From: an uncultured Gammaproteobacteria bacterium
GTDB lineage: Bacteria > Patescibacteriota > Patescibacteriia > Patescibacteriales > GWC2-42-12
Reading direction: 5' to 3'
Length of the DNA stretch: 64,000 nucleotides
NCBI GenBank assembly: GCA_964560005.1
Contig: CAZLKB010000004.1
Coordinates: 12,112-76,111 of the forward strand
Below are positions 1 to 64,000 of this stretch, one piece after another. Both the position numbers and the translations under genes were made by a program. The notes under the pieces are model-generated. The model was given only the letters and a program-made list of their open reading frames with translations, did not search any database and was not told the DNA's origin. Numbering within the stretch: position 1 is the stretch's first letter; every line of letters starts with the position of its first letter.

Positions 1-496
1 GCGCCTTGCCGGTTAAGCCGGCTTTAATAACGGTCTTTGTATAATTACCCTGGGTTAATAATGTCCGATAGATTTCCGGGTTGACCGGCCTGGGGCCGAC
101 TAGGCTCATATCGCCTCTAAATATATTAAACAGCTGGGGCAGCTCGTCCAAATAAATTTTTTGCAATATTTTTCCCACCCGCGATAAGCTATGTCCATCG
201 CGCTCCAGCACTTTGGTGTGTATGAAAATTTTATTTTTCTTCAGGCGGGCGATAACATCGGGTTTAAAAATATTAAGTTTTATCAAATTAAAAGGCTGTC
301 CCATTGATATCCTAGTTTCTGTATAAAATAACGGGGCGAAAATTTTCCCGGTAATTACATGCTCAAGGAATATCAGTGATAACAAAATTAGTAAAAACGG
401 TGAAGTGATTACCAATAATAGAGCGGAAAAGATTATATCAAACAATCTTTTGAGCCTAGGCAGGGTAATTTTTTTAACATTATCCGGGTAATCCAT
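1..496 (-). CDS. Bacterial sugar transferase (polyprenyl-phosphate glycosyl-1-phosphate transferase family), N-terminal part; C-terminus runs off the window
   Basis: Own translation from the ATG at 494-496: MDYPDNVKKITLPRLKRLFDIIFSALLLVITSPFLLILL...LDELPQLFNIFRGDMSLVGPRP. The LDELPQL..GDMSLVGPRP block is the signature of this family. It is absent from the ORF track because no stop codon lies inside the window. Confidence 0.8.
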   Translation of the reverse strand, partial: MDYPDNVKKITLPRLKRLFDIIFSALLLVITSPFLLILLSLIFLEHVITGKIFAPLFYTETRISMGQPFNLIKLNIFKPDVIARLKKNKIFIHTKVLERDGHSLSRVGKILQKIYLDELPQLFNIFRGDMSLVGPRPVNPEIYRTLLTQGNYTKTVIKAGLTGKA

Positions 497-629
497 GGCT
501 ATATTCTATCACAAAAAAATTATCATCTCAATTCTTGAAATAATAAATTCCTCAATATAATAATCTCAAACCGCTCCGGGTTGAAGCCTTAAAATAAAAG
601 CCCACAGCGTCCCTCTCGGCTTATAATAC

Positions 630-660
630 AAAAATAAGGCTCATCAAAGCCTTATTTTTA
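630..660 (-). terminator. Hairpin terminator after the sigma-factor operon
   Basis: AAATAAGGC (632-640) pairs with GCCTTATTT (649-657), with A/T runs on both sides. It lies about 30 nt beyond the stop of 689..1096. Confidence 0.5.
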
Positions 661-688
661 TTAAACAAAAATTGTGAATAACTTTAAC

Positions 689-1096
689 CTACTTTACTGC
701 CTGCTCCGCGTGATCGCAAATACCGTTTTTATCAGCGTCAATGAAATTGGCGCTTTTTCCCGTACCGCCATTATTCATCCGGCAGCCGCCATTCTGCCCG
801 CTGGCGCTATTTTTCATGCCGCAGCCTCCGGCGCCGCCTTTGCCGCGCCCCTGTCCTAAGCCCAGTTCGGTGCGAATTTTTTGCGCCTCTATATAATTAC
901 CCTCGGCCATCAATTGGTGCATCTTAGTAAACCGGTCAAAGTTCTGCTCGGTTACCGCGCTGGCGGCGCGGCCGCCGTTGTTGCCGATTACCGAACGCCA
1001 AGCTTCATAATTATTACCGGCCGCGTAAGCCACTGAAGCGGCCAACAAAGCCATAACACCGACGCCCAATCCGGCTAAAAGATACTTTTTTTTCAT
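689..1096 (-). CDS. Small secreted protein with a Gly/Asn/Cys-rich C-terminal half, function unknown
   Basis: 135-aa ORF with a signal-peptide-like N-terminus (MKKKYLLAGLGVGVMALLAASVAYA). The tail reads GGAGGCGM..NGGCRM..DKNGICDH. It is the last gene downstream of the ECF sigma. Confidence 0.6.
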   Translation of the reverse strand: MKKKYLLAGLGVGVMALLAASVAYAAGNNYEAWRSVIGNNGGRAASAVTEQNFDRFTKMHQLMAEGNYIEAQKIRTELGLGQGRGKGGAGGCGMKNSASGQNGGCRMNNGGTGKSANFIDADKNGICDHAEQAVK

Positions 1097-1166
1097 ATTT
1101 ATTTATTAATTATTAAATGAAAGCTGGTGCTTTCACTTATAATACGCGGATCCCGGGTTTTTTCTT

Positions 1167-1898
1167 TCACTGTTTTATCATTCCGCAGAAGCCGGCGCCT
1201 TGAGCCCTGCCGCAACCGCCTGACCCCTGCCAGGGGCGCACTTCCTCGACGGTAAAATTATCCCCGGCGGCCAGGCCGATTAATTTAATTTTAAGATCAA
1301 TTTCCGGCCTTAAATTATGCCTCCAAACAGCTTGAGCCGTATCAATAATCCAAATTTTTCCATCAAGGTCGCGCAAGCTATAGCTATTATCACTCCGAAT
1401 GTTAATTATTTTTCCGGCTAATAATCCGTCGTCCGGCTTCTGCCAAACTTCTTTCATGTACGCTTCCCTGTTTTGATACAACGGCACCGAACTAAAAAAT
1501 TTATCCGCCCGCCGGCTTATGCCGAAATAATTAAACAACCAACCGGCCGTGACTGCCAAAAACAATAAAACCAAACCAATCTTTATAAATGAATAACGAT
1601 AACCCCGCCCGATATTGCGAAAATCGAGCGAAGCTAAAAATCCACCCAGAATAATCAATCCGATTAAAATCAGCGGCATTCGCCCGAAAAATAATCCAAA
1701 ACCAAACCGGCCGCCATGAATCCATGGATTATCAGTCCAAAAATACCATAAGAGTCCAAGTGACATGATAATCAAAAAAATGAATAACATTAAACCCGCC
1801 CACTGCCCGCCGTCACGCAGCCTAAATCGCCAACCGGGCAAGGGCTTAAGGTGTTCATTTTTTATTTTACTCAATATTTTGTCGGAAATAGCGCTCAT
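1167..1898 (-). CDS. Polytopic membrane protein directly downstream of the ECF sigma (candidate anti-sigma/sensor, unproven)
   Basis: 243-aa ORF separated by a 4-nt gap from the sigma gene. About 4 hydrophobic helices occupy residues 30-125. A soluble C-terminal domain ends GSGGCGRAQGAGFCGMIKQ. Confidence 0.55.
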   Translation of the reverse strand: MSAISDKILSKIKNEHLKPLPGWRFRLRDGGQWAGLMLFIFLIIMSLGLLWYFWTDNPWIHGGRFGFGLFFGRMPLILIGLIILGGFLASLDFRNIGRGYRYSFIKIGLVLLFLAVTAGWLFNYFGISRRADKFFSSVPLYQNREAYMKEVWQKPDDGLLAGKIINIRSDNSYSLRDLDGKIWIIDTAQAVWRHNLRPEIDLKIKLIGLAAGDNFTVEEVRPWQGSGGCGRAQGAGFCGMIKQ

Positions 1899-1902
1899 AT
1901 TA

Positions 1903-2475
1903 TTAATTTAATAATTCCTCTTTCACCAGCTTGGCGAATTTCTTCTTAGCCCGGTTAACCAGGGTGGCGATCGTGCCCATTGGTTTTTTTAGAATATCAG
2001 ACATCTCGCTATAGTCTTTTTCTTCAAAAAACTTTAAAATAAGAATTTCCCGGTATTTTGGATCAATTTGCTCAAGAATGATTTTAGTTTTATTTTTTAG
2101 AATCTCCCGGTCAAACTCAGCCCCGGGGTAACTCTCGCGCACCAGCTCCTGCCACGGTTCAAAATCTTCCAGCTTTACCGTTGGCTTAACATTCGCTTTG
2201 CGGAAGGCGCTAATCGTTTGGTTGTGCGCGATACGATAAATCCAGCTGGAAAATTTAAACTTTTTGTTAAAATCATTCAATCGCAGATAGATGTTCAAAA
2301 AAACTTCCTGCAAAATATCCTCTGAATCCGTTGTGCCGCCGCCAAGCCTAACAACATAACGCCGCAAAGCCTCGGTATAGCGATTAACCAAACAGGCATA
2401 ATAATCCGGGTTAATTAACGCTTTTTCGACCAAGATATCATCCGTATATTTTTGACACTCTGATTCTAGAATCAT
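1903..2475 (-). CDS. ECF-type RNA polymerase sigma-70 family factor
   Basis: 190 aa. The region-2-like block is DILQEVFLNIYLRLNDFNKKFKFSSWIYRIAHNQTISAFRK. The region-4 HTH block is YREILILKFFEEKDYSEMSDILKKPMGTIATLVNRAKKKF. Confidence 0.85.
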   Translation of the reverse strand: MILESECQKYTDDILVEKALINPDYYACLVNRYTEALRRYVVRLGGGTTDSEDILQEVFLNIYLRLNDFNKKFKFSSWIYRIAHNQTISAFRKANVKPTVKLEDFEPWQELVRESYPGAEFDREILKNKTKIILEQIDPKYREILILKFFEEKDYSEMSDILKKPMGTIATLVNRAKKKFAKLVKEELLN

Positions 2476-2530
2476 AGTTAAAGTATATCATTATTAATAC
2501 GCTTTACAGAAGTTTTTCTTTCATGGCTGA

Positions 2531-2564
2531 AAACGACCGGCCTCCTTCTAGGGGTCGGTCGTTT
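2531..2564 (-). terminator. Hairpin terminator after the Memo-like gene
   Basis: ACGACCG (2533-2539) pairs with CGGTCGT (2556-2562), followed on the minus strand by TTTTC. The same GACCG..GGTCGGTCG stem words recur at 18106-18133. Confidence 0.5.
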
Positions 2565-2629
2565 ATAACTTTATTTATCCGGCTCCGCCGGCTAAAACAT
2601 GCTAAAACCGATTTAAACGAGTTTAACAA

Positions 2630-3541
2630 TTATTCACTGATAAAAGCAATCCCGAAATAGCTGGTAGTGGCCGCCGGTTTAGAGATGGCGTAATCAAAAG
2701 AGTTGTTATGCCGGATAAAAGAAGCTTTAAGGCCAGCTTGCTCGGCCAAGAGCATTGCCATAGCCAGGCCGGCCGGCGAATCCACATAGTCATTATTTAA
2801 ACCGTAAATTTTATCTATTAAAAAATTTTCTATTAAACTCTTGGTTTCTTCGTCTTTTAAATCCGCTTCCCCCTTGGTTAGGTAGTGGGAAAAGTCCAGC
2901 GAAAAAATAACCAAGCTGTTTTTCCCCAAGCGGCTTTTAAGCCAGCCGCTTAGTTTTTCAGCTTCAACTTTCCCGGCATAAGAAGACAAAACTATAGGCA
3001 GGACTCGCGCCTGGGGCAAATAATGCTTAATAAACGGCATGATGGCGCCGACCGAATGTTCATTCGCCAAAGCCGATGGGTTAGGCTCAAGCCGGTTATC
3101 GGTTAAAAATGATTTCACCAGTTTATCGTCGGCGAGCAAATCGCCTTCCGGCGTTTGCCAATTAACCGGCGCGCTAGCCAGCGGTTCGCGGCCGACATTA
3201 CTGTGGTTTGGCCCGATCACAACCACCGTATCAATCGGCCGGCCGCTGGCCGTTTTTAAGAGTTCGGCGATAATATCGGCGCCGACTAAGTGATGCGGCA
3301 CGATAATCGCGTAGACATCAGGTCTGGGCGCTATTTCACCGGCCTTTTTTACGGCCGGCAAAAATTGTTCCCGGCTATAAAAACTATCTTGCGTCTCCAC
3401 TATGGGCAAACCTGAAATATTTTTTCGGTCAGCCGGAGGCGGTGATAATTTTAACGACTTGATAAACCAAAAACAAAGTAGAAAAACCAAGCAGCAGCTT
3501 ATGCCGGAAATAATAATTATTATATTAGCTCGCTTATTCAT
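2630..3541 (-). CDS. Membrane-anchored Memo-like / AmmeMemoRadiSam-system-protein-B-like protein
   Basis: 303 aa with an N-terminal TM helix. The motifs IIVPHHLVG, VIGPNHSN and SLDFSHYL resemble the His-rich Memo/LigB-type fold. Its start overlaps the A2M stop by 1 nt (TAATG). Confidence 0.5.
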   Translation of the reverse strand: MNKRANIIIIISGISCCLVFLLCFWFIKSLKLSPPPADRKNISGLPIVETQDSFYSREQFLPAVKKAGEIAPRPDVYAIIVPHHLVGADIIAELLKTASGRPIDTVVVIGPNHSNVGREPLASAPVNWQTPEGDLLADDKLVKSFLTDNRLEPNPSALANEHSVGAIMPFIKHYLPQARVLPIVLSSYAGKVEAEKLSGWLKSRLGKNSLVIFSLDFSHYLTKGEADLKDEETKSLIENFLIDKIYGLNNDYVDSPAGLAMAMLLAEQAGLKASFIRHNNSFDYAISKPAATTSYFGIAFISE

Positions 3542-6500
3542 TATTCGGTAATGGTTAGGCTTTGGGAATTAGAGTAATTGATAAAATCGGGGTTGATAAA
3601 CGATTGGATAATGGCGGGTTCGGCTAAATAGGCTCCGCGATTTTTAACCCGCGCGTAATACTTAATATAATTCCCGGCGCAATAACTGTTGCGCCAATCC
3701 CGATTAATAAAATATTTCACCATTTGCCCGTCGGTGTTATAGGGGTACCAATAATTGCAGTCATAGCGAGAACCGCGATAATATATTTTCGTAACCGGCG
3801 CCAAGCCGCTCGGCAATATATCGGTAATCTGGTAATCGCCGGACAGAGCTGATTTCTTAAAAACCGGATAGAGCCTGACTTCCACCAAATCGTTTTCCTT
3901 AAAGCGCAGAGTTGACACTCCGTTAACATAATATTCGCGGGTGATGTTTATATCGCTGTCACGTTTAACTTTATTTAAGTCCAACTGTTCAATATAGCGC
4001 ACGGAAATTCCCACTTCGCCGGTAATGGACTTAAAATTAAGGCTGGCGGCTTGCTCCGGCGCCAGTTGGAAAAAATATAAATTACTGCCGGTGACATTGG
4101 CTTCCTTGGTTTCGCCGGACAATTCGTAAGTCACCTTGGCCGGGCTGGGTTTTAAATTAGGCAGAACCTGCTTTATATAATTTAATTTTTCCAAATTAAA
4201 CAGATTTTCGCTATTTTTATTTTCGCCGTATAAAACCTGATTCTCGTCTAAATATTTAAACAAGCCCTGAGCTTCTTTAATATCCAGCGAAGCGGCCAAG
4301 ACGGCGGCTACGGCCGTAGCTTGAAAGACTTCATCGTAATTATTGCTGACGCGGATGATTATTTGCGGTAATTTTTCCTCGCCGTATTGCTTTAAAACTT
4401 CGTAAAAAATTGTCTGACTTAACTCTTTAGCTCCTAAATCAACCAGCGCTTGAGCTAGATACAGACGCTCCTTAGGGTTTAAGTCGGTCCGCTTGAGCCA
4501 AGAATTAATTCGGGTCAGAACCGGCTCGCCCAGTTCGGCCAAACCGAACAAGGCATAACTTATTTCTTCGCGGTTAGCCTTATCGTCTTCCAGTTTATTA
4601 AAGAAGTATTGGGCTAAAGAAATTTTGTCAAACGGCTCCGCGCCCAAGGCTGATACTCTGGCGGAAAATTCCAAATCTTCGCCGCTATACGGCAGTAAAG
4701 CCAGGCCGCCGGTGGAAAGCTGATAATCAAAAGGGTTAAAAGCCGGTTCAATAATATCTTCTTGGTAATATTTTTTTAAGGTCTCCCGGCTTAATTTACG
4801 AACATATTTTTGATCAAGGCGGTCGCCCCAGGACCAGCTTAAACTCAACAGCGGGTCATATAGTTCATTCCGTCCCAAATCGCTTAACACCACGGCTATG
4901 GGAAAATTATTAATCGCTTTTACCTTAGTTTCAATAGTCAACCGGCTGCTGGTAGAAGTCTGCCCCGCCAGCCGGGAACTAATCGCCTTTAGCGGCAGTT
5001 TAATGGAGTCGTTGCCTTTGGCTGATTTTAATTCATAAACGATTTTGTGCTCGCCTAAAGACAGCGCCGGTAAATTATAATAAACCGGCTTAAAGGCCGA
5101 GGCGGAAAGAACCGGTGATTTATCCAAACCCAGAGTCGGAGCTGACAACGAGAAATCAACTTTGTCTACGGCCGCCAAAGCGGTGCCATAGGCGCGCAGG
5201 CGCGCTGAAGGCTTATCCGCGGTTAAATATTCATCACCGATAGTAACTTCGGCGAAAACCGGCAAAGACACCGGAATTTTTGCCACGCTTACCCCGGCCC
5301 ATAAATCTTTAGTCAGGCCCTGCGCGGTCACGCGCCAAGAAGTGATGTTATCAGGTAATTTAAATTCAACGGTTGCCCGGCCGCCGCTATCGGCGCGGAC
5401 TGATTGAAAGACGGCGGCATCGGTAAAATACTCTCTGGCTCCGCCGCCCTTTTCCGCGTTATGAACCCAAATGCCATCGGCAATATAAGTATGCTCCGGA
5501 TCAATGCCAAGATTGTAGACTTTGACCAATTCATGCTTTGTTTCTATCTCGCGCACCAAGACTTTTTCTTTGGCCGGAGACCAAAGCCAGTCGCCCACTT
5601 TCAGGCGGCCGGCGTCAACAAAATGATTATTGGCGAAAACCTGGTGTTCCGGAGTAATCTTGATTTTTTTATTGATGATCAGGTATTCACCGACCAAGTG
5701 CTCAACCACTTCTTCTACCCGGCCAGAAGTTAATTGCCGGCTGACCGGGTCGTTAAAGGTTAGAACCTGGTCGCCTACTACCATTTTTTCTATCGGCTTA
5801 TTGGTACCGTCGACCAATAAGATATTGGTCCCGGCGAGGAAACAACCGCCTTTTTCCGCGCCGCTGGAATTATCCACCAGGCTGGCGTGAGTTGAAAAAG
5901 CGATTAAAGTGCCCATACCAACTCCGGTATAGATTGATTCTAAGGGGGCGGCCGTATCTTCGGCTACCGCGTAATAGGCTTCATCCACTAAATTTATGTT
6001 TATTTCCGCCGGCAACGGCTTATTATTCCTGTCGGTTACCGCTATATTTAATTTGACATTCTCGCCCGGCAAATAACTTTTTTTATCGGTTTGTATATTG
6101 ACTTTTAGTTCCCTGTCCGCTGCCTTAAAATTAGCTGATTCGCCCCAGTAGCTCGCGCCAGTGGAGTGGTACGACCGGCCGTCAAAATAAACTCCAACCA
6201 AGTTGACATTCGGCACATCGCGGGATTCAAAAGCGAAGCTGTATTCGTTTTTACCGGCTACCTGATATTCTTGCAAGCCATTTTGTAGCTGCAGATAGAG
6301 AAAGCGGTTATTGCCGTTTTGCACCGGCTCATCATTTTTCTTGAAAATCGCCTTGACTTGATCGTTAATTGAGTAGGTTTTATTTTGCTGAGTTACGGGA
6401 TCGGCTAAGTTCAAATGATAATATTGGTAATTAAAGCCGTCGTAGCGATTAAGAGAAACGCCGTCATAGTAATATAAATAACTGATTCTTTTGTCAAATC

Positions 6501-9036
6501 GTGCCTGGCTGTCAATAAAGCGATACTTAAGTTGGTAGGAAATTTCCGGTTCAAGCGGCTGGTTAAAAATATATTTGCCGTCTTGGTCCGTTGTACCGCT
6601 AAAGCTCCTGACTTTTTCCTCTCGCCTGTCGTAGCTGTAAGTCTTATAACTGGTTTTGTTGATAAAGTCGTAGGCCGTGCCGGTTTCTTTCTTGGTATAT
6701 GAAATCTTTATTAAATCGCCTTCAATTCTAATCCCGGCCGCGGGCAAGTCGCCTAAGCTCCGGCTCCCCGACTGGTCGGCTTCCAGTTTAGCCAAATCAA
6801 TTAACTTGGCGGTCATCTCCAGCTGGCCTTGGCCTTTGGCCGGATAAATGGTCTTGCTTTCCAGATAGGCTTTCGGGCCGTAAAAATTAATATATGTTTC
6901 AGCGCTGATTTCCGCCAATTCGGAATTTTCCGGAGCGATTGATAGCCTGCTTGATTTCGGCCAACAACCGTAATCATCCGGGCAATCAATATAATTTTCT
7001 GTATAGGTTAAATCAGCCTCCCCGTTCTCGTCGGTGGTAAATATTTTTACTGTTTTTTCCGGAGTTTCAAATTTAAGCGATAAGGCCGGTACCGGAGTGC
7101 CTTCAAAAAAACTGGCTTTAACTTTTAAATTAACCGTATCGCCGGCGAAAGCGGCGTGGCGATCCGGCACCAGGCTTAATTGAAAAGCCGGCTTGGTATA
7201 AGGCATGATGGTGATATAGCTTCGCCTAACCACGGTTTCGCCGATTTTTAATTCCAGGGTGTAATAATCCGGCCGCAAATTTTTTATCGCCATCTCGCCT
7301 TTAAAGCTATTCAAATCGCCGATGTTTAACTCCTGGGTCATAATGGCTATGGGTTGGTAATAATAATCAACATAGCCTTCTTTAAAAAGCGTTAAAGTGG
7401 CTTTTCCATTTAAAGATTCGGAGCCGCGGTTTTTAACCAAGCCCCAATATTTTATGGTGTCGGTCGCTTGATAGCGCGGCCGATCGGTATAAAGATAGAG
7501 CCAGTAATCATCGGCCGCGATCGGACGGTTCCACCACCAATTATGAGATATTTGCGAGGCCGGTAAAATCAAGATATTATTATCTTTGGTTAATTTAAAA
7601 TATTGTCGCTTAGCGGCTTTTTCATCGGTAGAGCTATTTAATATCTCAGCCGGCGTATTAAATACCGCCACGCCCTGCGCGTCGGTTAAAACCGACAATG
7701 GATTATCAAGCAATTCCAGTCTAACCCCGCTAACCGGACTCTTGGTCAGGCTATTATTTAGCCAAAAAATCGTCTGGGTTTTTGTCACATTGTAATAAGC
7801 TGATAAATCGCTTACTTGCAGCCAGACCTGCACTTTACTGCCGTTGTTTTTTAATTCGGCCAAATAAAATCCCGGGGGCATTTTTTCCGGAAATTCTATA
7901 TATTTTATCTGGTTGCTGACTTTCACCGGCACGGTAAAGGCGCTGGCCTTTTTCAATTTGGCCGTATCCAGCAAGAAATCGTCCTTACTATAAGACCACC
8001 AGGGCAGGTTATCGCGTTCACGAATTGACTTTAAATATTCCTGCCAATCATTAAAACGAAAAGTTTCAACTTCCAGCTTATCGGGCGCCGCGTATGAAGA
8101 TACTTGTATGATCGGCGGGTATTGGGAGTCGCTTTCAATTAAGCGGTTATAAACTCCATACCAATCATTGGATCTAGAGTCGCTAGCCAGTTGAGTTTCA
8201 AAAGTAAAAATATAATCGGAGGCCAGGGTTTCCGCCGATTCGGCCAGCGGCAAACCGCGCTTAATCGTAACTTGATATAGAGTTCTGAAATTTAAGTTTG
8301 TTTCCGGAATAAAGACTAAAGTACGGCCATGCCGTTCAAACTCGCCCTTAACCGATGGATTAATGGAAAAATATTTTTCGTAATCGTAATAATTATCGTG
8401 GCTAAAAGTTATTTCAACGCCGGAATTAACCGGAACATTCGTGCCGGCGTCGCGAGGAATGCTATGAAGCACTTTAAAACTATCTTTAACCTGATAGACC
8501 CAGGAATAATCCCGTTCTTGGGTTTGATTATTTTCGTCAACAAAGGCCGTGGCCAAAGCAATCCGCACCAGCGTATTAGCCGGCAGAGCCCGGCGCGGCG
8601 CTATCTGCCATTCGGTATCGGAAATTTTTTTAAAATCATAAGGAAAATCAGGCTGAATCCGCAAATTATCTTTAATTAAATTCACATCCAGCGGTTCTTT
8701 GCTCTTTATAACATAAACCGTATCAGCCTTAACGCCCAAGCTGTCAATATTTAGCGGTTTTAAAGTAAAATTATCGCTGGCATTAGCGACGCTGATAATC
8801 AATTTTGAAAAGCCGCTAAACAAATCTTGGCTTTCCGGAGTCTGGCCGCCGGAAGGACCGGTTGTTCGCGTAGAAAAATAAAAAAATGCTGTTGCTGACG
8901 CGACTAATAAAATTAACAGCGAAGCCGCGCCTACTCCGGGCCAAATTCGTTTATTTTTCTTATCCGGCTGGAGCGGCGAGGAAGGCTCGGCCGGGGGCAT
9001 ATTTTCCCTTACCGGCGGATTATGTTCGTTTTCCAT
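3541..9036 (-). CDS. Membrane-anchored alpha-2-macroglobulin-like protein with no CxEQ thioester motif, interrupted by a Hint/intein-like domain
   Basis: The ORF runs 3541..9102. The probable start is M23 (ATG 9034-9036, MENEHNPP), because the upstream codons overlap the neighbouring gene. TM helix: GVGAASLLILLVASATAFFYF. The A2M-family block REYFTDAAVFQSV..GRATVEFKLPDNITSWRVTAQG follows the insert. I found no C-x-E-Q anywhere in the translation. Confidence 0.7.
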   Translation of the reverse strand: MENEHNPPVRENMPPAEPSSPLQPDKKNKRIWPGVGAASLLILLVASATAFFYFSTRTTGPSGGQTPESQDLFSGFSKLIISVANASDNFTLKPLNIDSLGVKADTVYVIKSKEPLDVNLIKDNLRIQPDFPYDFKKISDTEWQIAPRRALPANTLVRIALATAFVDENNQTQERDYSWVYQVKDSFKVLHSIPRDAGTNVPVNSGVEITFSHDNYYDYEKYFSINPSVKGEFERHGRTLVFIPETNLNFRTLYQVTIKRGLPLAESAETLASDYIFTFETQLASDSRSNDWYGVYNRLIESDSQYPPIIQVSSYAAPDKLEVETFRFNDWQEYLKSIRERDNLPWWSYSKDDFLLDTAKLKKASAFTVPVKVSNQIKYIEFPEKMPPGFYLAELKNNGSKVQVWLQVSDLSAYYNVTKTQTIFWLNNSLTKSPVSGVRLELLDNPLSVLTDAQGVAVFNTPAEILNSSTDEKAAKRQYFKLTKDNNILILPASQISHNWWWNRPIAADDYWLYLYTDRPRYQATDTIKYWGLVKNRGSESLNGKATLTLFKEGYVDYYYQPIAIMTQELNIGDLNSFKGEMAIKNLRPDYYTLELKIGETVVRRSYITIMPYTKPAFQLSLVPDRHAAFAGDTVNLKVKASFFEGTPVPALSLKFETPEKTVKIFTTDENGEADLTYTENYIDCPDDYGCWPKSSRLSIAPENSELAEISAETYINFYGPKAYLESKTIYPAKGQGQLEMTAKLIDLAKLEADQSGSRSLGDLPAAGIRIEGDLIKISYTKKETGTAYDFINKTSYKTYSYDRREEKVRSFSGTTDQDGKYIFNQPLEPEISYQLKYRFIDSQARFDKRISYLYYYDGVSLNRYDGFNYQYYHLNLADPVTQQNKTYSINDQVKAIFKKNDEPVQNGNNRFLYLQLQNGLQEYQVAGKNEYSFAFESRDVPNVNLVGVYFDGRSYHSTGASYWGESANFKAADRELKVNIQTDKKSYLPGENVKLNIAVTDRNNKPLPAEININLVDEAYYAVAEDTAAPLESIYTGVGMGTLIAFSTHASLVDNSSGAEKGGCFLAGTNILLVDGTNKPIEKMVVGDQVLTFNDPVSRQLTSGRVEEVVEHLVGEYLIINKKIKITPEHQVFANNHFVDAGRLKVGDWLWSPAKEKVLVREIETKHELVKVYNLGIDPEHTYIADGIWVHNAEKGGGAREYFTDAAVFQSVRADSGGRATVEFKLPDNITSWRVTAQGLTKDLWAGVSVAKIPVSLPVFAEVTIGDEYLTADKPSARLRAYGTALAAVDKVDFSLSAPTLGLDKSPVLSASAFKPVYYNLPALSLGEHKIVYELKSAKGNDSIKLPLKAISSRLAGQTSTSSRLTIETKVKAINNFPIAVVLSDLGRNELYDPLLSLSWSWGDRLDQKYVRKLSRETLKKYYQEDIIEPAFNPFDYQLSTGGLALLPYSGEDLEFSARVSALGAEPFDKISLAQYFFNKLEDDKANREEISYALFGLAELGEPVLTRINSWLKRTDLNPKERLYLAQALVDLGAKELSQTIFYEVLKQYGEEKLPQIIIRVSNNYDEVFQATAVAAVLAASLDIKEAQGLFKYLDENQVLYGENKNSENLFNLEKLNYIKQVLPNLKPSPAKVTYELSGETKEANVTGSNLYFFQLAPEQAASLNFKSITGEVGISVRYIEQLDLNKVKRDSDINITREYYVNGVSTLRFKENDLVEVRLYPVFKKSALSGDYQITDILPSGLAPVTKIYYRGSRYDCNYWYPYNTDGQMVKYFINRDWRNSYCAGNYIKYYARVKNRGAYLAEPAIIQSFINPDFINYSNSQSLTITE
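5458..5844 (-). other. 129-aa Hint (mini-intein / bacterial intein-like) domain inside the A2M-like ORF
   Basis: Block A is CFLAGTNILLVDG (Cys codon 5842-5844). Block B is KITPEHQVF (TxxH). Blocks F/G are VYNLGIDPEHTYIADGIWVHN (Asn codon 5458-5460). The next residue is Ala. There is no endonuclease domain. Confidence 0.8.
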
Positions 9037-9047
9037 AAAATTATTAA

Positions 9048-9263
9048 TTAAAAACTGATCCAAAAATAAAAGGCGCCGATGAGGAATATAACTCCTCCCC
9101 AAAATATCTGCCCGCCCTTAAACATTTGAGCTTTTTTATTAACACGACCAGGAAGCACGATTTTTTCAATTCCTTTAAACAATATTGCCCAGCCTAAAAT
9201 AGTTGCGGCGACCGGCCAGTCGGCGACCCAAACATTGTGTGCAACAACGGTAGCTAAGCCCAA
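9048..9263 (-). CDS. Small hydrophobic membrane protein, function unknown; start uncertain (TTG, or an upstream ATG via a frameshift)
   Basis: 71-aa ORF, GLATVVAHNVWVADWPVAATILGWAILFKG...IFLIGAFYFWISF. An ATG at 9292-9294 would join this frame if the A6/T6 run at 9265-9270 were one base shorter. Confidence 0.4.
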   Translation of the reverse strand: MGLATVVAHNVWVADWPVAATILGWAILFKGIEKIVLPGRVNKKAQMFKGGQIFWGGVIFLIGAFYFWISF

Positions 9264-9308
9264 TAAAAAAGTAATGACTAATAATCTGCTTCATCTTTAT
9301 TCTAACAT

Positions 9309-9339
9309 AAAAACCGCCATTATTGAAAGGGCGGTTTTA
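9309..9339. terminator. Bidirectional-looking hairpin terminator downstream of the FTR1 gene
   Basis: AAACCGCC (9311-9318) pairs with GGCGGTTT (9330-9337), with A and T runs on either side. Confidence 0.5.
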
Positions 9340-9495
9340 AACTGGCTCCGATTTATTTTTTAGCATCATAAGGATATTTTAATTATTTATTGACAATATG
9401 TTACCATAAATTATTATTTTTTTCTATCGTTTATTCTTATTGAGACTTGCTTAATAATGAAAATTGCGGTTTTATTTTTCATAAAAAAATTAAAT

Positions 9496-10302
9496 TTATA
9501 TTACTTTATGCACCTTCTCTATGTTTTTCCAGAATACCACAACGGAAATAATATAAATAAAATAGCTTAATATTTCAATTAATGAAGGATTGCTGTTATA
9601 TCCGAACAATCCCTTTAAAATACTACCGATAAATCCATCCTCATTTAGGATTGAATTAATGTCCCAGACGTGTTCTATAACTATGGGAATTATTCCCGCT
9701 TCTTCAAATTCGTGGACACCATGGGCCACGAGCCCAGCGGCGAAAAGAATTAACAAGATGCTGGTGATATTAAAAAATTTCTTTAAATTAATTTTCATTG
9801 AACCGACGAAAATTGCATAGCCGAGAAAAATCGCTGCCGTAATGCCCGCCAAAGCTCCAAGCAAATTATTGCTGGCCGAAGTAAAACTGGCCGCCCCCAA
9901 AAAAATAACCGTTTCTATGCCCTCCCTTAAGACGGCGGTAAAAACCAATGAAAATAAACCGAATTTATGAGCCTCATTAAGTTTCGCGGTCACGCTCTGT
10001 TCTAATTCCTGAGTAATATGCTTCTGTTTCATCATCCATAGTATCATGGTGGTCAGAAGCAACGCACCAACCAACATAGTAACTCCTTCAAATATTTGCT
10101 CCGCTCTACCGGTAAATCCGCCCGCCAAATTAATAAATAACCAAGCGCCAATAATACTGGCGAACACGCCGAAAATGACACCCATATAGACGGCGTTATT
10201 ATATTTTGTTTGTTTTATTCTAACGAGATAACTCAAGATAATTCCAACTATTAAGGCGACTTCTAGCGTTTCTCTAAAGGTTATTATTAAACTTTGAATC
10301 AT
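9496..10302 (-). CDS. FTR1/EfeU-family high-affinity iron permease
   Basis: 268-aa polytopic protein with two REXXE motifs: FRETLEV (N-terminus) and LREGIETV (mid-protein). Confidence 0.8.
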   Translation of the reverse strand: MIQSLIITFRETLEVALIVGIILSYLVRIKQTKYNNAVYMGVIFGVFASIIGAWLFINLAGGFTGRAEQIFEGVTMLVGALLLTTMILWMMKQKHITQELEQSVTAKLNEAHKFGLFSLVFTAVLREGIETVIFLGAASFTSASNNLLGALAGITAAIFLGYAIFVGSMKINLKKFFNITSILLILFAAGLVAHGVHEFEEAGIIPIVIEHVWDINSILNEDGFIGSILKGLFGYNSNPSLIEILSYFIYIISVVVFWKNIEKVHKVI

Positions 10303-10531
10303 ACTTTTTTTCTACTAAATATTAATACCTTAATTTTTAAATAATTAAATTCTTAATCTCCTACTAAATTAGTCGGTATTAACATAATAACATACCTTAA
10401 ATTTATGTCAAATTTAAACTTCTTTTAATTTCACCTAAGACCAGCGGTTCGAATGCAAATGTGGAGCAAAAAAAATAACGCTTAATGTAAGCTTTATTTT
10501 TCGGCGTACTCAATCTTAATAAAAGAGTATT

Positions 10532-11776
10532 TTATTCATAAACCAAGCGGTAAATAACTCCGGCCGAATCATCGGAAAAATAAAGAGCGCCGTCTGCTAT
10601 CATAATATCGGCCGGCCGGCCGTATTTCCGGCCGTCTGGCCCGAGAAAACCGCTGATAAAATCATCTATGCCTTGAAGCTCGCCGCCGTCCGACAATCTT
10701 AAGCGGACGATCTTATAACCGGTGGGCGTACTCCTGTTCCAGGAGCCGTGGAGAGCTACCAAGGCATCGCCCGATAAATCCTTCGGCCAGCTTTGAGTAA
10801 AAAAAGCTATGCCCAAGGGCGCCGAATGAGCCGGCAAATCAATCAGGCTGGGGGTTTCAAACGGCTCAAGGCAAGGATTCCTAATATAAGTATTCTTATC
10901 AAATTCATCGTCATGAATATTTCGGCCGTAACAATTCGGCCAGCCGTAATTTTTTCCCCGAGCTAAAATATTAATTTCGTCAGGCGGTAAATCGTCGCCC
11001 AGATTATCTCGGCCCATTTCCGTAGCCCAAACCTGGCCGTCAGACGGATTAATAGCCATAAAAACGGCGTTGCGAAGCCCTTTGGCGAAAATTTCGCTGC
11101 TACCTCCGTCAAGATCCATAGCTAGAACCGCCGCGCGCCGCTCGTCCCCTTCCCGGCAGACATTGCAGGACGAGCCGACGGAAACCAGTAATTTATCCTG
11201 GTAAATCAACAAGCTTCGGGTAAAATGTCCGCCGCCGGACGGCAACTCAGCCAGCCGCTTGATAAAATTCGCCGTAAAATCCACCGGATTATAATCATAG
11301 GTAACTACTTCACTTTCCGAAGCCAAATAAAGCCGGCAGGAACCGGTCTGGGTTTTAAAAAAGGCCAAGCCGTGCGGTTTGCTTAGACCTTTCAAAACCG
11401 TTACTGTGCGATCCGACCGGCCATCGGCGTTCTTATCCGGCAGAGCCACAATTTGACCCGCGGCCGTTAGGCTGGCCGCTAAATTTCCGTCGCAATCCCT
11501 GGCTAGCGAGCGAGGATTATTGAGATCTTTGGCAAAAAGCGATAGGCTGGCCCCGGCCGGAATCCGGAGAGGAAATCCGGCGGCGGTTGAAGTAGCAGAA
11601 TTTGAACTATCAGCCGTGAAACTGCCGGCCTGATCCAGATAATCAACAGAGGCCGAGTCCGAATTTTTAAACGCCAAATAAGCGCCGCGCCAGCTGCCGG
11701 TTAAACGCCAAGCCGCGAATATGCCCGCAACCGCGGCCAATATAATTAAATATAAAATTATTTTTTTGTTGCGCAT
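10532..11776 (-). CDS. PQQ-dependent sugar (glucose/sorbosone) dehydrogenase-like beta-propeller, membrane/signal anchored
   Basis: 414 aa. Motifs PHGLAF, GGHFTRS, MGRDNLGDDLPPDEIN..GKNYGWPNCYG and HSAPLGIAFF are typical of the soluble GDH/sorbosone dehydrogenase family. Confidence 0.7.
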   Translation of the reverse strand: MRNKKIILYLIILAAVAGIFAAWRLTGSWRGAYLAFKNSDSASVDYLDQAGSFTADSSNSATSTAAGFPLRIPAGASLSLFAKDLNNPRSLARDCDGNLAASLTAAGQIVALPDKNADGRSDRTVTVLKGLSKPHGLAFFKTQTGSCRLYLASESEVVTYDYNPVDFTANFIKRLAELPSGGGHFTRSLLIYQDKLLVSVGSSCNVCREGDERRAAVLAMDLDGGSSEIFAKGLRNAVFMAINPSDGQVWATEMGRDNLGDDLPPDEINILARGKNYGWPNCYGRNIHDDEFDKNTYIRNPCLEPFETPSLIDLPAHSAPLGIAFFTQSWPKDLSGDALVALHGSWNRSTPTGYKIVRLRLSDGGELQGIDDFISGFLGPDGRKYGRPADIMIADGALYFSDDSAGVIYRLVYE

Positions 11777-11794
11777 AAATATTCCAGCTTGCCG

Positions 11795-11974
11795 CTATTT
11801 AAGGTTCGCTTCCAGCTTATCCTTTCTTGCTCGACTGAGCGCTTTTAACCTGCTCTTGGAAAGGCTGGTCCAACTCAATACGCCGATAGCGGCTCTTAAC
11901 GCTTCCTTCTCTTCATTAAGTAAATTTTTATTCAACAGCTTTAATAAAATAGTAACGGCTTTTTTGTCATCCAT
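11795..11974 (-). CDS. Possible 59-aa helical protein (below the ORF-track cutoff)
   Basis: Own translation: MDDKKAVTILLKLLNKNLLNEEKEALRAAIGVLSWTSLSKSRLKALSRARKDKLEANLK*. It fills the gap between two minus-strand genes. I recognised no homology. Confidence 0.3.
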   Translation of the reverse strand: MDDKKAVTILLKLLNKNLLNEEKEALRAAIGVLSWTSLSKSRLKALSRARKDKLEANLK

Positions 11975-12007
11975 AGATAACTTTATTTATATTTTCAAGC
12001 ATTATAT

Positions 12008-12589
12008 TTATTCGCCGATTACCTTTAGGTTCGGCAAAGCGATTTTTATTTGGCTAAGATCTGTTTTAGAATAATTATTGCCCGTCAAATTTAATATCTT
12101 CAGCTTAGTTAAATTTTTTATTTCCAGCGGCAAGCCGGTTAACTGATTATTTGAAAAGTCCAGCTCTTCAAGCAAGGCCAGCTGTCCGATTTCCGCCGGG
12201 ATGCCTGTCATTAGATTATTACCGGCCTTGAGCTTTTTCAACTGCTTCAAAAATCTAATTTCTCCGGGCAAAGCGCCGGTCAATTTGTTGGCTGAAATAT
12301 TTAATTCTTCTAAACTTTCCATTTTTAATACTTCCGCCGGCAGCCTTTCTAGCCCTTGATTGCTTAAATCCAGAACCTTCTTGGAATTCGCGGCCGGAGC
12401 CGTTGCGGCTTGATTGTCGCTTAAATTACCCGGCTGATTATTCCCGATTGAATCGGTAGCCGTTCTATTTTTAAAATAAATTAAACCGCCGCCGATAATG
12501 CTTACTACAATGATGGCGATAATTACGCCGACGCTCATCTTAAAATTTGATTTCGCGCCCTGAGGCATAGCTATTTTTTCTTCATTCAT
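12008..12589 (-). CDS. Membrane-anchored leucine-rich-repeat protein
   Basis: 193 aa with an N-terminal TM helix, followed by about 5 LRR units (LxxLxLxxNxLtxLPxEI), e.g. LEELNISANKLTGALPGEI and LEELDFSNNQLTGLPLEI. Confidence 0.75.
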   Translation of the reverse strand: MNEEKIAMPQGAKSNFKMSVGVIIAIIVVSIIGGGLIYFKNRTATDSIGNNQPGNLSDNQAATAPAANSKKVLDLSNQGLERLPAEVLKMESLEELNISANKLTGALPGEIRFLKQLKKLKAGNNLMTGIPAEIGQLALLEELDFSNNQLTGLPLEIKNLTKLKILNLTGNNYSKTDLSQIKIALPNLKVIGE

Positions 12590-12752
12590 AAATTTTAGAT
12601 TATCTTTATTAAGCTTAAATTAGTATTATAACTAATTTGACTTGCTATTGTTTTAATAAATACAAATCATGCCATAATTATACGCTTTCTTATTGCGAAT
12701 GCAACTCCGGCATAAAAGATGACCTGTCTCGCTCTATAGGGGTGGGGTCACC

Positions 12753-13328
12753 TTAGGCTTTTAATGAGCCGCGAAATCCCCTGGCGCCGTAGTAAGAATC
12801 CGCGCCGTTATGATAGACGAAGACATGGTCATAGCGGCGATCTGCGAAGATGGCGCCGCCGAGTTTTCTGATGTCAGACGGAGTTTTTAACCAGCTCGAA
12901 GTTTTTATGTCAAAATTTCCCAGTTTCTGCAACTCCCGATATTGTTCTTCCGTTAAAAGCTCAACGCCCATAGCGGCCGCCATATCAATGGCGGTATTTT
13001 TTGGTTTAAATTTTTTTCTCGACTCCAACGCTTCACGGTCGTAGCAAATATTTCTGCGGCCTTTAGGGCTTTCCGCCGAAAAGTCTATAAAAATATATTC
13101 ACCGGTCTTTTTATCATAAGCAATAATGTCCGGTTCGCCGCCGGTACTTTCCATTTCATTAAGCGACCACAGTTTCCCGATATTAGCTTCCAGCTTGGCT
13201 TGCACTTTATCCCATTTTAAATCTTTATGGCGATTCATGTTTTTCTCAAAACGGGCTTTTAAGACCTGGAGTAGCCCCTTGCGTTGTTCTGACGATAGCT
13301 CTTTTTTATTGCTTTTATTGTTGTTCAT
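12753..13328 (-). CDS. DUF4256-like protein
   Basis: 191 aa. The overall pattern (WSLNEMESTGGEPD..., FADRRYDHVFVYHNGADSYYGARGFRG) matches my memory of DUF4256. Confidence 0.55.
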   Translation of the reverse strand: MNNNKSNKKELSSEQRKGLLQVLKARFEKNMNRHKDLKWDKVQAKLEANIGKLWSLNEMESTGGEPDIIAYDKKTGEYIFIDFSAESPKGRRNICYDREALESRKKFKPKNTAIDMAAAMGVELLTEEQYRELQKLGNFDIKTSSWLKTPSDIRKLGGAIFADRRYDHVFVYHNGADSYYGARGFRGSLKA

Positions 13329-13391
13329 TCTTTTATTCTTAACTAATTTTTTATCCGGAATTATCCTGTTAAATGATCTTCAACCTAGCTA

Positions 13392-13775
13392 TTACTTCAT
13401 ATCCACCACAACCTTAAACCCGCCGTAAGCAAAACGCTTCATATCAAAAGGCATGGGCATATTTTCGTACTTTTTCCCCTCCTTATCCATCTCGGCCATG
13501 ACTTTTTTATTCACCTGATCGCGATGCGCCTTGGATTTATAGACAATATAAGAAAACCAGACGGCTTCATTTTTCTTTGCCTTTATCATTTTCGGAAAAG
13601 TGAGCGCCGGAGTCATGCCGCCGGTGTTGGGGCGCATGTCATCACCCACGCATTCCTTATAATCAAGAGCGCCGTGCTTTAGCCAAACCCTGGCTCCTTC
13701 TCGCGCCATCTTGCGGTAGGCGGCGAAATTCTTCTTCGGCACCACCAGCACGAAACCGTCAACATATTCTGCCAT
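13392..13775 (-). CDS. DUF1428-family protein
   Basis: 127 aa. The N-terminus MAEYVDGFVLVVPKKNFAAYRKMA..GALDYKECVGDD is typical of DUF1428. Confidence 0.7.
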   Translation of the reverse strand: MAEYVDGFVLVVPKKNFAAYRKMAREGARVWLKHGALDYKECVGDDMRPNTGGMTPALTFPKMIKAKKNEAVWFSYIVYKSKAHRDQVNKKVMAEMDKEGKKYENMPMPFDMKRFAYGGFKVVVDMK

Positions 13776-13792
13776 ATAATTAAATTTAATTA

Positions 13793-14260
13793 TTATTTAC
13801 CCTTGAAAGCTTTTTCCAAATCGGAAATTATAATTTTTTTCATTGGTAAAAAAGCTTGAGTTACCCGATCAATCTGTTCGGGCGTGCCCTTTCGCATCAT
13901 TTCCCCCATCGCGGTCGGAACAATCTGCCATGACAGCCCATATTTATCTTTTAGCCAGCCGCACTGTTCGGCCTCGGGCACGGCGGAAAGTTTCGACCAA
14001 TAGCGGTCGATTTCGGCTTGGTTTTGGCAATTTACCATAAGTGAAATTGCCTCGTTGAATTTAAAATTATGCTCGCGCGCGCTATCCATGGCGAAGAATT
14101 CCTGTCTCGCGAGGAAAAACGAGCCATGCATGACTGTACCCTGTATTTCCGGTTCCATTCCTGCTCCATATCGCTCAATCTCTCCTACTTTCCCTTCCGG
14201 AATGATAGATGAATAGAAATTCATCGCCGCCTCGGCTTTTCCCTTACAGTCCGGCGACAT
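13793..14260 (-). CDS. VOC/glyoxalase-superfamily protein (PhnB-like, '3-demethylubiquinone-9 3-methyltransferase domain' family)
   Basis: 155 aa. The blocks GKAEAAMNFY and CGWLKDKYGLSWQIVP are characteristic of this family. Confidence 0.7.
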   Translation of the reverse strand: MSPDCKGKAEAAMNFYSSIIPEGKVGEIERYGAGMEPEIQGTVMHGSFFLARQEFFAMDSAREHNFKFNEAISLMVNCQNQAEIDRYWSKLSAVPEAEQCGWLKDKYGLSWQIVPTAMGEMMRKGTPEQIDRVTQAFLPMKKIIISDLEKAFKGK

Positions 14261-14447
14261 TAGGGAGTATTCCTTCCTTTATAAGTTCAACTGTATTCAA
14301 GGTTTTATATTTACCCATTTCAAACTCACCGCCGCCTTTAGCCACTAGCGGCATGCCGCAATCAACCAGAATCTTGGCTGTATCAGTCCAAATCTCTACG
14401 CAAGATCCGCCAATTTCTTTTGTGCCTCGATGTATTTTTAATTTCAT
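14244..14447 (-). pseudogene. 5' fragment (67 codons) of an MBL-fold metallo-hydrolase gene
   Basis: MKLKIHRGTKEIGGSCVEIWTDTAKILVDCGMPL...GILPNVAGL* matches MBL-fold N-termini, but it stops before the HxHxDH motif. The ORF end overlaps the start of the next gene. Confidence 0.6.
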
Positions 14448-15235
14448 TAGAGTTTTATTTCTTTAAGTTCAAGCTTAAAGCCATCTTTAAATACAATCAT
14501 TTTGCATTTATCATCAAATGACTTAGCTACCAAACTAAATTTAATATCCTCGTCCGGATTTATTATTAAAAAGAAACCGATTTTCTCAATTCCTGATTTA
14601 GCTAAATCGTCGTTAATTTTATCAATAAAATTTTTGATATTTGGATATTGAACCATCGCCATCAGCTGTTGCCCCGAGTTCGAGTTTACAAATGTTAAAA
14701 CGGCTGGTTTTATTGTTATGCCTGAAACAATTTTAAAATCGGTATAAAATGCCTCTTTGGCTGCATAGACGAATTTACTATAAACATAGGCTTCGAGTAC
14801 TGCTTTAAGGATTGACTCAGATGAGCCAATTTTTTTAGCTTCAATAACGAATAATTTACCATCCTTATACGACAGCAAATCTATGTCGCCATGCTTAGAT
14901 TTAAGTTTCTCCTTAAACGGCACTTCATAATCCAGCATTTTACCCAACAGGGGCAATTCTTTTAAATTAAACAATGCTCGGCAAAACCTTTTTTCAACAT
15001 GCTGTGATATATCAGTCGCAAGTTGGCACTGTCCGTGATGGCTGGAAAGGCGAAAATTATTTTTACGCAAGCCTTCGTAATTTATTTTTACCTTCTCAAA
15101 TTCATCAAGAAGCAGTTTGGCTATTTCTTCCGAATACCCCCTAGGGCGCAGGCTTGTCCAATTGTATACAGAGAACCAATCCTTTTTTAATTCAGACCAT
15201 TCCTCTAATAATAGTTCTCTATTTTTATTTGACAT
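14447..15235 (-). CDS. PD-(D/E)xK nuclease-fold-like protein, function unknown
   Basis: 262 aa. The candidate catalytic pattern is DYEVP...GDIDLLSYKDGKLFVIEAKK (D..ExK). Its stop overlaps the MBL-fragment start by 1 nt (TAATG). The region looks AT-richer than its flanks by eye. Confidence 0.5.
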   Translation of the reverse strand: MSNKNRELLLEEWSELKKDWFSVYNWTSLRPRGYSEEIAKLLLDEFEKVKINYEGLRKNNFRLSSHHGQCQLATDISQHVEKRFCRALFNLKELPLLGKMLDYEVPFKEKLKSKHGDIDLLSYKDGKLFVIEAKKIGSSESILKAVLEAYVYSKFVYAAKEAFYTDFKIVSGITIKPAVLTFVNSNSGQQLMAMVQYPNIKNFIDKINDDLAKSGIEKIGFFLIINPDEDIKFSLVAKSFDDKCKMIVFKDGFKLELKEIKL

Positions 15236-15273
15236 AAAAAAAATTTGCTTTATCGGCTATGCTGGATCCAAGT

Positions 15274-16026
15274 TTAATTATCAGTTAATATTTTATAACT
15301 CTTAACCAGCCAGACACCGTCAGTCGATTCCCAATATTGGTTAAGGTAAATTTCAGCTGTCAATTGTTTGTTCTCCAATAACACTACTGTGGCCACGGCA
15401 GCTTTGCTCGGCTCAATCGTTTTAATTGATTTAAGCGTCAGACTGTTTTCTCCGTGGCTTATGGAAGTCAAATCCCCTTTTTCCAATTCGTTCTTAACGA
15501 CAGCGACCGGATCTTTTCTCCAGGACTGGATGCCTTCGTCGGCTAGGGTTTGATAAAGTTTCAAAAATTCCTTATTAAACCCTTTATTTACATAAACCGT
15601 ATTGTCATTGTAAATCTGACTGATCTGCCGATCTCTCTGCTCCTGTATCTTATACCCAATCTGCGCCGCTTCAATTGGCAAAAATACAAATAAAAAAACG
15701 GCGAAAATACCCAATATGGTATTCCTAAAACCGATTTTACCCGCCTCCTTATCGTGACGGTAAAAAAACCAAATGAAAACCGATAATAATAAAAATCCTA
15801 TGACAAACGGTAATAATGGATAGAGAAAAAATAATAAATAATCATTCTTTAAAAATTCAATCAGCATACCGCCAAAATTATCCGTAAAATTCCTGCCCGC
15901 CATATTACCGACCCAGAGAATAGCCGGGACTTTAAACATGATATACAAAAATAACAGCGCTAAAATCGAAACTACCGCTAAAAAATCGGAAAAATAACGG
16001 CTGATTAACAGCAAAACTTTTTTCAT
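15274..16026 (-). CDS. Membrane protein (about 4 TM helices plus a C-terminal soluble domain), function unknown
   Basis: 250-aa ORF with hydrophobic segments in residues 1-125. I recognised no motifs. AT-rich. Confidence 0.5.
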   Translation of the reverse strand: MKKVLLLISRYFSDFLAVVSILALLFLYIMFKVPAILWVGNMAGRNFTDNFGGMLIEFLKNDYLLFFLYPLLPFVIGFLLLSVFIWFFYRHDKEAGKIGFRNTILGIFAVFLFVFLPIEAAQIGYKIQEQRDRQISQIYNDNTVYVNKGFNKEFLKLYQTLADEGIQSWRKDPVAVVKNELEKGDLTSISHGENSLTLKSIKTIEPSKAAVATVVLLENKQLTAEIYLNQYWESTDGVWLVKSYKILTDN

Positions 16027-16042
16027 AATTTATTATTTTAAT

Positions 16043-16867
16043 TTATACAATTTTGTTTTTTCTTAATTTTTCCAGATATAGCACCAGGGGGATGTAGCAG
16101 ATAATTGCTAAGCTGAAAATGACTAAATAGGGAGCGGTGGAAATATACCGCAAATATTGCCAACCGACATCCTGAAAATGTATTTGAACGGCTTCGGCGT
16201 TGGTGATAAACGTCAGGGATAAAAAGGCATTATAGACCCACAATAAATAATTCGTCTTGGGATTTTTTATCAGCTTTTTGCTGACAAAGAAAAATACGGC
16301 TAAATATAAGGCGATAAAAAGACTGGTCACCGGAATCTGAAATTTCCAGCGCCCGTCCGGTGGAATGGAAATAAGAACATAATAGATATTTATTCCCAGT
16401 AAAAAAAGCGCGCCGAGTAGAAATGATTTTAAAAAAGAAATATTTAAATTTAATTTAAATTTTTGTTTTGGCAAAAAGATCAAATTTATCCCCCTGATAG
16501 CGATGCCAACCAAGCCGCCAGCGATATAAGCGCCAAGCAACATTAAGGTAAGATCTAAACCATCATGGCCAAATGGATTAATATATGCGAAAAAAGCAGT
16601 ATTTATATGGCTAGTAAAATACAGAATAAATTTTCCGAAAAACACCGACACAAAACTAAAAAAGACTGAACTGGCTAGAATCGCAGGAAGAAATTCATAG
16701 CTTTTATTTTTATTCTGCGATAAAGCAGACATTAGTCCTGCGGCCACCGGCGTAAGCGCGACCAGGACAATCCAACTCACCGAGTAAGAAAGAAGATTAT
16801 CAATATTCAAAAATAGCAATAAAAAAATGAAAACCGCGAGCGAATTAAATATTAATAATTTTTTCAT
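16043..16867 (-). CDS. Polytopic membrane protein (about 8 TM helices), function unknown
   Basis: 274-aa, very hydrophobic ORF. I recognised no motifs. AT-rich. Confidence 0.5.
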   Translation of the reverse strand: MKKLLIFNSLAVFIFLLLFLNIDNLLSYSVSWIVLVALTPVAAGLMSALSQNKNKSYEFLPAILASSVFFSFVSVFFGKFILYFTSHINTAFFAYINPFGHDGLDLTLMLLGAYIAGGLVGIAIRGINLIFLPKQKFKLNLNISFLKSFLLGALFLLGINIYYVLISIPPDGRWKFQIPVTSLFIALYLAVFFFVSKKLIKNPKTNYLLWVYNAFLSLTFITNAEAVQIHFQDVGWQYLRYISTAPYLVIFSLAIICYIPLVLYLEKLRKNKIV

Positions 16868-16889
16868 AATACAAAATCAGTCATATAAT

Positions 16890-18008
16890 CTATTTTAAAT
16901 AAATTGCGATGTTCGCCTGATGCTCCTTGTAAGTCTTTGAGCAATGGATCTGTCTGTCTGAATCGTGCAAATAATATAGGCACTCGGTCTCGGCCGGATT
17001 AAGAGCAGCCTTAATGGCGGAAAGTCCCGGATTGCAGATTGGGTGAGGCGGTAACCCTTTATTACGATAAGTATTGTAAGGCGAAGCGATATCCGTGTCT
17101 CCGGCCTTGAGCGGCGTCCACCAGCTTCCTGCGCTTAAATAATTTAACGGTTGCGTATCATGGCGGGCTTCACCGTAATGGATAATATCATCGCGCGCAT
17201 ATTGAACCGTAGCGTCGATTTCCAACTTCATGCCACCGAGCAAACGATTCCAAATAATGCCTGAGACAAGCGGCATATCATTCTGGCCGGCCGCTTCGCG
17301 CTGGACGATCGAAGCAATTTTTAAAAGCGTATCCCATTTAACATTTTTATTTAACGCTTCCTTGGAGTATGGAGCAAATTTCTCTTCAAAGTGGACCCGC
17401 AGGCGGTCAGCGACAGCAAGCGGTTTTTCGTCAACCGGAATAAGATAAGTATCGGGAAAATATACGCCTTCCAGATAATCGTATTTTATAGCCGTAAAAT
17501 TCGTTATCCAATCGTTTTTTTGCTTTTCGCTCCAGTTCAAAGATAGCTGATCGGCTAAAATGTCAGCTATCTGCTCTTTGCGCAGGCCTTCGGGAATAAC
17601 CACCCATTTCATATATGGCTTGTCTTTTATAGCCTTGGCTATCTGCCAAGCATCCATTGACTTGGAAAGCTTATAGGCTCCTAGGACAAAACAATCGTCA
17701 CAGGTAGTATTGGCAAGCCTGCTTATAGCAATATCCGCCCCGATGGTTTTTAAATAAGCGATTCTGAATCCCGTTTCGTTCTTGATAAACCCTTTATCCT
17801 TGAGCAGTTTTGCAAGTCCCGTGAGATCGCTCGTTTCCGAGCTCAACGGTACGGTTAATTGTTCAGTCCCGGCCTTTGTTTGCGGAGCGGCAAATAAATT
17901 AAAATATATACATCCTCCGGCGATAACGGCGAAAACAATAATGATCCCGCCGATAATGGCAAGATATTTTAACCATTTATTATTCTTTTGACTTTGATTT
18001 TCCGCCAT
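16890..18008 (-). CDS. mltG: Endolytic murein transglycosylase MltG (YceG-like)
   Basis: 372 aa with an N-terminal TM helix. It carries YceG-type blocks LKIASIVQREA, GLPPHPICNPG and YYLHD. Confidence 0.8.
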   Translation of the reverse strand: MAENQSQKNNKWLKYLAIIGGIIIVFAVIAGGCIYFNLFAAPQTKAGTEQLTVPLSSETSDLTGLAKLLKDKGFIKNETGFRIAYLKTIGADIAISRLANTTCDDCFVLGAYKLSKSMDAWQIAKAIKDKPYMKWVVIPEGLRKEQIADILADQLSLNWSEKQKNDWITNFTAIKYDYLEGVYFPDTYLIPVDEKPLAVADRLRVHFEEKFAPYSKEALNKNVKWDTLLKIASIVQREAAGQNDMPLVSGIIWNRLLGGMKLEIDATVQYARDDIIHYGEARHDTQPLNYLSAGSWWTPLKAGDTDIASPYNTYRNKGLPPHPICNPGLSAIKAALNPAETECLYYLHDSDRQIHCSKTYKEHQANIAIYLK

Positions 18009-18099
18009 ATATTATTTGTTATTAGCATTTAATTACAGTTTATCACAATTGAGAATAATTTAAAATTTTATGCAAAGACCGACAGGGACCGGTCGGATA

Positions 18100-18134
18100 G
18101 AAAAACGACCGTCCCCCAGACAGGGGTCGGTCGC
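18100..18134 (-). terminator. Hairpin terminator after tRNA-Asn
   Basis: CGACCGTCCCC (18106-18116) pairs with GGGGTCGGTCG (18123-18133) with one mismatch, followed on the minus strand by TTTTT. Confidence 0.55.
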
Positions 18135-18155
18135 TTTGGAACTTTTTTTATCCTG

Positions 18156-18227
18156 CTCCCGGGGTCAGATTCGAACTGACGACCAACTCGTTAACAGCGA
18201 GCTGCGCTACCGCTGCGCTACCCGGGA
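18156..18227 (-). tRNA. tRNA-Asn (anticodon GTT)
   Basis: Hand-folded cloverleaf: acceptor TCCCGGG/CCCGGGA, D stem GCGC/GCGC, anticodon stem GCTCG/CGAGT with loop CTGTTAA, T arm GTCAG-TTCGAAT-CTGAC, discriminator G. No CCA is encoded. Confidence 0.9.
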
Positions 18228-18437
18228 AGATTTTAGATTATAAATTTTATAGTGAAAATTTTAACTTTGCTACAAATGTTCAATTTACACTTGTCCCGAG
18301 CATAGCGAGGGGCTACCCGGGAAAATTATGATTACTGATTTACTTTTCAATAATAAATATCTGCCGACAGGCAGTATTAACATATTAAATAATAATATGA
18401 CTTTAGTCAACCCTTCACGCTTTAAAAAAACTAAACA

Positions 18438-18464
18438 TTGACAAAGAGGCTAATTCATTATAGT
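18438..18464 (+). promoter_or_regulatory. Candidate sigma-70-type promoter for 18579..19646
   Basis: TTGACA (18438-18443), a 15-nt spacer, then TATAGT (18459-18464). The spacer is shorter than optimal. Confidence 0.3.
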
Positions 18465-18578
18465 TTATTACTTAACCTCGTCAATATGCTAATAACCGCC
18501 TAACCGAGCAATTGACTCGCATTTTAAAAATTCAAAACAAACCAAAATCGTCTAAAACAATCAACCAAAGGATTAGTC

Positions 18579-19646
18579 ATGGATTATTTACCCAAAGGCC
18601 AAGCCGTAGTAGAAAGAGATCGAAACAACCGAGTTATCAGAGTAATTGCCGTCTGGCAAGGGAAAAAAATTCCTTTTGTTCAGATCGCCAATAAAAAAGT
18701 TATCAGGGAAGATCACTTAAACCTCTTAAAACCGCTTATACCGGCCGCCCACTACCGGAAAATATACCGCCAGGTCTGTTCAGTTTTCGCGGATAACCAA
18801 ACCAAGACCGAAGACCTGTATTGGCTGGTACGAGACTTAAACCATTGCGGTGTTTTCCTAAATGGAGGGGGTAGATTGGAAGTCACCCGCTGGGACAAAG
18901 AGGCCGGCCAAAGACCGAAACTGGTTCGGCAAAAAGTTAAAGATCTTGACTCGGCAATCCGCATGCAGGGTCATATAATTGATCGATACTCAATCAGCCG
19001 CGAGAGAAGCCTCGGCGAACTGGACCAGCTCGAAAGTATTGATTTGGTAATCACCGAGGCCAACCAGGTACTACAAAATTGGCGATACGCCCAAGCTGGA
19101 GAAAAAGAAAGGCTCCAAAAACGACTGGCTGGCGTAGTGCTCCAGCTGGAAAAATGCCGTAACGAGTTCAAGGTGGCGGCCAGGGTTCAAGCGAAAAAAA
19201 TTATTCCGCTAAAAGACAGCTTGGGCAGACCCAATCCGGGCGCTTTTGCCGCCAGAACCATCGCGGCGTTAAACGACCTGACCGAGAGGATAAAGGAGTT
19301 GAATATAATCATGCCCTATATCGCCATGAGAAAACAACTCTTAATTCTAGCTGACCGATGGTTAAAATCAAAATTCAGACAAGCCTACGGCATTATCACT
19401 CTAATCGCGAGACACCGGGTATTTAAGGACGGGACGATCGCCGGGCATGAAGCGAAAATCATCGGGCAAAAGATCGATCAAGCCGTTGCTTTGCTAAACA
19501 GCGCGGTAATCACGCCGTACTTTGAGAGAGCCCGAGAAGCTCAGGCCGAGCTAAGATCGGCGAAAAAATCACTGCAAGAAAAAAACTACAGATCTTGCGG
19601 GCAAAAACTAAAACTCGCTCTGGAAAATTTAGCCGACGCGGCCTAA
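18579..19646 (+). CDS. Hypothetical, predominantly helical protein with no recognised family
   Basis: 355-aa ORF. It is the only plus-strand gene in the first 23 kb. It has its own candidate promoter and a clear terminator. Confidence 0.6.
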   Translation: MDYLPKGQAVVERDRNNRVIRVIAVWQGKKIPFVQIANKKVIREDHLNLLKPLIPAAHYRKIYRQVCSVFADNQTKTEDLYWLVRDLNHCGVFLNGGGRLEVTRWDKEAGQRPKLVRQKVKDLDSAIRMQGHIIDRYSISRERSLGELDQLESIDLVITEANQVLQNWRYAQAGEKERLQKRLAGVVLQLEKCRNEFKVAARVQAKKIIPLKDSLGRPNPGAFAARTIAALNDLTERIKELNIIMPYIAMRKQLLILADRWLKSKFRQAYGIITLIARHRVFKDGTIAGHEAKIIGQKIDQAVALLNSAVITPYFERAREAQAELRSAKKSLQEKNYRSCGQKLKLALENLADAA

Positions 19647-19665
19647 TGCGCTTTTAAAGCCACAA

Positions 19666-19700
19666 AACCCCAGCCTAACTAAAGGCCGGGGTTATTTTTT
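19666..19700 (+). terminator. Rho-independent terminator
   Basis: AACCCCAGCC (19666-19675) pairs with GGCCGGGGTT (19684-19693), followed by a T run (19695-19700). Confidence 0.7.
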
Positions 19701-19847
19701 AAATAATTTTAGTGGTAATGCCTTAATTTATTGGCCTGATTTACTCTTCAATCTCCCGTCAAATCCCGCTTATTTGATCTAAACTTAATTTCCTGCCTAA
19801 TAACAAAGTTATGCTTTATTGAAAATTAAATCAATTGGAAATTGTTT

Positions 19848-19877
19848 GTCCGCCAAAGGCGGATCCGCCTCTGGCGG
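19848..19877. repeat. Twin abutting GC hairpins: TCCGCC-nnn-GGCGGA, twice
   Basis: TCCGCCAAAGGCGGA (19848-19862) is immediately followed by TCCGCCTCTGGCGGA (19863-19877). Confidence 0.8.
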
Positions 19878-19907
19878 AAAAATTGAGAATTGAAAATTGA
19901 AAATTTT

Positions 19908-21179
19908 TTATTGGTAATCCCTCAATTTTTTAATACCGGCATGCTTCTGAATCCGCTCTATGGCCTTAGCCTCAATCTGCCTAATACGCTCGCGGGTAAC
20001 ATCAAATTCCCGACCGACTTCTTCTAGTGTATGAGCCACCCCGTCAACCAAACCGAAGCGCAATTCCAATATTTTCTGCTCGCGCGGAGTTAATTCGGCA
20101 ATCACCGCTTTGACATAATCTTTTAGAAGCTGCAAAGCGGCCGAACGATCCGGCGTGACATTTTTTATATCTTCAATAAAGTCCTCCAAAGTTGAATCTT
20201 CATCATCTTCGCCGATGGTAGTTTCTAAAGATATGGTTTCTTGGGATATTTTTATAACATGCCTGACTTTTTCAATATCTTCGCCCATCTCCGAAGCGAT
20301 TTCCTCGGGCAAGGGTTCGCGGCCCAGATCCTGAATCAACTGCCTTTGCACCTGCTGAAATTTATTTATGGTTTCCACCATATGCACCGGAATTCTTATG
20401 GTCCGGGACTGGTCGGCCAGCGCCCGCGTAATCGCCTGCCTGATCCACCAGGTGGCGTAAGTGGAAAATTTATAGCCTTTGCGGTATTCAAACTTCTCCA
20501 CCGCCCGAAACAAGCCGATGTTGCCTTCCTGGATTAAATCCAGCAGGCTCAAGCCTTTAGAGCCGGTAAACTTCTTAGCTATGCTTACCACTAGGCGCAA
20601 ATTAGCTTCAATAATCTTTTTCTCCGCTTCTTTATCGCCTTTTTCCTTGCGCTTGGCTAATTCAATCTCTTCGGCGCTGGATAAGAGCGGCACTTTGCCG
20701 ATTTCCCTTAAGTACATCTGGATGGAATCGGCGCTTAATTCGGAAATATCAAATTTTTTCTTTTCATTAAAACCGATTATTTGCGAAGTTTTCTTTTTGA
20801 TATCGTCGCCGGTGCCTAAAAATCCGCCCGTGTCCTCTATTATCTGAATGCCGTTTTTTTGCAATTCTTCCAAGGTTAATTCATAATCATAGATATATTC
20901 TTCAACTTCGGGAAAGATATGAAGTAATTCAGTCTCGGTGATAAAACCGCGCGACCGGCCTTTAACGATTAAATTTTTCACCATCTCTTCGGTCGGCTTG
21001 ACAACTAGATGCTCTACCGGCGGCTTGACCGTTTTTTTTATCTCTTTCTTGAATTTTGCCTTTTTGATATATCTTTTAAAATTTTTCTTTTTAAATTTAA
21101 TCTTCTTTTTAAATTTCAGCGCCGGCTGGTACTTTCTTAGCTTGGATTTAATATTATTTTTTTTAATTTTTTTCGCCAT
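19908..21179 (-). CDS. rpoD: Primary RNA polymerase sigma factor RpoD with a Lys-rich N-terminal extension
   Basis: 423 aa. Region 2 reads [39 protein letters not shown]. Region 4 reads [33 protein letters not shown]. Confidence 0.95.
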
Positions 21180-21197
21180 ATTTAAAATTATTTTGAC

Positions 21198-23222
21198 TTA
21201 TTTTACGCCTAGCAAATTAATTTCCTCGGTTAAGGCCTTAAACTCCCGCATCAGCGCCATCAGTTTCTCGGTTTTCTCCGCTACCGGCAGGTTTTCTTTT
21301 TCGGCGGAAGCGATTAATTTAATAATTTGATAACGGCGCTTGCTTAAATGGTTCATCTTTAAAGCAGCCACTAAATTTATTATTTCCGTTTTAGCCTGTT
21401 CTGCCGTGTAGTCGTAAAAATCTTTATCAGCTAAAAGAACCAGCCTGTCTAATAAGCTGGCGCACCGATAGTTATCTCCGCTGTTAGTAATTTCATTATT
21501 ATCTTGATTATCTGATTCTAAATTCTCAGGATTATTAAACCAATCCTTTAAATTCTGATAATTTATAGTTAAATCAAAGCCTCCCCCCTCGTGAGTCCAT
21601 AAATCAATAAGCTTATTATAATAAATAATTAAATTTTTGTAAAGTAATTTATAATCATCCCCGGTCTTAGGCAGGCCTACCGAACCGGGCGAAGCCGAAG
21701 TAGCCAATTCGTCCGGCGTTAGATGATTAATAATATACTCCAAATGCGTCGGATATCTTAGCGCCAGCGCCAAGAGCAACTCGGATAACTTAGCCTCCCG
21801 AGTCTGTTTTAAATCTTTAAATACTTGCCCGGGCTGTCCGCCCGATTTAGCTCCCCCGGCCGGCGGCTCGTGCTTTTTCTCCTCTGCCCGACGACCCAAA
21901 GAAATCATTTCATTTAATTTCTCCCTTAATAAATTTTCATTAATATCAACTTCTTGGCTTAATTTTTTGAGCCAAAAATCCTGTTCAATTTTTGAACCGA
22001 ATTTAACGATTATTGATAAGAGTACATCAATGCTTTGGCGCTGGCCTTCATAATCGTTTTTATTGAATTTTACGAAGGTCTTGTCAAAATAATATTGCAT
22101 CATGGGCTTGGCGGTTTCTACCGCCCTCCGCCAGGCTTCCGGATTATTTTTAATGCACTCGTCAGGGTCTTTGGCTCCCTTTATCTCAATTACCTTAATC
22201 TGCATTTCTGCCCGCATGGCCTGGGCGATGCCGCGTTCGGCCGCCAAATCGCCGGCTTTGTCCATGTCAAATGCCAAATATAAATTATTGGAATATCTTT
22301 TAATCAAACCAACCTGCTCGCCGGTTAGCGCCGTGCCCGAAGAAGCGATCACATTATTAAAACCGTTTTGGTGAGCGGTGATAGCATCCATCTGGCCTTC
22401 AACCAAGATCGCCGCGTCCTCGGCCTTGATAGGCATCTTGGCTTTATCCAGGCCGAATAAAATTCTTGATTTATCATAAATCATAGTCGCCGGCGTATTG
22501 ATATACTTGCCCATTTTTTCTTCCGCTTCCTTTTCCGGCGAAACGCGCGCGGTAAAACCGACGGCATTACCGCTGATATCGCAAATGGGAAACATGATTC
22601 TACCTCTAAAACGATCGTAAAAACCCGCTCGCCCCGAGCCTGCCTGCCGTGAGCTTGCCGAACCGGCTGAAGGATCTTTCTTGATCGACAAGCCGGCCAA
22701 AAAAATTTCATTTTCGCCGAAACCCTTGCCCTTTAAAAAATTAACCAAAGTCTCCCAGGCGTTCGGGCTATAGCCTAACTGCCAGGCCTCAATCGTGGCT
22801 TCGGTCAAGGCTCGCTGTTTTAAATACGCCCGCGCCGACTCTGCCGCCGGGCTGTCTAAGAGCACTTTATGATAAAATTTAGCCGCTAACTCCACAATAT
22901 CCATTAAAACATTTCTCTTGGAGGCCAGCACCGGGTCGGCCTTTTTCAAAACTACATTGGCCTTCTTGGCCAAGAGCCTTAAAACTTCAATGAAGCTCAG
23001 ACTTTCTATTTCCATGACAAAAGAAAAAATATCGCCACCCTTGCCGCAGCCGAAACAATGCCAGATTTGCTTTTCCGGGCTGACCATAAAAGACGGGCTT
23101 TTTTCCCGATGAAACGGGCAATTAGCGCGAAAATTCAAACCAGCCGCTTTAAGCGGAATATATTCGCGGATAATTTCCACGATATCCAGTTTGGCTTTTA
23201 TTTCATCTGACGGATTGGGCAT
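21198..23222 (-). CDS. dnaG: DNA primase DnaG
   Basis: Zinc ribbon CPFHREKSPSFMVSPEKQIWHCFGCGKGGD plus TOPRIM block ILVEGQMD. The ORF track starts at 23249, but the first 9 codons lie in the palindromic repeat, so I place the start at the ATG at 23220-23222 (MPNPSDEIK). Confidence 0.9.
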   Translation of the reverse strand: MPNPSDEIKAKLDIVEIIREYIPLKAAGLNFRANCPFHREKSPSFMVSPEKQIWHCFGCGKGGDIFSFVMEIESLSFIEVLRLLAKKANVVLKKADPVLASKRNVLMDIVELAAKFYHKVLLDSPAAESARAYLKQRALTEATIEAWQLGYSPNAWETLVNFLKGKGFGENEIFLAGLSIKKDPSAGSASSRQAGSGRAGFYDRFRGRIMFPICDISGNAVGFTARVSPEKEAEEKMGKYINTPATMIYDKSRILFGLDKAKMPIKAEDAAILVEGQMDAITAHQNGFNNVIASSGTALTGEQVGLIKRYSNNLYLAFDMDKAGDLAAERGIAQAMRAEMQIKVIEIKGAKDPDECIKNNPEAWRRAVETAKPMMQYYFDKTFVKFNKNDYEGQRQSIDVLLSIIVKFGSKIEQDFWLKKLSQEVDINENLLREKLNEMISLGRRAEEKKHEPPAGGAKSGGQPGQVFKDLKQTREAKLSELLLALALRYPTHLEYIINHLTPDELATSASPGSVGLPKTGDDYKLLYKNLIIYYNKLIDLWTHEGGGFDLTINYQNLKDWFNNPENLESDNQDNNEITNSGDNYRCASLLDRLVLLADKDFYDYTAEQAKTEIINLVAALKMNHLSKRRYQIIKLIASAEKENLPVAEKTEKLMALMREFKALTEEINLLGVK

Positions 23223-23233
23223 GATAAAAGTTA

Positions 23234-23464
23234 AAAATGTAAATCTCAAAATGTAAAATTAGAAATTCTAAATCTTAATATCCCTGCCTGCCGGCAGGCA
23301 GGTAAACCCTAAACAAATCCAAAATCATAAATCCAAATATTTTAAACAAAATTTAATTTTTTAAATTTAAAATTTCGGTCATTTGAATTTGTTTAGAATT
23401 TAGGATTTAGATATTAGAATTTTAAATTTTGCATTGTCATTTTACATTTTGAGATTTACATTTT
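23234..23464. repeat. 231-nt imperfect palindrome with perfect 26-nt terminal arms (AT-word family A)
   Basis: AAAATGTAAATCTCAAAATGTAAAAT (23234-23259) is the exact reverse complement of 23439-23464. The interior is also roughly self-complementary and contains the 20-nt GC palindrome CCTGCCTGCCGGCAGGCAGG (23283-23302). Confidence 0.9.
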
Positions 23465-23496
23465 ACATTATTTGTAAATTTTACAATTACCAATTT

Positions 23497-23811
23497 TTAG
23501 GCTCTAAAACTCGTTGGTACAAAACTTTTTATCCTGGCCATCTCGCTCTCCACCAACTCCCCGTCGTATTCGGCGTTATGGGCGTGCGCCCCTTCGTAGC
23601 TCGCCTGTTTTTGATCCAAATGCAAATTAAAAACTATCTGGCCGTTTTGCTGTTCAAGGTAAAGGTGAAATCTGGGGTAAAACCCCCGGTTAAGCCGGCG
23701 TACAAAGCTCTCCTGTCCGGTATTTCTGTCTACCAAATATGCATAACCGGCTTGCCTTAACAGATTTTCCGGCGCTTGATCTAAAATATTTTCATCTAAT
23801 ATTAGCTTCAT
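23497..23811 (-). CDS. Hypothetical 104-aa protein
   Basis: ORF MKLILDENILDQAPENLLRQAGYAYLV...RFHLYLEQQNGQIVFNLHLDQK. I recognised no family. Confidence 0.5.
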   Translation of the reverse strand: MKLILDENILDQAPENLLRQAGYAYLVDRNTGQESFVRRLNRGFYPRFHLYLEQQNGQIVFNLHLDQKQASYEGAHAHNAEYDGELVESEMARIKSFVPTSFRA

Positions 23812-23886
23812 AATTTGAACGATTAGGTTATCTCTTAGTTATTTTATCATAGTTTAAAAATTAAATTAGGTCAAAGACGGAAAATT

Positions 23887-24654
23887 ATGGTAAAATTAGT
23901 ATATATGTTTAATGTCTACTTATCTACCATAATTAGCGTTTTAATCGTTTCCTTCCTCTCGCTCATCGGTATTTTTATTTTGACGATTAGACAAAATAGT
24001 TTAAACAAGCTTACCATACTTTTAGTAAGCTTGTCTGCCGGCACTTTGCTCGGCGACAGCTTCCTTCATCTGATTCCCGAAGCGGTGGAAAAAAATAACG
24101 GCTCGGCGACCTGGCTTTGGCTCTTAGCCGGAATTTTATTCTTCTTTATTTTGGAAAAAGTAATTCATTGGCGCCATTGCCATCTGCCGACCACCGAGGA
24201 GCACCCTCATCCTTTCGGCTTGATGAATTTAGTCGGCGACGGCCTGCATAATTTTTTAGACGGCATTGTCATCGCCGGGTCATTTTTAGTTGACCTGAAT
24301 TTAGGCATGGCCACCACCATCGCCGTTATCGCCCATGAAATCCCTCAAGAAATAAGCGACTTCGGCGTTCTGCTCCACGCCGGCTTTAGCCGGATAAAAG
24401 CTTTGCTTTTAAATTTATTCTCCGCCAGCCTAGCTATTTTCGGCGCGCTCCTGGCTTTATCTATCGGCGGACGAACGGATAGTTTTACGGAATTCATCAT
24501 CCCCTTTACAGCCGGCAATTTTATCTATATCGCCACTTCCGACTTGTTCCCGGAACTGAAAAAAGACTGCACCAAACTGCATCAAGCATTCTTACAGCTG
24601 GCCAGCATAATTATCGGCATCGGCATCATGCTGGCGCTAAAAAAACTAGGTTAA
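23887..24654 (+). CDS. ZIP-family divalent metal (zinc) transporter
   Basis: 255-aa polytopic protein with the ZIP signature HEIPQEISDFGVLL and a His-rich loop HWRHCHLPTTEEHPHP. Confidence 0.8.
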   Translation: MVKLVYMFNVYLSTIISVLIVSFLSLIGIFILTIRQNSLNKLTILLVSLSAGTLLGDSFLHLIPEAVEKNNGSATWLWLLAGILFFFILEKVIHWRHCHLPTTEEHPHPFGLMNLVGDGLHNFLDGIVIAGSFLVDLNLGMATTIAVIAHEIPQEISDFGVLLHAGFSRIKALLLNLFSASLAIFGALLALSIGGRTDSFTEFIIPFTAGNFIYIATSDLFPELKKDCTKLHQAFLQLASIIIGIGIMLALKKLG

Positions 24655-24720
24655 TATGCTATCAATATGTATTGCGCCGGTTAATTAACCGGCGATACAA
24701 TTAATTATTAATAATTTTCT

Positions 24721-25113
24721 ATGCCGCATCTAAGCAGCTCATATTACAGAATTTGGATATTCATTATCGGTATTATCGCTACCATCGCCTACCGAGCGGT
24801 TATAATTTTAAATAATTACAGCCAACTTTGGGTGGAGGTCGCCTGGTATATCGGCACTATCGGTTTTATTTGGTATTTCGGCCATCGCTTCAGAGTAGAA
24901 AACCGCCGCGATCAGCTGATTGAAAAGCTTGAACTGATTAATAAAATCGAGGCCGGCCAATCTTTAAAGGCCGGGGATAAAGAGGCTCTGCTCTATGTTT
25001 TAAAGAGCCTGGAAACCAGCCTGGCCAAGTGGAACTATATCGCCATCTTCATTTTTTCCGGTCTGGCTATGGCTTACGCGATTTATGCTGATATTTCGGC
25101 CTTCATTAAATAG
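24721..25113 (+). CDS. Small membrane protein, function unknown
   Basis: 130-aa ORF with 3 hydrophobic helices. Confidence 0.5.
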   Translation: MPHLSSSYYRIWIFIIGIIATIAYRAVIILNNYSQLWVEVAWYIGTIGFIWYFGHRFRVENRRDQLIEKLELINKIEAGQSLKAGDKEALLYVLKSLETSLAKWNYIAIFIFSGLAMAYAIYADISAFIK

Positions 25114-25130
25114 CAAAATCAATTAAACAT

Positions 25131-25164
25131 AAAACACTTCAGTTAGAAATTGAAGTGTTTTTTA
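25131..25164. terminator. Bidirectional terminator between convergent genes
   Basis: AAACACTTCA (25132-25141) pairs with TGAAGTGTTT (25151-25160), followed by a T run. Confidence 0.7.
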
Positions 25165-25179
25165 TAATTTAATCCTGTG

Positions 25180-25515
25180 CTAATTAAGCGATAATAAAGC
25201 CACGGCGAGAAATGCTAAAATTATTCCGATTATGCCAATAACGGTTAATTTTTCTCCAAAAATTAAAACCCCGATTAAAACCGTGGCTAGCAAGCTCATC
25301 ACCGACCAGATTGCGCCCACGATTGATAACTGATTTTTCTGTAAAATCGCCGGCAACCAGGCCAAAACTCCTAAAGAATATACAACTAAAATAATTACCA
25401 CCATGGTCGCTCTGGGATTAAGCGCAAATTTTTTTGATAAAAATTCTCCGCCGGCGAACAACAGGCCGGATAAAGCCAGCCAAATTAAATAATTTATTGA
25501 TAAAAGAAATTTCAT
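25180..25515 (-). CDS. 4-TM SMR/DMT-superfamily small membrane transporter-like protein
   Basis: 111 aa with four hydrophobic helices. Its size and pattern resemble the EamA-half/SMR-type proteins. Confidence 0.45.
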   Translation of the reverse strand: MKFLLSINYLIWLALSGLLFAGGEFLSKKFALNPRATMVVIILVVYSLGVLAWLPAILQKNQLSIVGAIWSVMSLLATVLIGVLIFGEKLTVIGIIGIILAFLAVALLSLN

Positions 25516-25964
25516 AATTTTTTTACTATTTCCTCAATGCTCTTTAACCTGCTGTCCATCTCATGGATCTCGCGCTTGACTTTTTCGTTTTCTTTCAACT
25601 CCACTTCAACTTCATCCTCGGTTTTTTCAACTATCTTCTTTTCTTTCTTCAGCCCGGAAATAATAATTTCATTGCCGATAAAGCTGGTGACAAATAGGCC
25701 GACGACTAGCAATAAACTAGCTCCGATTAATATGGATAACGGCCCGTCCCACCAGGGCAGTTGAGGCTGGCTGGTGCTGGTAACGCTGTCGCTAACGGTA
25801 AAAAACAAACTCATGACATAATCCGCCGTATGCCAAAGGCCGCGCCAAAAAAGAATTATGCCGGTACCGCCGATAAAGGCATAAATAATCGGATAGTGGC
25901 TTAACTTGCCCCGAGCCTTATCTTCCAGCCGGTCGCCAAGGTTGTAAATTTTTTTATAAAGCAT
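25512..25964 (-). CDS. Membrane protein with a C-terminal charged coiled-coil, function unknown
   Basis: 150-aa ORF with 2 TM helices and a tail KKEKKIVEKTEDEVEVELKENEKVKREIHEMDSRLKSIEEIVKKL. It overlaps the next gene by 4 nt. Confidence 0.5.
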   Translation of the reverse strand: MLYKKIYNLGDRLEDKARGKLSHYPIIYAFIGGTGIILFWRGLWHTADYVMSLFFTVSDSVTSTSQPQLPWWDGPLSILIGASLLLVVGLFVTSFIGNEIIISGLKKEKKIVEKTEDEVEVELKENEKVKREIHEMDSRLKSIEEIVKKL

Positions 25965-25986
25965 AGTTATTTATTAATCCTGACTT

Positions 25987-26098
25987 GCGGAGAGTGAGGG
26001 ATTCGGCCTCGGCTCTCGCCTCGCCTTCGCTCGGCTCGGTCTGGCCACCGCCTCGCGGTTTTGCCAGCTGGCAAAACTCGCTCCGGCGTTCGAATCCC
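25987..26098. other. Unassigned GC-rich structured element next to tRNA-Ser (decayed tRNA or unknown RNA/repeat)
   Basis: The ends GGGATTCG (25998-26005) and CGAATCCC (26091-26098) are inverted repeats. TTTTGCCAGCTGGCAAAA (26059-26076) is a perfect 18-nt palindrome. 25987-26005 resembles the reverse complement of a class-II tRNA 3' end. Confidence 0.4.
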
Positions 26099-26109
26099 TT
26101 TTCAAATAA

Positions 26110-26150
26110 AAATATTTTTTGTTAAGCAAGAAGCTTAACAAAAAATATTT
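26110..26150. terminator. Hairpin with a perfect 18-bp stem directly after tRNA-Ser
   Basis: AAATATTTTTTGTTAAGC, a 5-nt loop (aagaa), then GCTTAACAAAAAATATTT. Checked base by base. Confidence 0.7.
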
Positions 26151-26154
26151 AATG

Positions 26155-26241
26155 CGGAAGAGGAGGGATTCGAACCCTCGAAGGCTTTTACACCTTACAT
26201 GCTTTCCAAGCATGCGCCATCGACCACTAGGCGACTCTTCC
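26155..26241 (-). tRNA. tRNA-Ser (anticodon GGA), class II with a long variable arm
   Basis: Hand-folded: acceptor GGAAGAG/CTCTTCC, anticodon stem CATGC/GCATG with loop TTGGAAA, T arm GAGGG-TTCGAAT-CCCTC, discriminator G. 87 nt. Confidence 0.9.
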
Positions 26242-26247
26242 GAAAAT

Positions 26248-26823
26248 TTATACCGCGCCCATTTTCCTCAGCTCACTGTACAGCTGGCTTAAGGGAAACC
26301 CGACTACAACATAATAGTCGCCGCTAACGCTTTCTATTAAGGTCGCGCCTTGGTCTGTCATGTTGTAAGCGCCAGCCGCATCCAGAGGTCTGCCGGTTGC
26401 TACATATTCCTCTATTTCCCGATCATCTAAATTCCTGAATTTTATAATTGCTTCTCCGGTTTTTTTAACAATCTTATCGTTTCTTGTATCAATAATGGCT
26501 AGGCCGGTGATAACTTTATGGCTTTTACCGGAGAAATTTTTTAAAAAATTTCTCGCTTCATCTTTGTCTTTAGGTTTGCCGATAAGCTTACCCTCTAAAA
26601 TCGTAAAAGTGTCCGCTCCGATTACTAGCGCATCTCCGTAATTTTTTGCCACGGCTTCAGCTTTTTTAAAAGCCAATAATTTAGCCAATTCATACGGATC
26701 GGTTGCGGCATTCATATCTTCATCGTAGCTGCTTTCTACCACTTCAAATTCTAACCCTAACTGCTCTAAAAGTTTTTTGCGCCTAGGCGATCTTGAGGCC
26801 AAAACTATTTTTCGCTTTTGCAT
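26248..26823 (-). CDS. maf: Maf-like nucleoside-triphosphate pyrophosphatase
   Basis: 191 aa. It has the family blocks IVLASRSPRRKKLLEQLGL.FEV and GKPKD...GAY. Confidence 0.85.
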   Translation of the reverse strand: MQKRKIVLASRSPRRKKLLEQLGLEFEVVESSYDEDMNAATDPYELAKLLAFKKAEAVAKNYGDALVIGADTFTILEGKLIGKPKDKDEARNFLKNFSGKSHKVITGLAIIDTRNDKIVKKTGEAIIKFRNLDDREIEEYVATGRPLDAAGAYNMTDQGATLIESVSGDYYVVVGFPLSQLYSELRKMGAV

Positions 26824-26831
26824 AATTAAAC

Positions 26832-27527
26832 CTATTGCAATAACTTATTAATTATTGTCTGCATGCCGTCTTCTTTATCTCCGTTGGAAGCGGTAAAATC
26901 TTCAAACGGATAAGCGCCCGGATAAATATTGCCGTTTACGAAGCTCGTGGGCGTGCCGGTCACTCCGGCTCTTTCCCCTTCGGCAATGTCCGTTTCCACT
27001 TTATTTTTATATTTCCCGCTATCCAAGCATTGGCTGAATTTGGCCGCGTCCAAACCTAGATCGCCGGCATCTTTTTTATACTGATCGGCGCTAAGGCGGC
27101 CGGCCTTATTGTCGGCAAACAGTTTGTCATGCATCTCCCAAAATTTACCCTGTTCGGCCGCGCATTCCGAGGCTTCCGCCGCGGGCAGGCCTTCCGGATG
27201 GCCGGCCAGAGGGTAGTGCCTGAAAGCAATAACCACTTTATCTTTAAAATTTTCCTCCACCTGTTTCATGGTGTCGGCGAATTTAGAACAAAACGGACAT
27301 TCAAAATCGCTATAAACTATCATCTTAACCGGAGCATCCAAAGAGCCCCGGACATGATCGGCCGCGTCAATCGGCTTAAGCCCCCCGACATTACCGCCAC
27401 CGTTATTTTGGCCATTACCCTGGCCGTTATCTCTCTGGGTCGAACCGCAGCCGGTTAAAAATACTAAACTACCGGCCATAATTAATGCTAAGGCGATAGT
27501 TAAAATCTTTCTGTTTTGTTTAGACAT
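26832..27527 (-). CDS. DsbA-like thiol:disulfide oxidoreductase, probable lipoprotein
   Basis: 231 aa with a lipobox-like LTGCGS, thioredoxin active site CPFC, and a DsbA-type helical insertion. Confidence 0.7.
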   Translation of the reverse strand: MSKQNRKILTIALALIMAGSLVFLTGCGSTQRDNGQGNGQNNGGGNVGGLKPIDAADHVRGSLDAPVKMIVYSDFECPFCSKFADTMKQVEENFKDKVVIAFRHYPLAGHPEGLPAAEASECAAEQGKFWEMHDKLFADNKAGRLSADQYKKDAGDLGLDAAKFSQCLDSGKYKNKVETDIAEGERAGVTGTPTSFVNGNIYPGAYPFEDFTASNGDKEDGMQTIINKLLQ

Positions 27528-27532
27528 AGAAT

Positions 27533-27605
27533 AAAATTTTTAATTTTCAATTTTTAATTTTTAGATAATTTTTAATATCTTAATTTTAAAAATTAAAAAT
27601 TTTTA
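27533..27605. repeat. AT-word palindromic spacer (family B, TTGAAAAT/TTAAAAAT words)
   Basis: AAATTTTTAATTTTCAATTTTTAATTTTTAG ... CTTAATTTTAAAAATTAAAAATTTTTATT. The arms are roughly reverse-complementary, and the spacer ends at the DsbA-like start codon. Confidence 0.6.
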
Positions 27606-29066
27606 TTATATTTTAGCTTTTTTAAGATGCCATTCGGTCGCTTCTTCAAAACCCCGCCCTACCCTTAAAAGCGTGGCTTCGTCCAGCCTCTTGCCGATCA
27701 ACTGCATACCGACCGGCAAGCCTTTATCAAACCCGCAGGGAATAGATAGAGCCGGTAAGCCGGCCAGCGAAGCGCCGGTCACGAAAATGTCTTCCAAATA
27801 CATCTTTAAAGGATCGTTGGACTGCTCGCCGATTTTAAAAGCCACGGTCGGCTGGGTTGGCGTCAATAAGCAATCAACCGTATCTAATATTTCGTCCATT
27901 TCCTCTTTAATTTTTGTCCTGACTTTTTGCGCCTTAAGATAATAAGCGTCGAAATAACCGGCTGATAAAACATAAGTGCCGAGCATAATTCTTCTCTTAG
28001 CTTCAGCGCCGAACCCCAAACCCCGGCTCTTTGTATAGATACTCATTAAATCGGCCTTAGCCCTATCATCTTGAATACTTAATCCATATTTAATGCCGTC
28101 GAACCTAGCTAAATTGGAACTGATTTCAGCCGGCGTAATAATATAGTATACCGGAATGCCGTATTTGGTGCTAGGCAAACTCACTGTCTTAAACTTAACG
28201 CCTAATTTTTTTAAAGTTTCAATGGCCTGGTCCAAGGCTAGGGCTACGCCCTTATCCGTACCGGCAACGAAATATTCATTTGGCAAGCCGATCGTCATGC
28301 CCTTTATATTCTCCTCCCTGACAAGGGGGGCTGGGGGGGTTATTTCCACCGTGGTGGCGTCATTTTCGTCCCTGCCGGCAATGACTGATAAAACTATGGC
28401 CGCATCCGCCACGGTCTTAGTAAGCGGACCGGGCACATCGGTCGAACTAGTCATAGAAATTAAACCAAAACGAGAGCTTCGCCCATAGGTCGGTTTCAAC
28501 CCGGTAATGCCGCAAAAAGAGGCCGGACACCTTATAGAACCCCCGGTATCCGTACCTAAAGCAAATAAACACATGTCAGTGGCTACTGCCGCGGCGCTAC
28601 CGCCGGACGAGCCGCCGGGCGTGCGCGTAAGATCCCAGGGGTTGTGCGTCGGTCCGAAAGCGCTGTTTTCCGTGGAAGCGCCGTGAGCGAATTCATCTAA
28701 ATTGGTTTTGCCTAACAGCACGGCTCCAGATTGTTTCAATCTTTTTATGATAGTTGCATCGTAAGGCGCGATATAATTTTCTAAAATTTTTGAAGCCGCC
28801 GTGGTTTTTAGCCCCCTGGTCAAAATATTATCTTTAGCCAAATACGGAATGCCCAATAAGGCGCCAGTTTCGCCGCCAGACCTCCGTTCGTCCGCCATTT
28901 TCGCTTCTGCCAGAGCTTCTTTTTCGCAGACAGTCAAACAAGCTTTGACTTTCCCGTCAATCTCATTAATCCGCGCTAAACAAGCCTTAGTTAATTCAAC
29001 CGAGGTAATCTCACCTTTGTCTAATTTCTTGATGGCCTCGGTAATTGTTAATTCATTTAATTTCAT
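27606..29066 (-). CDS. gatA: Glu-tRNA(Gln)/Asp-tRNA(Asn) amidotransferase subunit A
   Basis: 486 aa with the amidase signature GGSSGGSAAAVA and the block GTDTGGSIR. Confidence 0.9.
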   Translation of the reverse strand: MKLNELTITEAIKKLDKGEITSVELTKACLARINEIDGKVKACLTVCEKEALAEAKMADERRSGGETGALLGIPYLAKDNILTRGLKTTAASKILENYIAPYDATIIKRLKQSGAVLLGKTNLDEFAHGASTENSAFGPTHNPWDLTRTPGGSSGGSAAAVATDMCLFALGTDTGGSIRCPASFCGITGLKPTYGRSSRFGLISMTSSTDVPGPLTKTVADAAIVLSVIAGRDENDATTVEITPPAPLVREENIKGMTIGLPNEYFVAGTDKGVALALDQAIETLKKLGVKFKTVSLPSTKYGIPVYYIITPAEISSNLARFDGIKYGLSIQDDRAKADLMSIYTKSRGLGFGAEAKRRIMLGTYVLSAGYFDAYYLKAQKVRTKIKEEMDEILDTVDCLLTPTQPTVAFKIGEQSNDPLKMYLEDIFVTGASLAGLPALSIPCGFDKGLPVGMQLIGKRLDEATLLRVGRGFEEATEWHLKKAKI

Positions 29067-29346
29067 AAATTATTCTGTATTGTAATGCGAGCAAAGAAAA
29101 TAATTATTTAGAATCACCAAAGGGGTTTGGGGTGACGAGCTGAGCGACAAGGTGCGAGGCATAAAAAGTCATTAAAGGCACTAGCGAATTGAGGCACCCC
29201 AAAACTTCTTTGGTTACTTTCTTGGTTACAAGAAAGTAACCCTTAGCGGAGCGACACGAACGAATTTACTAATAAATAGACAAAAAATAAGAAGTACTCG
29301 GCAGCTAAAACCTAGATTGCGAAAAAGTAACCCCAGCGGAGCGCTC
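29067..29346 (-). other. 280-nt structured spacer inside the gatC-gatA pair
   Basis: It contains a perfect 12-bp hairpin, GGTTACTTTCTT-ggttac-AAGAAAGTAACC (about 29211-29240). It also has a long-range inverted repeat, CCAAAGGGGTTTGGGGTG / CACCCCAAAACTTCTTTGG. A direct repeat AAGTAACCC(TT/C)AGCGGAGCG sits at about 29234 and about 29325. Confidence 0.6.
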
Positions 29347-29640
29347 TTACTCTATCACTCTCTTTACCTTAATAAACCTCCCCTCCCTTTCCGGCGCGTC
29401 GCGTAAGGCCGCTTCTATTTCATCTTTATCCCAATCTTTTAATTCATCGTCGCGTAAAACATTGGTCAGGCCGGTAATTTGCGCCGTAGGCTCCACGCCC
29501 TTAACATCAACCTCCTTAAGCTGATCAATATAATTTAAAACATTTGACAGCTGGCTGCCATATTTTTCCAGCTCGGCCTCGGTTAAATCCAGCCGCGCCA
29601 ATTTGGCGATATGTTGTATTTCGTCTTTTGATAATTGCAT
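29347..29640 (-). CDS. gatC: Glu-tRNA(Gln)/Asp-tRNA(Asn) amidotransferase subunit C
   Basis: 97 aa. MQLSKDEIQHIAKLARLDLTEAELEKYGSQLSNVLNYIDQL is typical of GatC. Confidence 0.85.
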   Translation of the reverse strand: MQLSKDEIQHIAKLARLDLTEAELEKYGSQLSNVLNYIDQLKEVDVKGVEPTAQITGLTNVLRDDELKDWDKDEIEAALRDAPEREGRFIKVKRVIE

Positions 29641-29654
29641 ATTAACCTAAATTA

Positions 29655-31790
29655 TTAAGAAATCAATTTCAAGAACTCCTCCTCGTTAATCACCTTCACC
29701 CCCAGTTTCTGTGCTTTTTCCAATTTACTCCCCGGTTCTACGCCCGCCACCACATAGTCGGTGTTCTTACCGACAAACGACGAAATCTCTCCACCCAGTT
29801 CCCTTATCTTAGCCTTGGCTTGGTCTCTTGTCAATTTTTCCAGAGAGCCGGTCAAAACAAAAATTTTACCAGCTAAAATCTGCTCTTTTTGCCCGGTTAC
29901 CCGCTTAAATTTCAAACCGTTTTTTTCCAATCTATTTAATAATTCAAGATTGCACTTGTCGTGAAACCAGTCAAAAATGCTTTTAGCTACAATCGGTCCA
30001 ACATCGGGCAACCTCTGCAAACCTTCCAAAGTCCAGTTTTGCACAGCCTCTATCAGATCTGTAATCTTCTTACTTCTAACTTCTAACTTCTTACTTAAAA
30101 GCTGTGCCGTTTCTTCGCCCACATGCCTGATGCCAAGGCTATAAATAAATCTAGCCAAATTAATTTCTTTTCTGGCGGTAATGGCTTTGGTTAAATTATC
30201 AGCGCTTTTTTCGGCAAACCTTTCTAATGGTTTTAAATCACCCGTGGTTAACTTATAAAAATCGCTTGAATCACGCACCAAGCCTTGTTTGAATAATTGT
30301 TCAATAATTTTTGGGCCTAAGCCTTCTATATCCATAGCATTCTTTGAGGCCCAATGGCTAAGCTGCCGCAGGCTGACCGCATAGCAATTTTTATTCATAC
30401 AGCGATAAGCCACTTCACCTTTTACTTTTTCCACTTTGCCTGCGCACATCGGGCAATGGCGCGGCACCTTAATTTCTTTTTCCGCGCCCGTGCGTAAATC
30501 AGACAGAACTTTTATGACTTTGGGAATAACATCTCCGGCCCGCTGAATTATCACCGTATCGCCGATTTTTAAACCCAGCCGGTTGATTTCATCTAAATTA
30601 TGCAAAGTCGCCCGGCTAACCGTCACGCCGTAAATCAGCACCGGGCTAAGCACGGCCGTTGGCGTCAGCACCCCGGTCCGACCGACCTGCCAAATTACAT
30701 CTTCAATCTTAGTCGTCGCCTCTTCGGCCGCAAATTTATAAGCCATAATATATCTCGGGCCCTTGCCCACGAATCCCAATTTCGGCCATAAATTCAAGTC
30801 ATTAACCACTATAACTACGCCGTCGCAATCAAATGGAACTTCATCTCGGCGCTTTTCCCAATAATCATGATAACCAATGGCTTCGGCTAAATTCTGACAT
30901 AATTTATTCTGTTTTAGAACTTTTAAACCCAATAATTTTGCCACTTCATGCTCCTGCTCATGATAATTTAAACCTAAATCAGTAGCCAAGGAGTAAATAT
31001 AACAATCCAGTCGCCGCTCTCGCGTCAGCTTTGAATCCAATTGCCTAATTGAACCGGCCGCGGCGTTGCGCGGATTGGCAAAAAGCGGTAAGCCGGCTTT
31101 TTTATTGATTTGATTTAATTCTTTGAAAACTTTATTGGACATGATGGCTTCGCCGCGTACTTCAAGACGGCCTTGCTCCAAGGCTTGATATAATTTATTA
31201 ATTGAACCGTCGGTTAAGCCGATTTTTATTAATTCTTGCCTGTCCGGCCGGCGCAATTTAAGCGGTATGGCGTCAATAGTTTTTAAATTCTGGGTAACTT
31301 CTTCGCCGACTTGGCCATCGCCGCGAGTCGCGCCTGATATAAATTCTCCCTGCTCATATACCAGCGCCACGGCCAAACCGTCCATTTTTAATTCGGCGTA
31401 ATAACCTCTAATTATCCCTCCTTGATAAAGAGCCTGCCCCGCGATTGATGCGGGAGGGTTAGGGGGATTATTAGAAGTAAGAATTTTTTCCATTCTTTTC
31501 TCCCAGTCCATCATATCTTCAGCCGAGAAGGCGTCAAACAGCGACATCATGGGCGAAGAATGCCTAACTTTATTAAATTGCTCTAATGGCTCCCCCGCCA
31601 CCCTTTGCGTAGGCGAATCAGCCGTAATCAGCTCGGGGAATTCGCTTTCCAATTTTTGCAACTCATTTTTTAAACTGTCCAAGGCCGCGTCGGAAATTAA
31701 AGACTTATCCAAGACATGGTAAGCATAGCGATATTTTTCAATCTCTTGTTTTAATTTTTCTATTCTTTTTTTGGCAGCTGATTTATCCAT
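29655..31790 (-). CDS. ligA: NAD-dependent DNA ligase LigA
   Basis: 711 aa with adenylation motif ELKMDGLA, a Zn finger CPMCAGKVEKVKGEVAYRCMNKNC, HhH repeats and a C-terminal BRCT domain (KIFVLTGSL). Confidence 0.95.
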   Translation of the reverse strand: MDKSAAKKRIEKLKQEIEKYRYAYHVLDKSLISDAALDSLKNELQKLESEFPELITADSPTQRVAGEPLEQFNKVRHSSPMMSLFDAFSAEDMMDWEKRMEKILTSNNPPNPPASIAGQALYQGGIIRGYYAELKMDGLAVALVYEQGEFISGATRGDGQVGEEVTQNLKTIDAIPLKLRRPDRQELIKIGLTDGSINKLYQALEQGRLEVRGEAIMSNKVFKELNQINKKAGLPLFANPRNAAAGSIRQLDSKLTRERRLDCYIYSLATDLGLNYHEQEHEVAKLLGLKVLKQNKLCQNLAEAIGYHDYWEKRRDEVPFDCDGVVIVVNDLNLWPKLGFVGKGPRYIMAYKFAAEEATTKIEDVIWQVGRTGVLTPTAVLSPVLIYGVTVSRATLHNLDEINRLGLKIGDTVIIQRAGDVIPKVIKVLSDLRTGAEKEIKVPRHCPMCAGKVEKVKGEVAYRCMNKNCYAVSLRQLSHWASKNAMDIEGLGPKIIEQLFKQGLVRDSSDFYKLTTGDLKPLERFAEKSADNLTKAITARKEINLARFIYSLGIRHVGEETAQLLSKKLEVRSKKITDLIEAVQNWTLEGLQRLPDVGPIVAKSIFDWFHDKCNLELLNRLEKNGLKFKRVTGQKEQILAGKIFVLTGSLEKLTRDQAKAKIRELGGEISSFVGKNTDYVVAGVEPGSKLEKAQKLGVKVINEEEFLKLIS

Positions 31791-31794
31791 AAAA

Positions 31795-32199
31795 TTACTC
31801 CTTGTACTTTGCTTCCACTGATCGTTTCACCCCGCTAAAACTGCCGATTGATTGAAATTTAATGTAAGTTACCCCTCCCTCGATAACTCTAGAAAAATCT
31901 ACTTTATAGGAACTTCCATTTCCGATGTCCACCAAGCTAAATAAATTGAGCTGATCAACCGGAGGAATAGGATTTTGCACGCCTCTGCTCTCCCATGTCC
32001 TGGCTTCCCATAAAGCTCGTTCCAGGCCGGCTTCAGAGGCGAAAAAAGCGATACTTGAATAACCGGTCAGCCGATTCATCTTTATACCGGCTAAAACCAA
32101 ACTGGCCGCGCCTAAAGTAACTATTAAAATACTGCTTAAAATAAATAAAGTTAAAAGCAGTATTACTCCTTTTTGATTTTTCATTTGTAGTATTCGCAT
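31795..32199 (-). CDS. PilX-like minor pilin / pilus-assembly protein
   Basis: 134 aa. The leader MRILQMKNQKG is followed by a hydrophobic helix VILLLTLFILSSILIVTLGAASL that lacks Glu at +5. Confidence 0.5.
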   Translation of the reverse strand: MRILQMKNQKGVILLLTLFILSSILIVTLGAASLVLAGIKMNRLTGYSSIAFFASEAGLERALWEARTWESRGVQNPIPPVDQLNLFSLVDIGNGSSYKVDFSRVIEGGVTYIKFQSIGSFSGVKRSVEAKYKE

Positions 32200-32219
32200 A
32201 CCATTTGTAGTATTCGCAT
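32182..32219. repeat. 20-nt tandem duplication spanning the PilX-like start codon
   Basis: CATTTGTAGTATTCGCAT occurs at 32182-32199 and again at 32202-32219. On the minus strand this reads ATGCGAATACTACAAATG twice. Confidence 0.85.
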
Positions 32220-32224
32220 TATAA

Positions 32225-32818
32225 CTATTCGTAGTACCTTGATGAAACGGTAAACTGAATTTTCATTTTCTGTTTATGCATAGCCAGCCCATCCGCTTCA
32301 ATATCCATTACCATGGTTACATACGGCTGGACGCTGGGCAAAGCGCCGATAGGATCGTCAACCACGATGAATTTTAAATTGCTGACTATGGTATTCTCTG
32401 GGGTAACAAAATCTTCGAAGGCGTTGGCGGGTGAAAGTCTTTTATATCTTATTTTTAGACGGTCACTTTCTAAGAAATAAGCAATACAGACACTATCTTT
32501 ATTCATAAAATATAGAATGTTGTTGTCTGTACCTTTTAGATTATATACTTTATTAGTCGCGTTACCCGGAGCACCGCTAAATACATGATCGCAATCATGA
32601 TTGCTAATTTTAGCCATCCTGATTTCTTTACTGATTCTTTCCATGATATACCTGATATTTTCTTGCACATTTTGCGCGCTGACGGAGTTTCGCTGGCCGT
32701 CTATTACCATTTTAAATATGGAAGTGGCGGCTAGCATAATAATCGTGAACAAAGTAATCGCCACCAATAGTTCCAACAAACTCGTGCCTTTTTGATTCTT
32801 TTTTTGCTGTATTCGCAT
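32225..32818 (-). CDS. Prepilin-type minor pilin (PilW/PulJ-like)
   Basis: 197 aa. The leader MRIQQKKNQKG is followed by TSLLELLVAITLFTIIM (Gly at -1, Glu at +5). Confidence 0.6.
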   Translation of the reverse strand: MRIQQKKNQKGTSLLELLVAITLFTIIMLAATSIFKMVIDGQRNSVSAQNVQENIRYIMERISKEIRMAKISNHDCDHVFSGAPGNATNKVYNLKGTDNNILYFMNKDSVCIAYFLESDRLKIRYKRLSPANAFEDFVTPENTIVSNLKFIVVDDPIGALPSVQPYVTMVMDIEADGLAMHKQKMKIQFTVSSRYYE

Positions 32819-32842
32819 ATTATTTTTAGCATTCGGATTGTG

Positions 32843-33385
32843 CTATCTCCAATTATATAAATAAGTTTCCGCCGTATAATCATGGCTTTGGCTGCCTTCC
32901 AGCCAGCGGATAGCGCATTTTACATAAAGATAATTAGGATTAGGGCTTGGATTTTCAACTACAGTAATTAAACGATAAAAGTTGGTTGGCGTATTGCCGC
33001 TGGACGCGTGAGTATATAAATTCTTATATAAACCGACCTCATTATTTATATATAATCTGGCGCCGGCATCGCCAACGAAATTAACTGCCTGGCTAATACT
33101 GCTCCGGCCTCGATAGTCAATTGTATAAGTGCCGTCGGCTACAATGTCTTGATTCCAGACATAACCCTGCTTCAGCCAATTCAAATCTCTAACATTTCTC
33201 ACCAATTCCAAGCCTTCCTGCGCCAAGCCGGTAGCTATTAAGATGTTTTTATTGATATATTGAGCTTGAATATTTTGGATTACCAGCGATAAAACGCCTA
33301 CCATGCCCATGGTAATTATTAAAATCGCTACGACGACTTCCAGGATGCTGATGCCCAGATTGTTGGATATTATTTTAATTTTCAT
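32843..33385 (-). CDS. Prepilin-type minor pilin (PilV-like)
   Basis: 180 aa. The leader MKIKIISNNLG is followed by ISILEVVVAILIITMGMVG (Gly at -1, Glu at +5). Confidence 0.6.
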   Translation of the reverse strand: MKIKIISNNLGISILEVVVAILIITMGMVGVLSLVIQNIQAQYINKNILIATGLAQEGLELVRNVRDLNWLKQGYVWNQDIVADGTYTIDYRGRSSISQAVNFVGDAGARLYINNEVGLYKNLYTHASSGNTPTNFYRLITVVENPSPNPNYLYVKCAIRWLEGSQSHDYTAETYLYNWR

Positions 33386-33399
33386 GTTTATATATTAAA

Positions 33400-33535
33400 T
33401 TCTAATATCTAAACTCTAAACAATATCAAAATTCTAATATCAAATGACCAAAACAAGAATTCAAAAGCATTTATTTGGAATTTTGGATTTTGAACATTTG
33501 AATTTGTTTAGGATTTAGTATTTCGGATTTAGAAT
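33400..33535. repeat. AT-word palindromic spacer (CTAAAT/TTAGAA/TTTGAA words)
   Basis: The left arm is AAATTCTAATATCTAAACTCTAAACAATATCAAA. It roughly matches the reverse complement of the right arm CATTTGAATTTGTTTAGGATTTAGTATTTCGGATTTAGAATTT. The right arm is nearly identical to 23378-23420. Confidence 0.65.
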
Positions 33536-33543
33536 TTATTATT

Positions 33544-34233
33544 TTACTGCGCATCTATTAAGCCAAAAAAATTTACTTCCACCGTGGCCGTTGAATTATT
33601 GGTGCTTTCTATTAAGCTAATAATAGCGCTATTAGCCGGGCGGTTAAAGACATTCCTGGTGTTGATGTAGACAGCCGGGTCGGGCGGGAAAAAAATAATA
33701 TCTAACTTAGGGACGTCATCATTATACTTTAAAAAATTAATAGTTACTCCGGCCGTTAAATGCTTAATTTCCATTCCCTCGCCGTCGTCATATTCATGAT
33801 TTCCATCAGGATCACCGGCCACAACGCCGCCATCCGCAAAAATAATATATTGAGAAGGGTTTGCCTTATCAAAATGCACGCCCCAACCACCCGTGGGCGT
33901 ATCGGTTGCATTATAAGTTTTTGAACCTAAGCTGTAATTCTGCGCCAGTCTAATATCCGAAGCCAGTTTTTGCTTCGTCATATTCAGTCCGGAACGCTTA
34001 TCTGCGCCGCGATAATTAACCATAAAAATACTGCTGATTAAAGCAACAATAAAAATACTAACCAATAATTCAATTAGGGTGAACCCCGTTAAATTGCGGC
34101 TTAGCCGCACTCCGGCTTGGCGGAGATTTAACCTGCCTACCCGCCTACCGGACAGGCAGGCCGGACAGGCAGACGGAGTAAAGCCGGGGTGATTGCTTAA
34201 TATTTTATTTTTATCTCCTTTCAACTGTCTCAT
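33544..34233 (-). CDS. Prepilin-type protein (FimT/GspH-like pseudopilin)
   Basis: The cleavage motif is NLTG|FTLIELLVSIFIVALI. The first 41 codons are made of GC-rich hairpin repeats. An alternative GTG start at 34108-34110 would give a normal 9-aa leader (V/M)RLSRNLTG. Confidence 0.6.
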   Translation of the reverse strand: MRQLKGDKNKILSNHPGFTPSACPACLSGRRVGRLNLRQAGVRLSRNLTGFTLIELLVSIFIVALISSIFMVNYRGADKRSGLNMTKQKLASDIRLAQNYSLGSKTYNATDTPTGGWGVHFDKANPSQYIIFADGGVVAGDPDGNHEYDDGEGMEIKHLTAGVTINFLKYNDDVPKLDIIFFPPDPAVYINTRNVFNRPANSAIISLIESTNNSTATVEVNFFGLIDAQ

Positions 34234-34267
34234 AATTATTTTAAATTAGCGCGGCGTCGGCCACGCT

Positions 34268-34429
34268 ATAAACAATTTCTAATTTTCAATTTCTCCCCCT
34301 CCACTAAAACTACGGAGGATAAATAATTTCTAAATAATGTTTTAATGTTTTAATTTCTTAATTGAAACATTAAATCATTGAAAATTGTTTGAAAATTGAG
34401 AATTGAAAATTGAAAATTATTATTGTTTA
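34268..34429. repeat. AT-word palindromic spacer (family B), about 160 nt
   Basis: The left arm is ATAAACAATTTCTAATTTTCAATTTC (34268-34293). The right arm is GAATTGAAAATTGAAAATTATTATTGTTTAT (34399-34429). An internal hairpin CCTCC..GGAGG is present. Confidence 0.6.
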
Positions 34430-35998
34430 TTCCGGTTTAACTTCCTTCCAGTCGGGCAATTTGGCGTTAATATTTACCAATATGGTAATCTCTGAATAAT
34501 AATGGTCTACATCTGTTACTTTTAACTTTACATCAAAAGATCCGGAGTTATCAAAAATAATTATCGGCGTTGAGGTCGCCTGATTATTATCATCTATACT
34601 ATTATCAAATAAAGCACCGCTGGGTAAAGTCCAAAGCCAGTCGCATTTATCTTCGTCACAAGGTACGGCAACGGTGGGTGAAGCGCCCTCATAGATACTG
34701 CTGGTATCGGTAAATTTAACCCTTTCTCCTTGGCTGGGGCTTTGTGGCGTATAAATGGCGCTAACATCGGGGAACTCATGCTTATAGGTAGTAAAAGTCA
34801 ACTGATTAAAGTCGTTGTTGTCCGTATCTGAGCTAGTATCGTACTGCATCAGCGCCGAAGCTTCATTATTATTATCCCAAACCTGAACCCACCAGTAATA
34901 AGCAGTGCTATAGGTTAAGTTATAATAAGGCATCTCGGTAACAGGATTCCAGTTATAGGTCTGGGAATTAGATAGCCGAAATTGATCGACGCCCAGACTC
35001 ATTTTGCACATAGCTGGATCACATGATCCTATCGGCTCGCAGGTATTCGGGCCAAGGCATTTGCCCGAATCAAACATCGGATTATCGGTAGAGTCGCTAG
35101 TGTTAACGATTATTCTATAAGCGTATTCTTCCGCACCCTGATCAGAATCATTAAAAGTCCAGCCAAGTCTAGCATTAAGAGCGCCATACTGGCTGGCACT
35201 GGAAAAATCCCAATTAGGCGCTGTCATGTTGGTTACCGCGGGCGCACTGTTAATATTGGCGACAACCTTATAATCCGAGGTACCGCCCGGAGCGCCGCAT
35301 GTATTTATGTCATCCGGAGGTAAAGTGCCGTCGCTTGAGTGATCGCAATTAAAGCTTATCCAGCCGATGCCTGAACCGTCGTCATTGGCATTCCAGGCCC
35401 AACCGCTAAAATCACCGGTTGCCGGATCAATTGAAACCCCGGGATTATTGCCGTTAAATTTTATCCAGCCATTATTACCCAGCGATAAAATCTTTGCCCA
35501 GCCCGTAACAGCATAAGTGGCATTGTCATAATGCGCCCAAATTTTTGGATCATCGGGCGCATCATTCGCCTGAGTTAAACCATAAGTTGGCAAATCAGCG
35601 TCTGGCCCAAAATAAATCCAGCCCACAATGGAGCTCCAGGCATAACCGGAAAAATTGCCCAAAGTTGCACCTGCATTTATATCTATTTTGACGCCATAAT
35701 CGTCCACCGCGCCTGAAGCCGGGCAGTCAACCGGCGCCGGCGTACTACCACCGCCTTCGTTGGCTCCTTCATACATTAAATCTCCGTCAATATCGCAATC
35801 GGTTGAATTAAAACTAATCCAGCCGATATTGGAACTCCAGGCGAACCCGGTGACATTATCATCCGCGCCGGCTCTAACAATTTTTACATTTTGCTTTAAA
35901 CCAAATTCGTAATAAACAACGGCCGAACTTAAGCCAAGGGCAATAAAAAACAATGAGGTCGCGATTAACCAAGTCTTTGGCTTAAAATAATCTTTCAT
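34427..35998 (-). CDS. Membrane-anchored secreted protein with four G(F/Y/W)AW..GWI.F repeats and a C-terminal PKD-like domain (candidate pilus-associated adhesin)
   Basis: 523 aa with an N-terminal TM helix. The repeats are GFAWSSNIGWISFN, GYAWSSIVGWIYFG, GWAKILSLGNNGWIKFN and GWAWNANDDGSGIGWISFN. The C-terminus reads SGSFDVKLKVTDVDHYYSEITILVNI. Confidence 0.6.
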   Translation of the reverse strand: MKDYFKPKTWLIATSLFFIALGLSSAVVYYEFGLKQNVKIVRAGADDNVTGFAWSSNIGWISFNSTDCDIDGDLMYEGANEGGGSTPAPVDCPASGAVDDYGVKIDINAGATLGNFSGYAWSSIVGWIYFGPDADLPTYGLTQANDAPDDPKIWAHYDNATYAVTGWAKILSLGNNGWIKFNGNNPGVSIDPATGDFSGWAWNANDDGSGIGWISFNCDHSSDGTLPPDDINTCGAPGGTSDYKVVANINSAPAVTNMTAPNWDFSSASQYGALNARLGWTFNDSDQGAEEYAYRIIVNTSDSTDNPMFDSGKCLGPNTCEPIGSCDPAMCKMSLGVDQFRLSNSQTYNWNPVTEMPYYNLTYSTAYYWWVQVWDNNNEASALMQYDTSSDTDNNDFNQLTFTTYKHEFPDVSAIYTPQSPSQGERVKFTDTSSIYEGASPTVAVPCDEDKCDWLWTLPSGALFDNSIDDNNQATSTPIIIFDNSGSFDVKLKVTDVDHYYSEITILVNINAKLPDWKEVKPE

Positions 35999-36027
35999 AA
36001 CTATATGGATTATACTTTTAATCTCCC

Positions 36028-36127
36028 GGTCTTGGCTAAATTTATTTATTTTTGAAGCGAGGAATGACCGGCCGGCACATAATGAATTTGATCCGCAGCT
36101 AAAAAATAAATAAATTTAGCCAAGACC
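36028..36127. repeat. 100-nt hairpin with a perfect 26-bp stem between pilD and the adhesin-like gene
   Basis: GGTCTTGGCTAAATTTATTTATTTTT (36028-36053) is the exact reverse complement of 36102-36127. The 48-nt loop contains GACCGGCCGGC. Confidence 0.9.
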
Positions 36128-36153
36128 TGATTAGCTGACTGACTATTATATAT

Positions 36154-37020
36154 TTAAAGCAAACCAAAATACCAATCTAATATCCGCGTGTGCCAAAATA
36201 GGCTGATTATCGTGCCGGCCGCTAAAAAAACTCCCAAAGGAACTTCCGAACCCCATTTCTTCTTACCGGTTAAAATTAAGCCCACGCCGACTACGGAACC
36301 GATAAAATATGAAATGATAATCGCGAGTATTACCACCGGCCAACCCAGCGCTAATCCCATGAGCAGTCCCAGCCGGATATCTCCCCCGCCGATCCATTTA
36401 CCTTGAGAAATCAGGAACTGAATTAAGAAAAAACCACCTCCTATTATACCAGAAATTAAGAGATTCCACAAACTAAAACCCAACAATAAATTCATGGCTA
36501 AAACCGCCAAACAAGCAGGTATTGTTACCTTATCCAAAATCTCATACCAGCGCAGATCATAGATAAAAACCACTATCATCACGGAAATTATGAACCAGTC
36601 TCGGAATAATTGAATTATTGATTTTGAATTTTGAATTTTGATTGAATCATTAATAATTAAATAATTAAATATTGATTCAAAATTAAAAATTCTAAATTCA
36701 AAATTTTGCATAAATGCTACGACAAATAATAAGCCCGTTATTAGTTCCACCGTCGGGTACTGCCAGGAAATCGGCTGCCTACAATGCCGGCACTTGCCTT
36801 TAAGCAGAATAAAACTCAAAACCGGTATATTATCATACCAATTGATTTGTTTCTTGCACTTCGGGCAATAAGAGCGATTCATCAGGCTTTCTTTCTGATG
36901 CAAACGCCAAATTAAACAATTTAAAAACGAGCCGATGATTAGGCCGAAAACAAAAACAAACATTAAGATTATTGGCACAGGCATAAATTTTCCGCAATTA
37001 AGCACCGGCTTATAGTTCAA
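36154..37020 (-). CDS. pilD: Prepilin peptidase PilD (A24 family) with an N-terminal Zn-ribbon domain
   Basis: CPKCKKQINWYDNIPVLSFILLKGKCRHCRQPISWQYPTVEL, plus the A24 Asp motifs IYDLRW and GGGDIRL. The likely start is M13 (ATG 36982-36984). Confidence 0.85.
   Translation of the reverse strand: MNYKPVLNCGKFMPVPIILMFVFVFGLIIGSFLNCLIWRLHQKESLMNRSYCPKCKKQINWYDNIPVLSFILLKGKCRHCRQPISWQYPTVELITGLLFVVAFMQNFEFRIFNFESIFNYLIINDSIKIQNSKSIIQLFRDWFIISVMIVVFIYDLRWYEILDKVTIPACLAVLAMNLLLGFSLWNLLISGIIGGGFFLIQFLISQGKWIGGGDIRLGLLMGLALGWPVVILAIIISYFIGSVVGVGLILTGKKKWGSEVPLGVFLAAGTIISLFWHTRILDWYFGLL
36610..36709. repeat. AT-word palindromic element lying in frame inside pilD
   Basis: The DNA GATTTTGAATTTTGAATTTTGATTGAATCATTAATAATTAAATAATTAAATATTGATTCAAAATTAAAAATTCTAAATTCAAAATTTTGC is an imperfect palindrome. 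It encodes QNFEFRIFNFESIFNYLIINDSIKIQNSKSII. Confidence 0.7.
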
Positions 37021-37099
37021 ACTCTATTTTAAAATTATGATAACAGTCTATGGTTAAATCTTACCATTTAAAAATTTTCATTTCAACTTAATAATAATA

Positions 37100-37127
37100 C
37101 AAAAGCACCCCTTTCTGAGGTGCTTTG
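37100..37127 (-). terminator. Terminator after ftsZ
   Basis: AGCACC (37104-37109) pairs with GGTGCT (37119-37124), followed on the minus strand by TTTTG. Confidence 0.55.
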
Positions 37128-37178
37128 GCTTAGATCAAAAATTTAAAATTTGTTTAATTCGCTTTTCATTCGCAATGT

Positions 37179-38354
37179 CTACATCATCTTCTTCCTAATA
37201 AACGCCGGAATGCCCAGCTCGTCGTCCGTTTCCGCTTCCATTCCTTTTTTTTGCGCCGGTTCGGCTTGAGCTTGCTTTAAAGGAGAAGTCTTGCTCTTCT
37301 TTTTTATTTGCTCTTTCTTGTCTTTATCTTCTTCGGAAGCGATATAAGGATTGGGAGTATAGACTCTTTCGGCCGTCATAGCATCGCTTAAGCCTACGCG
37401 GCGGCCGTCAAAACCGGTGGCCACGACCGTTACCTTAATCTCGTCTTTGTATTTATCGTCAATCACCGCGCCGAAAATAATCTTAGCGTCCTCATCGGAC
37501 GAAGAGGTTATCACTTTGGCCGCTTCATTCACCTCATGCATGGTCAAATTAGGGCCGCCGACTATGGTAAAGAGCACGCCGCGCGCTCCTTCAATGGACA
37601 TCTCCAGGAGCGGCGAACTAATCGCCGCTTTAGCCGCTTCAATCGCTTTATTTTCTCCCGAGGCCTGGCCTATGCCCATTAAGGCCGAGCCGGCATTAGC
37701 CATGACCGCTTTAACATCGGCAAAATCAACATTGATGAGCGCCGGAATAGTAATAATTTCCGAAATACCCTGAACGCCCTGCCTTAAAACTTCGTCTACT
37801 ACTATAAAAGCGTCCAACAGCGTAGTTTTTTTATCAATCACTTGCAGTAATTTATCGTTGGGAATCGTGATAATCGCGTCAACCTTGTCGGCCAGTTCGG
37901 ACAGCCCCCGCTCCGCGATATTTTTTCTTTGCGCGCCCTCAAAAGCGAACGGTTTGGTTACCACGGCTACGGTTAGAGCGCCCAAATCCCTGGCGATCTC
38001 GGCCACGATCGGCGAAGCACCCGTGCCCGTTCCGCCGCCCAGACCGCAAGTAATAAAAACCATATCAACATCTTTTAAGATATCCCTGATTTCGTTTTGC
38101 GCTTCTTCGGCCGAACGCTTGCCCAATTCCGGATTCATGCCGGCTCCCAGTCCGCGAGTAATGGTTTTTCCGATATGTATCTTCTTTGAAGCTTTGTTGG
38201 CATGAAGAGCCTGCACATCGGTATTAACCGCGATAAACTCTACCCCCCTAATGCCGCAATCAATCATGCGGTTAACCGCGCTGCCGCCGGATCCGCCCAC
38301 GCCGATGACTTTTATTTTGGCAAATGTTTCAACCAACGGTTTTACTTCAGCCAT
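37179..38354 (-). CDS. ftsZ: Cell division GTPase FtsZ
   Basis: 391 aa with tubulin signature GGGTGTGASP, the block NTDVQAL, and a C-terminal peptide DDELGIPAFIRKK. Confidence 0.97.
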   Translation of the reverse strand: MAEVKPLVETFAKIKVIGVGGSGGSAVNRMIDCGIRGVEFIAVNTDVQALHANKASKKIHIGKTITRGLGAGMNPELGKRSAEEAQNEIRDILKDVDMVFITCGLGGGTGTGASPIVAEIARDLGALTVAVVTKPFAFEGAQRKNIAERGLSELADKVDAIITIPNDKLLQVIDKKTTLLDAFIVVDEVLRQGVQGISEIITIPALINVDFADVKAVMANAGSALMGIGQASGENKAIEAAKAAISSPLLEMSIEGARGVLFTIVGGPNLTMHEVNEAAKVITSSSDEDAKIIFGAVIDDKYKDEIKVTVVATGFDGRRVGLSDAMTAERVYTPNPYIASEEDKDKKEQIKKKSKTSPLKQAQAEPAQKKGMEAETDDELGIPAFIRKKMM

Positions 38355-38551
38355 ATGAGTATTTTTACCCCTTTAATAACGGGGGTTAGGGGAATTTAAA
38401 ACTTCGCAAATATCTACCTCTATAATATAATAATTGTTAAAATATAGCAAGAGTCATTTTCCACAGGCTATTTCTGACATCTTCCCACGACTGTATAAAA
38501 GTTTTATACACCTTGCATGTGCCCCTCTTTAACAAAGCGGCCTAAGAATTT

Positions 38552-39817
38552 TCACGGTATCAATGAACTAAACCATTGTTTAACTTTTTCTATAGTCTTG
38601 CCGGCCATACCGCTCACCTGGCGATTTAATTTTGATCCCTTTTTATTGCCGGATAATTGGTTGCCCCAAGCTACTAGGCCTAAGGCTGTCAAATAATTGA
38701 CATCATTAACTTTATCAATGGCCAGCGGTACATTCTTGTTAGCGCCCAGGCTGGCGGGCAAGCGCAATCTTTTTTTAGCGGTTTCAACTATATCGGTTAA
38801 GTTAGCGCCGCCGCCGATTAAAAATACTCCGGCCGGCAGCATCCCTGAACGGTCTATTTTTTTCAATTCATCGTCAATTTTGTCAAAAATTTCTTCAACC
38901 CTGGCTTCAATAATTTCCGCCACATATTTCCGAGAAATCACCATCTTTTCGTCTTGGCTGTTTTCTTCTTTAGCCAGGTCGCTTACATCAATCTCGTCTT
39001 TTTTAGTATATTTTTCTCCATCGGAAGTGCCATATTCCAGTTTTATTCTTTCCGCCAAATTGATCGGGCACCTAAGGCCGATGGCGACATCGGCCGTGAT
39101 GTGCTCCGAACCGATCGGGATAACCGCCGCGTGCAGCAATTCGCCCTCTTCAAAAACAGCTAGGCTGGTGGTGGTGGCGCCGATATTGATTAAAGCCGCG
39201 CCCAATTCTTTCTGCTTGTCGGACATAACCACTTCGGCCGCCGCCAGGGGCGACAGAACCAAATCATTGATTTCCAGGCCGGTGCGATAAATCGCCTTGG
39301 TCAAATTTTTTATCTGGGTGGAAAATCCTTGGATAATTAAAGCTTCAACTTCAAGCCTGACTCCGGTCATGCCGATCGGATCTTTTATATCCGCCTGATT
39401 ATCCACGCTGAATTTAACCGGTATAACATGAAGGATTTCATAATTCGGCGGCACCGATAAAGCCTGAGCGGCTTCAACCACCCGATTTACATCATCCTCG
39501 GTGACTTCGTTATCGCTCCTACCGACGGCTACCACGCCATGGCTTTTTTCGCATTTTAAATTCGGCCCATTTATCCCTACCCAGACATTGCTGGCGGGCA
39601 GGCCGATCAGCCGTTCGGCTTTTTCTAAGCAAGCCGAAATCGCCGATGTAGCGTCTTCAATGGAATTAACCGCGCCTCGGCTTATGCCTTGGGCCGGTAC
39701 GGTGACCGCGCCCAGAATTTGCAATTGTTCTCCGGATTCATTTTCTTTTCTCTGGCCTACCACCAGCCTAATGGCCGTAGAGCCGATGTCCAGTCCGGCA
39801 ATAATATTATCTTTCAT
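38552..39817 (-). CDS. ftsA: Cell division protein FtsA
   Basis: 421 aa of the actin-like ATPase fold, with blocks GLDIGSTAIRLVVG, INIGATTTSLAVF and VFLIGGGANL. Confidence 0.92.
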   Translation of the reverse strand: MKDNIIAGLDIGSTAIRLVVGQRKENESGEQLQILGAVTVPAQGISRGAVNSIEDATSAISACLEKAERLIGLPASNVWVGINGPNLKCEKSHGVVAVGRSDNEVTEDDVNRVVEAAQALSVPPNYEILHVIPVKFSVDNQADIKDPIGMTGVRLEVEALIIQGFSTQIKNLTKAIYRTGLEINDLVLSPLAAAEVVMSDKQKELGAALINIGATTTSLAVFEEGELLHAAVIPIGSEHITADVAIGLRCPINLAERIKLEYGTSDGEKYTKKDEIDVSDLAKEENSQDEKMVISRKYVAEIIEARVEEIFDKIDDELKKIDRSGMLPAGVFLIGGGANLTDIVETAKKRLRLPASLGANKNVPLAIDKVNDVNYLTALGLVAWGNQLSGNKKGSKLNRQVSGMAGKTIEKVKQWFSSLIP

Positions 39818-39907
39818 AAAAAAGCTAATTAACAGCGAATCAATAAATTTAAAATTCGCTTATTCGTTCGCTTTAAATTCGTATTTACATTATACTAAAA
39901 AATCAAA

Positions 39908-40279
39908 TTAATGTCCAAACATCTCTACCAAGTGCGGCAAAAATATTATAGCTCCGACCGCTAAGGCGGCCAGCGATGATAATAAAACCGCCGCCGCCAT
40001 AATATCTTTTATTTCCTTAACATAACTGTTGATTCTAGGCTTTAAAACATCGGTGATTCTTTCAACCGCGCTATTGGTTATTTCCGTGATTAAAACCAAG
40101 CCGATCACTAAAAAAAGTAAAGTCCAATTATAAGCATTAATTCTAAAATAAATCCCTAAAATTATGGTAATCAAGCTTAAAATAGATTGGATTTTTAAAT
40201 TTTGCTCTTCGCGAAAGACTTTCGTTAATCCTTTTACGGCATAACCGAAGCTTCTTAATAATCGACCGAGTCGTATCAT
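39908..40279 (-). CDS. dgkA: Diacylglycerol/undecaprenol kinase DgkA family
   Basis: 123 aa with 3 TM helices and the motif TEITNSAVERITD. Confidence 0.85.
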   Translation of the reverse strand: MIRLGRLLRSFGYAVKGLTKVFREEQNLKIQSILSLITIILGIYFRINAYNWTLLFLVIGLVLITEITNSAVERITDVLKPRINSYVKEIKDIMAAAVLLSSLAALAVGAIIFLPHLVEMFGH

Positions 40280-40346
40280 AAATCAGTTGAAAGTGAAAAG
40301 TCATAAAGTTATAAAGTTAAAGCTTAAATTTAAAACTTTTAACTTT

Positions 40347-40760
40347 TTACTTTACAACTTTAAACTTATTAATAAACTCCTCGCCCAGATTAATCATCTT
40401 TAATCTATCCGCTTCATTGGCATCATCATGCCCTAAAAGATGCAATAATCCATGGACTAAAATAAAAACCAACTCCTCTTCCGCGCTATTGCCGAATCGC
40501 CCGGCCTGCCTTTTAATCTGCCGGTAATCTATCACTAACTCGCCTAAAAAATCAGCCTCTCCTATAAAGGTTAAAACATCGGTCGGCTTATTAATGCGGC
40601 GATAAATTTTATTTAATTTCTTAATTTCAGAGTCGCCGACGAAAGCCAGGGAAACTTCTTTTTGCCTGATCTTATAGGCTTGCGCGAATTCAGCAACCAC
40701 CCGTTTAACTAAATTTATATTAATTTTACTTTTCGTCCGATTATTTATTTCAATCAACAT
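40347..40760 (-). CDS. ybeY: rRNA maturation endoribonuclease YbeY
   Basis: 137 aa with the metal-binding motif HGLLHLLGHDD. Confidence 0.9.
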   Translation of the reverse strand: MLIEINNRTKSKININLVKRVVAEFAQAYKIRQKEVSLAFVGDSEIKKLNKIYRRINKPTDVLTFIGEADFLGELVIDYRQIKRQAGRFGNSAEEELVFILVHGLLHLLGHDDANEADRLKMINLGEEFINKFKVVK

Positions 40761-40774
40761 ACCTTTCTTGCAGG

Positions 40775-40860
40775 GTTTACCCTGTTAAATAATTTTGCCT
40801 ACGGCCTGCCTGTCCGGTAGGCAGGCAAAATTAGAGCGAAGCGCTATTTGACAGGGTAAA
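40775..40860. repeat. Composite palindrome (TTTACCCTGTTAAATAA arms around the CCTGCCT..AGGCAGG hairpin)
   Basis: GTTTACCCTGTTAAATAATTTTGCC (from 40775) roughly matches the reverse complement of GGCAAAATTAGAGCGAAGCGCTATTTGACAGGGTAAA (to 40860). The core hairpin lies at 40805-40825. Confidence 0.65.
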
Positions 40861-41904
40861 GGACTTAATCATCATGTTAAAAATATCAATATAATCTAAA
40901 ATATTGTTCTCGCCCGGATTATAAGCCAAAGTAAAAACATAGTCTTGATTTAAATCCATTAAATATAAAGTCAGGCCGTCCAGATTTTTTATCCCCTGCC
41001 AATCAGGCGCGCTCAATCGGTCAGCCTCGTTGATTTCAGTTACGGCCAGTTGATCCATATACCATTGATCCAACGGCTGTTGAGTCGGGTTAGCCTGAAC
41101 AATGATCTGTAAAAATTGATTGTCGCCGCTTTGGAACATGATTGAATCGTCGCCGCCATTTACGCTCATCTGCCAATCTTTAAGATAAAGCAAGCTATAA
41201 TTAAAGGTTTGATTTTGATATAACGCTATATTCGGGTTGTCGATTAATTTAGCGGTGCTGGCCGGATCGTATAAATTCAACAATTCGGCGCCATCCGGAT
41301 AACTATCGCCATCCGTATCCGGGGTTGAAGTTGAAGTGGCCAATAAAATTTCTTCCGCGTCAGACAGGCCGTCTAAGTCGCTATCAAGCGAAGGGATTAG
41401 GCCGATAGGTAATTCTTGCTCAATGATTTCCTGGGTGCTAGTGGCGGTGGAAGTGGCTAAGCCATCGTCAGTCGGCAAGATAGGCGGCTCAATATCCGTC
41501 AGAGTTGAAGTCTCCGCGTCATCCGAGCCTTGATTGATTTCCGGTTGAACCTCCTCGGTGGTGTCGGGCTGGCTGACTTCCGCCACCGGCTGTTCCTGAT
41601 TAACGGAAACGGCCGGTTGTTTAAACAGATAAAAATATAATAGCGCCGAAGCTAATAATAAAAATACCACGCCGCCGCCGATAATTATCATACCGGTAGT
41701 CTTGGCGCTCTGGTTATTTACCGAGGCGTGGCGGAACCGTTCCGGCATGGTATGAATAACGATGTTGTCAATTTGAATCGGCTGTTCCACTACCGGCTGA
41801 GGTGTTAAGCCTTCAAGGTCGGACGGCTGGGTTGTTTTTTTCTTAAAAAAACTTAGAGGATTAAGCATAGTATTAATTTTCAAATCCCTATTTTCAATTT
41901 TCAA
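40831..41904 (-). CDS. Single-pass membrane protein with thrombospondin-type-3-like DxDxDG repeats
   Basis: It has a TM helix, an acidic linker, the repeats DSDLDGLSDAEE and DTDGDSYPDGAE, and a C-terminal domain. The first 12 codons are repeat words, so the likely start is M13 (ATG 41866-41868). Confidence 0.6.
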   Translation of the reverse strand: MKIENRDLKINTMLNPLSFFKKKTTQPSDLEGLTPQPVVEQPIQIDNIVIHTMPERFRHASVNNQSAKTTGMIIIGGGVVFLLLASALLYFYLFKQPAVSVNQEQPVAEVSQPDTTEEVQPEINQGSDDAETSTLTDIEPPILPTDDGLATSTATSTQEIIEQELPIGLIPSLDSDLDGLSDAEEILLATSTSTPDTDGDSYPDGAELLNLYDPASTAKLIDNPNIALYQNQTFNYSLLYLKDWQMSVNGGDDSIMFQSGDNQFLQIIVQANPTQQPLDQWYMDQLAVTEINEADRLSAPDWQGIKNLDGLTLYLMDLNQDYVFTLAYNPGENNILDYIDIFNMMIKSFTLSNSASL

Positions 41905-42014
41905 ACAATAACCAATGAATTAATGACTTAATTTTCAAACAAGGATGATTATGCTTTGAAAATTTAGACATTGAAAATTTATTGAAAATTGAAGCTTGAA
42001 AATTGAAAATTAAT
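41888..42014. repeat. AT-word palindromic spacer (family B)
   Basis: CTATTTTCAATTTTCAAACAAT (from 41888) faces TTGAAAATTTATTGAAAATTGAAGCTTGAAAATTGAAAATTAAT (to 42014). Confidence 0.6.
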
Positions 42015-42045
42015 ATAATTTATTTCTAAAAAAGTCCATGCGTTA

Positions 42046-42741
42046 TTATTTTATTTCCAGTAATTTCCCCGGTCCTAGAGGATTATAGCCCTGCGTAACT
42101 TCGGCGCCATCCTGATAGCCGTCGCCGTCGGTGTCCGCGCTCAAAGCATCGGTTTTATAAACCTTGGCCTCTTCCCGGTCGGTTAAGCCGTCATTGTCCG
42201 TGTCCGGATTATAAGAATCCGTACCTAAATCGGCCTCTTCCCGGTCGGTTAAACCGTCTTGATCGCTGTCCGGCGAAGGCTCCTCCACTACCGGCTGAAT
42301 CGGCTCAATTATATTATCAGCCTCCTCCACTTCTTCGCCGGCCGAGGTAATCTCTGAAATTTCTTGAGCATCGGGCTGTTCTTGAATAAACGAATTATTA
42401 ACCGCCTGGTTGCTCTTAACCGCCAGCTTTAAACCCACATAGCCTCCGGCCACAATTATTATTAGGCCGCCGAATAATAGGCCAAAAATCATAATTTTAT
42501 TGCTTTTCCAGCCGGTTGCCGGCGGCAAGACGGTACCGCGCGGCGGAATGTTATCCTGTCCGGGCCTGAAAACTTCGGGCTTAACGCTCTTATCCACTTC
42601 GGCGAAAATATCTTCTGTTCTCGCCGAGGGGACCGGCGCGGTTGACGCGGCTGGCGCCGGCGCAACCGGCCTATACGACGGGCCGAGCGGCTTGGTATCG
42701 GCCGTAGGCGCGGCGTTGTTGTTGTCTAGTTGGTCAAACAT
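42046..42741 (-). CDS. Single-pass membrane protein with three thrombospondin-type-3-like repeats
   Basis: 231 aa with a Pro/Ala-rich N-terminus and a TM helix. The repeats are DSDQDGLTDREE, DTDNDGLTDREE and DTDGDGYQDGAE. Confidence 0.65.
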   Translation of the reverse strand: MFDQLDNNNAAPTADTKPLGPSYRPVAPAPAASTAPVPSARTEDIFAEVDKSVKPEVFRPGQDNIPPRGTVLPPATGWKSNKIMIFGLLFGGLIIIVAGGYVGLKLAVKSNQAVNNSFIQEQPDAQEISEITSAGEEVEEADNIIEPIQPVVEEPSPDSDQDGLTDREEADLGTDSYNPDTDNDGLTDREEAKVYKTDALSADTDGDGYQDGAEVTQGYNPLGPGKLLEIK

Positions 42742-42780
42742 AATTTTAATTTATATTTATAATTAAGGTTATTTAATTAT

Positions 42781-45700
42781 TTACTGAATATTAATCGGCG
42801 TAGCGCTAATTGTATTGGAATTGGCGCTTTCTCGGCTATCAGCATCTATAGATCTTACTATGAAATTATAAAGTGTGCTATTAGTTAAACCGGTGACAAC
42901 TTGCGGATTAGCGGCCGTACCGGCTGTAGGAGAGGCAACAAACTTGGTAAATACGGTTCCGCCCTGATTATAATATACTCTATAACTGACCGCGCCCGAC
43001 GCCGCATCCCATGATAATCTCACTGATCCATTGCCAATACCCCTTAAAGCTAAATTAGCCGGAGGCGCGAAAGGTTTGGCTGAAATTTTATCGGAATTAA
43101 CGCTCTCCTTGCCATCGGCGTTAACTGATCTAACTATTAAATTATAAGTTACGCCATTGGTTAGGCCGGTAATAACCTGCGGATTAGCGGCCGTGCCGGC
43201 TGTGGAGCTGGCAATAAATTTAGTAAATACGGTTCCGCCCTGATTGTAATATACTCTATAGCTGACCGCACCCGGCGCCGCGTCCCATGATAGTCTTACC
43301 GATCTATCGCCAATACCCCTTAAAGCTAAATTAGCCGGAGGCGCGAAAGGTCTGGCAGAAATTATATTGGAATTAGCGCTCTCTATATTATCAGCAATAG
43401 ATCTAACTATAAATTTATAAGTTAATCCATTAGTTACCGGAATAATTTGCGGATTAGTAGCCGTTCCCGCCGTAGAAGTAGCGACAATAGTAGTAGTAAA
43501 GGTATCTCCGCCATTAGTATTATAATATACTTTATAGCTATTTGCGCCCGACGCCGCCTCCCATCTGACTTTTACTTCGCCATTACCTACGCTGACTAAA
43601 GATAAATTAACTGCCGCCGACGCGAACGGAGTGGCCGCAACCGTAGTGGTGGCGCTCTTATTGCCGGACGAATCATAAGCCACTACGCCGAAGCAATATT
43701 TTATTCCATTGGTAAGATTACTGGTGGTCGCTGTTTTATTATTAGTTGCGAATGAAGCGCCGAAGTTGACATTAGCGCCGCATGTATCATTGGCTTTATA
43801 AAACACTCTATAATTTACCGCTGTGTCATCATTTTCAGTCCAGGTTAAGGCGACTTGCCTATCCTTAGGAGTGGCTGACAATGAAGCCGGCTGTACCGGC
43901 GGCGTAGTATCGGCCGGCACCACGGTTACTTCGTTAGAATAAGCGCTTTCGTCGCCATTAGAGCTTAGCGAAGTAACCGCGAAATAATATTTTACCCCGT
44001 TGGTTAAATTGTTTATGGTCGCGGAAGTACCGGTGCTTGGAACAGATTTTGTATAGGTTTTTGGCTTAGTGCCGTAGTATACTTTATAGCCGGTGGCGCC
44101 GGAGATAATATCCCAGGTTGCGCTTACTCCACCGCCCGAATCCAAAGCTGTAACCTCTAAATTACTTGCTGCACTGGGCAGGCTTTCCCTAAAAAAATAA
44201 AATTCTTTTAAAATATCAACCTGGCAGGTGCCGGAGTTACTGCCACAAGGTGTATTTATGGAATTAGCCTCTGAACAGCTGCTGTTTGAACAGCTACAAA
44301 TCGAATTATAATCGCATTTGCCGCTCTTATCACTGCAGATATCCCCCTTTATCTTATCCGTGCAATCGCCGGTTCCGTCATCGCAATTTAAAGAATTGCT
44401 TCTGCAGATTAAATTCATACCCCTGATGGTGGCTGTGTTGGAAATCGCGGGTAAGTCATCGGCCGTTCCCGGTCCGCCCGCGTCGCGGCAGTAAGACAAT
44501 TTCATGTTAGTCGGGGTGCAGGTACCTCCTCCAGCCGGACATCCTGAAGGTTCTTCCCACGGCTCCCAGGTGCCGTCAGACTGCATCTGCGGCCAAGGAT
44601 TATCGCAAACCATTAAATAAACATCGGCTTCTGCCGGAAAAGAGCCTCCTCCGGTTCCGACCACTGTAGCCGTGGCGGTAATTTCCGCTTCGCCCGTGGT
44701 TACTGTGGGCAGAGCTTTAACTAATTTTTTATTATCTGGTAAAGTTCCTGTGGTTGGAGCTAAAACTTTAAAAATATCTTCATTGCTGGAACTCCAACCC
44801 CAAGTCCAGTAGTATATATCGGTTAGCGGATATAAGACCGTGCCGTCGGCCGCGTAGGCGTTAGCCGCGAACAGTTTGTCGCTGTCCTTAATCTTATCAA
44901 AAGCCGCCTTATCGTTCGGATCATTATCTGTAATATTGTCCTTATTGGTTTGAAAAAGATACGAAGCCGGTTCAAGCTCGGCGTAGACAATCTTGCAAAT
45001 GCCGTGGTCGTCGCCGCTGTCCGGCCTGGTGGTGAAAAACCAAATTTTACCATTATAAGTTTTACCGTTAAATTGAGAATTCGGTGAAAAAGGTACCGGA
45101 GTCATGCCCACGCCATAAGCGCTTAAGACTCCTTCTCTTATAGCATCGGCGGTATTACCGTCCCCTTTAATAATAACATAATATTGCCTGGACGGCGCTA
45201 AAACTTTTTCCGGCCTGAATTCCAGCACTGATTTGCCGACCGCGTTGTCGTAGCCGCTAACCGTGCCTTTAATGGCGCAAAAATTTCCTGTCAGCGCCAT
45301 TGCGTCTGATGTGAATAATTTTTTGACTAGGGGTATCTTGGCTAGGACTGATTTTACTCTGGCTAAAAAGGTGGGTTTATAAGCCGCGGTTAAATATTCG
45401 GTATCGGCCGGGCAAGGATCTAGGTTGTAATAGCCAGCCACGATAATATTGCCGTTAAAGCTCTCTGTCTGCATGGACTGGCTAAAAGTGGCTTGAATTA
45501 CCGCGTTGCGGCAGACGTTTTCGCTGAAAGGCGCTGGTTGTTGACCGGCCACTGCCGGCCTGGCGTGGCAGCAAGTGTCCTGCCCGCAGCCGTTCGTATC
45601 AGGACTGTCGCAACTATTATCATCCGTACAGCCGCAGCAAAGTCCGCGCTCATTAGTATCACTGGTACAGGGCGATTGATTCGGCTTGCAGGTTAATTTA

Positions 45701-48700
45701 AGCTTTGCGCATTGGTCCGGGTTAGCATCTGGATCGCAACAACAAGTTCCGCAGGGAGGAGTGGAAGGAATATTACCGGTATCAGTTAGGCAAGAAAAAC
45801 CAACACATCTATTAATATCACAGCTTGGCGAAGCGTTGTAAGCGGAGCAATTTTCGCCGAAATCCGGCTTCTGGCATTGATTATCGCAATTATCTGTCTT
45901 ATAGTCGCCATCTTTTACCTTCGTAGTGTCGCAACTATTAGCATTAACACCGGTGCCGCAATTATAATAAGCGCAATAATTATAAGGCGGTTCAGAGACA
46001 TAATCTTCGCCGCCGCGACAAGCATTACTAATTTTGGCGTCAACACAGCAAGAGCCGACGCCGGCGGTAGAACAAGCCAAGGCTGTAGTTAACTGCGCGC
46101 AATCCTTACAAACTCCTTGCCCGCCGGCGGCCGAAGTATCGCAATATTTTCCGCTGGTGCCGGAACAATTGCAAGCGTCGTTGCTAGCGGATATATCTAC
46201 CAGGTTATTGGTGCCTCTGACCGTACAGCCGGTGCAAAGTCCAAAAGTGTCGTCCGTACTGCTAGTGCCGCTGCCGCAAGTGCCTTGGCACTTTAACGGC
46301 GCGCAACAATCCTCCGCGTCATGGCCGGCGCGGCAACAACAGTCGCAACTGGCGCTGTTGCTTGGCGCGACGGCGGCGCATTTGTTATTACCGGTGCAGA
46401 TTGAGCCGGCCGGGCAGACATTAGTATCAACCGCGCAAACACCGGCTCCATCCTGATTCAAACAATTAAAACCAATATCGCATGAAAAGCAAGTCAAAGT
46501 ATTTTCTGTACATTTACCGCCTCCGATATTAGTCCAGCCGGTCGGGCAGGAATAATTAGTGCTGATTTGCCATTTACTATTAACACAAATTGCTTCAACA
46601 TCATGGCTATTTACATCTTGAACCGTTTTTGGTAAATCGCAAGTTGGATCAATCTTTTTAACGCATCTATTGATTTTTTCTTCATATTCGCATAAATTTA
46701 ACTGGCAATATCCGCTCGTACCGCAAACATCGCCATTTTGTTTGCCCAGACAGCTGCCTGCCCCGCCAACGCATTTTGAACACGACGCCAAACTATTACA
46801 GCTAAAGTCGCAATCGCCGACGATGCGCGAACCGCTGTAAAGCTCGTTGACCTCGTCCGAGCTTAAAGCCCGGTTATATACGCGCACATCGTCAATAAGG
46901 CCGTTGAAAAATCTACTGCCATTGCCATTGGCGAACCAAGCTCGTCCGATCTGTACCGTTGAACCAGAATCATCACCCGGACCGCTGAGTCTTTCCCATT
47001 CCTTAGAACCATTCACATATAATATTATGTTGCTTGAGGTGTAGACGGTTACGACATGGTACCACTGGCCTGCACTAACCGGTTTTCCGGTGTCTGCTTC
47101 CGCGTTTCCGACATGCATGTTCCATTTTCCTAGCCTTACTTCGGTTCCTTTATCCCAAACCGCGTTATCGGTACAAAGAAAACAGCCCGGCTCATATATA
47201 GATTCTGGCTTCACCCAAGCGGCGTAAGATATCGGTTCATCATCAATTTTAAGCGGTGTATCAACATAAGTATTTGATCCGTTAAACTTAAGCGCCTGGC
47301 CGATTCTGCCGGGCACAATATTAGAGCCTGTTAAATTATTGAGTGTACCGTCCTGATCCTGGCCGGAACTGTCAGAGGCTTTCTTTCCGGCTATGTCTAT
47401 ATCCGCGCTGTCAAAAGTCCACCAGCCGATCAATCCGTTGCTTAATGTACTGCCGCTACTAACCGAGCATTTGCCCGGCGAATTGGGACAAAAATAAGTA
47501 TCCGCGCATAAATTGCCGTAACCGGAGCAGGATTCAGCCGGAGCCGGTATGCATAGACAAGAATTATTACAGGTAAAACCAGGATCGCAGGCACCCGCTT
47601 GACATCCGGGTTCATTCACATTTGTATCGCAGGTGGAAACTTTACAAATACAGTCCTGGTTACAGTAATAACCAGGATCGCAGGCACCCGCTTGACATCC
47701 GGGTTCATTCACATTTGTATCGCAGGTGGAAACTTTACAAATACAGTCCTGGTTACAGTAATAACCAGGATCGCAGGCACCCGCTTGACATCCGGGTTCA
47801 TTCACATTTGTATCGCAACGCACTGGTTCTTGGCAGAGGCAAGAAGTAGTATTACAAACATACGGAGAAGTACATTTAGATTGAGTTATATCGCAATATC
47901 CTTTTTTAGCGCCATTATAACAAGGGTCGCCCGGACCAGGTTCAGTGTCAAAATCCCACTCATAAACCGAAGAATTATATTCGGGAAAGCAGGCTTCTTG
48001 GACGTCTACTCCGTCTCTGCATCTGCCTACGAATGGAGTGCCTTTAGGGCAGCAAAAATTAGTCGCGCCGCATTCGCTATCAATTTTACAGGTACCAACC
48101 GTGAAATTCAGGCCATTGCCGACCACTTCAGGGCTGTTTTTAACCACTCTTACCGGACCGGTAACCGCTTGTTGATGAACCGTAGTAACTGATTTGTCCG
48201 GATCCTGCCCCCAACTCTTGATGGCCGCTCCGGATTGATCATAATTTAAATAAAATCTTACCTTGCTATTAGTATCTTGAACTCCAAAATACTCGCCCCA
48301 TAAACTTACATCATCACCAACCTGCCCCATAATTGGCTTAATTTTACATAAGCTGGGCGCAAGCGGTTTATCTTGCTCAAAACTAAATTGCGATGGAGTT
48401 AACTTACTGGTGTCAATTAACCAGTTTTGGCCGCCGCTTTTAGCGATCTCCATAGCTATTAAACCTGATACTGTATTTTTTATTTCCGCCGGCACCTTGA
48501 CTATAACTTGCTTATCGCTCCAGATTGAATCGGCGCAGACTTCCGGAAAATTAAAATCCGCTTCCACTCCTTCTTTGACTGTACCCGATCCTATTTCTGC
48601 GCCGAAATATACCTTGCTATTTCCCCTAGTTGCTCCGAAGCCCTTGCCTCGAATCGTTACATATTGGCCTGTAGCCCCGTCAACCGGATCAAAAGAAGTA

Positions 48701-50937
48701 ATTATCGGCCCGGCGTAAGGCTCCGGCTCCTTGGTAAAAATTAAATAATTGCTATAAACATTATCAGTTTCATTAATGACAAAGCTGGAAGTCTTGCCGG
48801 TTGTTATATTAGGAACCGTGGCGGTTAATTGTTTATCATTAACCACGGTAGAAATTATGGCCGGAACACTTTCTCCCCGCTTGCCGAAATGAGTCTGGGT
48901 ATCGGTCAGCTTAATGCCGCTATAAGTGATTAAAGTATTCATTGCCCCTTTGTCTGGGGAAAGCTGGCAAAGGCCGGGCCGGGCAATTGTATTAACTAAA
49001 AAATCCGGTATAGGTGGATTAAGCGTGCTATCGTCGGAAAAACCGGCGCCAGTCGTAACTTTAATCGGACCGCTGCTTGTATTAGGCACCACCGCGATTA
49101 TTTGCGTATCGCTCCAACTTTGAGCGCAACCCGGACCGCTGGCCAGGTCAGCCGGTTCATTATTAAAAAAAACTAGGCCGCTGCCTTGATTAGCGCCGAA
49201 ATTTATGCCGATAATTGTGACAAAATTTCCAGGCGCGCCGTTGGGGATATCTTGATTACACTCTTGGCCCGGGCAATCCTCATCGGCCAGGCAGGCTGTA
49301 TTATTATCTTCGCAAAAACCAGTACTTAAGCAGATGGCGCCCTCGCAGTCGCTTTGGCTTGAACACGCCCGGTTGTTTTCGCAAAACCCGCCGACCGGAA
49401 AAACTCCGGTTATAACCGGCTGGCGCTGGCAGATACAACAACTAGTAGTCCCGGGAGCATAACCGGCCTTCTCGCATTCTGTTGGATTAGACGGTGGATT
49501 AGAATTTAGTGTGGTGCAAAATTGTGAAGCGCATAAATTATTACTACATGTCGCTGGAATACTTATGTCATTGGCGCAGGCCGCGCCATCGCAGGCGCCG
49601 CACTCGCCGCCGCAATCCACATCGCTTTCGCCCCCATCTTTTATGCCGTTGCAGCAATGGCCAGCTCGTATTTGTGTTGTAAACTCCTCTTGAGCAAGCT
49701 GACCCACCACATCACTGGCTCTAACCCTGAATGTATAATAATCATCTTTTTGATAACCGCTAGTATCATATTTATAGCTATGGCTTAAATTAGTTTGGCC
49801 TATACCGCCGGTTTTAATTGATTGTGGGAAACAAATTTCACCTGTTCCTCCTTGTTTTTCAGAACAAAACTGTATATCAGCAACTCCTGTATCATCTTTC
49901 GCCCAGCCGTCAACTAAATTCGCATTCTGAATTGAATCTAGTATACCACCAACATTTTGGCACATCTGCCTGCTTTCTATACCTGCTTGCGGTCCGCTCA
50001 CATCTATTAAATGACCGGTGGAGAAATAAAACTGACAAGGAGAACTATTATCGCAGCTTAAACTTTGATTATTTATTGAAATGATACTATTTCCATCAAT
50101 TGTTACCTTAAATCTGCTCCAAGGCGGAAAACAATTCGGTGTATTCTCCGGGTTGTTGCAAGGATCAGTATCTTTAAAGGTAACGATCCTGCGGTCGTTG
50201 GCGAAATCCCTGCTTTCACTATTAATTAATGGCGGGGTTGGGGCGGTTAATGCTCCCGTATTAGGATCAACATTATTTACTTTTTCCACTTTAAAATTGT
50301 TAGCATTTAGCGTAACCGTATTTGCTATGGCTTTATTAAAATAAACTTTGATCACCACATTTCTAATCACGCCTTCTTCCTCTTGCCCCATTTTGTTAGT
50401 CGGGATGGTTTTAGTAATTCTGAAATAATCACCTGAAGACGGAACGCAAGGGCTAATAGAGCAACCGTAGGAGCAACAATATTCTCCAGCTGCGCAGGGC
50501 GGATCGCAGACGTAGTTTGGTCCAGGCGGAGTGGTTATATCAGTTAAAGCATTAAAAATAAAGCTGACGATGGCGAAAGAAAATATTATCAGCAACAAGC
50601 CGATCAGCGCGCCGATTAAAACTTTTTTGGCCTTTTCTATCCTTTGCTCGTTCCCGGCTGCCGTCATCCAGAGAAAGCCGGCGTAGATAATTAACATGAC
50701 CGCGATGATGCCTAAGAAGCCTATGAACCATCTTATAATATTAGTGATGGTGGCATATAAATTCGTGCCGGCTCCGGCCAGGCCGGCGTCGCCAGCGAAT
50801 TGGTCCCCGCTGCCGCCGACCGCGTTCCACGCGTCCAAAGCGAAAGCTGATGGAGCCAATATCAAATGAGCCACGGCCAATATAGCTATAACCAGACTGA
50901 TGAAAATGATAAATTTTTTTATCCGTTTAATTGTCAT
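42781..50937 (-). CDS. Giant (2718 aa) surface protein with an N-terminal VirB2/TrbC-like T4SS-pilin-type two-helix module, followed by Ig-like, IPT/TIG, Cys-rich, LamG and five FN3 domains
   Basis: Signal peptide ...APSAFA. Pilin-like block: IRWFIGFLGIIAVMLIIYAGFLWMTAAGNEQRIEKAKKVLIGALIGLLLIIFSFAIVSFIF. IPT-like: GNFVTIIGINFG and GQYVTIRGKGFG. LamG-like: GLIGWWTFD...FNGLIDDVRVYNRALSSDEVNELY. FN3: SWDAAPGAVSYRVYYNQ. Confidence 0.8.
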   Translation of the reverse strand: MTIKRIKKFIIFISLVIAILAVAHLILAPSAFALDAWNAVGGSGDQFAGDAGLAGAGTNLYATITNIIRWFIGFLGIIAVMLIIYAGFLWMTAAGNEQRIEKAKKVLIGALIGLLLIIFSFAIVSFIFNALTDITTPPGPNYVCDPPCAAGEYCCSYGCSISPCVPSSGDYFRITKTIPTNKMGQEEEGVIRNVVIKVYFNKAIANTVTLNANNFKVEKVNNVDPNTGALTAPTPPLINSESRDFANDRRIVTFKDTDPCNNPENTPNCFPPWSRFKVTIDGNSIISINNQSLSCDNSSPCQFYFSTGHLIDVSGPQAGIESRQMCQNVGGILDSIQNANLVDGWAKDDTGVADIQFCSEKQGGTGEICFPQSIKTGGIGQTNLSHSYKYDTSGYQKDDYYTFRVRASDVVGQLAQEEFTTQIRAGHCCNGIKDGGESDVDCGGECGACDGAACANDISIPATCSNNLCASQFCTTLNSNPPSNPTECEKAGYAPGTTSCCICQRQPVITGVFPVGGFCENNRACSSQSDCEGAICLSTGFCEDNNTACLADEDCPGQECNQDIPNGAPGNFVTIIGINFGANQGSGLVFFNNEPADLASGPGCAQSWSDTQIIAVVPNTSSGPIKVTTGAGFSDDSTLNPPIPDFLVNTIARPGLCQLSPDKGAMNTLITYSGIKLTDTQTHFGKRGESVPAIISTVVNDKQLTATVPNITTGKTSSFVINETDNVYSNYLIFTKEPEPYAGPIITSFDPVDGATGQYVTIRGKGFGATRGNSKVYFGAEIGSGTVKEGVEADFNFPEVCADSIWSDKQVIVKVPAEIKNTVSGLIAMEIAKSGGQNWLIDTSKLTPSQFSFEQDKPLAPSLCKIKPIMGQVGDDVSLWGEYFGVQDTNSKVRFYLNYDQSGAAIKSWGQDPDKSVTTVHQQAVTGPVRVVKNSPEVVGNGLNFTVGTCKIDSECGATNFCCPKGTPFVGRCRDGVDVQEACFPEYNSSVYEWDFDTEPGPGDPCYNGAKKGYCDITQSKCTSPYVCNTTSCLCQEPVRCDTNVNEPGCQAGACDPGYYCNQDCICKVSTCDTNVNEPGCQAGACDPGYYCNQDCICKVSTCDTNVNEPGCQAGACDPGFTCNNSCLCIPAPAESCSGYGNLCADTYFCPNSPGKCSVSSGSTLSNGLIGWWTFDSADIDIAGKKASDSSGQDQDGTLNNLTGSNIVPGRIGQALKFNGSNTYVDTPLKIDDEPISYAAWVKPESIYEPGCFLCTDNAVWDKGTEVRLGKWNMHVGNAEADTGKPVSAGQWYHVVTVYTSSNIILYVNGSKEWERLSGPGDDSGSTVQIGRAWFANGNGSRFFNGLIDDVRVYNRALSSDEVNELYSGSRIVGDCDFSCNSLASCSKCVGGAGSCLGKQNGDVCGTSGYCQLNLCEYEEKINRCVKKIDPTCDLPKTVQDVNSHDVEAICVNSKWQISTNYSCPTGWTNIGGGKCTENTLTCFSCDIGFNCLNQDGAGVCAVDTNVCPAGSICTGNNKCAAVAPSNSASCDCCCRAGHDAEDCCAPLKCQGTCGSGTSSTDDTFGLCTGCTVRGTNNLVDISASNDACNCSGTSGKYCDTSAAGGQGVCKDCAQLTTALACSTAGVGSCCVDAKISNACRGGEDYVSEPPYNYCAYYNCGTGVNANSCDTTKVKDGDYKTDNCDNQCQKPDFGENCSAYNASPSCDINRCVGFSCLTDTGNIPSTPPCGTCCCDPDANPDQCAKLKLTCKPNQSPCTSDTNERGLCCGCTDDNSCDSPDTNGCGQDTCCHARPAVAGQQPAPFSENVCRNAVIQATFSQSMQTESFNGNIIVAGYYNLDPCPADTEYLTAAYKPTFLARVKSVLAKIPLVKKLFTSDAMALTGNFCAIKGTVSGYDNAVGKSVLEFRPEKVLAPSRQYYVIIKGDGNTADAIREGVLSAYGVGMTPVPFSPNSQFNGKTYNGKIWFFTTRPDSGDDHGICKIVYAELEPASYLFQTNKDNITDNDPNDKAAFDKIKDSDKLFAANAYAADGTVLYPLTDIYYWTWGWSSSNEDIFKVLAPTTGTLPDNKKLVKALPTVTTGEAEITATATVVGTGGGSFPAEADVYLMVCDNPWPQMQSDGTWEPWEEPSGCPAGGGTCTPTNMKLSYCRDAGGPGTADDLPAISNTATIRGMNLICRSNSLNCDDGTGDCTDKIKGDICSDKSGKCDYNSICSCSNSSCSEANSINTPCGSNSGTCQVDILKEFYFFRESLPSAASNLEVTALDSGGGVSATWDIISGATGYKVYYGTKPKTYTKSVPSTGTSATINNLTNGVKYYFAVTSLSSNGDESAYSNEVTVVPADTTPPVQPASLSATPKDRQVALTWTENDDTAVNYRVFYKANDTCGANVNFGASFATNNKTATTSNLTNGIKYCFGVVAYDSSGNKSATTTVAATPFASAAVNLSLVSVGNGEVKVRWEAASGANSYKVYYNTNGGDTFTTTIVATSTAGTATNPQIIPVTNGLTYKFIVRSIADNIESANSNIISARPFAPPANLALRGIGDRSVRLSWDAAPGAVSYRVYYNQGGTVFTKFIASSTAGTAANPQVITGLTNGVTYNLIVRSVNADGKESVNSDKISAKPFAPPANLALRGIGNGSVRLSWDAASGAVSYRVYYNQGGTVFTKFVASPTAGTAANPQVVTGLTNSTLYNFIVRSIDADSRESANSNTISATPINIQ
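42790..43630. repeat. Three tandem 276-nt (92-aa) FN3-coding units; the last two are near-identical
   Basis: GCTAAATTAGCCGGAGGCGCGAAAGG recurs at 43049 and 43325, a period of 276 nt. The peptides are PFAPPANLALRGIGDRSVRLSWDAAPGAVSYRVYYNQGG and PFAPPANLALRGIGNGSVRLSWDAASGAVSYRVYYNQGG. Confidence 0.8.
47579..47817. repeat. Perfect 93-nt tandem repeat, 2.6 copies, inside the giant gene
   Basis: 47579-47671 and 47672-47764 are identical base for base, and a third copy is identical for a further 53 nt. The unit encodes CDTNVNEPGCQAGACDPGYYCNQDCICKVST. Confidence 0.95.
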
Positions 50938-50955
50938 TGTGGGCTAAATATTTTC

Positions 50956-50995
50956 TGTCATTGCGAGCCCCGCATCTGCGGGGCGAAGCAATCTC
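50956..50995. repeat. GC-rich hairpin element of the TGTCATTGCGAG...CGAAGCAATCTC type
   Basis: The sequence is TGTCATTGCGAG-CCCCGC-atct-GCGGGG-CGAAGCAATCTC, lying 19 nt upstream of the giant gene start. Confidence 0.75.
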
Positions 50996-51054
50996 ACGAA
51001 CCTAAATCCTGGCTTAAATCTCGCCACCTGGGATTAATTTTTTTATTAAATATT

Positions 51055-51378
51055 TTATTCTAATTCTTTAAGAGCCTTCTTCGCAGTTTCCAATGATTTG
51101 ATTTCCTCGCCAGTATACTTAATCCTGTCTAATCCTCGTCTACATTCATCTATCAACACCGTCCTAACTCTATCAATGGCTTCGCCTTGATCATTTTCTA
51201 AGGCTTTCAATGCCGTAGCGGCTGTTTCAGCGCTTGCTCTGCCCTCCAAATTTACGGCACCCCGAAGATGATCCTCTCCTAAACTATCTGGCAAAGCCAC
51301 TATTGTGTTGTGTAATTCTCGAGCCTTCTCCAAAAAACTCATAGGTTGTTCAATGCCTAATTGTTCTCTTTTATCCAT
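51055..51378 (-). CDS. Small (107 aa) soluble helical protein, function unknown, between the two pilin-module proteins
   Basis: ORF MDKREQLGIEQPMSFLEKARELHNTIVALPDSLGEDHLRG...; no signal peptide or TM helix, and no family recognised. Confidence 0.5.
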   Translation of the reverse strand: MDKREQLGIEQPMSFLEKARELHNTIVALPDSLGEDHLRGAVNLEGRASAETAATALKALENDQGEAIDRVRTVLIDECRRGLDRIKYTGEEIKSLETAKKALKELE

Positions 51379-51550
51379 ACAATTTGTATATCACTCTGCG
51401 TCAGAGATAGCAAAATGAAATTATTATTTAAAATAATTAAAAAATTAATATTGATATATACGATGCTTATTCCCACCAGCCTACCGGTAGGCTAGCCTGC
51501 GCGGTGAAGACAAAAGGTAACGGAGTTTCGTCCGCGAGTGACAATTAATT

Positions 51551-54500
51551 TTACTGGCACTTTTCACTATCTGTCGGAGTACCATTACAGCAAGACGGTG
51601 CTGCCGGATCAATAAGCGTCGCAGCACAGTCCAGGCTCCCGCTCGGCAGATAACAATTCTGATAAATGTCCTTTAAGCCCGAGCCTGCCTGGGCCCGATA
51701 AGACCTGGCTTTGCCGAAACTGCTATGGTTAAGAAAAACATCTGATTCTTCATACTCCCCGTCTCTAGGCTCTTTATCAAAACCCTTATTGGTTACCCAA
51801 TAAGCCAAAGGTTCGGTGGCGTAAGCCTTTAAATTTATCAGCTGGTGAATAACTTTTTCTTTATTATTGGTTACAGTCACATTGCCGGTGGTTAATCTAG
51901 AAGACATCATCAGTTTATCAAAATGCATAGAGATCGGCTTAACATAGTCGGCGGTCGCGAAATCATACGCTTTAGTAATGGGGTCGGTTAAGGTTATTTT
52001 CGGGCTGGTGAGATCTAGTAAATTATTTATAAAGAACTTCCAGAGGAAATTGTCGCCTTTTTCCTGGGCATTTGCTAAAGATCCGGCGCTACAAGCTACA
52101 ACCCCGCAAATCGTTAATTTATCGGCCTGACTGCACTGCTTATTGCCGCATAAGCCGTAGAGATCGTTTTCATTATAATAACTAACCGACCCTTGAGCTA
52201 AATCGTCGCGGTTGCCGTCTAAAGAATTTATGGCCGCATCCATGATTCCGCCTTTCACGCTATCCATTAAATACATTAAATCAGCCTGGGGATAATTTTC
52301 ATTGCTTGGATTTACGCAAACTTTTGTCGTATGGCAAGTATTATAAGGCGACTTGCTGGCGCAGTCAGCATCTGTATCGCAAAGGGCCAGGCCGGCGGCT
52401 TTTAACTCCACGCTTAAATGGCTGTTTTCCGGCAGGCAATATATTTTTTCTCCGCACGAATTAAAACCGCATTCCCTGTCAGAAATAAAATTAACCGTGC
52501 TGTATTGATTGGAAATCTCAAATTTACCTTTAAGGTAATTCGCGGCCACACATTTTGTTCCTTCACATATTAATGACTTGCAGTCTGAATCTTGTGTACA
52601 ATTCGCGCCCGCGGGGGCAGTAGTAGGGTTAGTATTAACTATCCTCTCTTTACATTTTAGTTCTTCTTTATCACACATAAACGACCTGCAATCCGCGTCA
52701 GCCGTACAGCTCAAGTCGGCGGGGTTAGCCGTGGTCGGCTTAGCCGCCGGATCAGCGTTAACCACTCTGATAAAATCATGCACTTCATCCGCCGTGCCGG
52801 AAACCTGCATGGGCATAATGGCTTCGTTAAACTCAATCTGGATGGTGGCGTTCATGGGCTTATCGCGCCGGCCTTTAACCGTAACGGTTTCCGGTCGGTC
52901 GGCTCCATTCTGCTCCATAGAAATTTTTAATGCTTCGGAGTTGCTGGTGTTAAATACAATGTTATTTCCCGCGGAACCGGCTACTATAGCTTCTAATATC
53001 ACAAATTCATTTAAATTTTGTTTAGTGGGAAAAGGCGGAATTGGTTTAACTTCGGTATTATTTTTTAAAGTTTGATAGATATTATACGCAGTAGCAGACA
53101 TTGAATTAGGACCTGCTCCCAAGAGAATTTGTTGATTGCCTGGCGAACCCGAGACAAAAGTATAAACCTTATTGCCAACCGTTAAAGTATCGGCGTCTAT
53201 GGCTCTGGTTACAGTAATATCCCAGCCATTGCCGGCCGAGAAATCATCGCTTAGGCCGCTTAAAGTTAAAACTAAATTACACTCGCTAAAAGATATGGTT
53301 TTGTGGCCGGCGCTTTGTCCGAAAGTTCCCTGGCCCATGAGCATGCTGGCGGGAGCGGGAGAAAAAAGTTGAGCAACCAAAGGGGTTGTGCCCGCGGGTA
53401 TGATTACTTTCAAGATTCCGTCTTGCCGGCAACTTGGGTTAATAACTGCTCCGGCCGGGTCGCCGCCAACTGAAACTACAGATGTAACCTCCGCGATTTT
53501 CTTTACCTCCGGCAATGCGGCAACTATTATCTCCCATGCGGCAGGAGTGGCCGCGCCTACGATATAACTATCCGCGCTGACATCAGGCGCCGGGAAAACT
53601 CCTCCGACCTTAACCTGGGGCGGGGTTAAATCTATTTTAGTGCTGACTTCAAAAGGCCACTCATAGCCCTGGCTGAAAGAGCCGGCAAAAGCATTTTTAC
53701 CATCGGCTTTTTTAATCCCGGTCGTCAAATAGACGCCGTAGTCAATGGGTTCCGATGGCGAGCCTAGATAACTATCCGGCACAAAAATGAAAGTCTTTTT
53801 ATTCGGAGTGGAATATGCTTTTGCTTGTGCTAAGGTGCAAAGAGGATCTATAGTCGCACTTGTGCAAAGAGTATGTTGCGATAATTTAAATATCCTAATA
53901 TTCTTTAACGCGTCAGTGTTAATTTCCTCACCATTGCATTTATTTACATCTGTCGGGTTACTGCAAATAGTAGTTGGATTAATCGCTTCCCTGAAAGTCA
54001 CGATAATGCTGGTATTGCGCGGCACATCTTTCTGATTGCGCGCCGGATAATGGGATTCAATGATGCCGCCGCCCAGGGCGCCCACGCCGATATTGCCCGG
54101 CGGCACGCCCGGCTTTTTATTCGCTCCTCCCCCGCCCGTTAACAGGTTTAGAATAAAACTTACAATGGCGAAGGCCAGTATTATAATAATCAAGCCTATA
54201 ACCGCGTTTTTTAAAACGGTCTTGGCTTTATCAATTTTTTGCGGATCGCCGCCCGAAGTCATCCAGAGAAAACCGCCGTAGATGATTAAGATAACCGCGA
54301 TGATGCCTAAAAAGCCGATGAACCATCTTATCACCCTGGTTATGGTGGTGTATAAATTCGTGCCTGATCCGGCTAAACCCGCGTCGTCCGCGAATTGATC
54401 TCCGGTAGTGCCGTCGCCGCCGGCAGAAAAATAATTATTTACATTAGTAGCGGCTAAAGCCGGCGGGACTAAAGCGAAATCAACCAACAAAAAAATAGCG

Positions 54501-54565
54501 AACATCGCCATTGATAGGCTGACGGCTATCTTAAAAATTTTTGAACTTTTAGCACGGGTAAGCAT
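51551..54565 (-). CDS. 1004-aa surface protein with the same N-terminal T4SS-pilin-type module, SbsA-type Ig-like domains and Cys-rich segments
   Basis: Pilin-like block: IRWFIGFLGIIAVILIIYGGFLWMTSGGDPQKIDKAKTVLKNAVIGLIIIILAFAIVSFIL. Ig-like starts: PARNQKDVPRNTSIIVTFREAINP and DKPMNATIQIEFNEAIMP. Cys-rich: CTADADCRSFMCDKEELKC. Confidence 0.8.
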   Translation of the reverse strand: MLTRAKSSKIFKIAVSLSMAMFAIFLLVDFALVPPALAATNVNNYFSAGGDGTTGDQFADDAGLAGSGTNLYTTITRVIRWFIGFLGIIAVILIIYGGFLWMTSGGDPQKIDKAKTVLKNAVIGLIIIILAFAIVSFILNLLTGGGGANKKPGVPPGNIGVGALGGGIIESHYPARNQKDVPRNTSIIVTFREAINPTTICSNPTDVNKCNGEEINTDALKNIRIFKLSQHTLCTSATIDPLCTLAQAKAYSTPNKKTFIFVPDSYLGSPSEPIDYGVYLTTGIKKADGKNAFAGSFSQGYEWPFEVSTKIDLTPPQVKVGGVFPAPDVSADSYIVGAATPAAWEIIVAALPEVKKIAEVTSVVSVGGDPAGAVINPSCRQDGILKVIIPAGTTPLVAQLFSPAPASMLMGQGTFGQSAGHKTISFSECNLVLTLSGLSDDFSAGNGWDITVTRAIDADTLTVGNKVYTFVSGSPGNQQILLGAGPNSMSATAYNIYQTLKNNTEVKPIPPFPTKQNLNEFVILEAIVAGSAGNNIVFNTSNSEALKISMEQNGADRPETVTVKGRRDKPMNATIQIEFNEAIMPMQVSGTADEVHDFIRVVNADPAAKPTTANPADLSCTADADCRSFMCDKEELKCKERIVNTNPTTAPAGANCTQDSDCKSLICEGTKCVAANYLKGKFEISNQYSTVNFISDRECGFNSCGEKIYCLPENSHLSVELKAAGLALCDTDADCASKSPYNTCHTTKVCVNPSNENYPQADLMYLMDSVKGGIMDAAINSLDGNRDDLAQGSVSYYNENDLYGLCGNKQCSQADKLTICGVVACSAGSLANAQEKGDNFLWKFFINNLLDLTSPKITLTDPITKAYDFATADYVKPISMHFDKLMMSSRLTTGNVTVTNNKEKVIHQLINLKAYATEPLAYWVTNKGFDKEPRDGEYEESDVFLNHSSFGKARSYRAQAGSGLKDIYQNCYLPSGSLDCAATLIDPAAPSCCNGTPTDSEKCQ

Positions 54566-54577
54566 GAGGGGAAATTA

Positions 54578-54685
54578 ATGCAAAATGTAAAAATCAAAAT
54601 GGAAAATGACAGTGTAAAGTTAAAAAATAATTAATAATTTTACATTTTTAATTGTCATTTTGATATTTACATTTTCAACTTTAAA
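54578..54685. repeat. AT-word palindromic spacer (family A) in the divergent region between the 1004-aa gene and rel
   Basis: CAAAATGTAAAAATCAAAATGGAAAATGACAGTGTAAAGTTAAAAAATAATT roughly matches the reverse complement of AATAATTTTACATTTTTAATTGTCATTTTGATATTTACATTTTCAAC. Confidence 0.7.
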
Positions 54686-54691
54686 TTTTTT

Positions 54692-54720
54692 TTGACTTAT
54701 ACCCAGTTTTATAATAATAT
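54692..54720 (+). promoter_or_regulatory. Candidate promoter for rel
   Basis: TTGACT (54692-54697), a 17-nt spacer, then TAATAT (54715-54720), 35 nt upstream of the ATG. Confidence 0.3.
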
Positions 54721-54754
54721 TATAACATAAACAAAATAACAAAAGCAAATAGCC

Positions 54755-56224
54755 ATGACCATAAATCAAATTATCAATAAATTTAAGGAAAGCCACCCTA
54801 AGGCGGACGCTACCATGCTGGAGCTGGCCTATGAATTCGCGCTTAAAGCTCATGGCAATCAAAAAAGAAAAAATGGCGAGGACTACATCCAGCATTGCCT
54901 GCATACGGCCTTTGTCTTGGTGCAGATTAAAGCCGATTATGAAACCATAATCGCCGGCTTGTTGCACGACATCCCGGAAGACACCGAATACACTTTGGCT
55001 GACATTGAAAAAAACTTTGGCGCCGAGGTGGCCGGCCTGGTTGAGGGCATAACTAAATTAAGCAAAATAAAATACCGCGGCATTGAACGCTACCGCGAGA
55101 GCCTGAGGAAAATGTTTCTGGCCATGACGCACGACCTTAGGGTAATCTTGATAAAATTCGCCGACCGCCTGCACAATCTAAGAACGTTGGACTCTCTGCC
55201 TTTGGAAAAACGCCTTCGCATCGCCAAAGAAACTTTGGAAATTTACGCGCCGATCGCCGGCCTCTTAGGCATTATGAAATTAAAATGGCAAATGGAGGAT
55301 ATCTGCTTTAAGCACCTCTACCCGGAAAATTTTAAAAAATTAGCCTATAAGTACGAAGTGGAAAAAAGGCTGGAGCATAACCGCTATATTCAAAAAATAA
55401 AAAACATTTTAAGCGTTAAGCTTAAGGAAGCGAAAATTCCTTTCCAGATCACCGGACGATTTAAGCACCTTTACAGTATTTATCTGAAGATGCAGAAAAA
55501 AGACAAAAGATTTGATGAAATTTATGATGTCTTTGCTTTAAGAATTATCGTGCCCGATATTGCCGACTGCTATAAAGTTTTAGGCATTGTCCATTCGCTC
55601 TGGCGGCCCAACCCTAGCCGCTTTAAAGACTATATCGCGGTGCCCAAGCCGAACGGCTACCGCTCGCTCCATACCACGGTTTTCGGGCCGGAAGGCAGGC
55701 CTACCGAATTCCAAATCAGGACCAATGAAATGGACGAAGAATCTAAGTACGGCATCGCCGCCCATTGGTATTATAAAATAAAAGTTAAGAACGGCGGCGA
55801 CCTGAGAAAACAGCCAACCTGGGTGAAAGAAGTCATAAAAATTCAAAAAGAAACCGAGGACACTCACGACTTTATTAAAAAAATAAAATTTGATGTCTTT
55901 CATGATCGTATTTTCGTCTTCTCGCCTAAAGGCGATGTCTTTGATTTGCCTGAGGGCGCCACGCCGATTGATTTCGCCTACACCGTGCATACGGATATCG
56001 GCAATCAGGCGGTCGGAGCCATGGTTAACGACAAAATCGCCAGTTTAGATCAAGGTTTGAGAAACGGCGACCTGGTAGAGATAATCAGGGAGCAAAAACG
56101 CAAAGGCCCCAGCCGCGACTGGCTTAAGTTCGTAAAAACCGCCACGGCCAGGAATAAAATCAAGCAAAATTTGCAAAATACCATGCTTGATAATATAAAG
56201 AAATTCATACCCAGGATGAAATAA
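54755..56224 (+). CDS. rel: Short bifunctional RelA/SpoT homologue (HD hydrolase, synthetase and TGS domains; no C-terminal ACT region)
   Basis: 489 aa. HD: HGNQKRKNGEDYIQH..LLHDIPEDT. Synthetase: RFKHLYSIYLKMQKK, DVFALRIIV, EFQIRTNEM. TGS: IFVFSPKGDVFDLPEGATPIDFAY. Confidence 0.85.
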   Translation: MTINQIINKFKESHPKADATMLELAYEFALKAHGNQKRKNGEDYIQHCLHTAFVLVQIKADYETIIAGLLHDIPEDTEYTLADIEKNFGAEVAGLVEGITKLSKIKYRGIERYRESLRKMFLAMTHDLRVILIKFADRLHNLRTLDSLPLEKRLRIAKETLEIYAPIAGLLGIMKLKWQMEDICFKHLYPENFKKLAYKYEVEKRLEHNRYIQKIKNILSVKLKEAKIPFQITGRFKHLYSIYLKMQKKDKRFDEIYDVFALRIIVPDIADCYKVLGIVHSLWRPNPSRFKDYIAVPKPNGYRSLHTTVFGPEGRPTEFQIRTNEMDEESKYGIAAHWYYKIKVKNGGDLRKQPTWVKEVIKIQKETEDTHDFIKKIKFDVFHDRIFVFSPKGDVFDLPEGATPIDFAYTVHTDIGNQAVGAMVNDKIASLDQGLRNGDLVEIIREQKRKGPSRDWLKFVKTATARNKIKQNLQNTMLDNIKKFIPRMK

Positions 56225-56264
56225 AAAATGTAGAGACGCAATGCATTGCGTCTCTACATCTTTT
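56222..56264. terminator. Bidirectional terminator: a perfect 32-nt palindrome between convergent rel and yqeY-like genes
   Basis: ATGTAGAGACGCAATG|CATTGCGTCTCTACAT (56228-56259), flanked by A6 and T4 runs. Confidence 0.8.
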
Positions 56265-56748
56265 ATTTCCCTAATAATTTTTTAACTAAGGCACCGACCC
56301 TATTGCCATCGGCTTTGCCCTTAACCTTGGCCATGGCCCGGCCCATGACTTTGCCGAAATCCTGAACTCCGGCAGCGATTATTTCTTTGATGATTTTTTC
56401 CAGCTCCTCGTCATTCAACTGCGCCGGCAGATATTTTTCTAAAATTTTTATTTCGTGCGTTTCCTTGTCAACCAAGTCCTGGCGCTTACCCTGCTGGTAA
56501 GCCTCCACTGAATCACGCCGTTTTTTTATCTCGCTGGAGATAACTTCGGTTATCTGGCCATCGGTCAGCTCAGCCCTGCCGTCTTGCCTGCCCGCCGAAG
56601 CCTCGGCGAAGGCGGGCCGCAAGCTAATTTCTTTGTTGCGCATAGCCGCGATTAACATCCTTAAGGTTGACAGCTCTTCGGTACGCCTTTCTTTCATGGC
56701 GATTTTCAGATCCTGATTAATTTGTTCTGATAATTTAGGCATAAACAT
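56263..56748 (-). CDS. GatB/YqeY-domain protein
   Basis: 161 aa with the YqeY-type blocks LKIAMKERR, EIKILEKYLP and GKVMGRAMAKVKGKADG. It sits downstream of rpsU, as in many Firmicutes. Confidence 0.8.
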   Translation of the reverse strand: MFMPKLSEQINQDLKIAMKERRTEELSTLRMLIAAMRNKEISLRPAFAEASAGRQDGRAELTDGQITEVISSEIKKRRDSVEAYQQGKRQDLVDKETHEIKILEKYLPAQLNDEELEKIIKEIIAAGVQDFGKVMGRAMAKVKGKADGNRVGALVKKLLGK

Positions 56749-56752
56749 ATTT

Positions 56753-56972
56753 TGTCATTGCGAGGAGCGCCTTTAGCCCCGGGCTTGACCCGGGGGACGA
56801 AGCAATCTCGCTCTCTGTCATTGCGGGCTCCCGCCCGCATCGCCAGCGAAGCGTGGCGGGCGCGGTGACCCGCAATCCACCCCGCACTTTGCGGGGCGGC
56901 TCGCCTCCCGCCCTAGGCGGGCAGGTCGGCTTTAAGGCCGGAATGACAATAAGACGGTCGCTCGCAATGACA
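56753..56972. repeat. 220-nt GC-rich MITE-like element with perfect 12-nt terminal inverted repeats
   Basis: TGTCATTGCGAG (56753-56764) is the reverse complement of CTCGCAATGACA (56961-56972). The interior is a chain of GC hairpins. These are ATTGCGGG..CCCGCAAT, CCCGCC..GGCGGG, CCCCGC-actt-tGCGGGG at 56880-56896, and CCCGCC-cta-GGCGGG at 56907-56921. Confidence 0.8.
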
Positions 56973-56983
56973 ATTCAAAGAGT

Positions 56984-57220
56984 TTACCATCTTTTTTTCG
57001 GCTCTTCTTTTAACTTGCCGATTTTCTTTAAATACTCTCTATTTGAATGAAGCTTCATGCCGACTAAAGCACGCTTTTTCTGCTGAGTTTTATTGATTTT
57101 CGGCTGAACATGCTGAATCTGGCGGGCTAAATACAATTTGCCGCTTTGCTGAAGCTTCTTATTGAATCTCCTTAGGAAACTCTCAAAACTCTCTCCCTTT
57201 TTTCTTTTAAATTCCGCCAT
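56984..57220 (-). CDS. rpsU: 30S ribosomal protein S21
   Basis: 78-aa basic protein. The block SFESFLRRFNKKLQQSGKL..AR matches the S21 pattern. Confidence 0.8.
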   Translation of the reverse strand: MAEFKRKKGESFESFLRRFNKKLQQSGKLYLARQIQHVQPKINKTQQKKRALVGMKLHSNREYLKKIGKLKEEPKKRW

Positions 57221-57256
57221 GTTAACACCTGCCTTTCTTTTTAATATTATTATTGT

Positions 57257-57348
57257 CCTACAAATCTACAAATCGTCTACAAATACTACAAATTCTCTTA
57301 AAATATTTTGATTTGTAATATTCGTAGCTGATTCGTAGATTTGTGGGG
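57257..57348. repeat. AT-word palindromic spacer (CTACAAAT words) between hisS and rpsU
   Basis: CCTACAAATCTACAAATCGTCTACAAATACTACAAATTC roughly matches the reverse complement of GATTTGTAATATTCGTAGCTGATTCGTAGATTTGTGGGG. Confidence 0.7.
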
Positions 57349-58803
57349 TTATTTTGCCGGACTGCCCAGCCTCTTTTCCACTTCCGCAAGAATTTTCTTG
57401 TAGTCAATTATTTCTTGAATGCCGGATTCCATATCGCGAATTAAGATGGTGCCGTCCATAACTTCTTTCTGGCCTAAAATCAAAGTATATTTTACTCCCA
57501 TCTTATTGGCCATTTCCAGCTGGCCTTTTAAGCTATCTTTGGTAAAAGCCTGCCGCACATTAAAGCCGGCTTTGCGCAAAACTTCAAATAATTTCATGAT
57601 TTTTCTCCTGGCCTGATCGCCTAATTGTGCTAAAAAAATGTCGCCTTTTTCTTCGTCCTTGATGGGAATATTTTTCTCTTTTATTTTTAAAATTACCCGT
57701 TCCAAGCCGATACCGAAGCCGCAAGCCGGAGTCGGCCGCCCGCCCATATATTCCACCAAGCCGTCGTAGCGGCCGCCGCCGCCCAAGGCCGATTGCCTGG
57801 ATAACTCCGCTTTACCGGCCTCCGGTTTATTCGCATAAGCTAAACCGGCAACGGCTTTGCCATGGCTATTCTTATTGGATGATTCGCTTAGCTCTGCTTC
57901 GGCATCAACCGCGGCCTCTAAATTGACCGGCCAGACTTCAAACACGGTGCGATTATAGTAATCCAGTCCTCTGACCAGAGTCGGATTTAAATTATAAGGT
58001 ATGTCCAGCTCATCCAGATATTCCAGAACTTTTATAAAATGATTGCGGCAATCATCGCACAAGCTATCAACTATCTGCGGCGCTTCAGCCGCCATTTCCA
58101 CGCATTGCTTTTCCTTGCAATCAAGCAGGCGCAAAGGATTCTTAACAAGCCTCTTTTTACAGTCATGGCATAACTTGGCTCGACGCCCCCGTTCTTTATA
58201 AAAATCTTCCAGTTTAACCAAATAATCTTTTCGGCATAAGGAACAGCCGATGCTATTTATCTGGATGACGACTTCAACCTGCAATTCGTGGAAAAAATAA
58301 TAGGCCACCGAGATAAGTTCAGCGTCGGCTACCGGGCTGGGCTCCCCGATATTTTCTAAATTAAACTGGCTGAATTGGCGGTAGCGTCCGGCCTGGGGCT
58401 TGTCATGCCTGAAAACCGGTCCGAGCCAGAATAATTTCACCGGCTGAGGCAGATTAAACATGCCGTGCTCAATATAAGATCTGACTATTCCGGGGGTGGC
58501 TTCAGGCCGTAAGGCGATCTTGTCGCCGTTTTTATCAACAAAAGAAAACATTTCTTTAATGACAATATCCGAACCGCGGCCGCTGGAGCGTTCAAAAAGT
58601 TCAAGGCTCTCCAGCACCGGCGTATCCATCCGCCTAAAACCGTAAGATTTAGAAAGTTCCGTGGCTTTTTTAACGGCTAAATTCCAATACCTGTACTCAT
58701 CCGGCAGAACATCCTTCATCCCCCGAAGGCGGGAAACGAATTTTCCTTTTCTGACTCTAAAAATTTCTTCTGGGTTTTCTTTTTTCTTAAACATTTTTGG
58801 CAT
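57349..58803 (-). CDS. hisS: Histidine--tRNA ligase
   Basis: 484 aa with blocks LRPEATPGIVRSY, NPLRLLDCK, VRGLDYYNRTVFE and GGGGRYDGL, plus a C-terminal anticodon-binding domain. Confidence 0.93.
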   Translation of the reverse strand: MPKMFKKKENPEEIFRVRKGKFVSRLRGMKDVLPDEYRYWNLAVKKATELSKSYGFRRMDTPVLESLELFERSSGRGSDIVIKEMFSFVDKNGDKIALRPEATPGIVRSYIEHGMFNLPQPVKLFWLGPVFRHDKPQAGRYRQFSQFNLENIGEPSPVADAELISVAYYFFHELQVEVVIQINSIGCSLCRKDYLVKLEDFYKERGRRAKLCHDCKKRLVKNPLRLLDCKEKQCVEMAAEAPQIVDSLCDDCRNHFIKVLEYLDELDIPYNLNPTLVRGLDYYNRTVFEVWPVNLEAAVDAEAELSESSNKNSHGKAVAGLAYANKPEAGKAELSRQSALGGGGRYDGLVEYMGGRPTPACGFGIGLERVILKIKEKNIPIKDEEKGDIFLAQLGDQARRKIMKLFEVLRKAGFNVRQAFTKDSLKGQLEMANKMGVKYTLILGQKEVMDGTILIRDMESGIQEIIDYKKILAEVEKRLGSPAK

Positions 58804-58814
58804 AGTAGAAAATT

Positions 58815-58920
58815 TAAAATGAAAATCTCAAAATGAAAAATGACAATGTAAAATTTAAAATTAGCTAATTCATAATTTTACATTTTAAACTGTCATTTTT
58901 AATTTTGATTTTTCAACTTT
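58815..58920. repeat. AT-word palindromic spacer (family A) between lepB and hisS
   Basis: It is centred on the perfect palindrome AATTAGCTAATT (about 58859-58870). The arms are TAAAATGAAAATCTCAAAATGAAAAATGACAATGTAAAATTT and AATTTTACATTTTAAACTGTCATTTTTAATTTTGATTTTTCAAC. Confidence 0.7.
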
Positions 58921-58923
58921 ACA

Positions 58924-59487
58924 TTAATATGAGTATTCCGGCGCGGAAAAAACATTAATCCGATTAAACGGCCAACCGCGGAGTAGCACTCGCCCGGTGA
59001 TATACTTCTCGTTCACCGCGCCGAAACTCCGGGAATCTTTAGAAGAATTGCGGTTATCGCCCAAGACATAAAATTCACTATCGCTTAAAGTAATAGTTTC
59101 TTCATTTAAGCCGTAAGTCCTTAAGTCCGATGACAAATATTGTTCTTCCAGCTGAAAACCGCTCGGCTGCGCTTGATTATAGATATAAACAAAACCGTCT
59201 TTAATCTGAATTTTCTCTCCGGGTAAGCCGATGATTCTTTTTATGAAAAATTCTTCCGGGTTCCTGGGGTAGCGGAAAACCACGATATCTCCTCGCACCG
59301 GCTCGTGAAAACGATAGCTGATTTCATCAATAATTAGGTATTCTTTATCATAAAAATTCGGCTCCATGGAAGCGCCCTTAACATAGAAGGGCTGAATTAA
59401 ATAATATCTGATAGGGATAATGATGGCTAAAGAAATTACTACGACTTTAACTAATTCAAAAATATAAGCTAAAAATTTTTTTAACAT
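58924..59487 (-). CDS. lepB: Signal peptidase I
   Basis: 187 aa with the catalytic Ser box GASMEPNF, the Lys box RGDIVVF..KRIIGLPGE, and GDNRNSSKDSR. Confidence 0.9.
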   Translation of the reverse strand: MLKKFLAYIFELVKVVVISLAIIIPIRYYLIQPFYVKGASMEPNFYDKEYLIIDEISYRFHEPVRGDIVVFRYPRNPEEFFIKRIIGLPGEKIQIKDGFVYIYNQAQPSGFQLEEQYLSSDLRTYGLNEETITLSDSEFYVLGDNRNSSKDSRSFGAVNEKYITGRVLLRGWPFNRINVFSAPEYSY

Positions 59488-59802
59488 AATAAATAAGAAT
59501 AAAAAGCTTTATTCAGCGGAGTTTACCCCGTTAAATAATACTACAACTGTTTATTCGCAATTACAATAACCTTTTAATTGTGTCAGTAAATATAATACCA
59601 AAAAGCTTTATTTAGCGGGGTAAATAAGCTTAGAACATTATTAGTATTTTGTCTACTTGTTATTATAACTACTTACTCGAAAAAAAACAACCCCTTAACT
59701 AATAAACGACGATACACGCAGTTGACACCACCGATAAAAAAACAGTAAAATACATCCTTAAATCTCTAATTAGTATGATGTTCAACATTAAAACTCCATC
59801 GT

Positions 59803-59831
59803 TTGTCAAAACCAAGAAACATATATATACT
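59803..59831 (+). promoter_or_regulatory. Candidate promoter for the LCP gene
   Basis: TTGTCA (59803-59808), a 17-nt spacer, then TATACT (59826-59831). It is followed by the leader hairpin ACCCCGTTAG..CTAACCGGGGT (59843-59868). Confidence 0.35.
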
Positions 59832-59889
59832 AAACAGTATGGACCCCGTTAGATTACTAACCGGGGTAATGTAACTAAAATTAGAAAAA

Positions 59890-61398
59890 ATGTCTGACTG
59901 GGTAAATAAAAAAATAGATTTATTAAAAGCCGATCTCCGGTCTGAAGCCGACGCGCCTGCCGCCGGCCAGTTCAACCATCAGCCGAAAAATAAACCGCTT
60001 AAACGAGTGGCTGTTTTGTTAACTTTCATATTTATCGCCTTTGTGGTCTTTGCTTTTAATAGGAACTCCAGCGAACCGTCATCGTCTTGGTTCTATAACC
60101 TGCCGATTATCAGCCAGATTAAGCATCTGGTTGAAAGTGCTGATGTTAAATTAAAAGGCGAGGACAGAGATCAAGTAAATATCCTGCTTTTGGGAATTGG
60201 CGGCAAAAATCATGACGGCGGCCTGTTAACCGATACTATAATTTTAACCAGCTTGAAGCCCAGCGAAAAAAAATTATCTTTGCTTTCCATACCGCGCGAC
60301 CTGGCCGTGCCGATTGAAAACATGGGCTGGCAAAAAATAAACAGCGTCAACGCTTATGCCGAAATGAAAGAGCCCGGCTCCGGCGGGCTGGCGGTCAGCC
60401 AAACCATCAGCGATGTTTTCCAAACTCCGATTGACTATTACTTAACCGTGGATTTCACCGGCTTTGAAAAAATTATTGACGACTTGGGCGGAATTAAAAT
60501 AACCGTAGACAACACTCTTGATGATTATAAATACCCGATTTTAGGCAATGAAGATTCGCCCTGGGATCAAAGATGGGAACATCTGCATATTGAAAAAGGC
60601 GAGCAAACCATGAATGGCAGTCTAGCTTTAAAATATGTCCGCTCCAGGCATGCCGGAGGCGTAGAGGGTTCTGATTTCGCCCGCTCGCGCCGGCAGCAAA
60701 AAGTCTTGGAAGCGGTTAAAGCAAAAGTAATGTCGCTTAACATTTTATTTAAACCCGCCATGATTTCTAAGACTATTTCCGATATCCAGGAAAATTACAG
60801 CACCAATTTAAAAATTTGGGAAATTATCAAGCTGTGGGAGCTGGGAAAAAATATCAAGAGCGAAGATATCTCTAGCAATGTGCTGGATAACAGCCCGGAC
60901 GGACTCTTAGTGGACACCGTGGGCGTTGACGGCGCCTATCTCCTATCGCCCAGAAGCGGCGACTTTTCGGAAATACAATATTTAATCAATAATATTTTTG
61001 CCGAGGCGCCGGTAAGCGACAAAGCGGTAATTAAGCAGCAGCCGGCCACGGTTGAAGTTAGAAACGGCACCTGGATAAACGGTTTAGCCAATAAAACCGC
61101 TTTGGATTTAGAAAAATACGGCTTTGATATAGTCCGCATCGGCAACACCAGCCAAAAAAACTTTGAAAAAACAGTCATCTATGATTTGACTTACGGCGCT
61201 AAAATTCAAGCGCTGACGATTTTAAAAAATAAAACCAACGCCAATGTTTCCTTGGGCATACCCGAATGGCTGATTAACGATCTGGCTAAAGAACTGGCCA
61301 TAGAAAAAACAGCCAAACCTGTCCAACCGGATTTTATTATTATTCTCGGCCGGGATGCGGACTCCACGCAATCAGGCGTGGAAAATACGGCACAGTAA
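59890..61398 (+). CDS. LytR-CpsA-Psr (LCP) family cell-envelope phosphotransferase with a C-terminal LytR_C-like domain
   Basis: 502 aa with a TM anchor. LCP block: NILLLGIGGKNHDGGLLTDTIILTSL...LSIPRDL. It also has YVRSRH and RRQQKV. Confidence 0.85.
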   Translation: MSDWVNKKIDLLKADLRSEADAPAAGQFNHQPKNKPLKRVAVLLTFIFIAFVVFAFNRNSSEPSSSWFYNLPIISQIKHLVESADVKLKGEDRDQVNILLLGIGGKNHDGGLLTDTIILTSLKPSEKKLSLLSIPRDLAVPIENMGWQKINSVNAYAEMKEPGSGGLAVSQTISDVFQTPIDYYLTVDFTGFEKIIDDLGGIKITVDNTLDDYKYPILGNEDSPWDQRWEHLHIEKGEQTMNGSLALKYVRSRHAGGVEGSDFARSRRQQKVLEAVKAKVMSLNILFKPAMISKTISDIQENYSTNLKIWEIIKLWELGKNIKSEDISSNVLDNSPDGLLVDTVGVDGAYLLSPRSGDFSEIQYLINNIFAEAPVSDKAVIKQQPATVEVRNGTWINGLANKTALDLEKYGFDIVRIGNTSQKNFEKTVIYDLTYGAKIQALTILKNKTNANVSLGIPEWLINDLAKELAIEKTAKPVQPDFIIILGRDADSTQSGVENTAQ

Positions 61399-61404
61399 TA
61401 AATA

Positions 61405-61509
61405 ATGCAAAATTGAAAAATCAAAATTAAAAATTACAATGCAAAATGTAAAATTATTAATCCATTTTTAACTTTACATTGTCATTTTACATTTTGAGAT
61501 TTACATTTT
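61405..61509. repeat. AT-word palindromic spacer (family A) between the LCP gene and der
   Basis: The right arm CATTGTCATTTTACATTTTGAGATTTACATTTT (61477-61509) is identical over 33 nt to 23432-23464. Confidence 0.85.
61479..61507 (+). promoter_or_regulatory. Candidate promoter embedded in the family-A motif upstream of der
   Basis: TTGTCA (61479-61484), a 17-nt spacer, then TACATT (61502-61507). The ATG lies at 61518, so any transcript would have almost no leader. No Shine-Dalgarno sequence is visible. Confidence 0.3.
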
Positions 61510-61517
61510 GAATTTCT

Positions 61518-62942
61518 ATGGCAGATACAAAAAAGAAAAAAAAGCCTCTCCCCCTGGTCGTTATCTTCGGTCGAACCAATGTGGGCAAATCCACTCTATT
61601 TAATTGCTTGGTTGAAAAACGCCAAGCCCTGGTTTCTGATATCCAAGGAACTACCAGAGACAGTAATTTAGGGGAAATCACCTGGCGCGGCCATAAATTC
61701 GCCATGGTTGATACCGGCGGCATGATTGATTTCAAACATTTATCCGATAAAACCAAGGCAACCGATGAAATTGATAACCAAGTTCAAAAACAAGCCTTTA
61801 AATACTTAAACCGGGCTGATTTAGTTTTATTTTTACTTGATAATAAATCAGGCCTATTGCCCCAAGACAAAGAATTGGCGCTGTTAATCAAAAAAAATAT
61901 CAATGCCGAAAAAGTAATCTTAACGGTAAACAAAGCCGATGCTCCGAAGGATCGGCTGAAACTTTCTGAATTTTATAAATTAGCTCTGGGTGAACCCTTT
62001 CCGGTTTCGGCCGCCAACGGTTCGGGTACGGGCGATTTACTGGATATTATTGTTAAAAAGCTTAAATTTAGAAACATCAAAAGCGACAAGGATAAGAATT
62101 ACTTAACTAAAGAAGCGCCGATTGAAGACAACCCGATTAAGGTCTGCATCATCGGCCAGCCCAATGTAGGTAAGTCCAGCTTGCTTAATTCACTGCTGGG
62201 CTACGAGCGGGTGATTGTCAGTCCGGTACCGCATACTACCCGCGAACCCCAGCACACTAAAATAATTTATGAAAACCGTCCCCTGCTGTTAATCGATACC
62301 GCCGGCATCAGCCACAAAGGCGCTAAAACCTACGGTTTGGAAAAATTCGGCATTGCCAAATCCTTGTCCGCCTTGTCAAAAAGCGATATTGCTTTATTGG
62401 TTTTGGATATGAGCCTTGAAATTACCCATCAAGACGCCAGGCTGGTGGAAGAAATCGTCAGTCATAAAAAAAGCTTTATTTTCATCGCCAATAAGTGGGA
62501 TCAAGTGCCGGAGCGAGATACAAAAAAATATACCGATTACATCTACGACAAAATGCCGTTCGCCCGCTTCGCGCCCATCCAATTTATTTCCGCCAAAACC
62601 GGCGAAAAAGTAAAAAAAATCTTTGATCTGATCTTAAAAATTGATCAGCAAAAAAAATTAGAATTAAGCGACTCCCAACTGTCTCATTTTCTGTCGCGCA
62701 TCGTCAGAGTACACCGCCCGGTTAAAGGCAAAGGCGTTAAACACCCTCATATCCGCGACTTTACCCAGATTAGCGCCAACCCGCCGAAATTTGAATTAAA
62801 AATCGGTCCTAAGGAAGACCTACATTTTTCCTATATCCGTTTTATTGAAAACCGCTTACGGGAAACTTACGGCTTTTTAGGCACTCCCCTAACCGTGCAA
62901 GTGGCCAAGAATAAAACCGCGCATGGAAAACACCAGGAGTAA
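61518..62942 (+). CDS. der: Ribosome-biogenesis GTPase Der (EngA)
   Basis: 474 aa with two GTPase domains (GRTNVGKST and GQPNVGKSS, each with DTGG/DTAG and NKxD) and a C-terminal KH-like domain. Confidence 0.92.
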   Translation: MADTKKKKKPLPLVVIFGRTNVGKSTLFNCLVEKRQALVSDIQGTTRDSNLGEITWRGHKFAMVDTGGMIDFKHLSDKTKATDEIDNQVQKQAFKYLNRADLVLFLLDNKSGLLPQDKELALLIKKNINAEKVILTVNKADAPKDRLKLSEFYKLALGEPFPVSAANGSGTGDLLDIIVKKLKFRNIKSDKDKNYLTKEAPIEDNPIKVCIIGQPNVGKSSLLNSLLGYERVIVSPVPHTTREPQHTKIIYENRPLLLIDTAGISHKGAKTYGLEKFGIAKSLSALSKSDIALLVLDMSLEITHQDARLVEEIVSHKKSFIFIANKWDQVPERDTKKYTDYIYDKMPFARFAPIQFISAKTGEKVKKIFDLILKIDQQKKLELSDSQLSHFLSRIVRVHRPVKGKGVKHPHIRDFTQISANPPKFELKIGPKEDLHFSYIRFIENRLRETYGFLGTPLTVQVAKNKTAHGKHQE

Positions 62943-63062
62943 ATTTTCAATTCTCAATTCTCAATTTTCAAACAATGTTATAATTCTTCAATTTCTTAAT
63001 TAACTAATTGAAAATTAAATCCTTGAAAATTGTTTGAAAATTAAAAATTAAAAATTAAAAAT
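62941..63062. repeat. AT-word palindromic spacer (family B) between der and pth
   Basis: AAATTTTCAATTCTCAATTCTCAATTTTCAAACAAT faces GAAAATTGTTTGAAAATTAAAAATTAAAAATTAAAAATTTT. It ends at the pth ATG. Confidence 0.7.
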
Positions 63063-63065
63063 TTT

Positions 63066-63620
63066 ATGCAGACCATCGTCGGCCTGGGCAACCCGGGCGA
63101 ACAATATGAAAACACCCGCCACAATGTCGGCTTTATGGCGATTGACGCTTTAGCTAAAGAACTTGGTTTAACTTGGGAAACCAGTAAAAAATTTAAAGCC
63201 GAATTAGCCAAAGGGTCTGGTTTATTATTGATTAAGCCGCAAGACTTCATGAACAACTCGGGCCAGACCGTGGCCGCGGTTTTATCGTATTACAAGCTTC
63301 TGCCGAAAAAGTTAGGCATACTTAAATCCGCTAACGCTGATTTATCGGAAATTTTAACGGTTATCCACGACGACTTGGACATTGAACTAGGAAAATTTAA
63401 AATTTCAATTGATTCCCGAAGCGCCGGCCATAGGGGCGTTGAATCTACCATCAACCATCTCAAAACTAAAAATTTTAAGCGTTTAAGGATTGGCATTCGC
63501 ACACCAGCCTTAGAAAAAATTCCAGCTGACAAGTTTGTTCTGCAAAAGTTTAAGGACGAAGAACTAAAAACAATTAATTCAGTAGTGCTGACTTCGTTAA
63601 ACGAGATTAAAATTAATTAG
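63066..63620 (+). CDS. pth: Peptidyl-tRNA hydrolase
   Basis: 184 aa. The N-terminus IVGLGNPGEQYENTRHNVGF and the block NNSGQ are typical of Pth. Confidence 0.9.
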   Translation: MQTIVGLGNPGEQYENTRHNVGFMAIDALAKELGLTWETSKKFKAELAKGSGLLLIKPQDFMNNSGQTVAAVLSYYKLLPKKLGILKSANADLSEILTVIHDDLDIELGKFKISIDSRSAGHRGVESTINHLKTKNFKRLRIGIRTPALEKIPADKFVLQKFKDEELKTINSVVLTSLNEIKIN

Positions 63621-63629
63621 TACAAATAA

Positions 63630-63662
63630 AAAACACCCTCGCTAATACGAAGGTGTTTTTTT
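63630..63662 (+). terminator. Rho-independent terminator after pth
   Basis: AACACCCTCG (63632-63641) pairs with CGAAGGTGTT (63648-63657), followed by a T run. Confidence 0.7.
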
Positions 63663-63676
63663 AATATTCACAATTC

Positions 63677-63756
63677 TGCCTAGAAGCCCGGGATAAACCC
63701 AATTGAAGGCTCGAGCTAAACCAGGAGGGAGGTTTAACCTTTACCACTCCTAGGCA
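63677..63756. other. 80-nt GC-containing structured segment of unknown nature
   Basis: It is closed by TGCCTAG (63677-63683) and CTAGGCA (63750-63756). Internal hairpins are GGG-ataaa-CCC and AAACC-aggaggga-GGTTT. I recognised no RNA-family motif. Confidence 0.25.
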
Positions 63757-64000
63757 AAATTCTAAATACTATTAAGCCCAAATTTACCCCGTTAGAATAA
63801 ATTTTCCATTAGACTCATAACTGGCCAACTTCACGACTCAACTAAAGGCTTTTTCTAATGGGGATAAATATGTTATTATGTCAATATAAAAACTTGATTA
63901 TTAATTTTAATCAAATTAAATATCATAATATATTATCACAACCAATTTTTCATGTCAAGAGCCAAATATAATTTTTACCAATAAAATTCGCTAATAATAA

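Follow-up and report, generated by a model that had tools for sequence, protein, structure and literature searches.

A type-A BIL Hint domain at the bait-region position of an A2M-like protein family of CPR bacteria

A 64,000-nucleotide stretch of DNA (the window), assigned to the CPR (Patescibacteria) by way of named relatives, encodes an alpha-2-macroglobulin (A2M)-like protein that carries, at the position equivalent to the A2M bait region, a Hint domain of the bacterial intein-like (BIL) kind. The domain is found at the same site in orthologues throughout the CPR, and a full-text literature search found no published description of such a Hint-in-A2M architecture. Its most likely function, to which we would give nearly an even chance, is autoprocessing at both of its junctions, which would break the bait and make the host a self-maturing or self-triggered trap.

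Results

Host protein and gene neighbourhood

The A2M-like ORF starts at a TTG codon (9102), with an alternative in-frame ATG at 9036 (residue 23). Pfam identifies Big_5, MG2, A2M_BRD, PT-HINT, A2M and bMG10 domains in its 1853-residue product, and the features that are relevant here are listed in Table 1. An AF2 model of residues 654-1853 (pLDDT 82.8) has E. coli A2M (ECAM; 5a42, E 8e-43) and Salmonella A2M (4u48) as its best Foldseek matches in the PDB, with E-values between 1e-41 and 1e-43, while hhalign relates the protein to ECAM with 99.5% probability. Together, Pfam, hhalign and Foldseek recover the architecture of the A2M superfamily, namely: the MG ring, the bait-region domain, A2M/MG7, CUB-TED and a C-terminal MG domain. 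The region of the bMG10 match is also paired with the C-terminal region of ECAM by the family profile. The hydrophobic segment near the N terminus is read as a predicted signal anchor, and the rest of the protein would thus be extracytoplasmic.

Table 1. Features of the Hint-A2M locus, with positions in the window and the basis of each assignment
Feature	Position	Strand	Basis
A2M-like gene, 1853 aa	3541..9102	minus	ORF and translation
N-terminal hydrophobic segment (predicted signal anchor), aa 54-76, WPGVGAASLLILLVASATAFFYF, preceded by KKNKR	8875..8943	minus	read from translation
A2M bait-region domain, Pfam A2M_BRD, aa 904-1045	5968..6393	minus	Pfam
Disordered variable bait-like linker before Hint, aa ~1062-1086, AEKGG at its end	5845..5919	minus	AF2 pLDDT, orthologue variation
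BIL-type Hint domain, 129 aa, aa 1087-1215	5458..5844	minus	Pfam, NCBIfam, PDB profile, AF2, Foldseek
C-flank AEKGG (+1 Ala 5455-5457; Lys1218 5449-5451)	5443..5457	minus	translation, family alignments
Start of post-bait block: R1223-x-x-F-x-D, then Pfam A2M, aa 1231-1287 (LPDNITSWR)	5242..5436	minus	Pfam, phmmer
Degenerate thioester site G-D-R-L-D-Q, aa 1426-1431	4810..4827	minus	hhalign to ECAM
C-terminal bMG10-like domain, aa 1719-1839	3586..3948	minus	weak Pfam match
Memo-like gene, PF01875, start overlapping the A2M stop codon, N-terminal hydrophobic anchor in product	2630..3541	minus	
ECF-type sigma factor (1903-2475), then 243-aa polytopic membrane protein (1167-1898)	1167..2475	minus	

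The neighbours of the A2M gene in the window are Memo-like, ECF sigma and FTR1 genes. The Memo-like gene is a conserved partner of this A2M family; it is also present at loci P0026, P0046, P0183 and L023, and at P0183 and L023 it is fused to PGA_cap. The ECF sigma gene directly adjoins the A2M gene at P0026, P0055 and P0183, and the polytopic membrane protein encoded beside it in the window is possibly its anti-sigma factor. Neither the adjacent pbpC (PBP1c) gene of type I bacterial A2Ms nor the six-gene mag/yfa operon is found around the A2M gene. A PBP1c-like gene precedes the Hint-A2M gene in L042.

The Hint domain belongs to the type-A BILs

Aligned to intein and BIL profiles, the Hint domain exceeds the cut-offs of both Pfam PT-HINT (PF07591; E 5.5e-14, 45.8-53 bits against a cut-off of 27.7) and the NCBIfam model TIGR01443 (intein_Cterm). 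Its best PDB sequence match is the Clostridium thermocellum BIL 2LWY (E 3.8e-8 for the single sequence and 3.4e-19 for the family profile), and the second-best profile match is Tetrahymena BIL2 (E 5e-18). The two are also the closest in fold: in a Foldseek search with a Hint-only AF2 model (pLDDT 96.8), BIL2 (6TMM, TM 0.90) and 2LWY (TM 0.89, 33% identity) rank above the true inteins (TM 0.76-0.84).

Cys1 (C1087) is encoded by TGT (5842-5844), the block-B motif TPEH occupies residues 1150-1153 (5644-5655), and the terminal His-Asn (H1214-N1215; CAT AAC, 5458-5463) is followed by Ala at +1 (A1216; GCG, 5455-5457). The domain thus has the Hint fold with blocks A, B, F and G and the C-terminal His-Asn of type-A BILs, and, as in these, no Cys, Ser or Thr at +1, the position at which canonical class 1 inteins have one of the three. 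Canonical inteins also occupy conserved functional sites of their hosts and often contain an endonuclease; here the site is a disordered Gly-rich linker, and Pfam detects no homing-endonuclease domain within the 129 residues. We conclude that the domain is a type-A BIL of the PT-HINT clade. The earlier note on this DNA, made from its letters alone, had already described a Hint domain of BIL type whose +1 residue is not a nucleophile, and Pfam, the 2LWY profile and Foldseek bear this out; its statements on the gene, the Hint blocks, the +1 Ala and the flanks all hold on direct reading.

PT-HINT is the best-scoring Pfam model, and NCBI calls several orthologues 'polymorphic toxin-type HINT domain-containing protein'. 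Unlike in PT-HINT toxins, the domain is followed by the MG7-CUB-TED-like-MG10 half of an A2M and by no C-terminal toxin, which makes the name functionally misleading. The gene after the A2M gene is the Memo-like one; with neither a toxin module in the protein nor an immunity gene nearby, the polymorphic-toxin reading is rejected.

The Hint domain is located at the bait-region position

Pfam, phmmer and hhalign alike support the earlier proposal that the domain occupies the equivalent of the bait region in a protein of the A2M superfamily. It lies between Pfam A2M_BRD (aa 904-1045) and Pfam A2M (aa 1231-1287). Residues 1222-1289 are aligned by phmmer to residues 731-799 of human A2M, in which VRKYFPETWIW is the counterpart of the invariant R1223-x-x-F-x-D motif, and hhalign places the insertion opposite residues ~948-957 of ECAM, inside the ECAM bait. 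In ECAM, Arg923-Leu942 are disordered, and Arg956, Gly958 and Asn963 are within the cleaved bait region (PMC4498604). The AF2 model of the window protein has disordered linkers on either side of the Hint domain, with pLDDT below 50 for residues 1065-1084 (model residues 412-431), and the upstream linker differs among orthologues in both sequence and length. While the linker that houses it in this surface protein is variable and disordered, the Hint insertion is orthologous and fixed CPR-wide.

The Hint domain is conserved across the CPR

The presence of the domain in orthologues, a check suggested by the earlier note, was determined at several depths. Of 65 close homologues, which reach down to about 30% identity, 53 have the Hint domain at the same position. 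An exhaustive profile search adds 22 further representatives of 50%-identity clusters with the domain at this site, as have 47 of 80 species-representative loci from many CPR phyla. Four of these loci (L007, L036, L050 and L055) all carry the domain, L007 and L036 being partly masked by runs of N.

Within the family, the length of the domain is constant (128-130 residues), and C1, T64 and H67 of T-x-x-H, H128 and N129 are invariant; no fully readable copy lacking Cys1, T-x-x-H or His-Asn was seen (L007 and L036 being those partly masked). This bears on whether the domain might be a catalytically silent structural plug in the ANA-equivalent position, the protein being activated solely by an external protease that cuts the upstream linker. 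The variable disordered stretch of about 10-20 residues before the domain is indeed bait-like, but the strict invariance of the catalytic residues in every copy examined is hard to explain without catalysis, and we regard a silent plug as very unlikely.

The junctions are also constrained. Nearly all family members have Gly at -1. At +1 the relatives have E, D, Q, A, G or N, with the exceptions of Thr (P0042, P0043) and Ser (P0157, L013). Hint-bearing A2Ms almost always have a Lys at +2/+3 (Lys1218, K565, in the window protein), and no Hint-less homologue has one in the corresponding linker.

The Hint domain is on average more conserved than its host (mean identity 50% vs. 39%), and the divergences of the two are correlated (r = 0.66). 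Two of the Hint-less homologues, P0046 and P0051, branch from within groups of Hint-bearing sequences and are thus secondary losses, according to neighbour-joining trees that carry no bootstrap support and in which the order of events shifts with the rooting. Since the domain can be lost, its retention in most lineages is notable. Judged from these sequence comparisons, the Hint domain is old and vertically inherited, not a recent insertion.

The AEKGG flanks are a family junction motif

The insert had been described in the earlier note as bracketed by a direct duplication. GCGGAAAAAGGCGGT (5845-5859, N-flank) and GCGGAAAAGGGCGGC (5443-5457, C-flank) each encode AEKGG; they are identical at 13 of 15 bases, and both mismatches are synonymous. 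A repeated 5-mer anywhere in a protein of like composition occurs in 76% of shuffles, and the window protein has three. An identical 5-mer at both Hint junctions has a chance probability of about 1e-6, so that the placement of AEKGG is not accidental.

The placement has a family-level explanation. Members of the family share the junction pattern (A)E-x-G-G/Cys ... His-Asn/(x)-K-G-G (slashes mark the junctions), and GG/C...HN/KGG junctions are also found in unrelated proteins with tandem arrays of the same Hint subfamily, where, out of 254 units, 152 have Lys at +1, 71 have KGG as the first three residues and 126 have Gly at -1. Because the motif recurs in these unrelated arrays, the flanks are the BIL subfamily's own linker motif and not a target-site duplication. 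Only a few lineages have the exact five-residue repeat with Ala at +1, namely those of the window protein and of P0002, L019, L030 and L055. The linkers of Hint-less homologues, of about 20 residues, have the form AE-x-GG...GG-x-R. The duplication is real at both junctions, but it is a family-wide motif and not an insertion footprint specific to this gene.

These results effectively refute the idea of a recently inserted mobile intein with AEKGG as its target-site duplication, to which we attach almost no probability. The identical five-residue flanks at the two window junctions are what would favour it. However, the same site is occupied across CPR phyla in relatives down to about 20-30% host identity, the Hint domain co-diverges with its host, the endonuclease domain is absent, the two DNA copies of AEKGG share only the bases that the codons require, and the flank motif belongs to a Hint subfamily and is seen in unrelated hosts.

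The thioester site is degenerate

The window protein lacks the CXEQ thioester motif of type I bacterial A2Ms. In the hhalign alignment, its G-D-R-L-D-Q is opposite G-C1187-L-E-Q of ECAM, with the Cys replaced by Arg, and this Arg is found in all of the 65 homologues and Cys in none. The motif is present in the relatives P0183, P0196 and L032-L057, among them L034 (labelled Daviesbacteria) and L041 (WWE3), and several Hint-bearing relatives keep an intact GC[VIM]EQ. A GCTEQ in P0046 was considered as a thioester and rejected: it belongs to an unrelated helix, at residue 1431, whereas the position aligned to the thioester reads GDRVDQ. On this alignment evidence, the window protein represents a branch of the Hint-A2M family that lost the thioester. 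The loss looks independent of that in the MagD/YfaS type, because Hint-bearing sister lineages keep GC[VIM]EQ.

Discussion

Proposed mechanism

We propose that after export and folding, Cys1087, aided by Thr1150 and His1153, would turn the Gly1086-Cys1087 bond into a thioester, and that Asn1215, aided by His1214, would cyclise and cut the Asn1215-Ala1216 bond. Formation of the canonical branched intermediate is precluded by the lack of a nucleophilic side chain at +1. The main outcome, as for characterised type-A BILs, would be that cleavage at both ends releases the Hint domain and leaves two chains, with the break just before the R-x-x-F segment. This segment threads the central channel in those A2M-superfamily proteins that have been characterised, and a chain discontinuity there triggers the conformational change. 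The Hint domain, at the position of the removable ANA domain of C3/C4/C5, would then be a built-in, protease-independent maturation or trigger device, and the short variable linker upstream of it could still act as a conventional bait.

The idea of auto-triggering, which the earlier note had raised, fits both the position of the domain and the published mechanics of A2Ms. In type-A BILs, an N-terminal thioester is formed, C-terminal cleavage occurs via Asn cyclisation, and cleavage products dominate (PMC4031507, PMC7664689). The claim that BILs cleave rather than splice is an oversimplification: cleavage dominates, but type-A BILs can also splice, through attack by the freed alpha-amine (PMC4031507), and BIL2 makes a lysine isopeptide (PMC8616854). 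The two fragments of bait-cleaved, thioester-less MagD remain associated (PMC5764988). A self-firing trap, however, looks wasteful. In addition, several Hint-bearing relatives keep GC[VIM]EQ, which constitutive self-triggering would discharge, and this favours ligation or a conditional reaction.

Possible splicing of a passenger

Alternatively, the domain may be a benign passenger that splices as type-A BILs can: Asn cyclisation releases an alpha-amine, this amine attacks the Gly thioester, and the bait is continuous again (...AEKGG-AEKGGGAR...). The mature protein would then work like a Hint-less A2M, and the domain would persist merely since its precise loss is rare. We consider this possible but, on balance, unlikely. 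Type-A BILs are capable of such splicing (PMC4031507), and the -1 Gly in nearly all members, the small, unbranched or acidic +1 residues and the flexible, disordered Gly-rich flanks would favour aminolysis of the thioester, i.e. splicing. The ligated linker would match that of Hint-less homologues in length (about 20 residues) and character, and an intact thioester beside the Hint domain in some relatives makes sense if the bait ends up intact. The conservation of the catalytic residues is expected of a harmless passenger, too, that is forced to splice to spare its host.

On the other hand, cleavage products dominate in characterised BILs, and the domain has persisted throughout the CPR with an unchanging length and a higher conservation than that of the host protein, with no endonuclease for selfish upkeep. 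The bait of human A2M can be replaced wholesale (PMC9352918), and the Hint site is a variable disordered linker; sloppy deletions should thus be tolerable there and a useless passenger should decay.

Possible transfer to lysine

A third outcome, rather improbable in our view, is a lysine-directed transfer as in Tetrahymena BUBL/BIL2, in which a lysine epsilon-amine attacks the Gly-Gly thioester of the N-junction. With the near-invariant Lys at +2/+3 of the C-flank as acceptor, the chain would be 'spliced' through an isopeptide; with a Lys of a second protein as acceptor, for instance of a protease attacking the trap or of a protein on the host-cell surface, the product would be a covalent conjugate. 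BIL2 ranks first among the fold matches to the domain and second among its profile matches. It forms a K(epsilon-NH2)-C-terminus isopeptide, and several substrates can receive its N-extein (PMC8616854). Residue 1 is preceded by RGG in the BIL2 construct and by (K/x)GG in the Hint-A2M family. The Lys 2-3 residues past His-Asn is found in nearly all Hint-bearing A2Ms and in none of the Hint-less linkers, and Lys is the +1 residue of 152 of the 254 related Hint units of other proteins. However, the Lys may owe its conservation to a role in Asn cyclisation or in the packing of the domain, the identity between BIL2 and the Hint domain is only about 24%, and no target-recognition domain is evident in the protein.

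If such a transfer occurs, the Hint domain might provide a second covalent-capture chemistry that is independent of the TED, directed from the bait Gly-Gly thioester to the +2/+3 lysine or to one on a protein that engages the bait, for instance a protease or, as these bacteria are episymbionts, a surface protein of their host cells. Small as we judge its likelihood to be, this would mean a functional replacement of the lost CXEQ thioester in thioester-less lineages such as that of the window.

Relation to known systems

The Clostridium thermocellum BIL (2LWY) shares with the Hint-A2M domain its fold, Cys1, the block-B T-x-x-H, the C-terminal His-Asn and the lack of a +1 nucleophile. Type-A BILs are located in variable regions of secreted, non-conserved proteins and not in conserved sites of essential ones; the site of the Hint-A2M domain is a variable linker of a surface protein, but the domain is fixed there. 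Classical BILs are scattered in hypervariable regions of non-conserved proteins, whereas the Hint-A2M domain occupies one site in one orthologous family superphylum-wide, and that site is the functional trigger region of its host. Tetrahymena thermophila BUBL1 BIL2 (6TMM/6Y75) resembles it most closely in fold, has a diglycine before Cys1 and has a lysine implicated as acceptor, comparable to the near-invariant Lys at the Hint-A2M junction. It differs in being eukaryotic, in its place between ubiquitin-like domains and in its sequence (about 24% identity).

In C3, ANA is a folded domain at the bait-equivalent position, just upstream of the R-x-x-F-P-E-x-W strand. The Hint domain is, like ANA of C3/C4/C5, a folded insert at this position of an A2M-superfamily protein, but the folds are unrelated, and ANA depends on an external convertase for its removal, while the Hint domain could excise itself. 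Removal of ANA triggers the conformational change of complement C3/C4/C5 (PMC9352918). The type II A2Ms, Pseudomonas aeruginosa MagD and E. coli YfaS, resemble the window protein in combining a bait-bearing A2M architecture with the lack of CXEQ, and MagD traps a protease after bait cleavage even without a thioester (PMC5764988). They differ in gene context (the six-gene mag operon vs. Memo-like, PGA_cap and ECF sigma genes), and the Hint-A2M host belongs to the CPR and has a predicted N-terminal membrane anchor.

Implications

To our knowledge, all proteins of the A2M superfamily (A2M, C3/C4/C5, TEPs and bacterial A2Ms) are thought to need an external protease that cuts the bait or ANA and so sets off the conformational switch. 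A Hint-A2M protein that cleaves itself could be the superfamily's first self-firing or self-maturing member; one that ligates its flank or passes it on could represent natural BIL chemistry in a defined host function. BILs have so far been known mostly from scattered hypervariable proteins; the Hint-A2M family offers a large orthologous series of BILs at a fixed site with a readable phenotype, the conformational change of the A2M. For protein engineering, a natural 129-residue mini-Hint domain that is independent of Cys, Ser or Thr and has Gly at -1 may be useful. Finally, the family is widespread in the CPR, whose surface proteins that mediate episymbiosis are poorly understood.

A Hint domain of the BIL type lies within an A2M-like protein

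The A2M-like protein encoded in the window carries the Pfam domains Big_5, MG2, A2M_BRD (aa 904-1045), A2M (aa 1231-1287) and bMG10, and its family profile aligns with ECAM, the E. coli alpha-2-macroglobulin (A2M; YfhM), at 99.5% probability. An AlphaFold2 (AF2) model of aa 654-1853 (pLDDT 82.8) has ECAM (5a42, E 8e-43) and Salmonella A2M as its best PDB matches, followed by C4, C5, TEP1, A2ML1 and CD109. The protein is a member of the A2M superfamily. In translation, its N-terminus has a basic stretch and then a 23-residue hydrophobic segment, which we read as a signal anchor that would leave the bulk of the protein extracellular. As called, the ORF begins with TTG 9102; ATG 9036, which is in frame (MENEHNPP..., window 9036-9102, minus strand), is plausible as the true start, and the Hint finding is unaffected either way. 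At the thioester site, hhalign places G1426-D-R-L-D-Q opposite G-C1187-L-E-Q of ECAM, and the Cys position is occupied by Arg in 65/65 close homologues and by Cys in none; judged from this alignment, the thioester motif is gone from the window protein.

Features of the window discussed in the text
Feature	Position	Strand	Basis or remark
A2M-like ORF, 1853 aa	3541..9102	-	ORF call and translation
Hint domain, 129 residues, CFLAGT...ITPEHQ...IWVHN	5458..5844	-	read directly
Cys1 of the Hint domain, TGT	5842-5844	-	read directly
Terminal His-Asn of the Hint domain, CAT AAC	5458-5463	-	read directly
AEKGG-coding 15 bases before Cys1	5845-5859	-	
AEKGG-coding 15 bases after Asn	5443-5457	-	
Memo-like gene (PF01875), own N-terminal membrane anchor	2630-3541	-	starts on the A2M stop codon
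ECF-type sigma factor gene, then 243-aa polytopic membrane protein	1167-2475	-	
ORF, 2718 aa	42781-50937	-	
ORF, 1004 aa	51551-54565	-	

The earlier note had described a 129-aa Hint domain with Cys1, TPEH, His-Asn and a +1 Ala, and had likened it to bacterial intein-like (BIL) domains. The domain and its residues are confirmed by direct reading (the +1 codon is GCG), by Pfam PT-HINT (E 5.5e-14, above cut-off, with other Hint and intein models scoring weaker) and by NCBIfam intein_Cterm (above cut-off). The BIL-type identity is borne out by sequence and by modelled fold. Among solved structures the top sequence match is C. thermocellum 2LWY (E 3.8e-8 with the single sequence, 3.4e-19 with the family profile) and the second is BIL2, encoded at the Tetrahymena BUBL1 locus (6Y75/6TMM, E 5e-18); inteins, RecA and DnaB among them, rank below these two. 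When modelled by itself with AF2 (pLDDT 96.8), the Hint domain superposes on BIL2 with a TM score of 0.90 and on 2LWY with 0.89 (rmsd 1.9 Å, 33% identity), compared with 0.76-0.84 for inteins and about 0.73 for Hedgehog. Type-A BIL domains are defined by Cys1, T-x-x-H, His-Asn and a non-nucleophilic +1 residue (PMC4031507), and since the window domain has each of these, it fits the definition. At the level of sequence, it is shown to be a type-A BIL domain with complete catalytic residues and under purifying selection.

The Hint domain occupies the bait region

Four lines of evidence agree with the proposal of the earlier note that the domain sits at the A2M bait. It is placed between Pfam A2M_BRD and Pfam A2M. 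By phmmer, aa 1222-1289 (AREYFTDAAVF...) match human A2M 731-799 (VRKYFPETWIW...), the human bait being residues 690-728 in precursor numbering (UniProt P01023). By hhalign, the Hint-sized gap falls opposite ECAM ~948-957; in ECAM the disordered bait is Arg923-Leu942, and Arg956, Gly958 and Asn963 are described within the cleaved bait region (PMC4498604). Finally, the AF2 model folds the Hint domain confidently but gives pLDDT <50 to aa 1065-1084, the 20 residues on its N-terminal side, and to aa 1217-1228, the 12 residues on its C-terminal side. In complement C3, C4 and C5 the bait-equivalent position is taken by the ANA domain, which thus occupies the same position as the window Hint domain. 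Bait and ANA have been equated as the 'designated susceptible region' (Harwood et al., PMC9352918).

The arrangement is widespread, conserved and compatible with a thioester

When A2M homologues were checked for the domain, a whole-protein search returned 65; Hint stands at an identical alignment position in 53 of them, at identities as low as about 30%, and is absent from 12. An exhaustive Hint profile search matched 40,468 proteins at E ≤ 1e-3, and its best 150 representatives include 22 further A2M-like proteins with Hint at the same place. We also scanned one genome per GTDB species with a query spanning the Hint-A2M junction, which was found in 47 of the 80 loci returned. These are labelled Moraniibacteriota/Moranbacteria, Falkow-, Parcu-, Uhr-, Sacchari-, Peri-/Peregrini-, Collier-, Nomura-, Doudna-, Davies-, Roizman- and Levyi-bacteria, WWE3 and Microgenomates, some MAGs bearing doubtful proteobacterial or archaeal labels. 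Several Hint-A2M loci are labelled Gammaproteobacteria, Pseudomonadales or Nevskiaceae, and one (L042) 'Candidatus Bathyarchaeia archaeon'; these look like binning or naming errors. Hint-less hits of the scan are labelled mainly Firmicutes/Clostridia and Chloroflexi.

The Hint domain is 128-130 aa long throughout, with Cys1, block-B Thr and His, and the terminal His-Asn invariant, and no degenerate copy was found among those readable in full. In two loci, N runs over the Hint region or C-terminal junction (L007 ~5400-5450, L036 ~5700-5800) partly mask the domain, and simple pattern searches miss it. That the domain is a catalytically silent plug is very improbable given the invariant catalytic residues. 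Pairwise identities of Hint and of the rest of the protein are correlated (r = 0.66; means 50% and 39%, respectively), and a recent mobile intein is refuted by this co-divergence with the host together with the conservation.

The domain is also present in proteins that retain the thioester. Two homologues (P0183, P0196) have the same Hint and the same flanks (AEQGG before Cys, DKG after His-Asn), carry GYPYGCVEQTMS 224 residues further downstream and match Pfam TED_complement; the neighbourhood of P0183 resembles that of the window and contains genes for an ECF sigma factor and for Memo-PGA_cap. GC[VIM]EQ occurs in nine Hint-A2M loci (L032, L033, L034, L037, L039, L041, L047, L048, L057); L049 has GSLEQ, perhaps at the thioester site. 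L042, on a 385-kb contig, encodes a 2232-aa Hint-A2M (1618-8316, plus strand) with the full bacterial MG-domain set, directly preceded by a PBP1c-like gene (Transpeptidase and BiPBP_C; 3-1628, plus strand), the classical pairing of type I bacterial A2Ms. Because Hint coexists with GC[VIM]EQ in these relatives, the Hint-in-bait arrangement is not tied to thioester loss, and any functional model must also fit thioester-bearing proteins.

In neighbour-joining trees built with the Hint columns left out, the Hint-less P0046 and P0051 are nested among Hint-bearing proteins; with ECAM as outgroup, thioester-plus-Hint proteins branch first and every Hint-less member is nested. The simplest reading is one ancient insertion, followed by thioester loss in the window's branch and a few Hint losses, an order that is provisional since the trees carry no support values.

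The flanking repeat is a linker of the BIL subfamily

The duplicated AEKGG, interpreted earlier as bracketing an insert, is present at both junctions in DNA and protein, the two coding copies differing at two positions, both synonymous. The same 5-mer would be expected at both junctions by chance at about 1e-6 (composition). The exact repeat, which requires a +1 Ala, is limited to the window protein, to P0002, which is most closely related to it, and to a few other lineages (L019, L030, L055). Family-wide, the junctions read (A)E-x-G-G before Cys1 and (D/E/Q/A/...)-K-G-G(-G) after His-Asn, with Gly at -1 in all members except one and Lys 2-3 residues past Asn except in two, where it stands at +6. 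Empty sites hold a single linker, which may be AEKGG-GGGGV-R but also AECGG-EGESE-R, and no Hint-less homologue has a Lys on the C-terminal side of the linker.

The closest non-A2M relatives of the window Hint are surface proteins containing PKD, Big, Laminin_G and similar domains, in which 2-7 or more Hint units stand head to tail with ...VHN-KGG-CF... linkers. Of 254 tandem-array units, 152 have Lys at +1, 71 have KGG as the first three residues and 126 have Gly at -1. Five proteins (P0068, P0071, P0080, P0069, P0074) consist mostly of Hint units in tandem, with nothing but KGG, KG or KGGG between them, some also with PKD, Big_9, Laminin_G or Tim44-like domains. Because KGG linkers recur in these unrelated hosts, a target-site duplication is rejected, and KGG on both sides is, on this comparison, the periodic linker of the window's BIL subfamily. 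The non-random repeat reflects conserved junction chemistry or ancestry, not fresh insertion.

Self-excision as a candidate trigger

In type-A BIL domains cleavage products dominate, with some ligation by the freed alpha-amine (PMC4031507, PMC7664689). From this established chemistry, we expect an N-S acyl shift at Gly1086-Cys1087 and cyclisation of Asn1215, which would cut the chain ahead of Ala1216; the branched intermediate would not form, and mainly cleavage products, with some ligation through the freed alpha-amine, would result. A2M is triggered by chain discontinuity in the bait, not by elongation or sequence change, and the segment just past the bait threads a channel and retracts once cut (PMC9352918). 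A C-terminal Hint cut would leave only AEKGGGA ahead of R1223, the closest possible mimic of bait cleavage. On the basis of BIL chemistry and A2M mechanics together, we rank first, at slightly less than even confidence, self-excision yielding a two-chain, self-matured or self-triggered protein. Such a product is structurally plausible, since MagD, the thioester-less A2M of Pseudomonas aeruginosa, holds together as two associated fragments after bait cleavage (PMC5764988).

Alternatively, Hint may splice and restore a continuous chain. The Gly at -1 and the flexible flanks would suit splicing, and a self-firing trap is awkward, above all in thioester-bearing relatives; however, a passenger of no use would be expected to decay in a linker that tolerates deletions, whereas Hint has been retained across CPR and is better conserved than the host protein, and we regard splicing as unlikely. 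For Lys-directed isopeptide formation, BIL2, the closest match in fold, is a direct precedent: it forms a K(epsilon-NH2)-C-terminus isopeptide and attaches its N-extein to several substrates (PMC8616854). A diglycine ahead of Cys1 and the nearly invariant Lys, linked to Hint presence, are consistent with such a reaction, and we give this outcome a low probability, below that of splicing.

Gene neighbourhood

The Memo-like gene accompanies both Hint-bearing and Hint-less members of the A2M family (loci P0026, P0046, L004 (P0183), L023). It is fused to PGA_cap (CapA-like) in L004 and L023 and followed by a separate PGA_cap gene in P0026, and A2M-Memo(-PGA_cap) appears to be a conserved module. 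In the window, as in three related loci (P0026, P0055 (L002), P0183 (L004)), the A2M gene adjoins an ECF-type sigma gene, which suggests envelope-stress control of the module; the 243-aa membrane protein is possibly an anti-sigma factor. Elsewhere in the window, the 2718- and 1004-aa ORFs have a T4SS_pilin-like N-terminal domain and then Laminin_G_3/fn3/TIG or Big_5, and resemble giant surface proteins; in neither was a Hint domain detected.

Implications

BIL domains and A2Ms are each already known kinds. A full-text literature search for intein-like or HINT domains with macroglobulin found no paper on the Hint-in-A2M architecture, and databases name the homologues only 'polymorphic toxin-type HINT domain-containing protein' or 'Alpha-2-macroglobulin domain protein'. 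The fixed Hint-A2M combination at the trigger site, its CPR-wide spread and its coexistence with the thioester appear undescribed. The architecture is of interest to A2M and complement as well as intein and BIL specialists, and simple constructs can probe its function. The thioester-bearing Hint-A2Ms offer natural systems in which to look for thioester discharge by Hint processing.

Follow-up and report, generated by a model that had tools for sequence, protein, structure and literature searches.

The long palindrome that fills the spacer upstream of the primase gene dnaG is a three-level nest of hairpin repeats, which are probably, on a somewhat better than even estimate, REPIN/MITE-like, co-transcribed intercistronic elements and not terminators. 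The window, that is, the whole stretch of 64,000 nt that was analysed (GC content 43%), belongs to a CPR bacterium whose DnaG is at most 74% identical to those of Parcubacteria and Candidatus Falkowbacteria MAGs. The genomes of CPR bacteria (Patescibacteria) are tiny and leave little room between genes, and to our knowledge next to nothing has been established about their non-coding DNA and the expression of their largely SD-less operons. Part of this scarce intergenic space consists of sequence-conserved, heptad-periodic hairpin repeats at the stop-start junctions of essential operons, and these repeats, some of them nested, persist at orthologous sites far longer than synonymous likeness. 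Should they be mobile, they would represent a new type of hairpin repeat without target-site duplication in a lineage that is not known for such elements and, if they are functional, an undescribed layer of operon control. They are also relevant for annotation, because ORF callers place start codons inside the elements, as happened for dnaG (23249), and for CPR genome assembly, binning and the design of expression signals.

The palindrome upstream of dnaG

The dnaG gene (21198-23222, minus strand), with rpoD next in order, is separated by a 274-nt spacer (23223-23496) from a conserved small ORF of 104 aa (23497-23811, minus strand; stop codon 23497-23499). The earlier note had moved the start of dnaG out of the palindrome to the ATG at 23222, and this placement is borne out by the Pfam family Zn_ribbon_DnaG, which aligns residues 6-94 to profile positions 7-95, and by relatives whose proteins begin with MPNP... 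at the same codon. Around the palindrome, the following features were located:

23220-23228, minus strand: dnaG start codon (ATG at 23222-23220), separated from the element by 6 nt; no Shine-Dalgarno motif
23470-23496, minus strand: residual spacer from the small-ORF stop to the element, with small palindrome ATTTGTAAATTTTACAAT plus AATTGGTAATTGTAAA (sense strand)
23846-23874, minus strand: promoter-like TTGACC-17-TATGAT upstream of the small ORF; same sequence upstream of the small ORF in loci L002-L015

The promoter upstream of the small ORF places the element within the small ORF-dnaG-rpoD transcription unit. A 16-mer of the residual spacer is part of heptad arrays at the dnaG site of L010 and L011.

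As had been claimed, the terminal 26-mers of the palindrome (23234-23259 and 23439-23464) are exact reverse complements; three exact copies of this 26-mer (at 23234 on the plus strand, and at 23439 and 61484 on the minus strand) and two near copies are present in the window, and none was found in 100 shuffles. Likewise, the 20-nt GC palindrome CCTGCCTGCCGGCAGGCAGG (23283-23302) is present in the left half only. When the sense RNA from 23496 to 23223 was folded, a minimum free energy (MFE) of -81.4 kcal/mol was obtained, whereas shuffles gave -39.4 +/- 4.6 kcal/mol (z -9.1) and 0 of 200 were as good; the DNA fold of 23234-23464 yielded -48.5 kcal/mol (z -9.6). The MFE structure contains 92 base pairs within 23234-23464, corresponding to 80% of the bases, and its median pair midpoint of 23349.0 agrees with the symmetry centre proposed at about 23349. 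The 92 pairs and the z-scores for RNA and DNA folding bear out the predicted potential for a hairpin or cruciform, with a length of about 90-100 bp. The description of the palindrome as near-perfect is correct for the outer 26-31 nt but not for the interior, as ungapped self-complementarity over the 231 nt amounts to 52% and a gapped alignment needs many indels. Its extent of 231 nt had been set slightly too small, as the conserved ends of repeat family A give 23229-23469, or 241 nt. That such a structure might reflect chance or AT-rich low complexity, a possibility raised in the earlier note, is ruled out by the folding z-scores, the shuffle control for the 26-mer and the conservation of the arms across genomes.

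The structural reading given in the earlier note is thus right in outline, but instead of the single palindrome that had been described, a nest of three different dispersed repeats was encountered. Judged by alignment, the element, named E1, is a family A repeat that contains a family B repeat, which in turn contains a GC mini-hairpin. The parts of E1 and a separate copy of family B are as follows:

23229-23469: outer element E1, family A; ends set by the drop in conservation
23229-23259: family A left arm, AGTTA plus AAAATGTAAATCTCAAAATGTAAAAT, reverse complement of the type 1 arm; nhmmer arm profile 23218-23267 (minus), E 1.2e-9
23260-23282: family B left arm, part 1, TAGAAATTCTAAATCTTAATATC, heptads TAAATNN; aligns to family B at 33386-33543 and in L194, L195, L097 and L083
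23283-23302: GC mini-hairpin CCTGCCTGCCGGCAGGCAGG, 20 nt, inserted in family B (family B multiple alignment)
23303-23338: family B left arm, part 2, TAAACCCTAAACAAATCCAAAATCATAAATCCAAAT (family B multiple alignment)
23339-23379: AT-rich apex of the whole hairpin (MFE structure; symmetry centre about 23349)
23380-23422: family B right arm, CATTTGAATTTGTTTAGAATTTAGGATTTAGATATTAGAATTT, heptads GGATTTA/GAATTTA (alignment; 11-nt words in common with 33495-33538)
23423-23469: family A right arm, type 1, TAAATTTTGCATTGTC plus ATTTTACATTTTGAGATTTACATTTT plus ACATT; nhmmer 23419-23475 (plus), E 1.2e-12
33386-33543: free-standing family B, not nested, between two pilin-like genes (nhmmer and alignment)

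The arms of E1 read AAAATGT AAATCTC AAAATGT AAAAT, with the complement on the opposite side. Arrays with periods of 7, 14 and 21 were reported by Tandem Repeats Finder at 23225-23469, and the match fraction is 0.51 at lag 7 compared with 0.35 at other lags. The 11-mers of the outer arms recur at 54580-54680, 58810-58880 and 61440-61510, and 23432-23464 is identical over 33 nt to 61477-61509; the 11-mers of the interior recur at 33400-33540. The interior matches 33386-33543 with nhmmer E values of 1e-4 to 1e-3, and further free-standing copies of family B are found in several metagenome contigs. When E1 is aligned with six other copies of family B, its GC palindrome stands out as a clean insertion of 20 nt that separates TAATATC from TAAAC. 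Related CTGCC-N-GGCAG mini-hairpins are located within family A arms of L082, L099, L133 and L159 and also at position 18361 of the window, and one additional GC hairpin is present in an arm of L103 when this locus is compared with its orthologue L160. Mobility of the mini-hairpin, of which there is a handful of copies, is suggested by a single clean insertion. An arrangement identical to that of E1, with family A outside and family B inside, exists in L157. The length of E1 is in the top few per cent of family A elements and its stem is among the five most perfect (28 of 31 core positions paired, family median 24). Because E1 carries two identical type 1 arms, its stem is perfect over 26 bp, and this stem stops 11 nt upstream of the dnaG AUG.

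Family A in the window and in other genomes

With an arm profile built from the arms of related elements, exactly four family A elements were detected in the window, each of them with both arms:

E1: left-arm match 23218-23267, right-arm match 23419-23475; about 150 nt between the arms
E2, 61395-61518: left arm 61395-61454, right arm 61464-61518; 10-28 nt between the arms; flanked by a LytR-family gene and by der/engA, with 8 nt left to the der ATG
E3, 54573-54684: left arm 54573-54625, right arm 54653-54684; 10-28 nt between the arms; spacer from which a pilin-like gene (1004 aa) and relA/spoT diverge
E4, 58798-58929: left arm 58798-58862, right arm 58875-58929; 10-28 nt between the arms; between the signal peptidase I gene and hisS

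The inter-arm stretch of about 150 nt is thus unique to E1 among these four, and the density of family A, which is strictly intergenic, is about 1 per 16 kb. Related designs do recur in other spacers, and pooled spacers show autocorrelation peaks at lags 7, 14 and 21, but the earlier statement that this design is shared by most spacers above 100 nt goes too far: a strong period-7 signal was seen in 8 of 33 spacers of 60-450 nt, and family A itself occupies only 4 spacers. An array of four AAAATTG units at 19879-19905 is a simple heptad array for which an origin by slippage may hold.

The right-arm 24-mer TTTACATTTTGAGATTTACATTTT was found as an exact match in 115 metagenome contigs from groundwater, sediment and sludge with a GC content of 0.27-0.51, none of them from the species of the window, and it was absent from the viral contigs searched. 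The hosts are distantly related to the organism of the window, with common genes at 38-71% protein identity (for L100, RpoD 62% and DnaG 42%). In most instances examined, the 24-mer is located at an end of a hairpin element, the other arm of which resembles AAAATGTAAAATGCAAAAATCAAAATGAAAAATGACAATGTAAAAT. The metagenome loci contain 254 matches to the arm profile, of which about two thirds belong to hairpin elements in which the partner arm is conserved (101 pairs); as these loci were ascertained by the exact 24-mer, conservation of that arm is partly by construction. Elements of family A are about 60-280 nt long, with a median near 128 nt by profile bounds, and their centres are variable, being absent or made up of a GC hairpin or of a nested heptad element. 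The ends of the element were set where conservation, which still covers 5 nt (NNATT) outside the 24-mer, collapses. No description of such repeats was found in the CPR/Parcubacteria literature searched, and on these sequence comparisons family A is a previously undescribed, strongly conserved intergenic repeat family of many CPR bacteria.

In the aligned arms of family A, which contain no internal palindrome, ATTTT is invariant every 7 nt and is accompanied by two variable positions, giving heptad runs of ATTTTNN on one side and NNAAAAT on the other. Arms of type 1 read ATTTTAC ATTTTGA GATTTAC ATTTT, and those of type 2 read ATTTTTC ATTTTGA TTTTTGC ATTTT. Both arms of an element usually differ at the fixed NN positions: among 89 elements, 55 combine type 1 with type 2 and 10, E1 included, carry type 1 on both sides, and unlike arms are present in 17 of the 18 elements without the exact 24-mer. 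It follows that the typical stem has conserved mismatches, with a median of 24 of 31 core positions paired. Paired positions of the family A arms show no variation, and those positions that do vary are conserved mismatches, so that no compensatory change can be scored. In 42 elements in tandem context, 97 G.U pairs on the sense strand compared with 66 on the antisense strand (p 0.02) were counted, which derive from transition mismatches; this excess is a suggestive, weak sign of a role at the RNA level and is confounded by strand composition skew and shared ancestry.

The order small ORF-dnaG-rpoD and the promoter TTGACC-17-TATGAT are conserved in 80 related species, and in many relatives the spacer between the small ORF and dnaG measures 5-45 nt. 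Spacers range from 5 to 576 nt in about 36 relatives with the small-ORF-dnaG arrangement, and none of them contains family A. In 551 kb from 80 related loci or species no family A arm was detected, compared with 8 arms in the 64-kb window. In silico removal of 23229-23469 resulted in contiguous alignment to nine relatives; such an empty-site comparison among metagenome loci is informative for E1 only. Longer dnaG spacers of relatives usually hold other heptad palindromes (GACAAAT, CAATTTT/AATTGAT, GGTTATA, CAATTAT/AATTGTT), one of which, in L027, has a GC hairpin in one arm. Period-7 arrays, built from many different units, are present in 17-24% of the spacers across the clade. An element serving as a dnaG-specific regulator was considered and rejected, because in relatives the site is empty or holds unrelated heptad palindromes and the 80 loci contain 0 family A arms.

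Placement, rate of change and competing explanations

The ends of family A elements lie 0-8 nt from the flanking stop or start codons, so that whole spacers are filled. With respect to transcription, the elements are distributed as follows:

Tandem genes, type 1 arm on the antisense strand: 23 elements
Tandem genes, type 1 arm on the sense strand: 14 elements
Divergent genes: 6 elements
Convergent genes: 3 elements

The orientation bias among tandem-gene elements (23 vs 14) is not significant. Three species have copies at rpoB|rpoC and two have them upstream of gyrA; further copies are located in rplO-secY-adk-map and, in L191, at three of the six junctions of the S10 ribosomal-protein operon, and these sites constitute a strong argument against efficient termination. 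A weak SD motif or better precedes only 6 of 51 genes of the window and, as Shine-Dalgarno motifs are scarcely used, an AU-rich arm by the start codon would replace the usual AT-rich leader. A promoter cassette TTGTCA-17-TACATT in the right arm (9/12) was judged weak and rejected, because its -35 part is missing in short-arm forms and because the left arm has no A at position 2 of the second hexamer. Conserved promoters were found outside the arrays, namely TTGACC-17-TATGAT and, at about 54697-54725, TTGACT-17-TATAAT.

Where elements occupy orthologous rpoB|rpoC sites, identity amounts to 85-92% for the proteins RpoB and RpoC, to 47-52% at fourfold-degenerate positions and to about 85-96% in the arms of the elements, including the non-ascertained arm. 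Four orthologous pairs were available for the comparison of rates: the arm distance is 0.03-0.08 for orthologous pairs and 0.16-0.18 for paralogous or unrelated copies, and in the deepest orthologous pair, with flanks 67% identical, it reaches 0.25, so that the arms have diverged like paralogues, still in place. As the arms change several-fold more slowly than synonymous sites, they are not junk in free decay, and a trans-acting factor or a requirement at the RNA level would have to be assumed; the slow change points to purifying selection or to recognition by such a factor. The arm distance is 0.163 within one contig compared with 0.183 between contigs, which means that the copies of a genome are not homogenised, and the absence of a recent burst would fit old, constrained elements better than an active selfish one.

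According to the favoured explanation, hairpin repeats accumulated in the tiny spacer between the conserved small ORF and dnaG, where the apex of the family A element was later occupied by a family B hairpin and family B then by the 20-nt GC mini-hairpin. Copying or maintenance of the repeats would take place at the DNA level and would leave no target-site duplication, their spread would resemble that of REPIN or IS200/IS605-type single-strand hairpin elements rather than that of cut-and-paste MITEs, and they would land almost only in stop-to-start spacers. The elements would be transcribed within the operon mRNA and would fold into an A-U-rich hairpin whose base may re-join the upstream stop and the downstream start, which would explain why they are tolerated at rpoB|rpoC and inside the S10 operon. 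For E1, we infer that it does not terminate dnaG-rpoD transcription. Its perfect stem of 26 bp stops 11 nt upstream of an AUG that has no SD motif, and for this reason E1 would most likely damp or gate the translation of dnaG or offer a dsRNA cleavage site.

The main rival, to which we give a real but minor chance, is that the elements are host cis-regulatory RNA modules whose AUUUUNN heptads are read singly by a protein that binds single strands, for example ribosomal protein S1 or a protein with a cold-shock domain. This putative protein would open the hairpin and expose the SD-less start, and the elements would be selected as switches of translation or processing, with spread being secondary. 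Such modules would agree with arms that are constrained at orthologous sites well beyond synonymous sites, with an invariant ATTTT every 7 nt and mismatches that are conserved rather than perfect pairing, with element ends 3-8 nt from start codons, with an SD motif, even a weak one, in only 6 of 51 window genes, with the enrichment of G.U pairs on the sense strand, with copies that are not homogenised within a genome, and with copies in core, highly expressed operons. CspB of B. subtilis binds T-rich heptamer direct repeats, one protein per heptamer (reviewed in PMC4679880), and binding of S1, Csp or CsrA has been proposed for intergenic TAACTGA heptads by start codons (PMC4679880). However, the presence of the family is patchy (0 arms in 551 kb of 80 related species vs 8 in the 64-kb window), the dnaG site is empty in close relatives, and the elements occur in both orientations with respect to transcription (23 vs 14) and in divergent spacers too. 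In a broader form, which appears distinctly unlikely, family A and the related heptad hairpins would be a CPR-wide intercistronic signal and not selfish DNA. The signal would be a metastable A-U hairpin with fixed mismatches, and a putative Csp/S1-like reader of its single U-rich heptads would set the translation or processing of the next cistron in SD-less operons, among them rpoB|rpoC and those for ribosomal proteins; the perfect-stem copy at dnaG would then be a strong 'off' variant by which primase is kept low.

In the rpsU-dnaG-rpoD operon of E. coli, the terminator T1 is located between rpsU and dnaG. A terminator or attenuator before dnaG, keeping primase low, would match this position between an upstream small gene and dnaG-rpoD, and the sense RNA does form a very stable hairpin with a GC stem (23283-23302) in a U-rich context; however, the consensus scan calls no terminator in the spacer, where the GC stem is followed by GAUAUUAAG... 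and not by a U-run, and this upholds the view of the earlier note that ordinary terminators look different. As canonical terminators are used elsewhere in the genome (for example, near 9310 and 19665), as termination would be harmful or pointless for family members at rpoB|rpoC, in the S10 and spc operons and in divergent spacers, and as the element is absent from the dnaG site in relatives, this explanation seems quite improbable. Also improbable is a signal at the DNA level, which could consist of sites for a putative nucleoid/gyrase-type protein (as in REP/BIME), of a DNA-uptake sequence or of cruciform extrusion. Conservation of sequence and not of mere pairing, systematically different arms, the lack of a strong orientation bias with respect to transcription and the DNA folding z of -9.6 would suit such a signal, but the elements, at about 1 per 16 kb and strictly intergenic, are unlike DNA uptake sequences, which are far denser and also located within genes; long perfect palindromes are as a rule unstable in cruciform form, mismatches are present in most members of the family, and there is a weak G.U bias of the sense strand. 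A purely local origin, in which polymerase slippage creates AT-rich heptamer microsatellites that are then duplicated in inverted orientation and no family exists, has very little probability. Period-7 arrays of many units in 17-24% of clade spacers and at the dnaG site of relatives would be expected from it, and among long SSRs the heptanucleotide class is the most common in many prokaryotes, which has been attributed to slippage (PMC4679880). It leaves unexplained the identical 24-33-mers with conserved partner arms in distantly related genomes, the conserved non-identical heptads, the slowly changing copies that are kept at orthologous sites, and the clean nested insertions, and for family A it is already contradicted by the sequence comparisons.

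Comparison with known repeat classes

Like MITEs, the elements have inverted ends of 26-31 nt, are small and non-coding and are present in several copies (4 in 64 kb; 101 pairs elsewhere). No target-site duplication was detected when 88 elements were examined for lengths of 2-9 and offsets of -5 to +5, as shuffled flank pairs gave as many matches. An autonomous element that shares these ends was not found in the 64-kb window and 747 kb of flanks, where long-range arm pairs enclose ordinary genes and no transposase; there is no transposase among the annotated proteins of the window and no recurrent non-housekeeping gene family in the 747 kb flanking the elements. A RAYT (Y1/HUH) domain was absent from the 46 window proteins scanned, and no recurrent candidate was seen in the 747-kb flanks. 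As in REPINs, an inverted doublet of a conserved repeat forms a hairpin that is extragenic and over-represented, but the arms are AT-rich heptad arrays and not the short GC-rich imperfect palindromes, often tagged with GTAG/CGTC, that are the units of REPINs. The repeats are arranged head-to-tail with period 7 as in heptanucleotide SSRs or STRRs, but they do not consist of a single identical unit, as the NN positions differ in a fixed, conserved order. No intrinsic (Rho-independent) terminator was called in the spacer, and family members are located inside operons. With Rfam, only two tRNAs passed the gathering thresholds in the window, and the best scores for 23150-23560 were 13-26 bits compared with thresholds of 44-80. 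Integron attC sites were considered owing to the imperfect inverted repeats with fixed mismatches between ORFs, and were rejected because the ends are AATNNAAAAT and ATTTTNNATT and not the R'/R'' core GTTRRRY and because the flanks are core housekeeping genes, not mobile cassettes. An origin from plasmids or phages was also rejected, as plasmids gave no blastn match and the 24-mer does not occur in viral contigs.

Small dispersed repeats (SDR) of Nostoc are reportedly hairpins of 21-27 nt whose insertions are clean and often interrupt tandem heptamer repeats. The GC mini-hairpin (23283-23302, 20 nt) is similar to them, as are the CTGCC...GGCAG hairpins found within arms of family A, but both differ in sequence and phylum and in being represented here by a handful of copies. 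Cyanobacterial STRR heptamers are another group of heptanucleotide tandem repeats. TAACTGA heptanucleotide repeats are known from Beggiatoaceae, Cyanobacteria and Bacteroidetes (MacGregor 2015, PMC4679880); like family A they have period 7, are intergenic, often lie a few nt before start codons, occur in SD-poor lineages and are patchy, but they consist of a single unit repeated directly and without change, in copy numbers that vary (PMC4679880). In contrast, the units of family A are degenerate at two positions in a fixed order and form inverted arms, and the whole arm of about 30-50 nt is conserved.

Family A also resembles bacterial MITEs (Correia/NEMIS, RUP, Nezha) in that it is small, non-coding and AT-rich, has inverted ends of about 26-31 nt, is dispersed among intergenic regions and is present or absent at orthologous sites. 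Such MITEs are co-transcribed hairpins that can be processed. Family A differs from them in that its ends are systematically non-identical at fixed positions and that there is neither a target-site duplication nor an autonomous IS in the sequence searched. REPINs are REP doublets that form hairpins (Bertels and Rainey, 2011; PMC3116915). Family A differs from these in having AT-rich heptad arrays (ATTTTNN) instead of short GC-rich palindromes as arms, in that no RAYT gene was seen near it in the window and flanks, in lying between stop and start codons inside core operons, whereas REPINs are mainly found after genes, and in being one sequence family across hosts of GC 27-51%. The likeness to REPINs lies in the two inverted conserved copies of about 25-35 nt with a short spacer, which form a hairpin of about 60-130 nt in ssDNA or RNA (PMC3116915), in the strictly extragenic, multi-copy occurrence without target-site duplication, and in long-lived populations in which one element is inserted into another.

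Dispersed repeats in spacers and operon junctions

Family A, the AT-rich hairpin repeat with heptad arms, also lies within an operon of ribosomal-protein genes: on one metagenome contig (L191), hairpins of about 120 nt each were detected at three of six S10 operon junctions.

L191 26-161, rplB-rpsS junction: family A hairpin
L191 1012-1144, rplV-rpsC junction: family A hairpin
L191 1827-1962, rpsC-rplP junction: family A hairpin

A GC-rich long inverted repeat (56753-56972), with ends TTTTGTCATTGCGAG ... CTCGCAATGACAAT, occupies the whole spacer 56749-56983, which has a GC content of 0.64 and a fold z of -6.8, and a half copy is present at 50956-50967. The dnaG-upstream spacer of the relative L001 is occupied by the same ends, and in several metagenome contigs (L084, L110, L111/L116) these ends adjoin family A arms. 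This inverted repeat appears to represent a fourth family of dispersed repeats. Mini GC hairpins with the pattern CTGCC-N3-8-GGCAG, surrounded by very AT-rich DNA and sometimes present as tandem pairs in family A arms, may constitute a separate micro-repeat family.

Window 18361-18374: mini GC hairpin
Metagenome contigs L082 (770), L099 (4110/4125), L133 and L159: mini GC hairpins

Simpler period-7 arrays in the window have the units AAAATTG/TTGAAAA, AAAATTA and AATTTTT. The first array listed follows twin GC hairpins (CCGCCAAAGGCGG / CCGCCTCTGGCGG) located just downstream of rpoD, and the start codon of pth lies 2 nt after the end of the perfect AAAATTA array (3.9 copies) at 63037-63063.

Window 19851-19905, 27535-27601, 34378-34418, 41956-42011 and 63037-63063: period-7 arrays

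Structured spacers, gene starts and giant genes

Two GC-richer spacers beside tRNA genes, 25965-26153 (z -6.4) and 18009-18154 (z -5.2), fold far better than shuffled sequences, and neither matched an Rfam family at gathering score. A 79-aa ORF call overlaps the former. Among the 51 gene starts of the whole window, a Shine-Dalgarno-like motif of even just 4 nt was found upstream of only six, and AT-rich sequence precedes start codons in its place. Two genes are giant, and the larger ORF contains internal tandem repeats of 276 nt (2.6 copies) and 93 nt (2.7 copies, 98% identical).

Window 3541-9102: gene whose 1853-aa product carries alpha-2-macroglobulin and pretoxin-HINT domains
Window 42781-50937: 2718-aa ORF

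The region upstream of dnaG

In the residual spacer between the small-ORF stop and the family A element, the 16 nt at 23477-23492 (sense strand AATTGGTAATTGTAAA) recur without a mismatch within the heptad arrays that two relatives, L010 and L011 (DnaG 68-69% identical), carry at the same site, just upstream of dnaG. This stretch may have survived from an earlier heptad array that received the family A insertion.

Window 23497-23811, minus strand: 104-aa ORF with its own promoter, directly upstream of dnaG

This ORF and its promoter are conserved before dnaG in dozens of Falkowbacteria-like genomes, and a search of its product against Pfam gave no match. In E. coli the operon order is rpsU-dnaG-rpoD, and the 104-aa ORF occupies the same place as rpsU in that operon.

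Follow-up and report, generated by a model that had tools for sequence, protein, structure and literature searches.

A translated heptanucleotide-array palindrome, probably old and inherited, in a putative extracytoplasmic loop of a Patescibacteria prepilin peptidase

"Selfish" palindromes that are read in frame are classically seen as a peculiarity of Rickettsia. Rickettsia palindromic elements (RPEs) form palindromic families of ~100-150 bp, lie in frame in many unrelated Rickettsia genes, and keep a conserved consensus (PMC10969869). Coding repeats are also known from neuO of E. coli K1, whose hypervariable tract of 3-53 perfect AAGACTC units is often out of frame (PMC13001214), and from PARCELs, in which a 25-residue amphipathic motif is arranged in tandem within ORFs of unknown function (PMC2996958). 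TAACTGA direct repeats lie just upstream of start codons in Beggiatoaceae, Cyanobacteria and Bacteroidetes (PMC4679880), and inverted repeats are generally enriched directly after stop codons (PMC13155455). Our literature searches turned up no account of Patescibacteria pilD genes that contain heptamer arrays or palindromes read in frame. PilD is the membrane protease that matures all type IV pilins, and type IV pili depend on it. Ultrasmall episymbiotic Patescibacteria, in turn, depend on type IV pili. Here we describe a heptamer array that is translated within pilD.

The whole stretch of DNA that we analysed (the window) is 64 kb long and carries pilD (prepilin peptidase / N-methyltransferase) on the minus strand at positions 36154..36984, with a product of 276 aa counted from the probable ATG start at 36984. 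The ORF as listed (36154..37020, minus strand, 288 aa) includes an upstream extension that reaches a TTG at 37020. The 276-aa product is identical to a database protein (P0001). In the 288-aa ORF, Pfam recognised A24_N_bact (PF06750) at residues 24-105 (2e-34) and Peptidase_A24 (PF01478) at residues 142-246 (1.5e-11); the scan returned no repeat-domain family and, beyond the two A24 domains, one sub-threshold match to SLX1_C. Among 41 aligned orthologues, cysteines C40, C43, C65 and C68 (CxxC...CxxC) are invariant, as are the catalytic aspartates D143 (in DLRW; D143 L144 R145 W146) and D202 (in GGGD). The latter is encoded at 36379..36381 on the minus strand, and beyond the element the gene continues unbroken. 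Judged by its domains and Asp residues, the host gene encodes a predicted bifunctional prepilin peptidase of the PilD/GspO type (MEROPS A24). With its ORF whole, both A24 domains present and the catalytic residues kept, pilD is otherwise intact, as had been proposed. Its translation reads ...YPTVELITGLLFVVAF MQNFEFRIFNFESIFNYLIINDSIKIQNSKSIIQLF RDWFIISVMIVVFIYDLRW..., and the peptide is the one that the original prediction had quoted.

The translated repeat element corresponds to a linker of 36 codons (M92-F127, MQNFEFRIFNFESIFNYLIINDSIKIQNSKSIIQLF; 36604..36711, minus strand) between TM2 and TM3. This linker has a GC content of 0.13 and an MFE of -21.1 kcal/mol, and GC drops to 0.15 at 36600-36699 compared with 0.43 across the window. 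Within it lies an AT-rich repeat hairpin that spans 96 bases and is made of 7-base units. An AT-rich imperfect palindrome of about 100 nt had been anticipated around position 36660, and we found an imperfect inverted repeat with arms of 46 nt (36613-36658 and 36660-36705), 78% complementary and centred at 36659. On the sense strand the leading arm (36660..36705, minus strand) is built of TTTTGAA-type heptamers and encodes NFEFRIFNFESIFNY; the trailing arm (36613..36658, minus strand), built of TTCAAAA-type heptamers, gives the NDSIKIQNSKSII segment. With regard to the objection that AT-rich coding DNA could form such a palindrome by chance, the RNA fold of the palindrome has an energy of -22.6 kcal/mol (z = -3.98), which none of 200 dinucleotide shuffles equalled.

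The peptide specified by the element is what results when (TTTTGAA)n, and after it the reverse complement (TTCAAAA)n, are simply read in frame. Translated, the first array gives NFEF*IL and the second, which is free of stops in every frame, SKFKIQN. The sole in-frame stop expected of a perfect array, the TGA of the TTTTGAA units, is replaced by an AGA (Arg) codon at 36691..36693 (minus strand), at the price of a mismatch in the stem, and the NYELRIMNY class shows the same TGA-to-AGA repair (GAA TTA AGA). Across the element the frame in use has 0 stops (P = 0.02 in shuffles), whereas the two remaining sense frames contain 2 and 7 and the three antisense frames 6, 3 and 6, which upholds the claim that the element stays in frame and encodes an odd peptide. 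Similarly, 61 AT-rich linkers comprising 1576 codons contain 0 in-frame stops, although the two alternative frames would give 172 and 176, and all of the ~150 orthologue loci, including 15 inspected manually, are in frame. A candidate -1 frameshift site at the start of the linker (A AAU UUU) was dropped, as other classes of linker do not have this motif and it overlaps the stem.

With units of 7 nt, gain or loss of a single one alters the reading frame, and the tract lies in a gene for a surface organelle. Slippage by one unit might toggle pilD, and thus the maturation of all type IV pilins, in the manner of neuO of E. coli K1, which provides a precedent (PMC13001214). Some orthologues do reach 4-6 perfect units, but the longest perfect run in this pilD is 3.0 units, and the linker keeps to stable length classes (18, 25, 29/30 and 36 codons) even between deeply diverged orthologues. 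Moreover, the uniform frame of the ~150 loci contrasts with neuO, 66% of whose alleles are out of frame (PMC13001214). Since pilD has neither the long perfect array nor the varying units and out-of-frame alleles of a phase-variable locus, we regard a contingency function as extremely unlikely.

Where the peptide lies in the protein can be judged from the flanking segments. The element fills the gap between the two Pfam models, A24_N_bact and Peptidase_A24. Directly upstream are the codons of TM2 (TVELITGLLFVVAF; 36712..36753, minus strand; AlphaFold helix 75-94), and downstream is TM3 (RDWFIISVMIVVFIY; 36556..36603, minus strand; AlphaFold helix 113-145), followed by the first catalytic aspartate, D143 (codon 36556-36558). 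This arrangement agrees with the predicted placement between the Zn-ribbon/first-helix region and the first catalytic Asp helix. AlphaFold assigns residues 97-112 a pLDDT below 50, compared with a mean of 82 for the protein, and prolongs TM3 as a helix through SIKIQNSKSIIQLF. Neither a PDB sequence search nor Foldseek with the AlphaFold model gave a usable homologue. In other PilD proteins the cytoplasmic face holds the Cys domain and both catalytic Asp residues (PMC3584216). The best reading, with the topology carried over from those proteins and the loop modelled at low confidence, is that the element sits in a predicted extracytoplasmic TM2-TM3 loop between the zinc/methyltransferase and peptidase domains.

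Elsewhere in the window, AT-rich palindromes made of heptamer units occupy intergenic spacers. One (TTTTCAA/TTGAAAA; 34322..34428; HMM score 50.6 bits) lies directly after the stop codon of the gene downstream of pilD, a second fills the spacer between two co-directional genes (27533..27606), a third consists of two inverted half-elements (41867..42021), and a further member of the HMM family lies at 19817-19909. The pilD element is matched best, with 77% identity over 84 nt, by part of an intergenic hairpin at 62939..63065. As family copies for the HMM, these hairpins are delimited at 34354-34428, 27534-27606, 41867-42021 and 62939-63064. In BLASTN this match (62982-63065) scores 62.5 bits, compared with 36.8 +/- 4.7 (maximum 49.7) in 60 dinucleotide shuffles, and TTTTGAATTTTGAA occurs 28 times with up to 2 mismatches where 4.5 occurrences are expected. 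By these measures the pilD element resembles the intergenic hairpins beyond chance, yet it is evidently a weak member of their family: the HMM of the intergenic family gives it 10.3 bits (E = 0.04 in the 64-kb window). The proposal that it shares the words of the intergenic palindromes therefore holds in that the likeness exceeds shuffles and both are 7-nt AATTTTN arrays, but the dialects of the unit differ (TTTTGAA/TTCAAAA in pilD, TTTTCAA/TTGAAAA in the intergenic family). Given so marginal a match, a common origin is something that we infer.

The original prediction went further and took these elements to be, or to have been, mobile, which amounts to a recent insertion into this pilD of a currently mobile AT-rich palindrome of the MITE/RPE-like kind. 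Its palindromic build and the vocabulary common to it and the intergenic hairpins are consistent with such an event. For the wider family mobility is plausible, as intergenic copies occupy non-orthologous spacers in the window and in a related genome (L161), and at three other pilD loci (L002, L153 and L023) the linker insert has dispersed copies in the same locus. The pilD copy itself gave no sign of mobility: no close copy of it occurs in the 64-kb window, no presence/absence allele was found, and no target-site duplication could be recognised in its AT-rich flanks. With regard to copying from nearby elements, linkers share 4.8 11-mers per 10 kb with their own genomes and 3.1 with other genomes, and the present window ranks 17th of 73; the excess is modest overall and, for this window, not specific, and it does not argue that the element was copied recently from intergenic ones nearby.

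Comparison with orthologues weighs against a recent arrival. The same 36-codon element, unchanged in its length and its borders, is present in four relatives (P0002-P0005) that have 75-82% protein identity and in which synonymous sites are ~45% diverged. All close relatives carry the element, with no empty-site allele among them, and short linkers are found only in more distant orthologues. Judged from these alignments, the element is shown to be older than this genome and to be neither a private nor a recent insertion, and we consider the recent entry of a mobile palindrome to be improbable. A homologous segment of conserved protein sequence in orthologues, named beforehand as evidence against an inserted element, is found in the near clade only, and there it is the DNA that is conserved, not the protein. 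The linker was correctly described as roughly 25 residues longer than is usual for PilD: it has 36 aa here, whereas those of outgroup PilD proteins have 10-15 aa and are free of repeats.

Most of ~135 orthologues from Patescibacteria (Falkowbacteria-type) carry 7-nt arrays or hairpins at exactly this linker site. Linkers totalling 10.2 kb yielded 36 arrays, whereas other ORFs (1.14 Mb) yielded 13 and non-ORF sequence (0.32 Mb) 30, so that the density in linkers is ~300-fold that of other ORFs. On these counts the linker site is a lineage-wide hot spot, not a random landing place. When classes are aligned with one another, hairpins of 25, 29/30 and 36 codons share flanks and GAAT/ATTC stems, with 21 common pairs, and the 36-codon class has ~26-33 additional nt at the hairpin apex relative to the other classes. 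The linker peptides, by comparison, are wholly different between classes.

What is conserved in the element is its nucleotides rather than its peptide. Within the 36-codon class, codons for the same amino acid are identical at 0.91 of positions in the element and at 0.54 in the rest of the gene, a difference replicated in three more classes (0.83 vs 0.50, 0.89 vs 0.49 and 0.80 vs 0.48) and absent from a class whose linker has decayed (0.60 vs 0.58). GC3 is 0.06 in the element compared with 0.41 for the same amino acids elsewhere in pilD (p = 3e-5). The gap between synonymous codon identities of 91% and 54%, together with this difference in GC3, places the constraint on the nucleotides. Third-position identity is 0.75-0.89 in the element and 0.48-0.65 in the core, which holds in 10 of 10 pairs, and the conserved block has sharp borders at codons 55-84. 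AT-saturation is insufficient as a neutral cause of this slow change, since even A/T third positions are much less conserved in the core (identity 0.55) than in the element (0.86). Classes that retain the repeat or hairpin show conservation at each of the three codon positions and hardly any synonymous change, yet their amino acids are not more similar there than in the core; in decayed linkers the peptide drifts faster than the remaining protein.

These patterns also bear on the idea that the loop peptide itself is selected, for example as an amphipathic extracellular segment, with the palindromy incidental to low-complexity AT-rich coding. Aromatic and polar residues do alternate in it, the frame is open everywhere, and the modelled TM3 helix extends into it. 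However, synonymous codons are better conserved than amino acids, the peptide is unlike between classes and dispensable in orthologues with short linkers, the core of the segment has a pLDDT below 50, and the palindrome lies far beyond shuffles. Selection on the peptide is accordingly very unlikely to explain the element.

A function of the nucleic acid deserves more weight, if tentatively. The array or hairpin could be a cis-acting element in pilD and the peptide its by-product, acting either as a binding site for a heptamer-binding protein or as a signal for mRNA pausing, processing or stability like the intergenic hairpins. Conservation at synonymous sites and at all codon positions beyond that of the amino acids, a GC3 kept far below the rest of the gene, and occupancy of the site in most of the ~135 orthologues all fit this possibility, as does a proposal made elsewhere that TAACTGA heptamer repeats are regulator sites (PMC4679880). 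Direct-array classes that have no hairpin are conserved as well, which points to the words rather than the stem alone. On the other hand, the heptamer dialects vary widely from lineage to lineage, and pilD is intact in orthologues that have lost the repeat or hairpin (L101, L090 and L084) or have short forms (L088/P0093/P0120). Rfam covariance models gave no match on the element at E <= 1, and a promoter/terminator scan found nothing on it, its sole terminator-like site (37102-37126) being outside pilD; the sense strand has no U-tract behind the stem. In the 36-codon class there are no compensatory changes and the few substitutions mostly break pairs, in the 25-codon class covariation is not above shuffles, and across classes a single pair shows a class-level AU/UA swap. 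As pairing is high but compensatory change does not exceed controls, we claim no covariation-supported structure. The ratio of G-U to A-C mismatches is 6:8 in the 36-codon class and 32:16 in another class, with no clear strand signal. The synonymous conservation could also stem from mutational bias at the locus or from a process that corrects repeats, instead of from selection. Somewhat more doubtful is the broader proposition that a class-level lineage of Patescibacteria has conserved the array or hairpin in pilD as a cis-acting signal, which would tune PilD production through the same factor or RNA mechanism as the intergenic hairpins.

The explanation that we favour, with a probability of roughly 0.6, is that the element is an old, inherited, translated heptanucleotide-array palindrome in a permissive extracytoplasmic loop of PilD. 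A hairpin of the intergenic type would have entered the loop in an ancestor, or else the array may have arisen in the loop by the same repeat-generating process. The loop would tolerate almost any peptide, which would serve as a passive spacer, while selection on PilD would purge frameshifts and stops. A force at the nucleotide level, either selection on the array or hairpin or repeat-specific correction, would keep the array in place. In some genomes GC-rich hairpins of dispersed families have later nested into the array.

If the constraint is functional, pilD would hold an embedded regulatory signal, and the intergenic AT-rich hairpins would gain an experimental handle; a true cis-signal would make this a dual-coding element in which the nucleotide function outranks the peptide. 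If it is mutational, the locus would offer a clean natural experiment on the joint effect of repeat correction and selection for the reading frame on a coding palindrome. On the practical side, odd low-complexity stretches in CPR proteins (NFQFSIFNFQ, NYELRIMNY and NFEFRIFNFE) become recognisable as translated heptamer arrays, not annotation errors.

Among known systems, the pilD element is like RPEs in being a short palindrome read in frame, in a predicted permissive region of an intact host protein, with related intergenic copies (PMC10969869). It has the palindrome and the in-frame insertion of an RPE or MITE, but no presence/absence polymorphism was found among close relatives and no terminal inverted repeats or target-site duplication could be recognised. 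Whereas RPEs are scattered over many genes, the element occupies one site in one gene throughout the lineage, with just 13 other in-ORF arrays in 1.14 Mb, and its 7-nt units come in changing dialects, with a weak match to the intergenic family. As in NeuO, tandem 7-nt units in an ORF yield a peptide of 7-residue period, with full length dependent on frame (PMC13001214); unlike the neuO tract, that of pilD is short, imperfect, palindromic, length-stable and always in frame. With PARCELs it has in common coding repeats with dyad symmetry in the DNA and membrane-associated proteins (PMC2996958), yet its 7-nt unit gives a 7-aa period and the Pfam scan detected no PARCEL-like repeat domain. Like the TAACTGA repeats, these are abundant short arrays of 7-nt units near gene ends and sometimes inside ORFs; here, however, the unit and phyla differ, the arrays are inverted-paired and follow stop codons, and one is fixed in pilD. 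Its intergenic relatives fill spacers right after stop codons in the manner of REP or terminator hairpins, but the AT-rich stems have neither a G+C core nor a U-tract, and the pilD copy lies mid-gene, is not called a terminator and matches no known RNA family. Palindromes comparable to those of Rickettsia now appear in Patescibacteria, where they are unusual in their single hot spot, which is occupied in well over a hundred species and lies in a membrane protease that type IV pili require, in peptides that are transparent readouts of 7-nt arrays with single-base stop repairs, and in a synonymous conservation that exceeds that of the protein.

The prepilin peptidase gene pilD (36154..37020, minus strand) encodes a 288-aa product that has the Pfam domain pair of bifunctional prepilin peptidases, namely A24_N_bact (residues 24-105) and Peptidase_A24 (residues 142-246), and the database protein P0001 (276 aa) is identical to this product counted from the ATG at 36984. 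Because all four cysteines of the zinc site, as well as D143 (DLRW) and D202 (GGGD), do not vary across 41 aligned orthologues, the gene looks functional. The exact gap separating the two Pfam models is filled by a 36-codon element (36604-36711) with a GC content of 0.15 versus 0.43 window-wide and the peptide MQNFEFRIFNFESIFNYLIINDSIKIQNSKSIIQLF. It contains an imperfect palindrome with 46-nt arms (36613-36658 and 36660-36705, 78% complementary) and folds as RNA at -22.6 kcal/mol (z = -3.98), a stability equalled by none of 200 dinucleotide shuffles. The peptide, GC drop, arms and fold together confirm the original prediction of an AT-rich palindrome in frame within pilD. Shuffles of the fold, of the BLASTN score and of stop counts exclude a chance origin of the palindrome, its likeness to intergenic sequence and its open frame. 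Rfam, promoter and terminator scans found no known RNA family, promoter or terminator at the element.

Heptanucleotide arrays, read literally, give the odd linker peptide. Translation of (TTTTGAA)n gives NFEF*IL and that of (TTCAAAA)n gives SKFKIQN, and on the sense strand one arm consists of TTTTGAA-type units and the other of their reverse complement. At 36691-36693, where a perfect array would give the element's single in-frame TGA, there is instead AGA, which places an arginine in the peptide and a mismatch in the stem. Identical logic governs the linkers of other orthologues: (TTATGAA)n would read NYEL*IM and is found as NYELRIMNY, (TTCATAA)n would read FIIHNS* and is found as IIHDSLFII, (TTACGAA)n reads LRITNYE and (TTTTCAA)n reads FSIFNFQ. 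Stop codons are absent from the reading frame of 61 AT-rich linkers (1576 codons) and number 172 and 176 in the remaining two frames; the linker in this window has none versus 2 and 7 (P(0) = 0.02 in shuffles). The segment therefore appears to be under selection to be translated, not skipped.

In PilD the four-cysteine domain lies on the cytoplasmic side, as do the two catalytic aspartates (PMC3584216), so the segment between TM2 (the helix after the Cys domain) and TM3 (the helix ending in D143) must, by analogy, lie outside. Sequence and fold searches returned no solved homologue. An AlphaFold2 model built with the orthologue alignment (mean pLDDT 82) falls below 50 in the insert's core (residues 97-112) and prolongs TM3 as a helix through the second-arm peptide. 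An outer TM2-TM3 loop would be permissive, and for that reason nearly any in-frame peptide would be accepted.

Orthologues were gathered from a protein search, 80 species-representative genomes, 80 metagenome contigs and five contig look-ups. These sequences show that the element is not private to this genome: four relatives (P0002-P0005, 75-82% protein identity) carry the same 36 codons in the same place, and two further relatives have it together with either a duplication of 4 codons or a GC-rich insert nested in it. Among 135 non-redundant orthologues the linker spans 10-76 aa (median 25), has a median GC of 0.26 versus 0.40 for the gene, and is occupied by peptides translated from 7-nt arrays, in several dialects (versions of the unit), some linkers having GC-rich hairpin cores (e.g. 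NFSALGGSASGGQF, PPAALRAAGQA, IRQLADN). In deep outgroups the linker is plain and 10-15 aa long, which bears out the expectation that this one is about 25 residues longer than usual. The 15 hairpin linkers aligned with MAFFT/RNAalifold represent three length classes and match one another through common flanks and a set of three GAAT/ATTC stems; what chiefly sets the 36-codon class apart is additional sequence at the apex of the hairpin. This indicates common ancestry and apical growth rather than independent insertions, at least for these three classes. Phase variation, for which the translated heptanucleotide arrays of NeuO are a precedent (PMC13001214), is unlikely, given a longest perfect run of 3.0 units, orthologues that are all in frame and stable length classes. 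Large nested GC-rich inserts occur in the linkers of some orthologues: L136, whose linker has 76 aa (-98.6 kcal/mol), L153, where the insert reads NLPLPAGEGWGEGASL and has a second copy 6 kb off, and L165 (P0019), with SQLCLAWQAQG within the NFEF element.

Third-codon-position identity within the 36-codon class is 0.75-0.89 in the element versus 0.48-0.65 in the rest of pilD (10/10 pairs), and a sliding profile delimits a sharp-edged block at codons 55-84 (0.82-0.93; flanks 0.39-0.53). Among pairs coding the same amino acid, the fraction with an identical codon was 0.91 in the element versus 0.54 in the core (the rest of pilD) for the 36-codon class, 0.83 versus 0.50 for the 25-codon hairpin class, 0.89 versus 0.49 for the 29/30-codon hairpin class and 0.80 versus 0.48 for the 18-codon direct-array class, which has no hairpin. 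In the 25-codon decayed class the values are 0.60 and 0.58; in its members the repeat is gone, GC is higher and the peptide drifts faster (amino-acid identity 0.55 versus 0.82 for the protein core). AT saturation alone is insufficient as a cause, since at A/T third positions identity is still 0.86 in the element versus 0.55 in the core; for the same amino acids, GC3 is 0.06 versus 0.41 (p = 3e-5). Selection for the peptide is contradicted by this codon pattern. Codons in the element are conserved beyond those of the core and amino-acid identity does not exceed the core value, so the constraint appears to act on nucleotides; the data fit either selection on the array or hairpin or a repeat-specific correction or mutational process. 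Substitutions within the 36-codon class mostly break pairs, covariation of the hairpin did not exceed controls, a single class-level AU/UA swap was seen across classes, and G-U versus A-C counts gave no consistent strand signal. A second, smaller third-position peak (0.80-0.83 versus about 0.5 elsewhere, five closest orthologues) covers the pilD codons for LWNLLISGIIGGGFFLIQ (about 36400-36455).

A scan for AT-rich period-7 arrays in all 135 loci (1.46 Mb) found 36 in 10.2 kb of pilD linker (3.5 per kb), 13 in 1.14 Mb of all other long ORFs (0.011 per kb) and 30 in 0.32 Mb of non-ORF sequence (0.094 per kb), and the pilD segment is the sole strong low-GC hairpin island within a long ORF of this window. 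Random insertion into permissive loops would not produce this concentration. A second in-frame array lies in the helix-hairpin-helix region of the NAD-dependent DNA ligase gene (30066-30096; ORF 29655..31790, minus strand), reading AAGTAAGAAGTTAGAAGTTAGAAGTAAGAAG (SKKLEVRSKK) here and consisting of (GTCAAAA)n in relatives (L161 16573-16610, L017 16263-16303, L140 8491-8524), and is possibly another conserved hot spot. The orthologues P0017, P0019, P0024, P0029 and P0065 have another variable insertion site, between TM1 and the zinc finger, reading IPLTPFVKGGNKW or IPLIPVSAKGGSASGGKGANKW; at locus L002 (2935-2969) it holds a copy of the GC hairpin in the same gene's TM2-TM3 linker. This site is absent from the pilD of this window.

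AT-rich hairpins of AATTTTN units fill co-directional gene spacers of the window (e.g. 27533-27606, 34322-34428, 41867-42021, 58801-58937, 62939-63065), usually starting directly after the stop codon. The proposed resemblance of the element to these palindromes lies above shuffle level: its top match (62982-63065) reaches 77% over 84 nt and 62.5 bits versus 36.8 +/- 4.7 bits for shuffles, though an HMM of the intergenic family gave the pilD copy only 10.3 bits. Aligned, they have unit structure in common, with G in pilD where intergenic copies use C or T. The intergenic AATTTTCAA-array hairpins are a recognisable family (34354-34428, 41867-42021, 62939-63064, 19817-19909, 27534-27606; L161 13300-13369) and may serve as terminators, processing sites or binding sites. 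Its copies are 82-88% alike between the window and L161, an 82%-identical relative, yet the spacers that hold them are not orthologous, a pattern implying turnover or mobility. In other genomes linker inserts also recur elsewhere in the same locus (L002, 82% over 72 nt; L153, 87.5% over 48 nt; also L023). The family, its GC-rich cores above all, thus behaves as dispersed, possibly mobile DNA. The mobile insertion originally predicted has only partial support: mobility is plausible for the dispersed family; for this pilD copy, comparison of the window with relatives gave no evidence of recent movement. A long inverted repeat (36026-36130; GGTCTTGGCTAAATTTATTTATTT ... AAATAAATAAATTTAGCCAAGACC) fills the spacer from the pilD stop to the next gene, with only weak, below-threshold hairpin-type (miRNA-like) Rfam matches. 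Beside pilD and gatA, L161 has inserted small 23S_rRNA_IVP-domain genes (10908-11144 and 19005-19301) that are missing at the window's syntenic positions.

Strong GC-rich hairpins (-35 to -51 kcal/mol, GC 0.65-0.75), one reading SLRPAFAEASAGRQDGRAEL, lie inside long ORFs at 56535-56625 (ORF 56263..56748, minus strand), 42620-42715 (ORF 42046..42741, minus strand), 3165-3255, 27135-27225, 46295-46385 and 28565-28655; they probably correspond to the in-frame insertions of GC type mentioned earlier. Nested GC-rich palindromes (34085-34175, -42 kcal/mol) at the 5' end of ORF 33544..34233 (minus strand) read PSACPACLSGRRVGRLNLRQAGVRLSRNLTG immediately before the pilin motif GFTLIELLV. They either extend the N-terminus of a type IV pilin in frame or belong to the 5'-UTR of its gene. 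The stablest local structure seen in the window is an intergenic GC-rich double hairpin (56811-56910, -53 kcal/mol, GC about 0.76).

Our literature search found no published description of pilD-type heptamer arrays or in-frame palindromes in Patescibacteria. The closest analogue is the palindromic element of Rickettsia, a repeat inserted within housekeeping genes without breaking their frame (PMC10969869). The pilD linker shares translated heptanucleotide arrays with NeuO, dyad-symmetric coding repeats with PARCEL (PMC2996958) and heptamer repeats with the intergenic TAACTGA arrays (PMC4679880). Unlike all four, the pilD element is tied, throughout a class-level lineage, to a single site of a single gene, and it combines changing dialects with conservation at synonymous sites.
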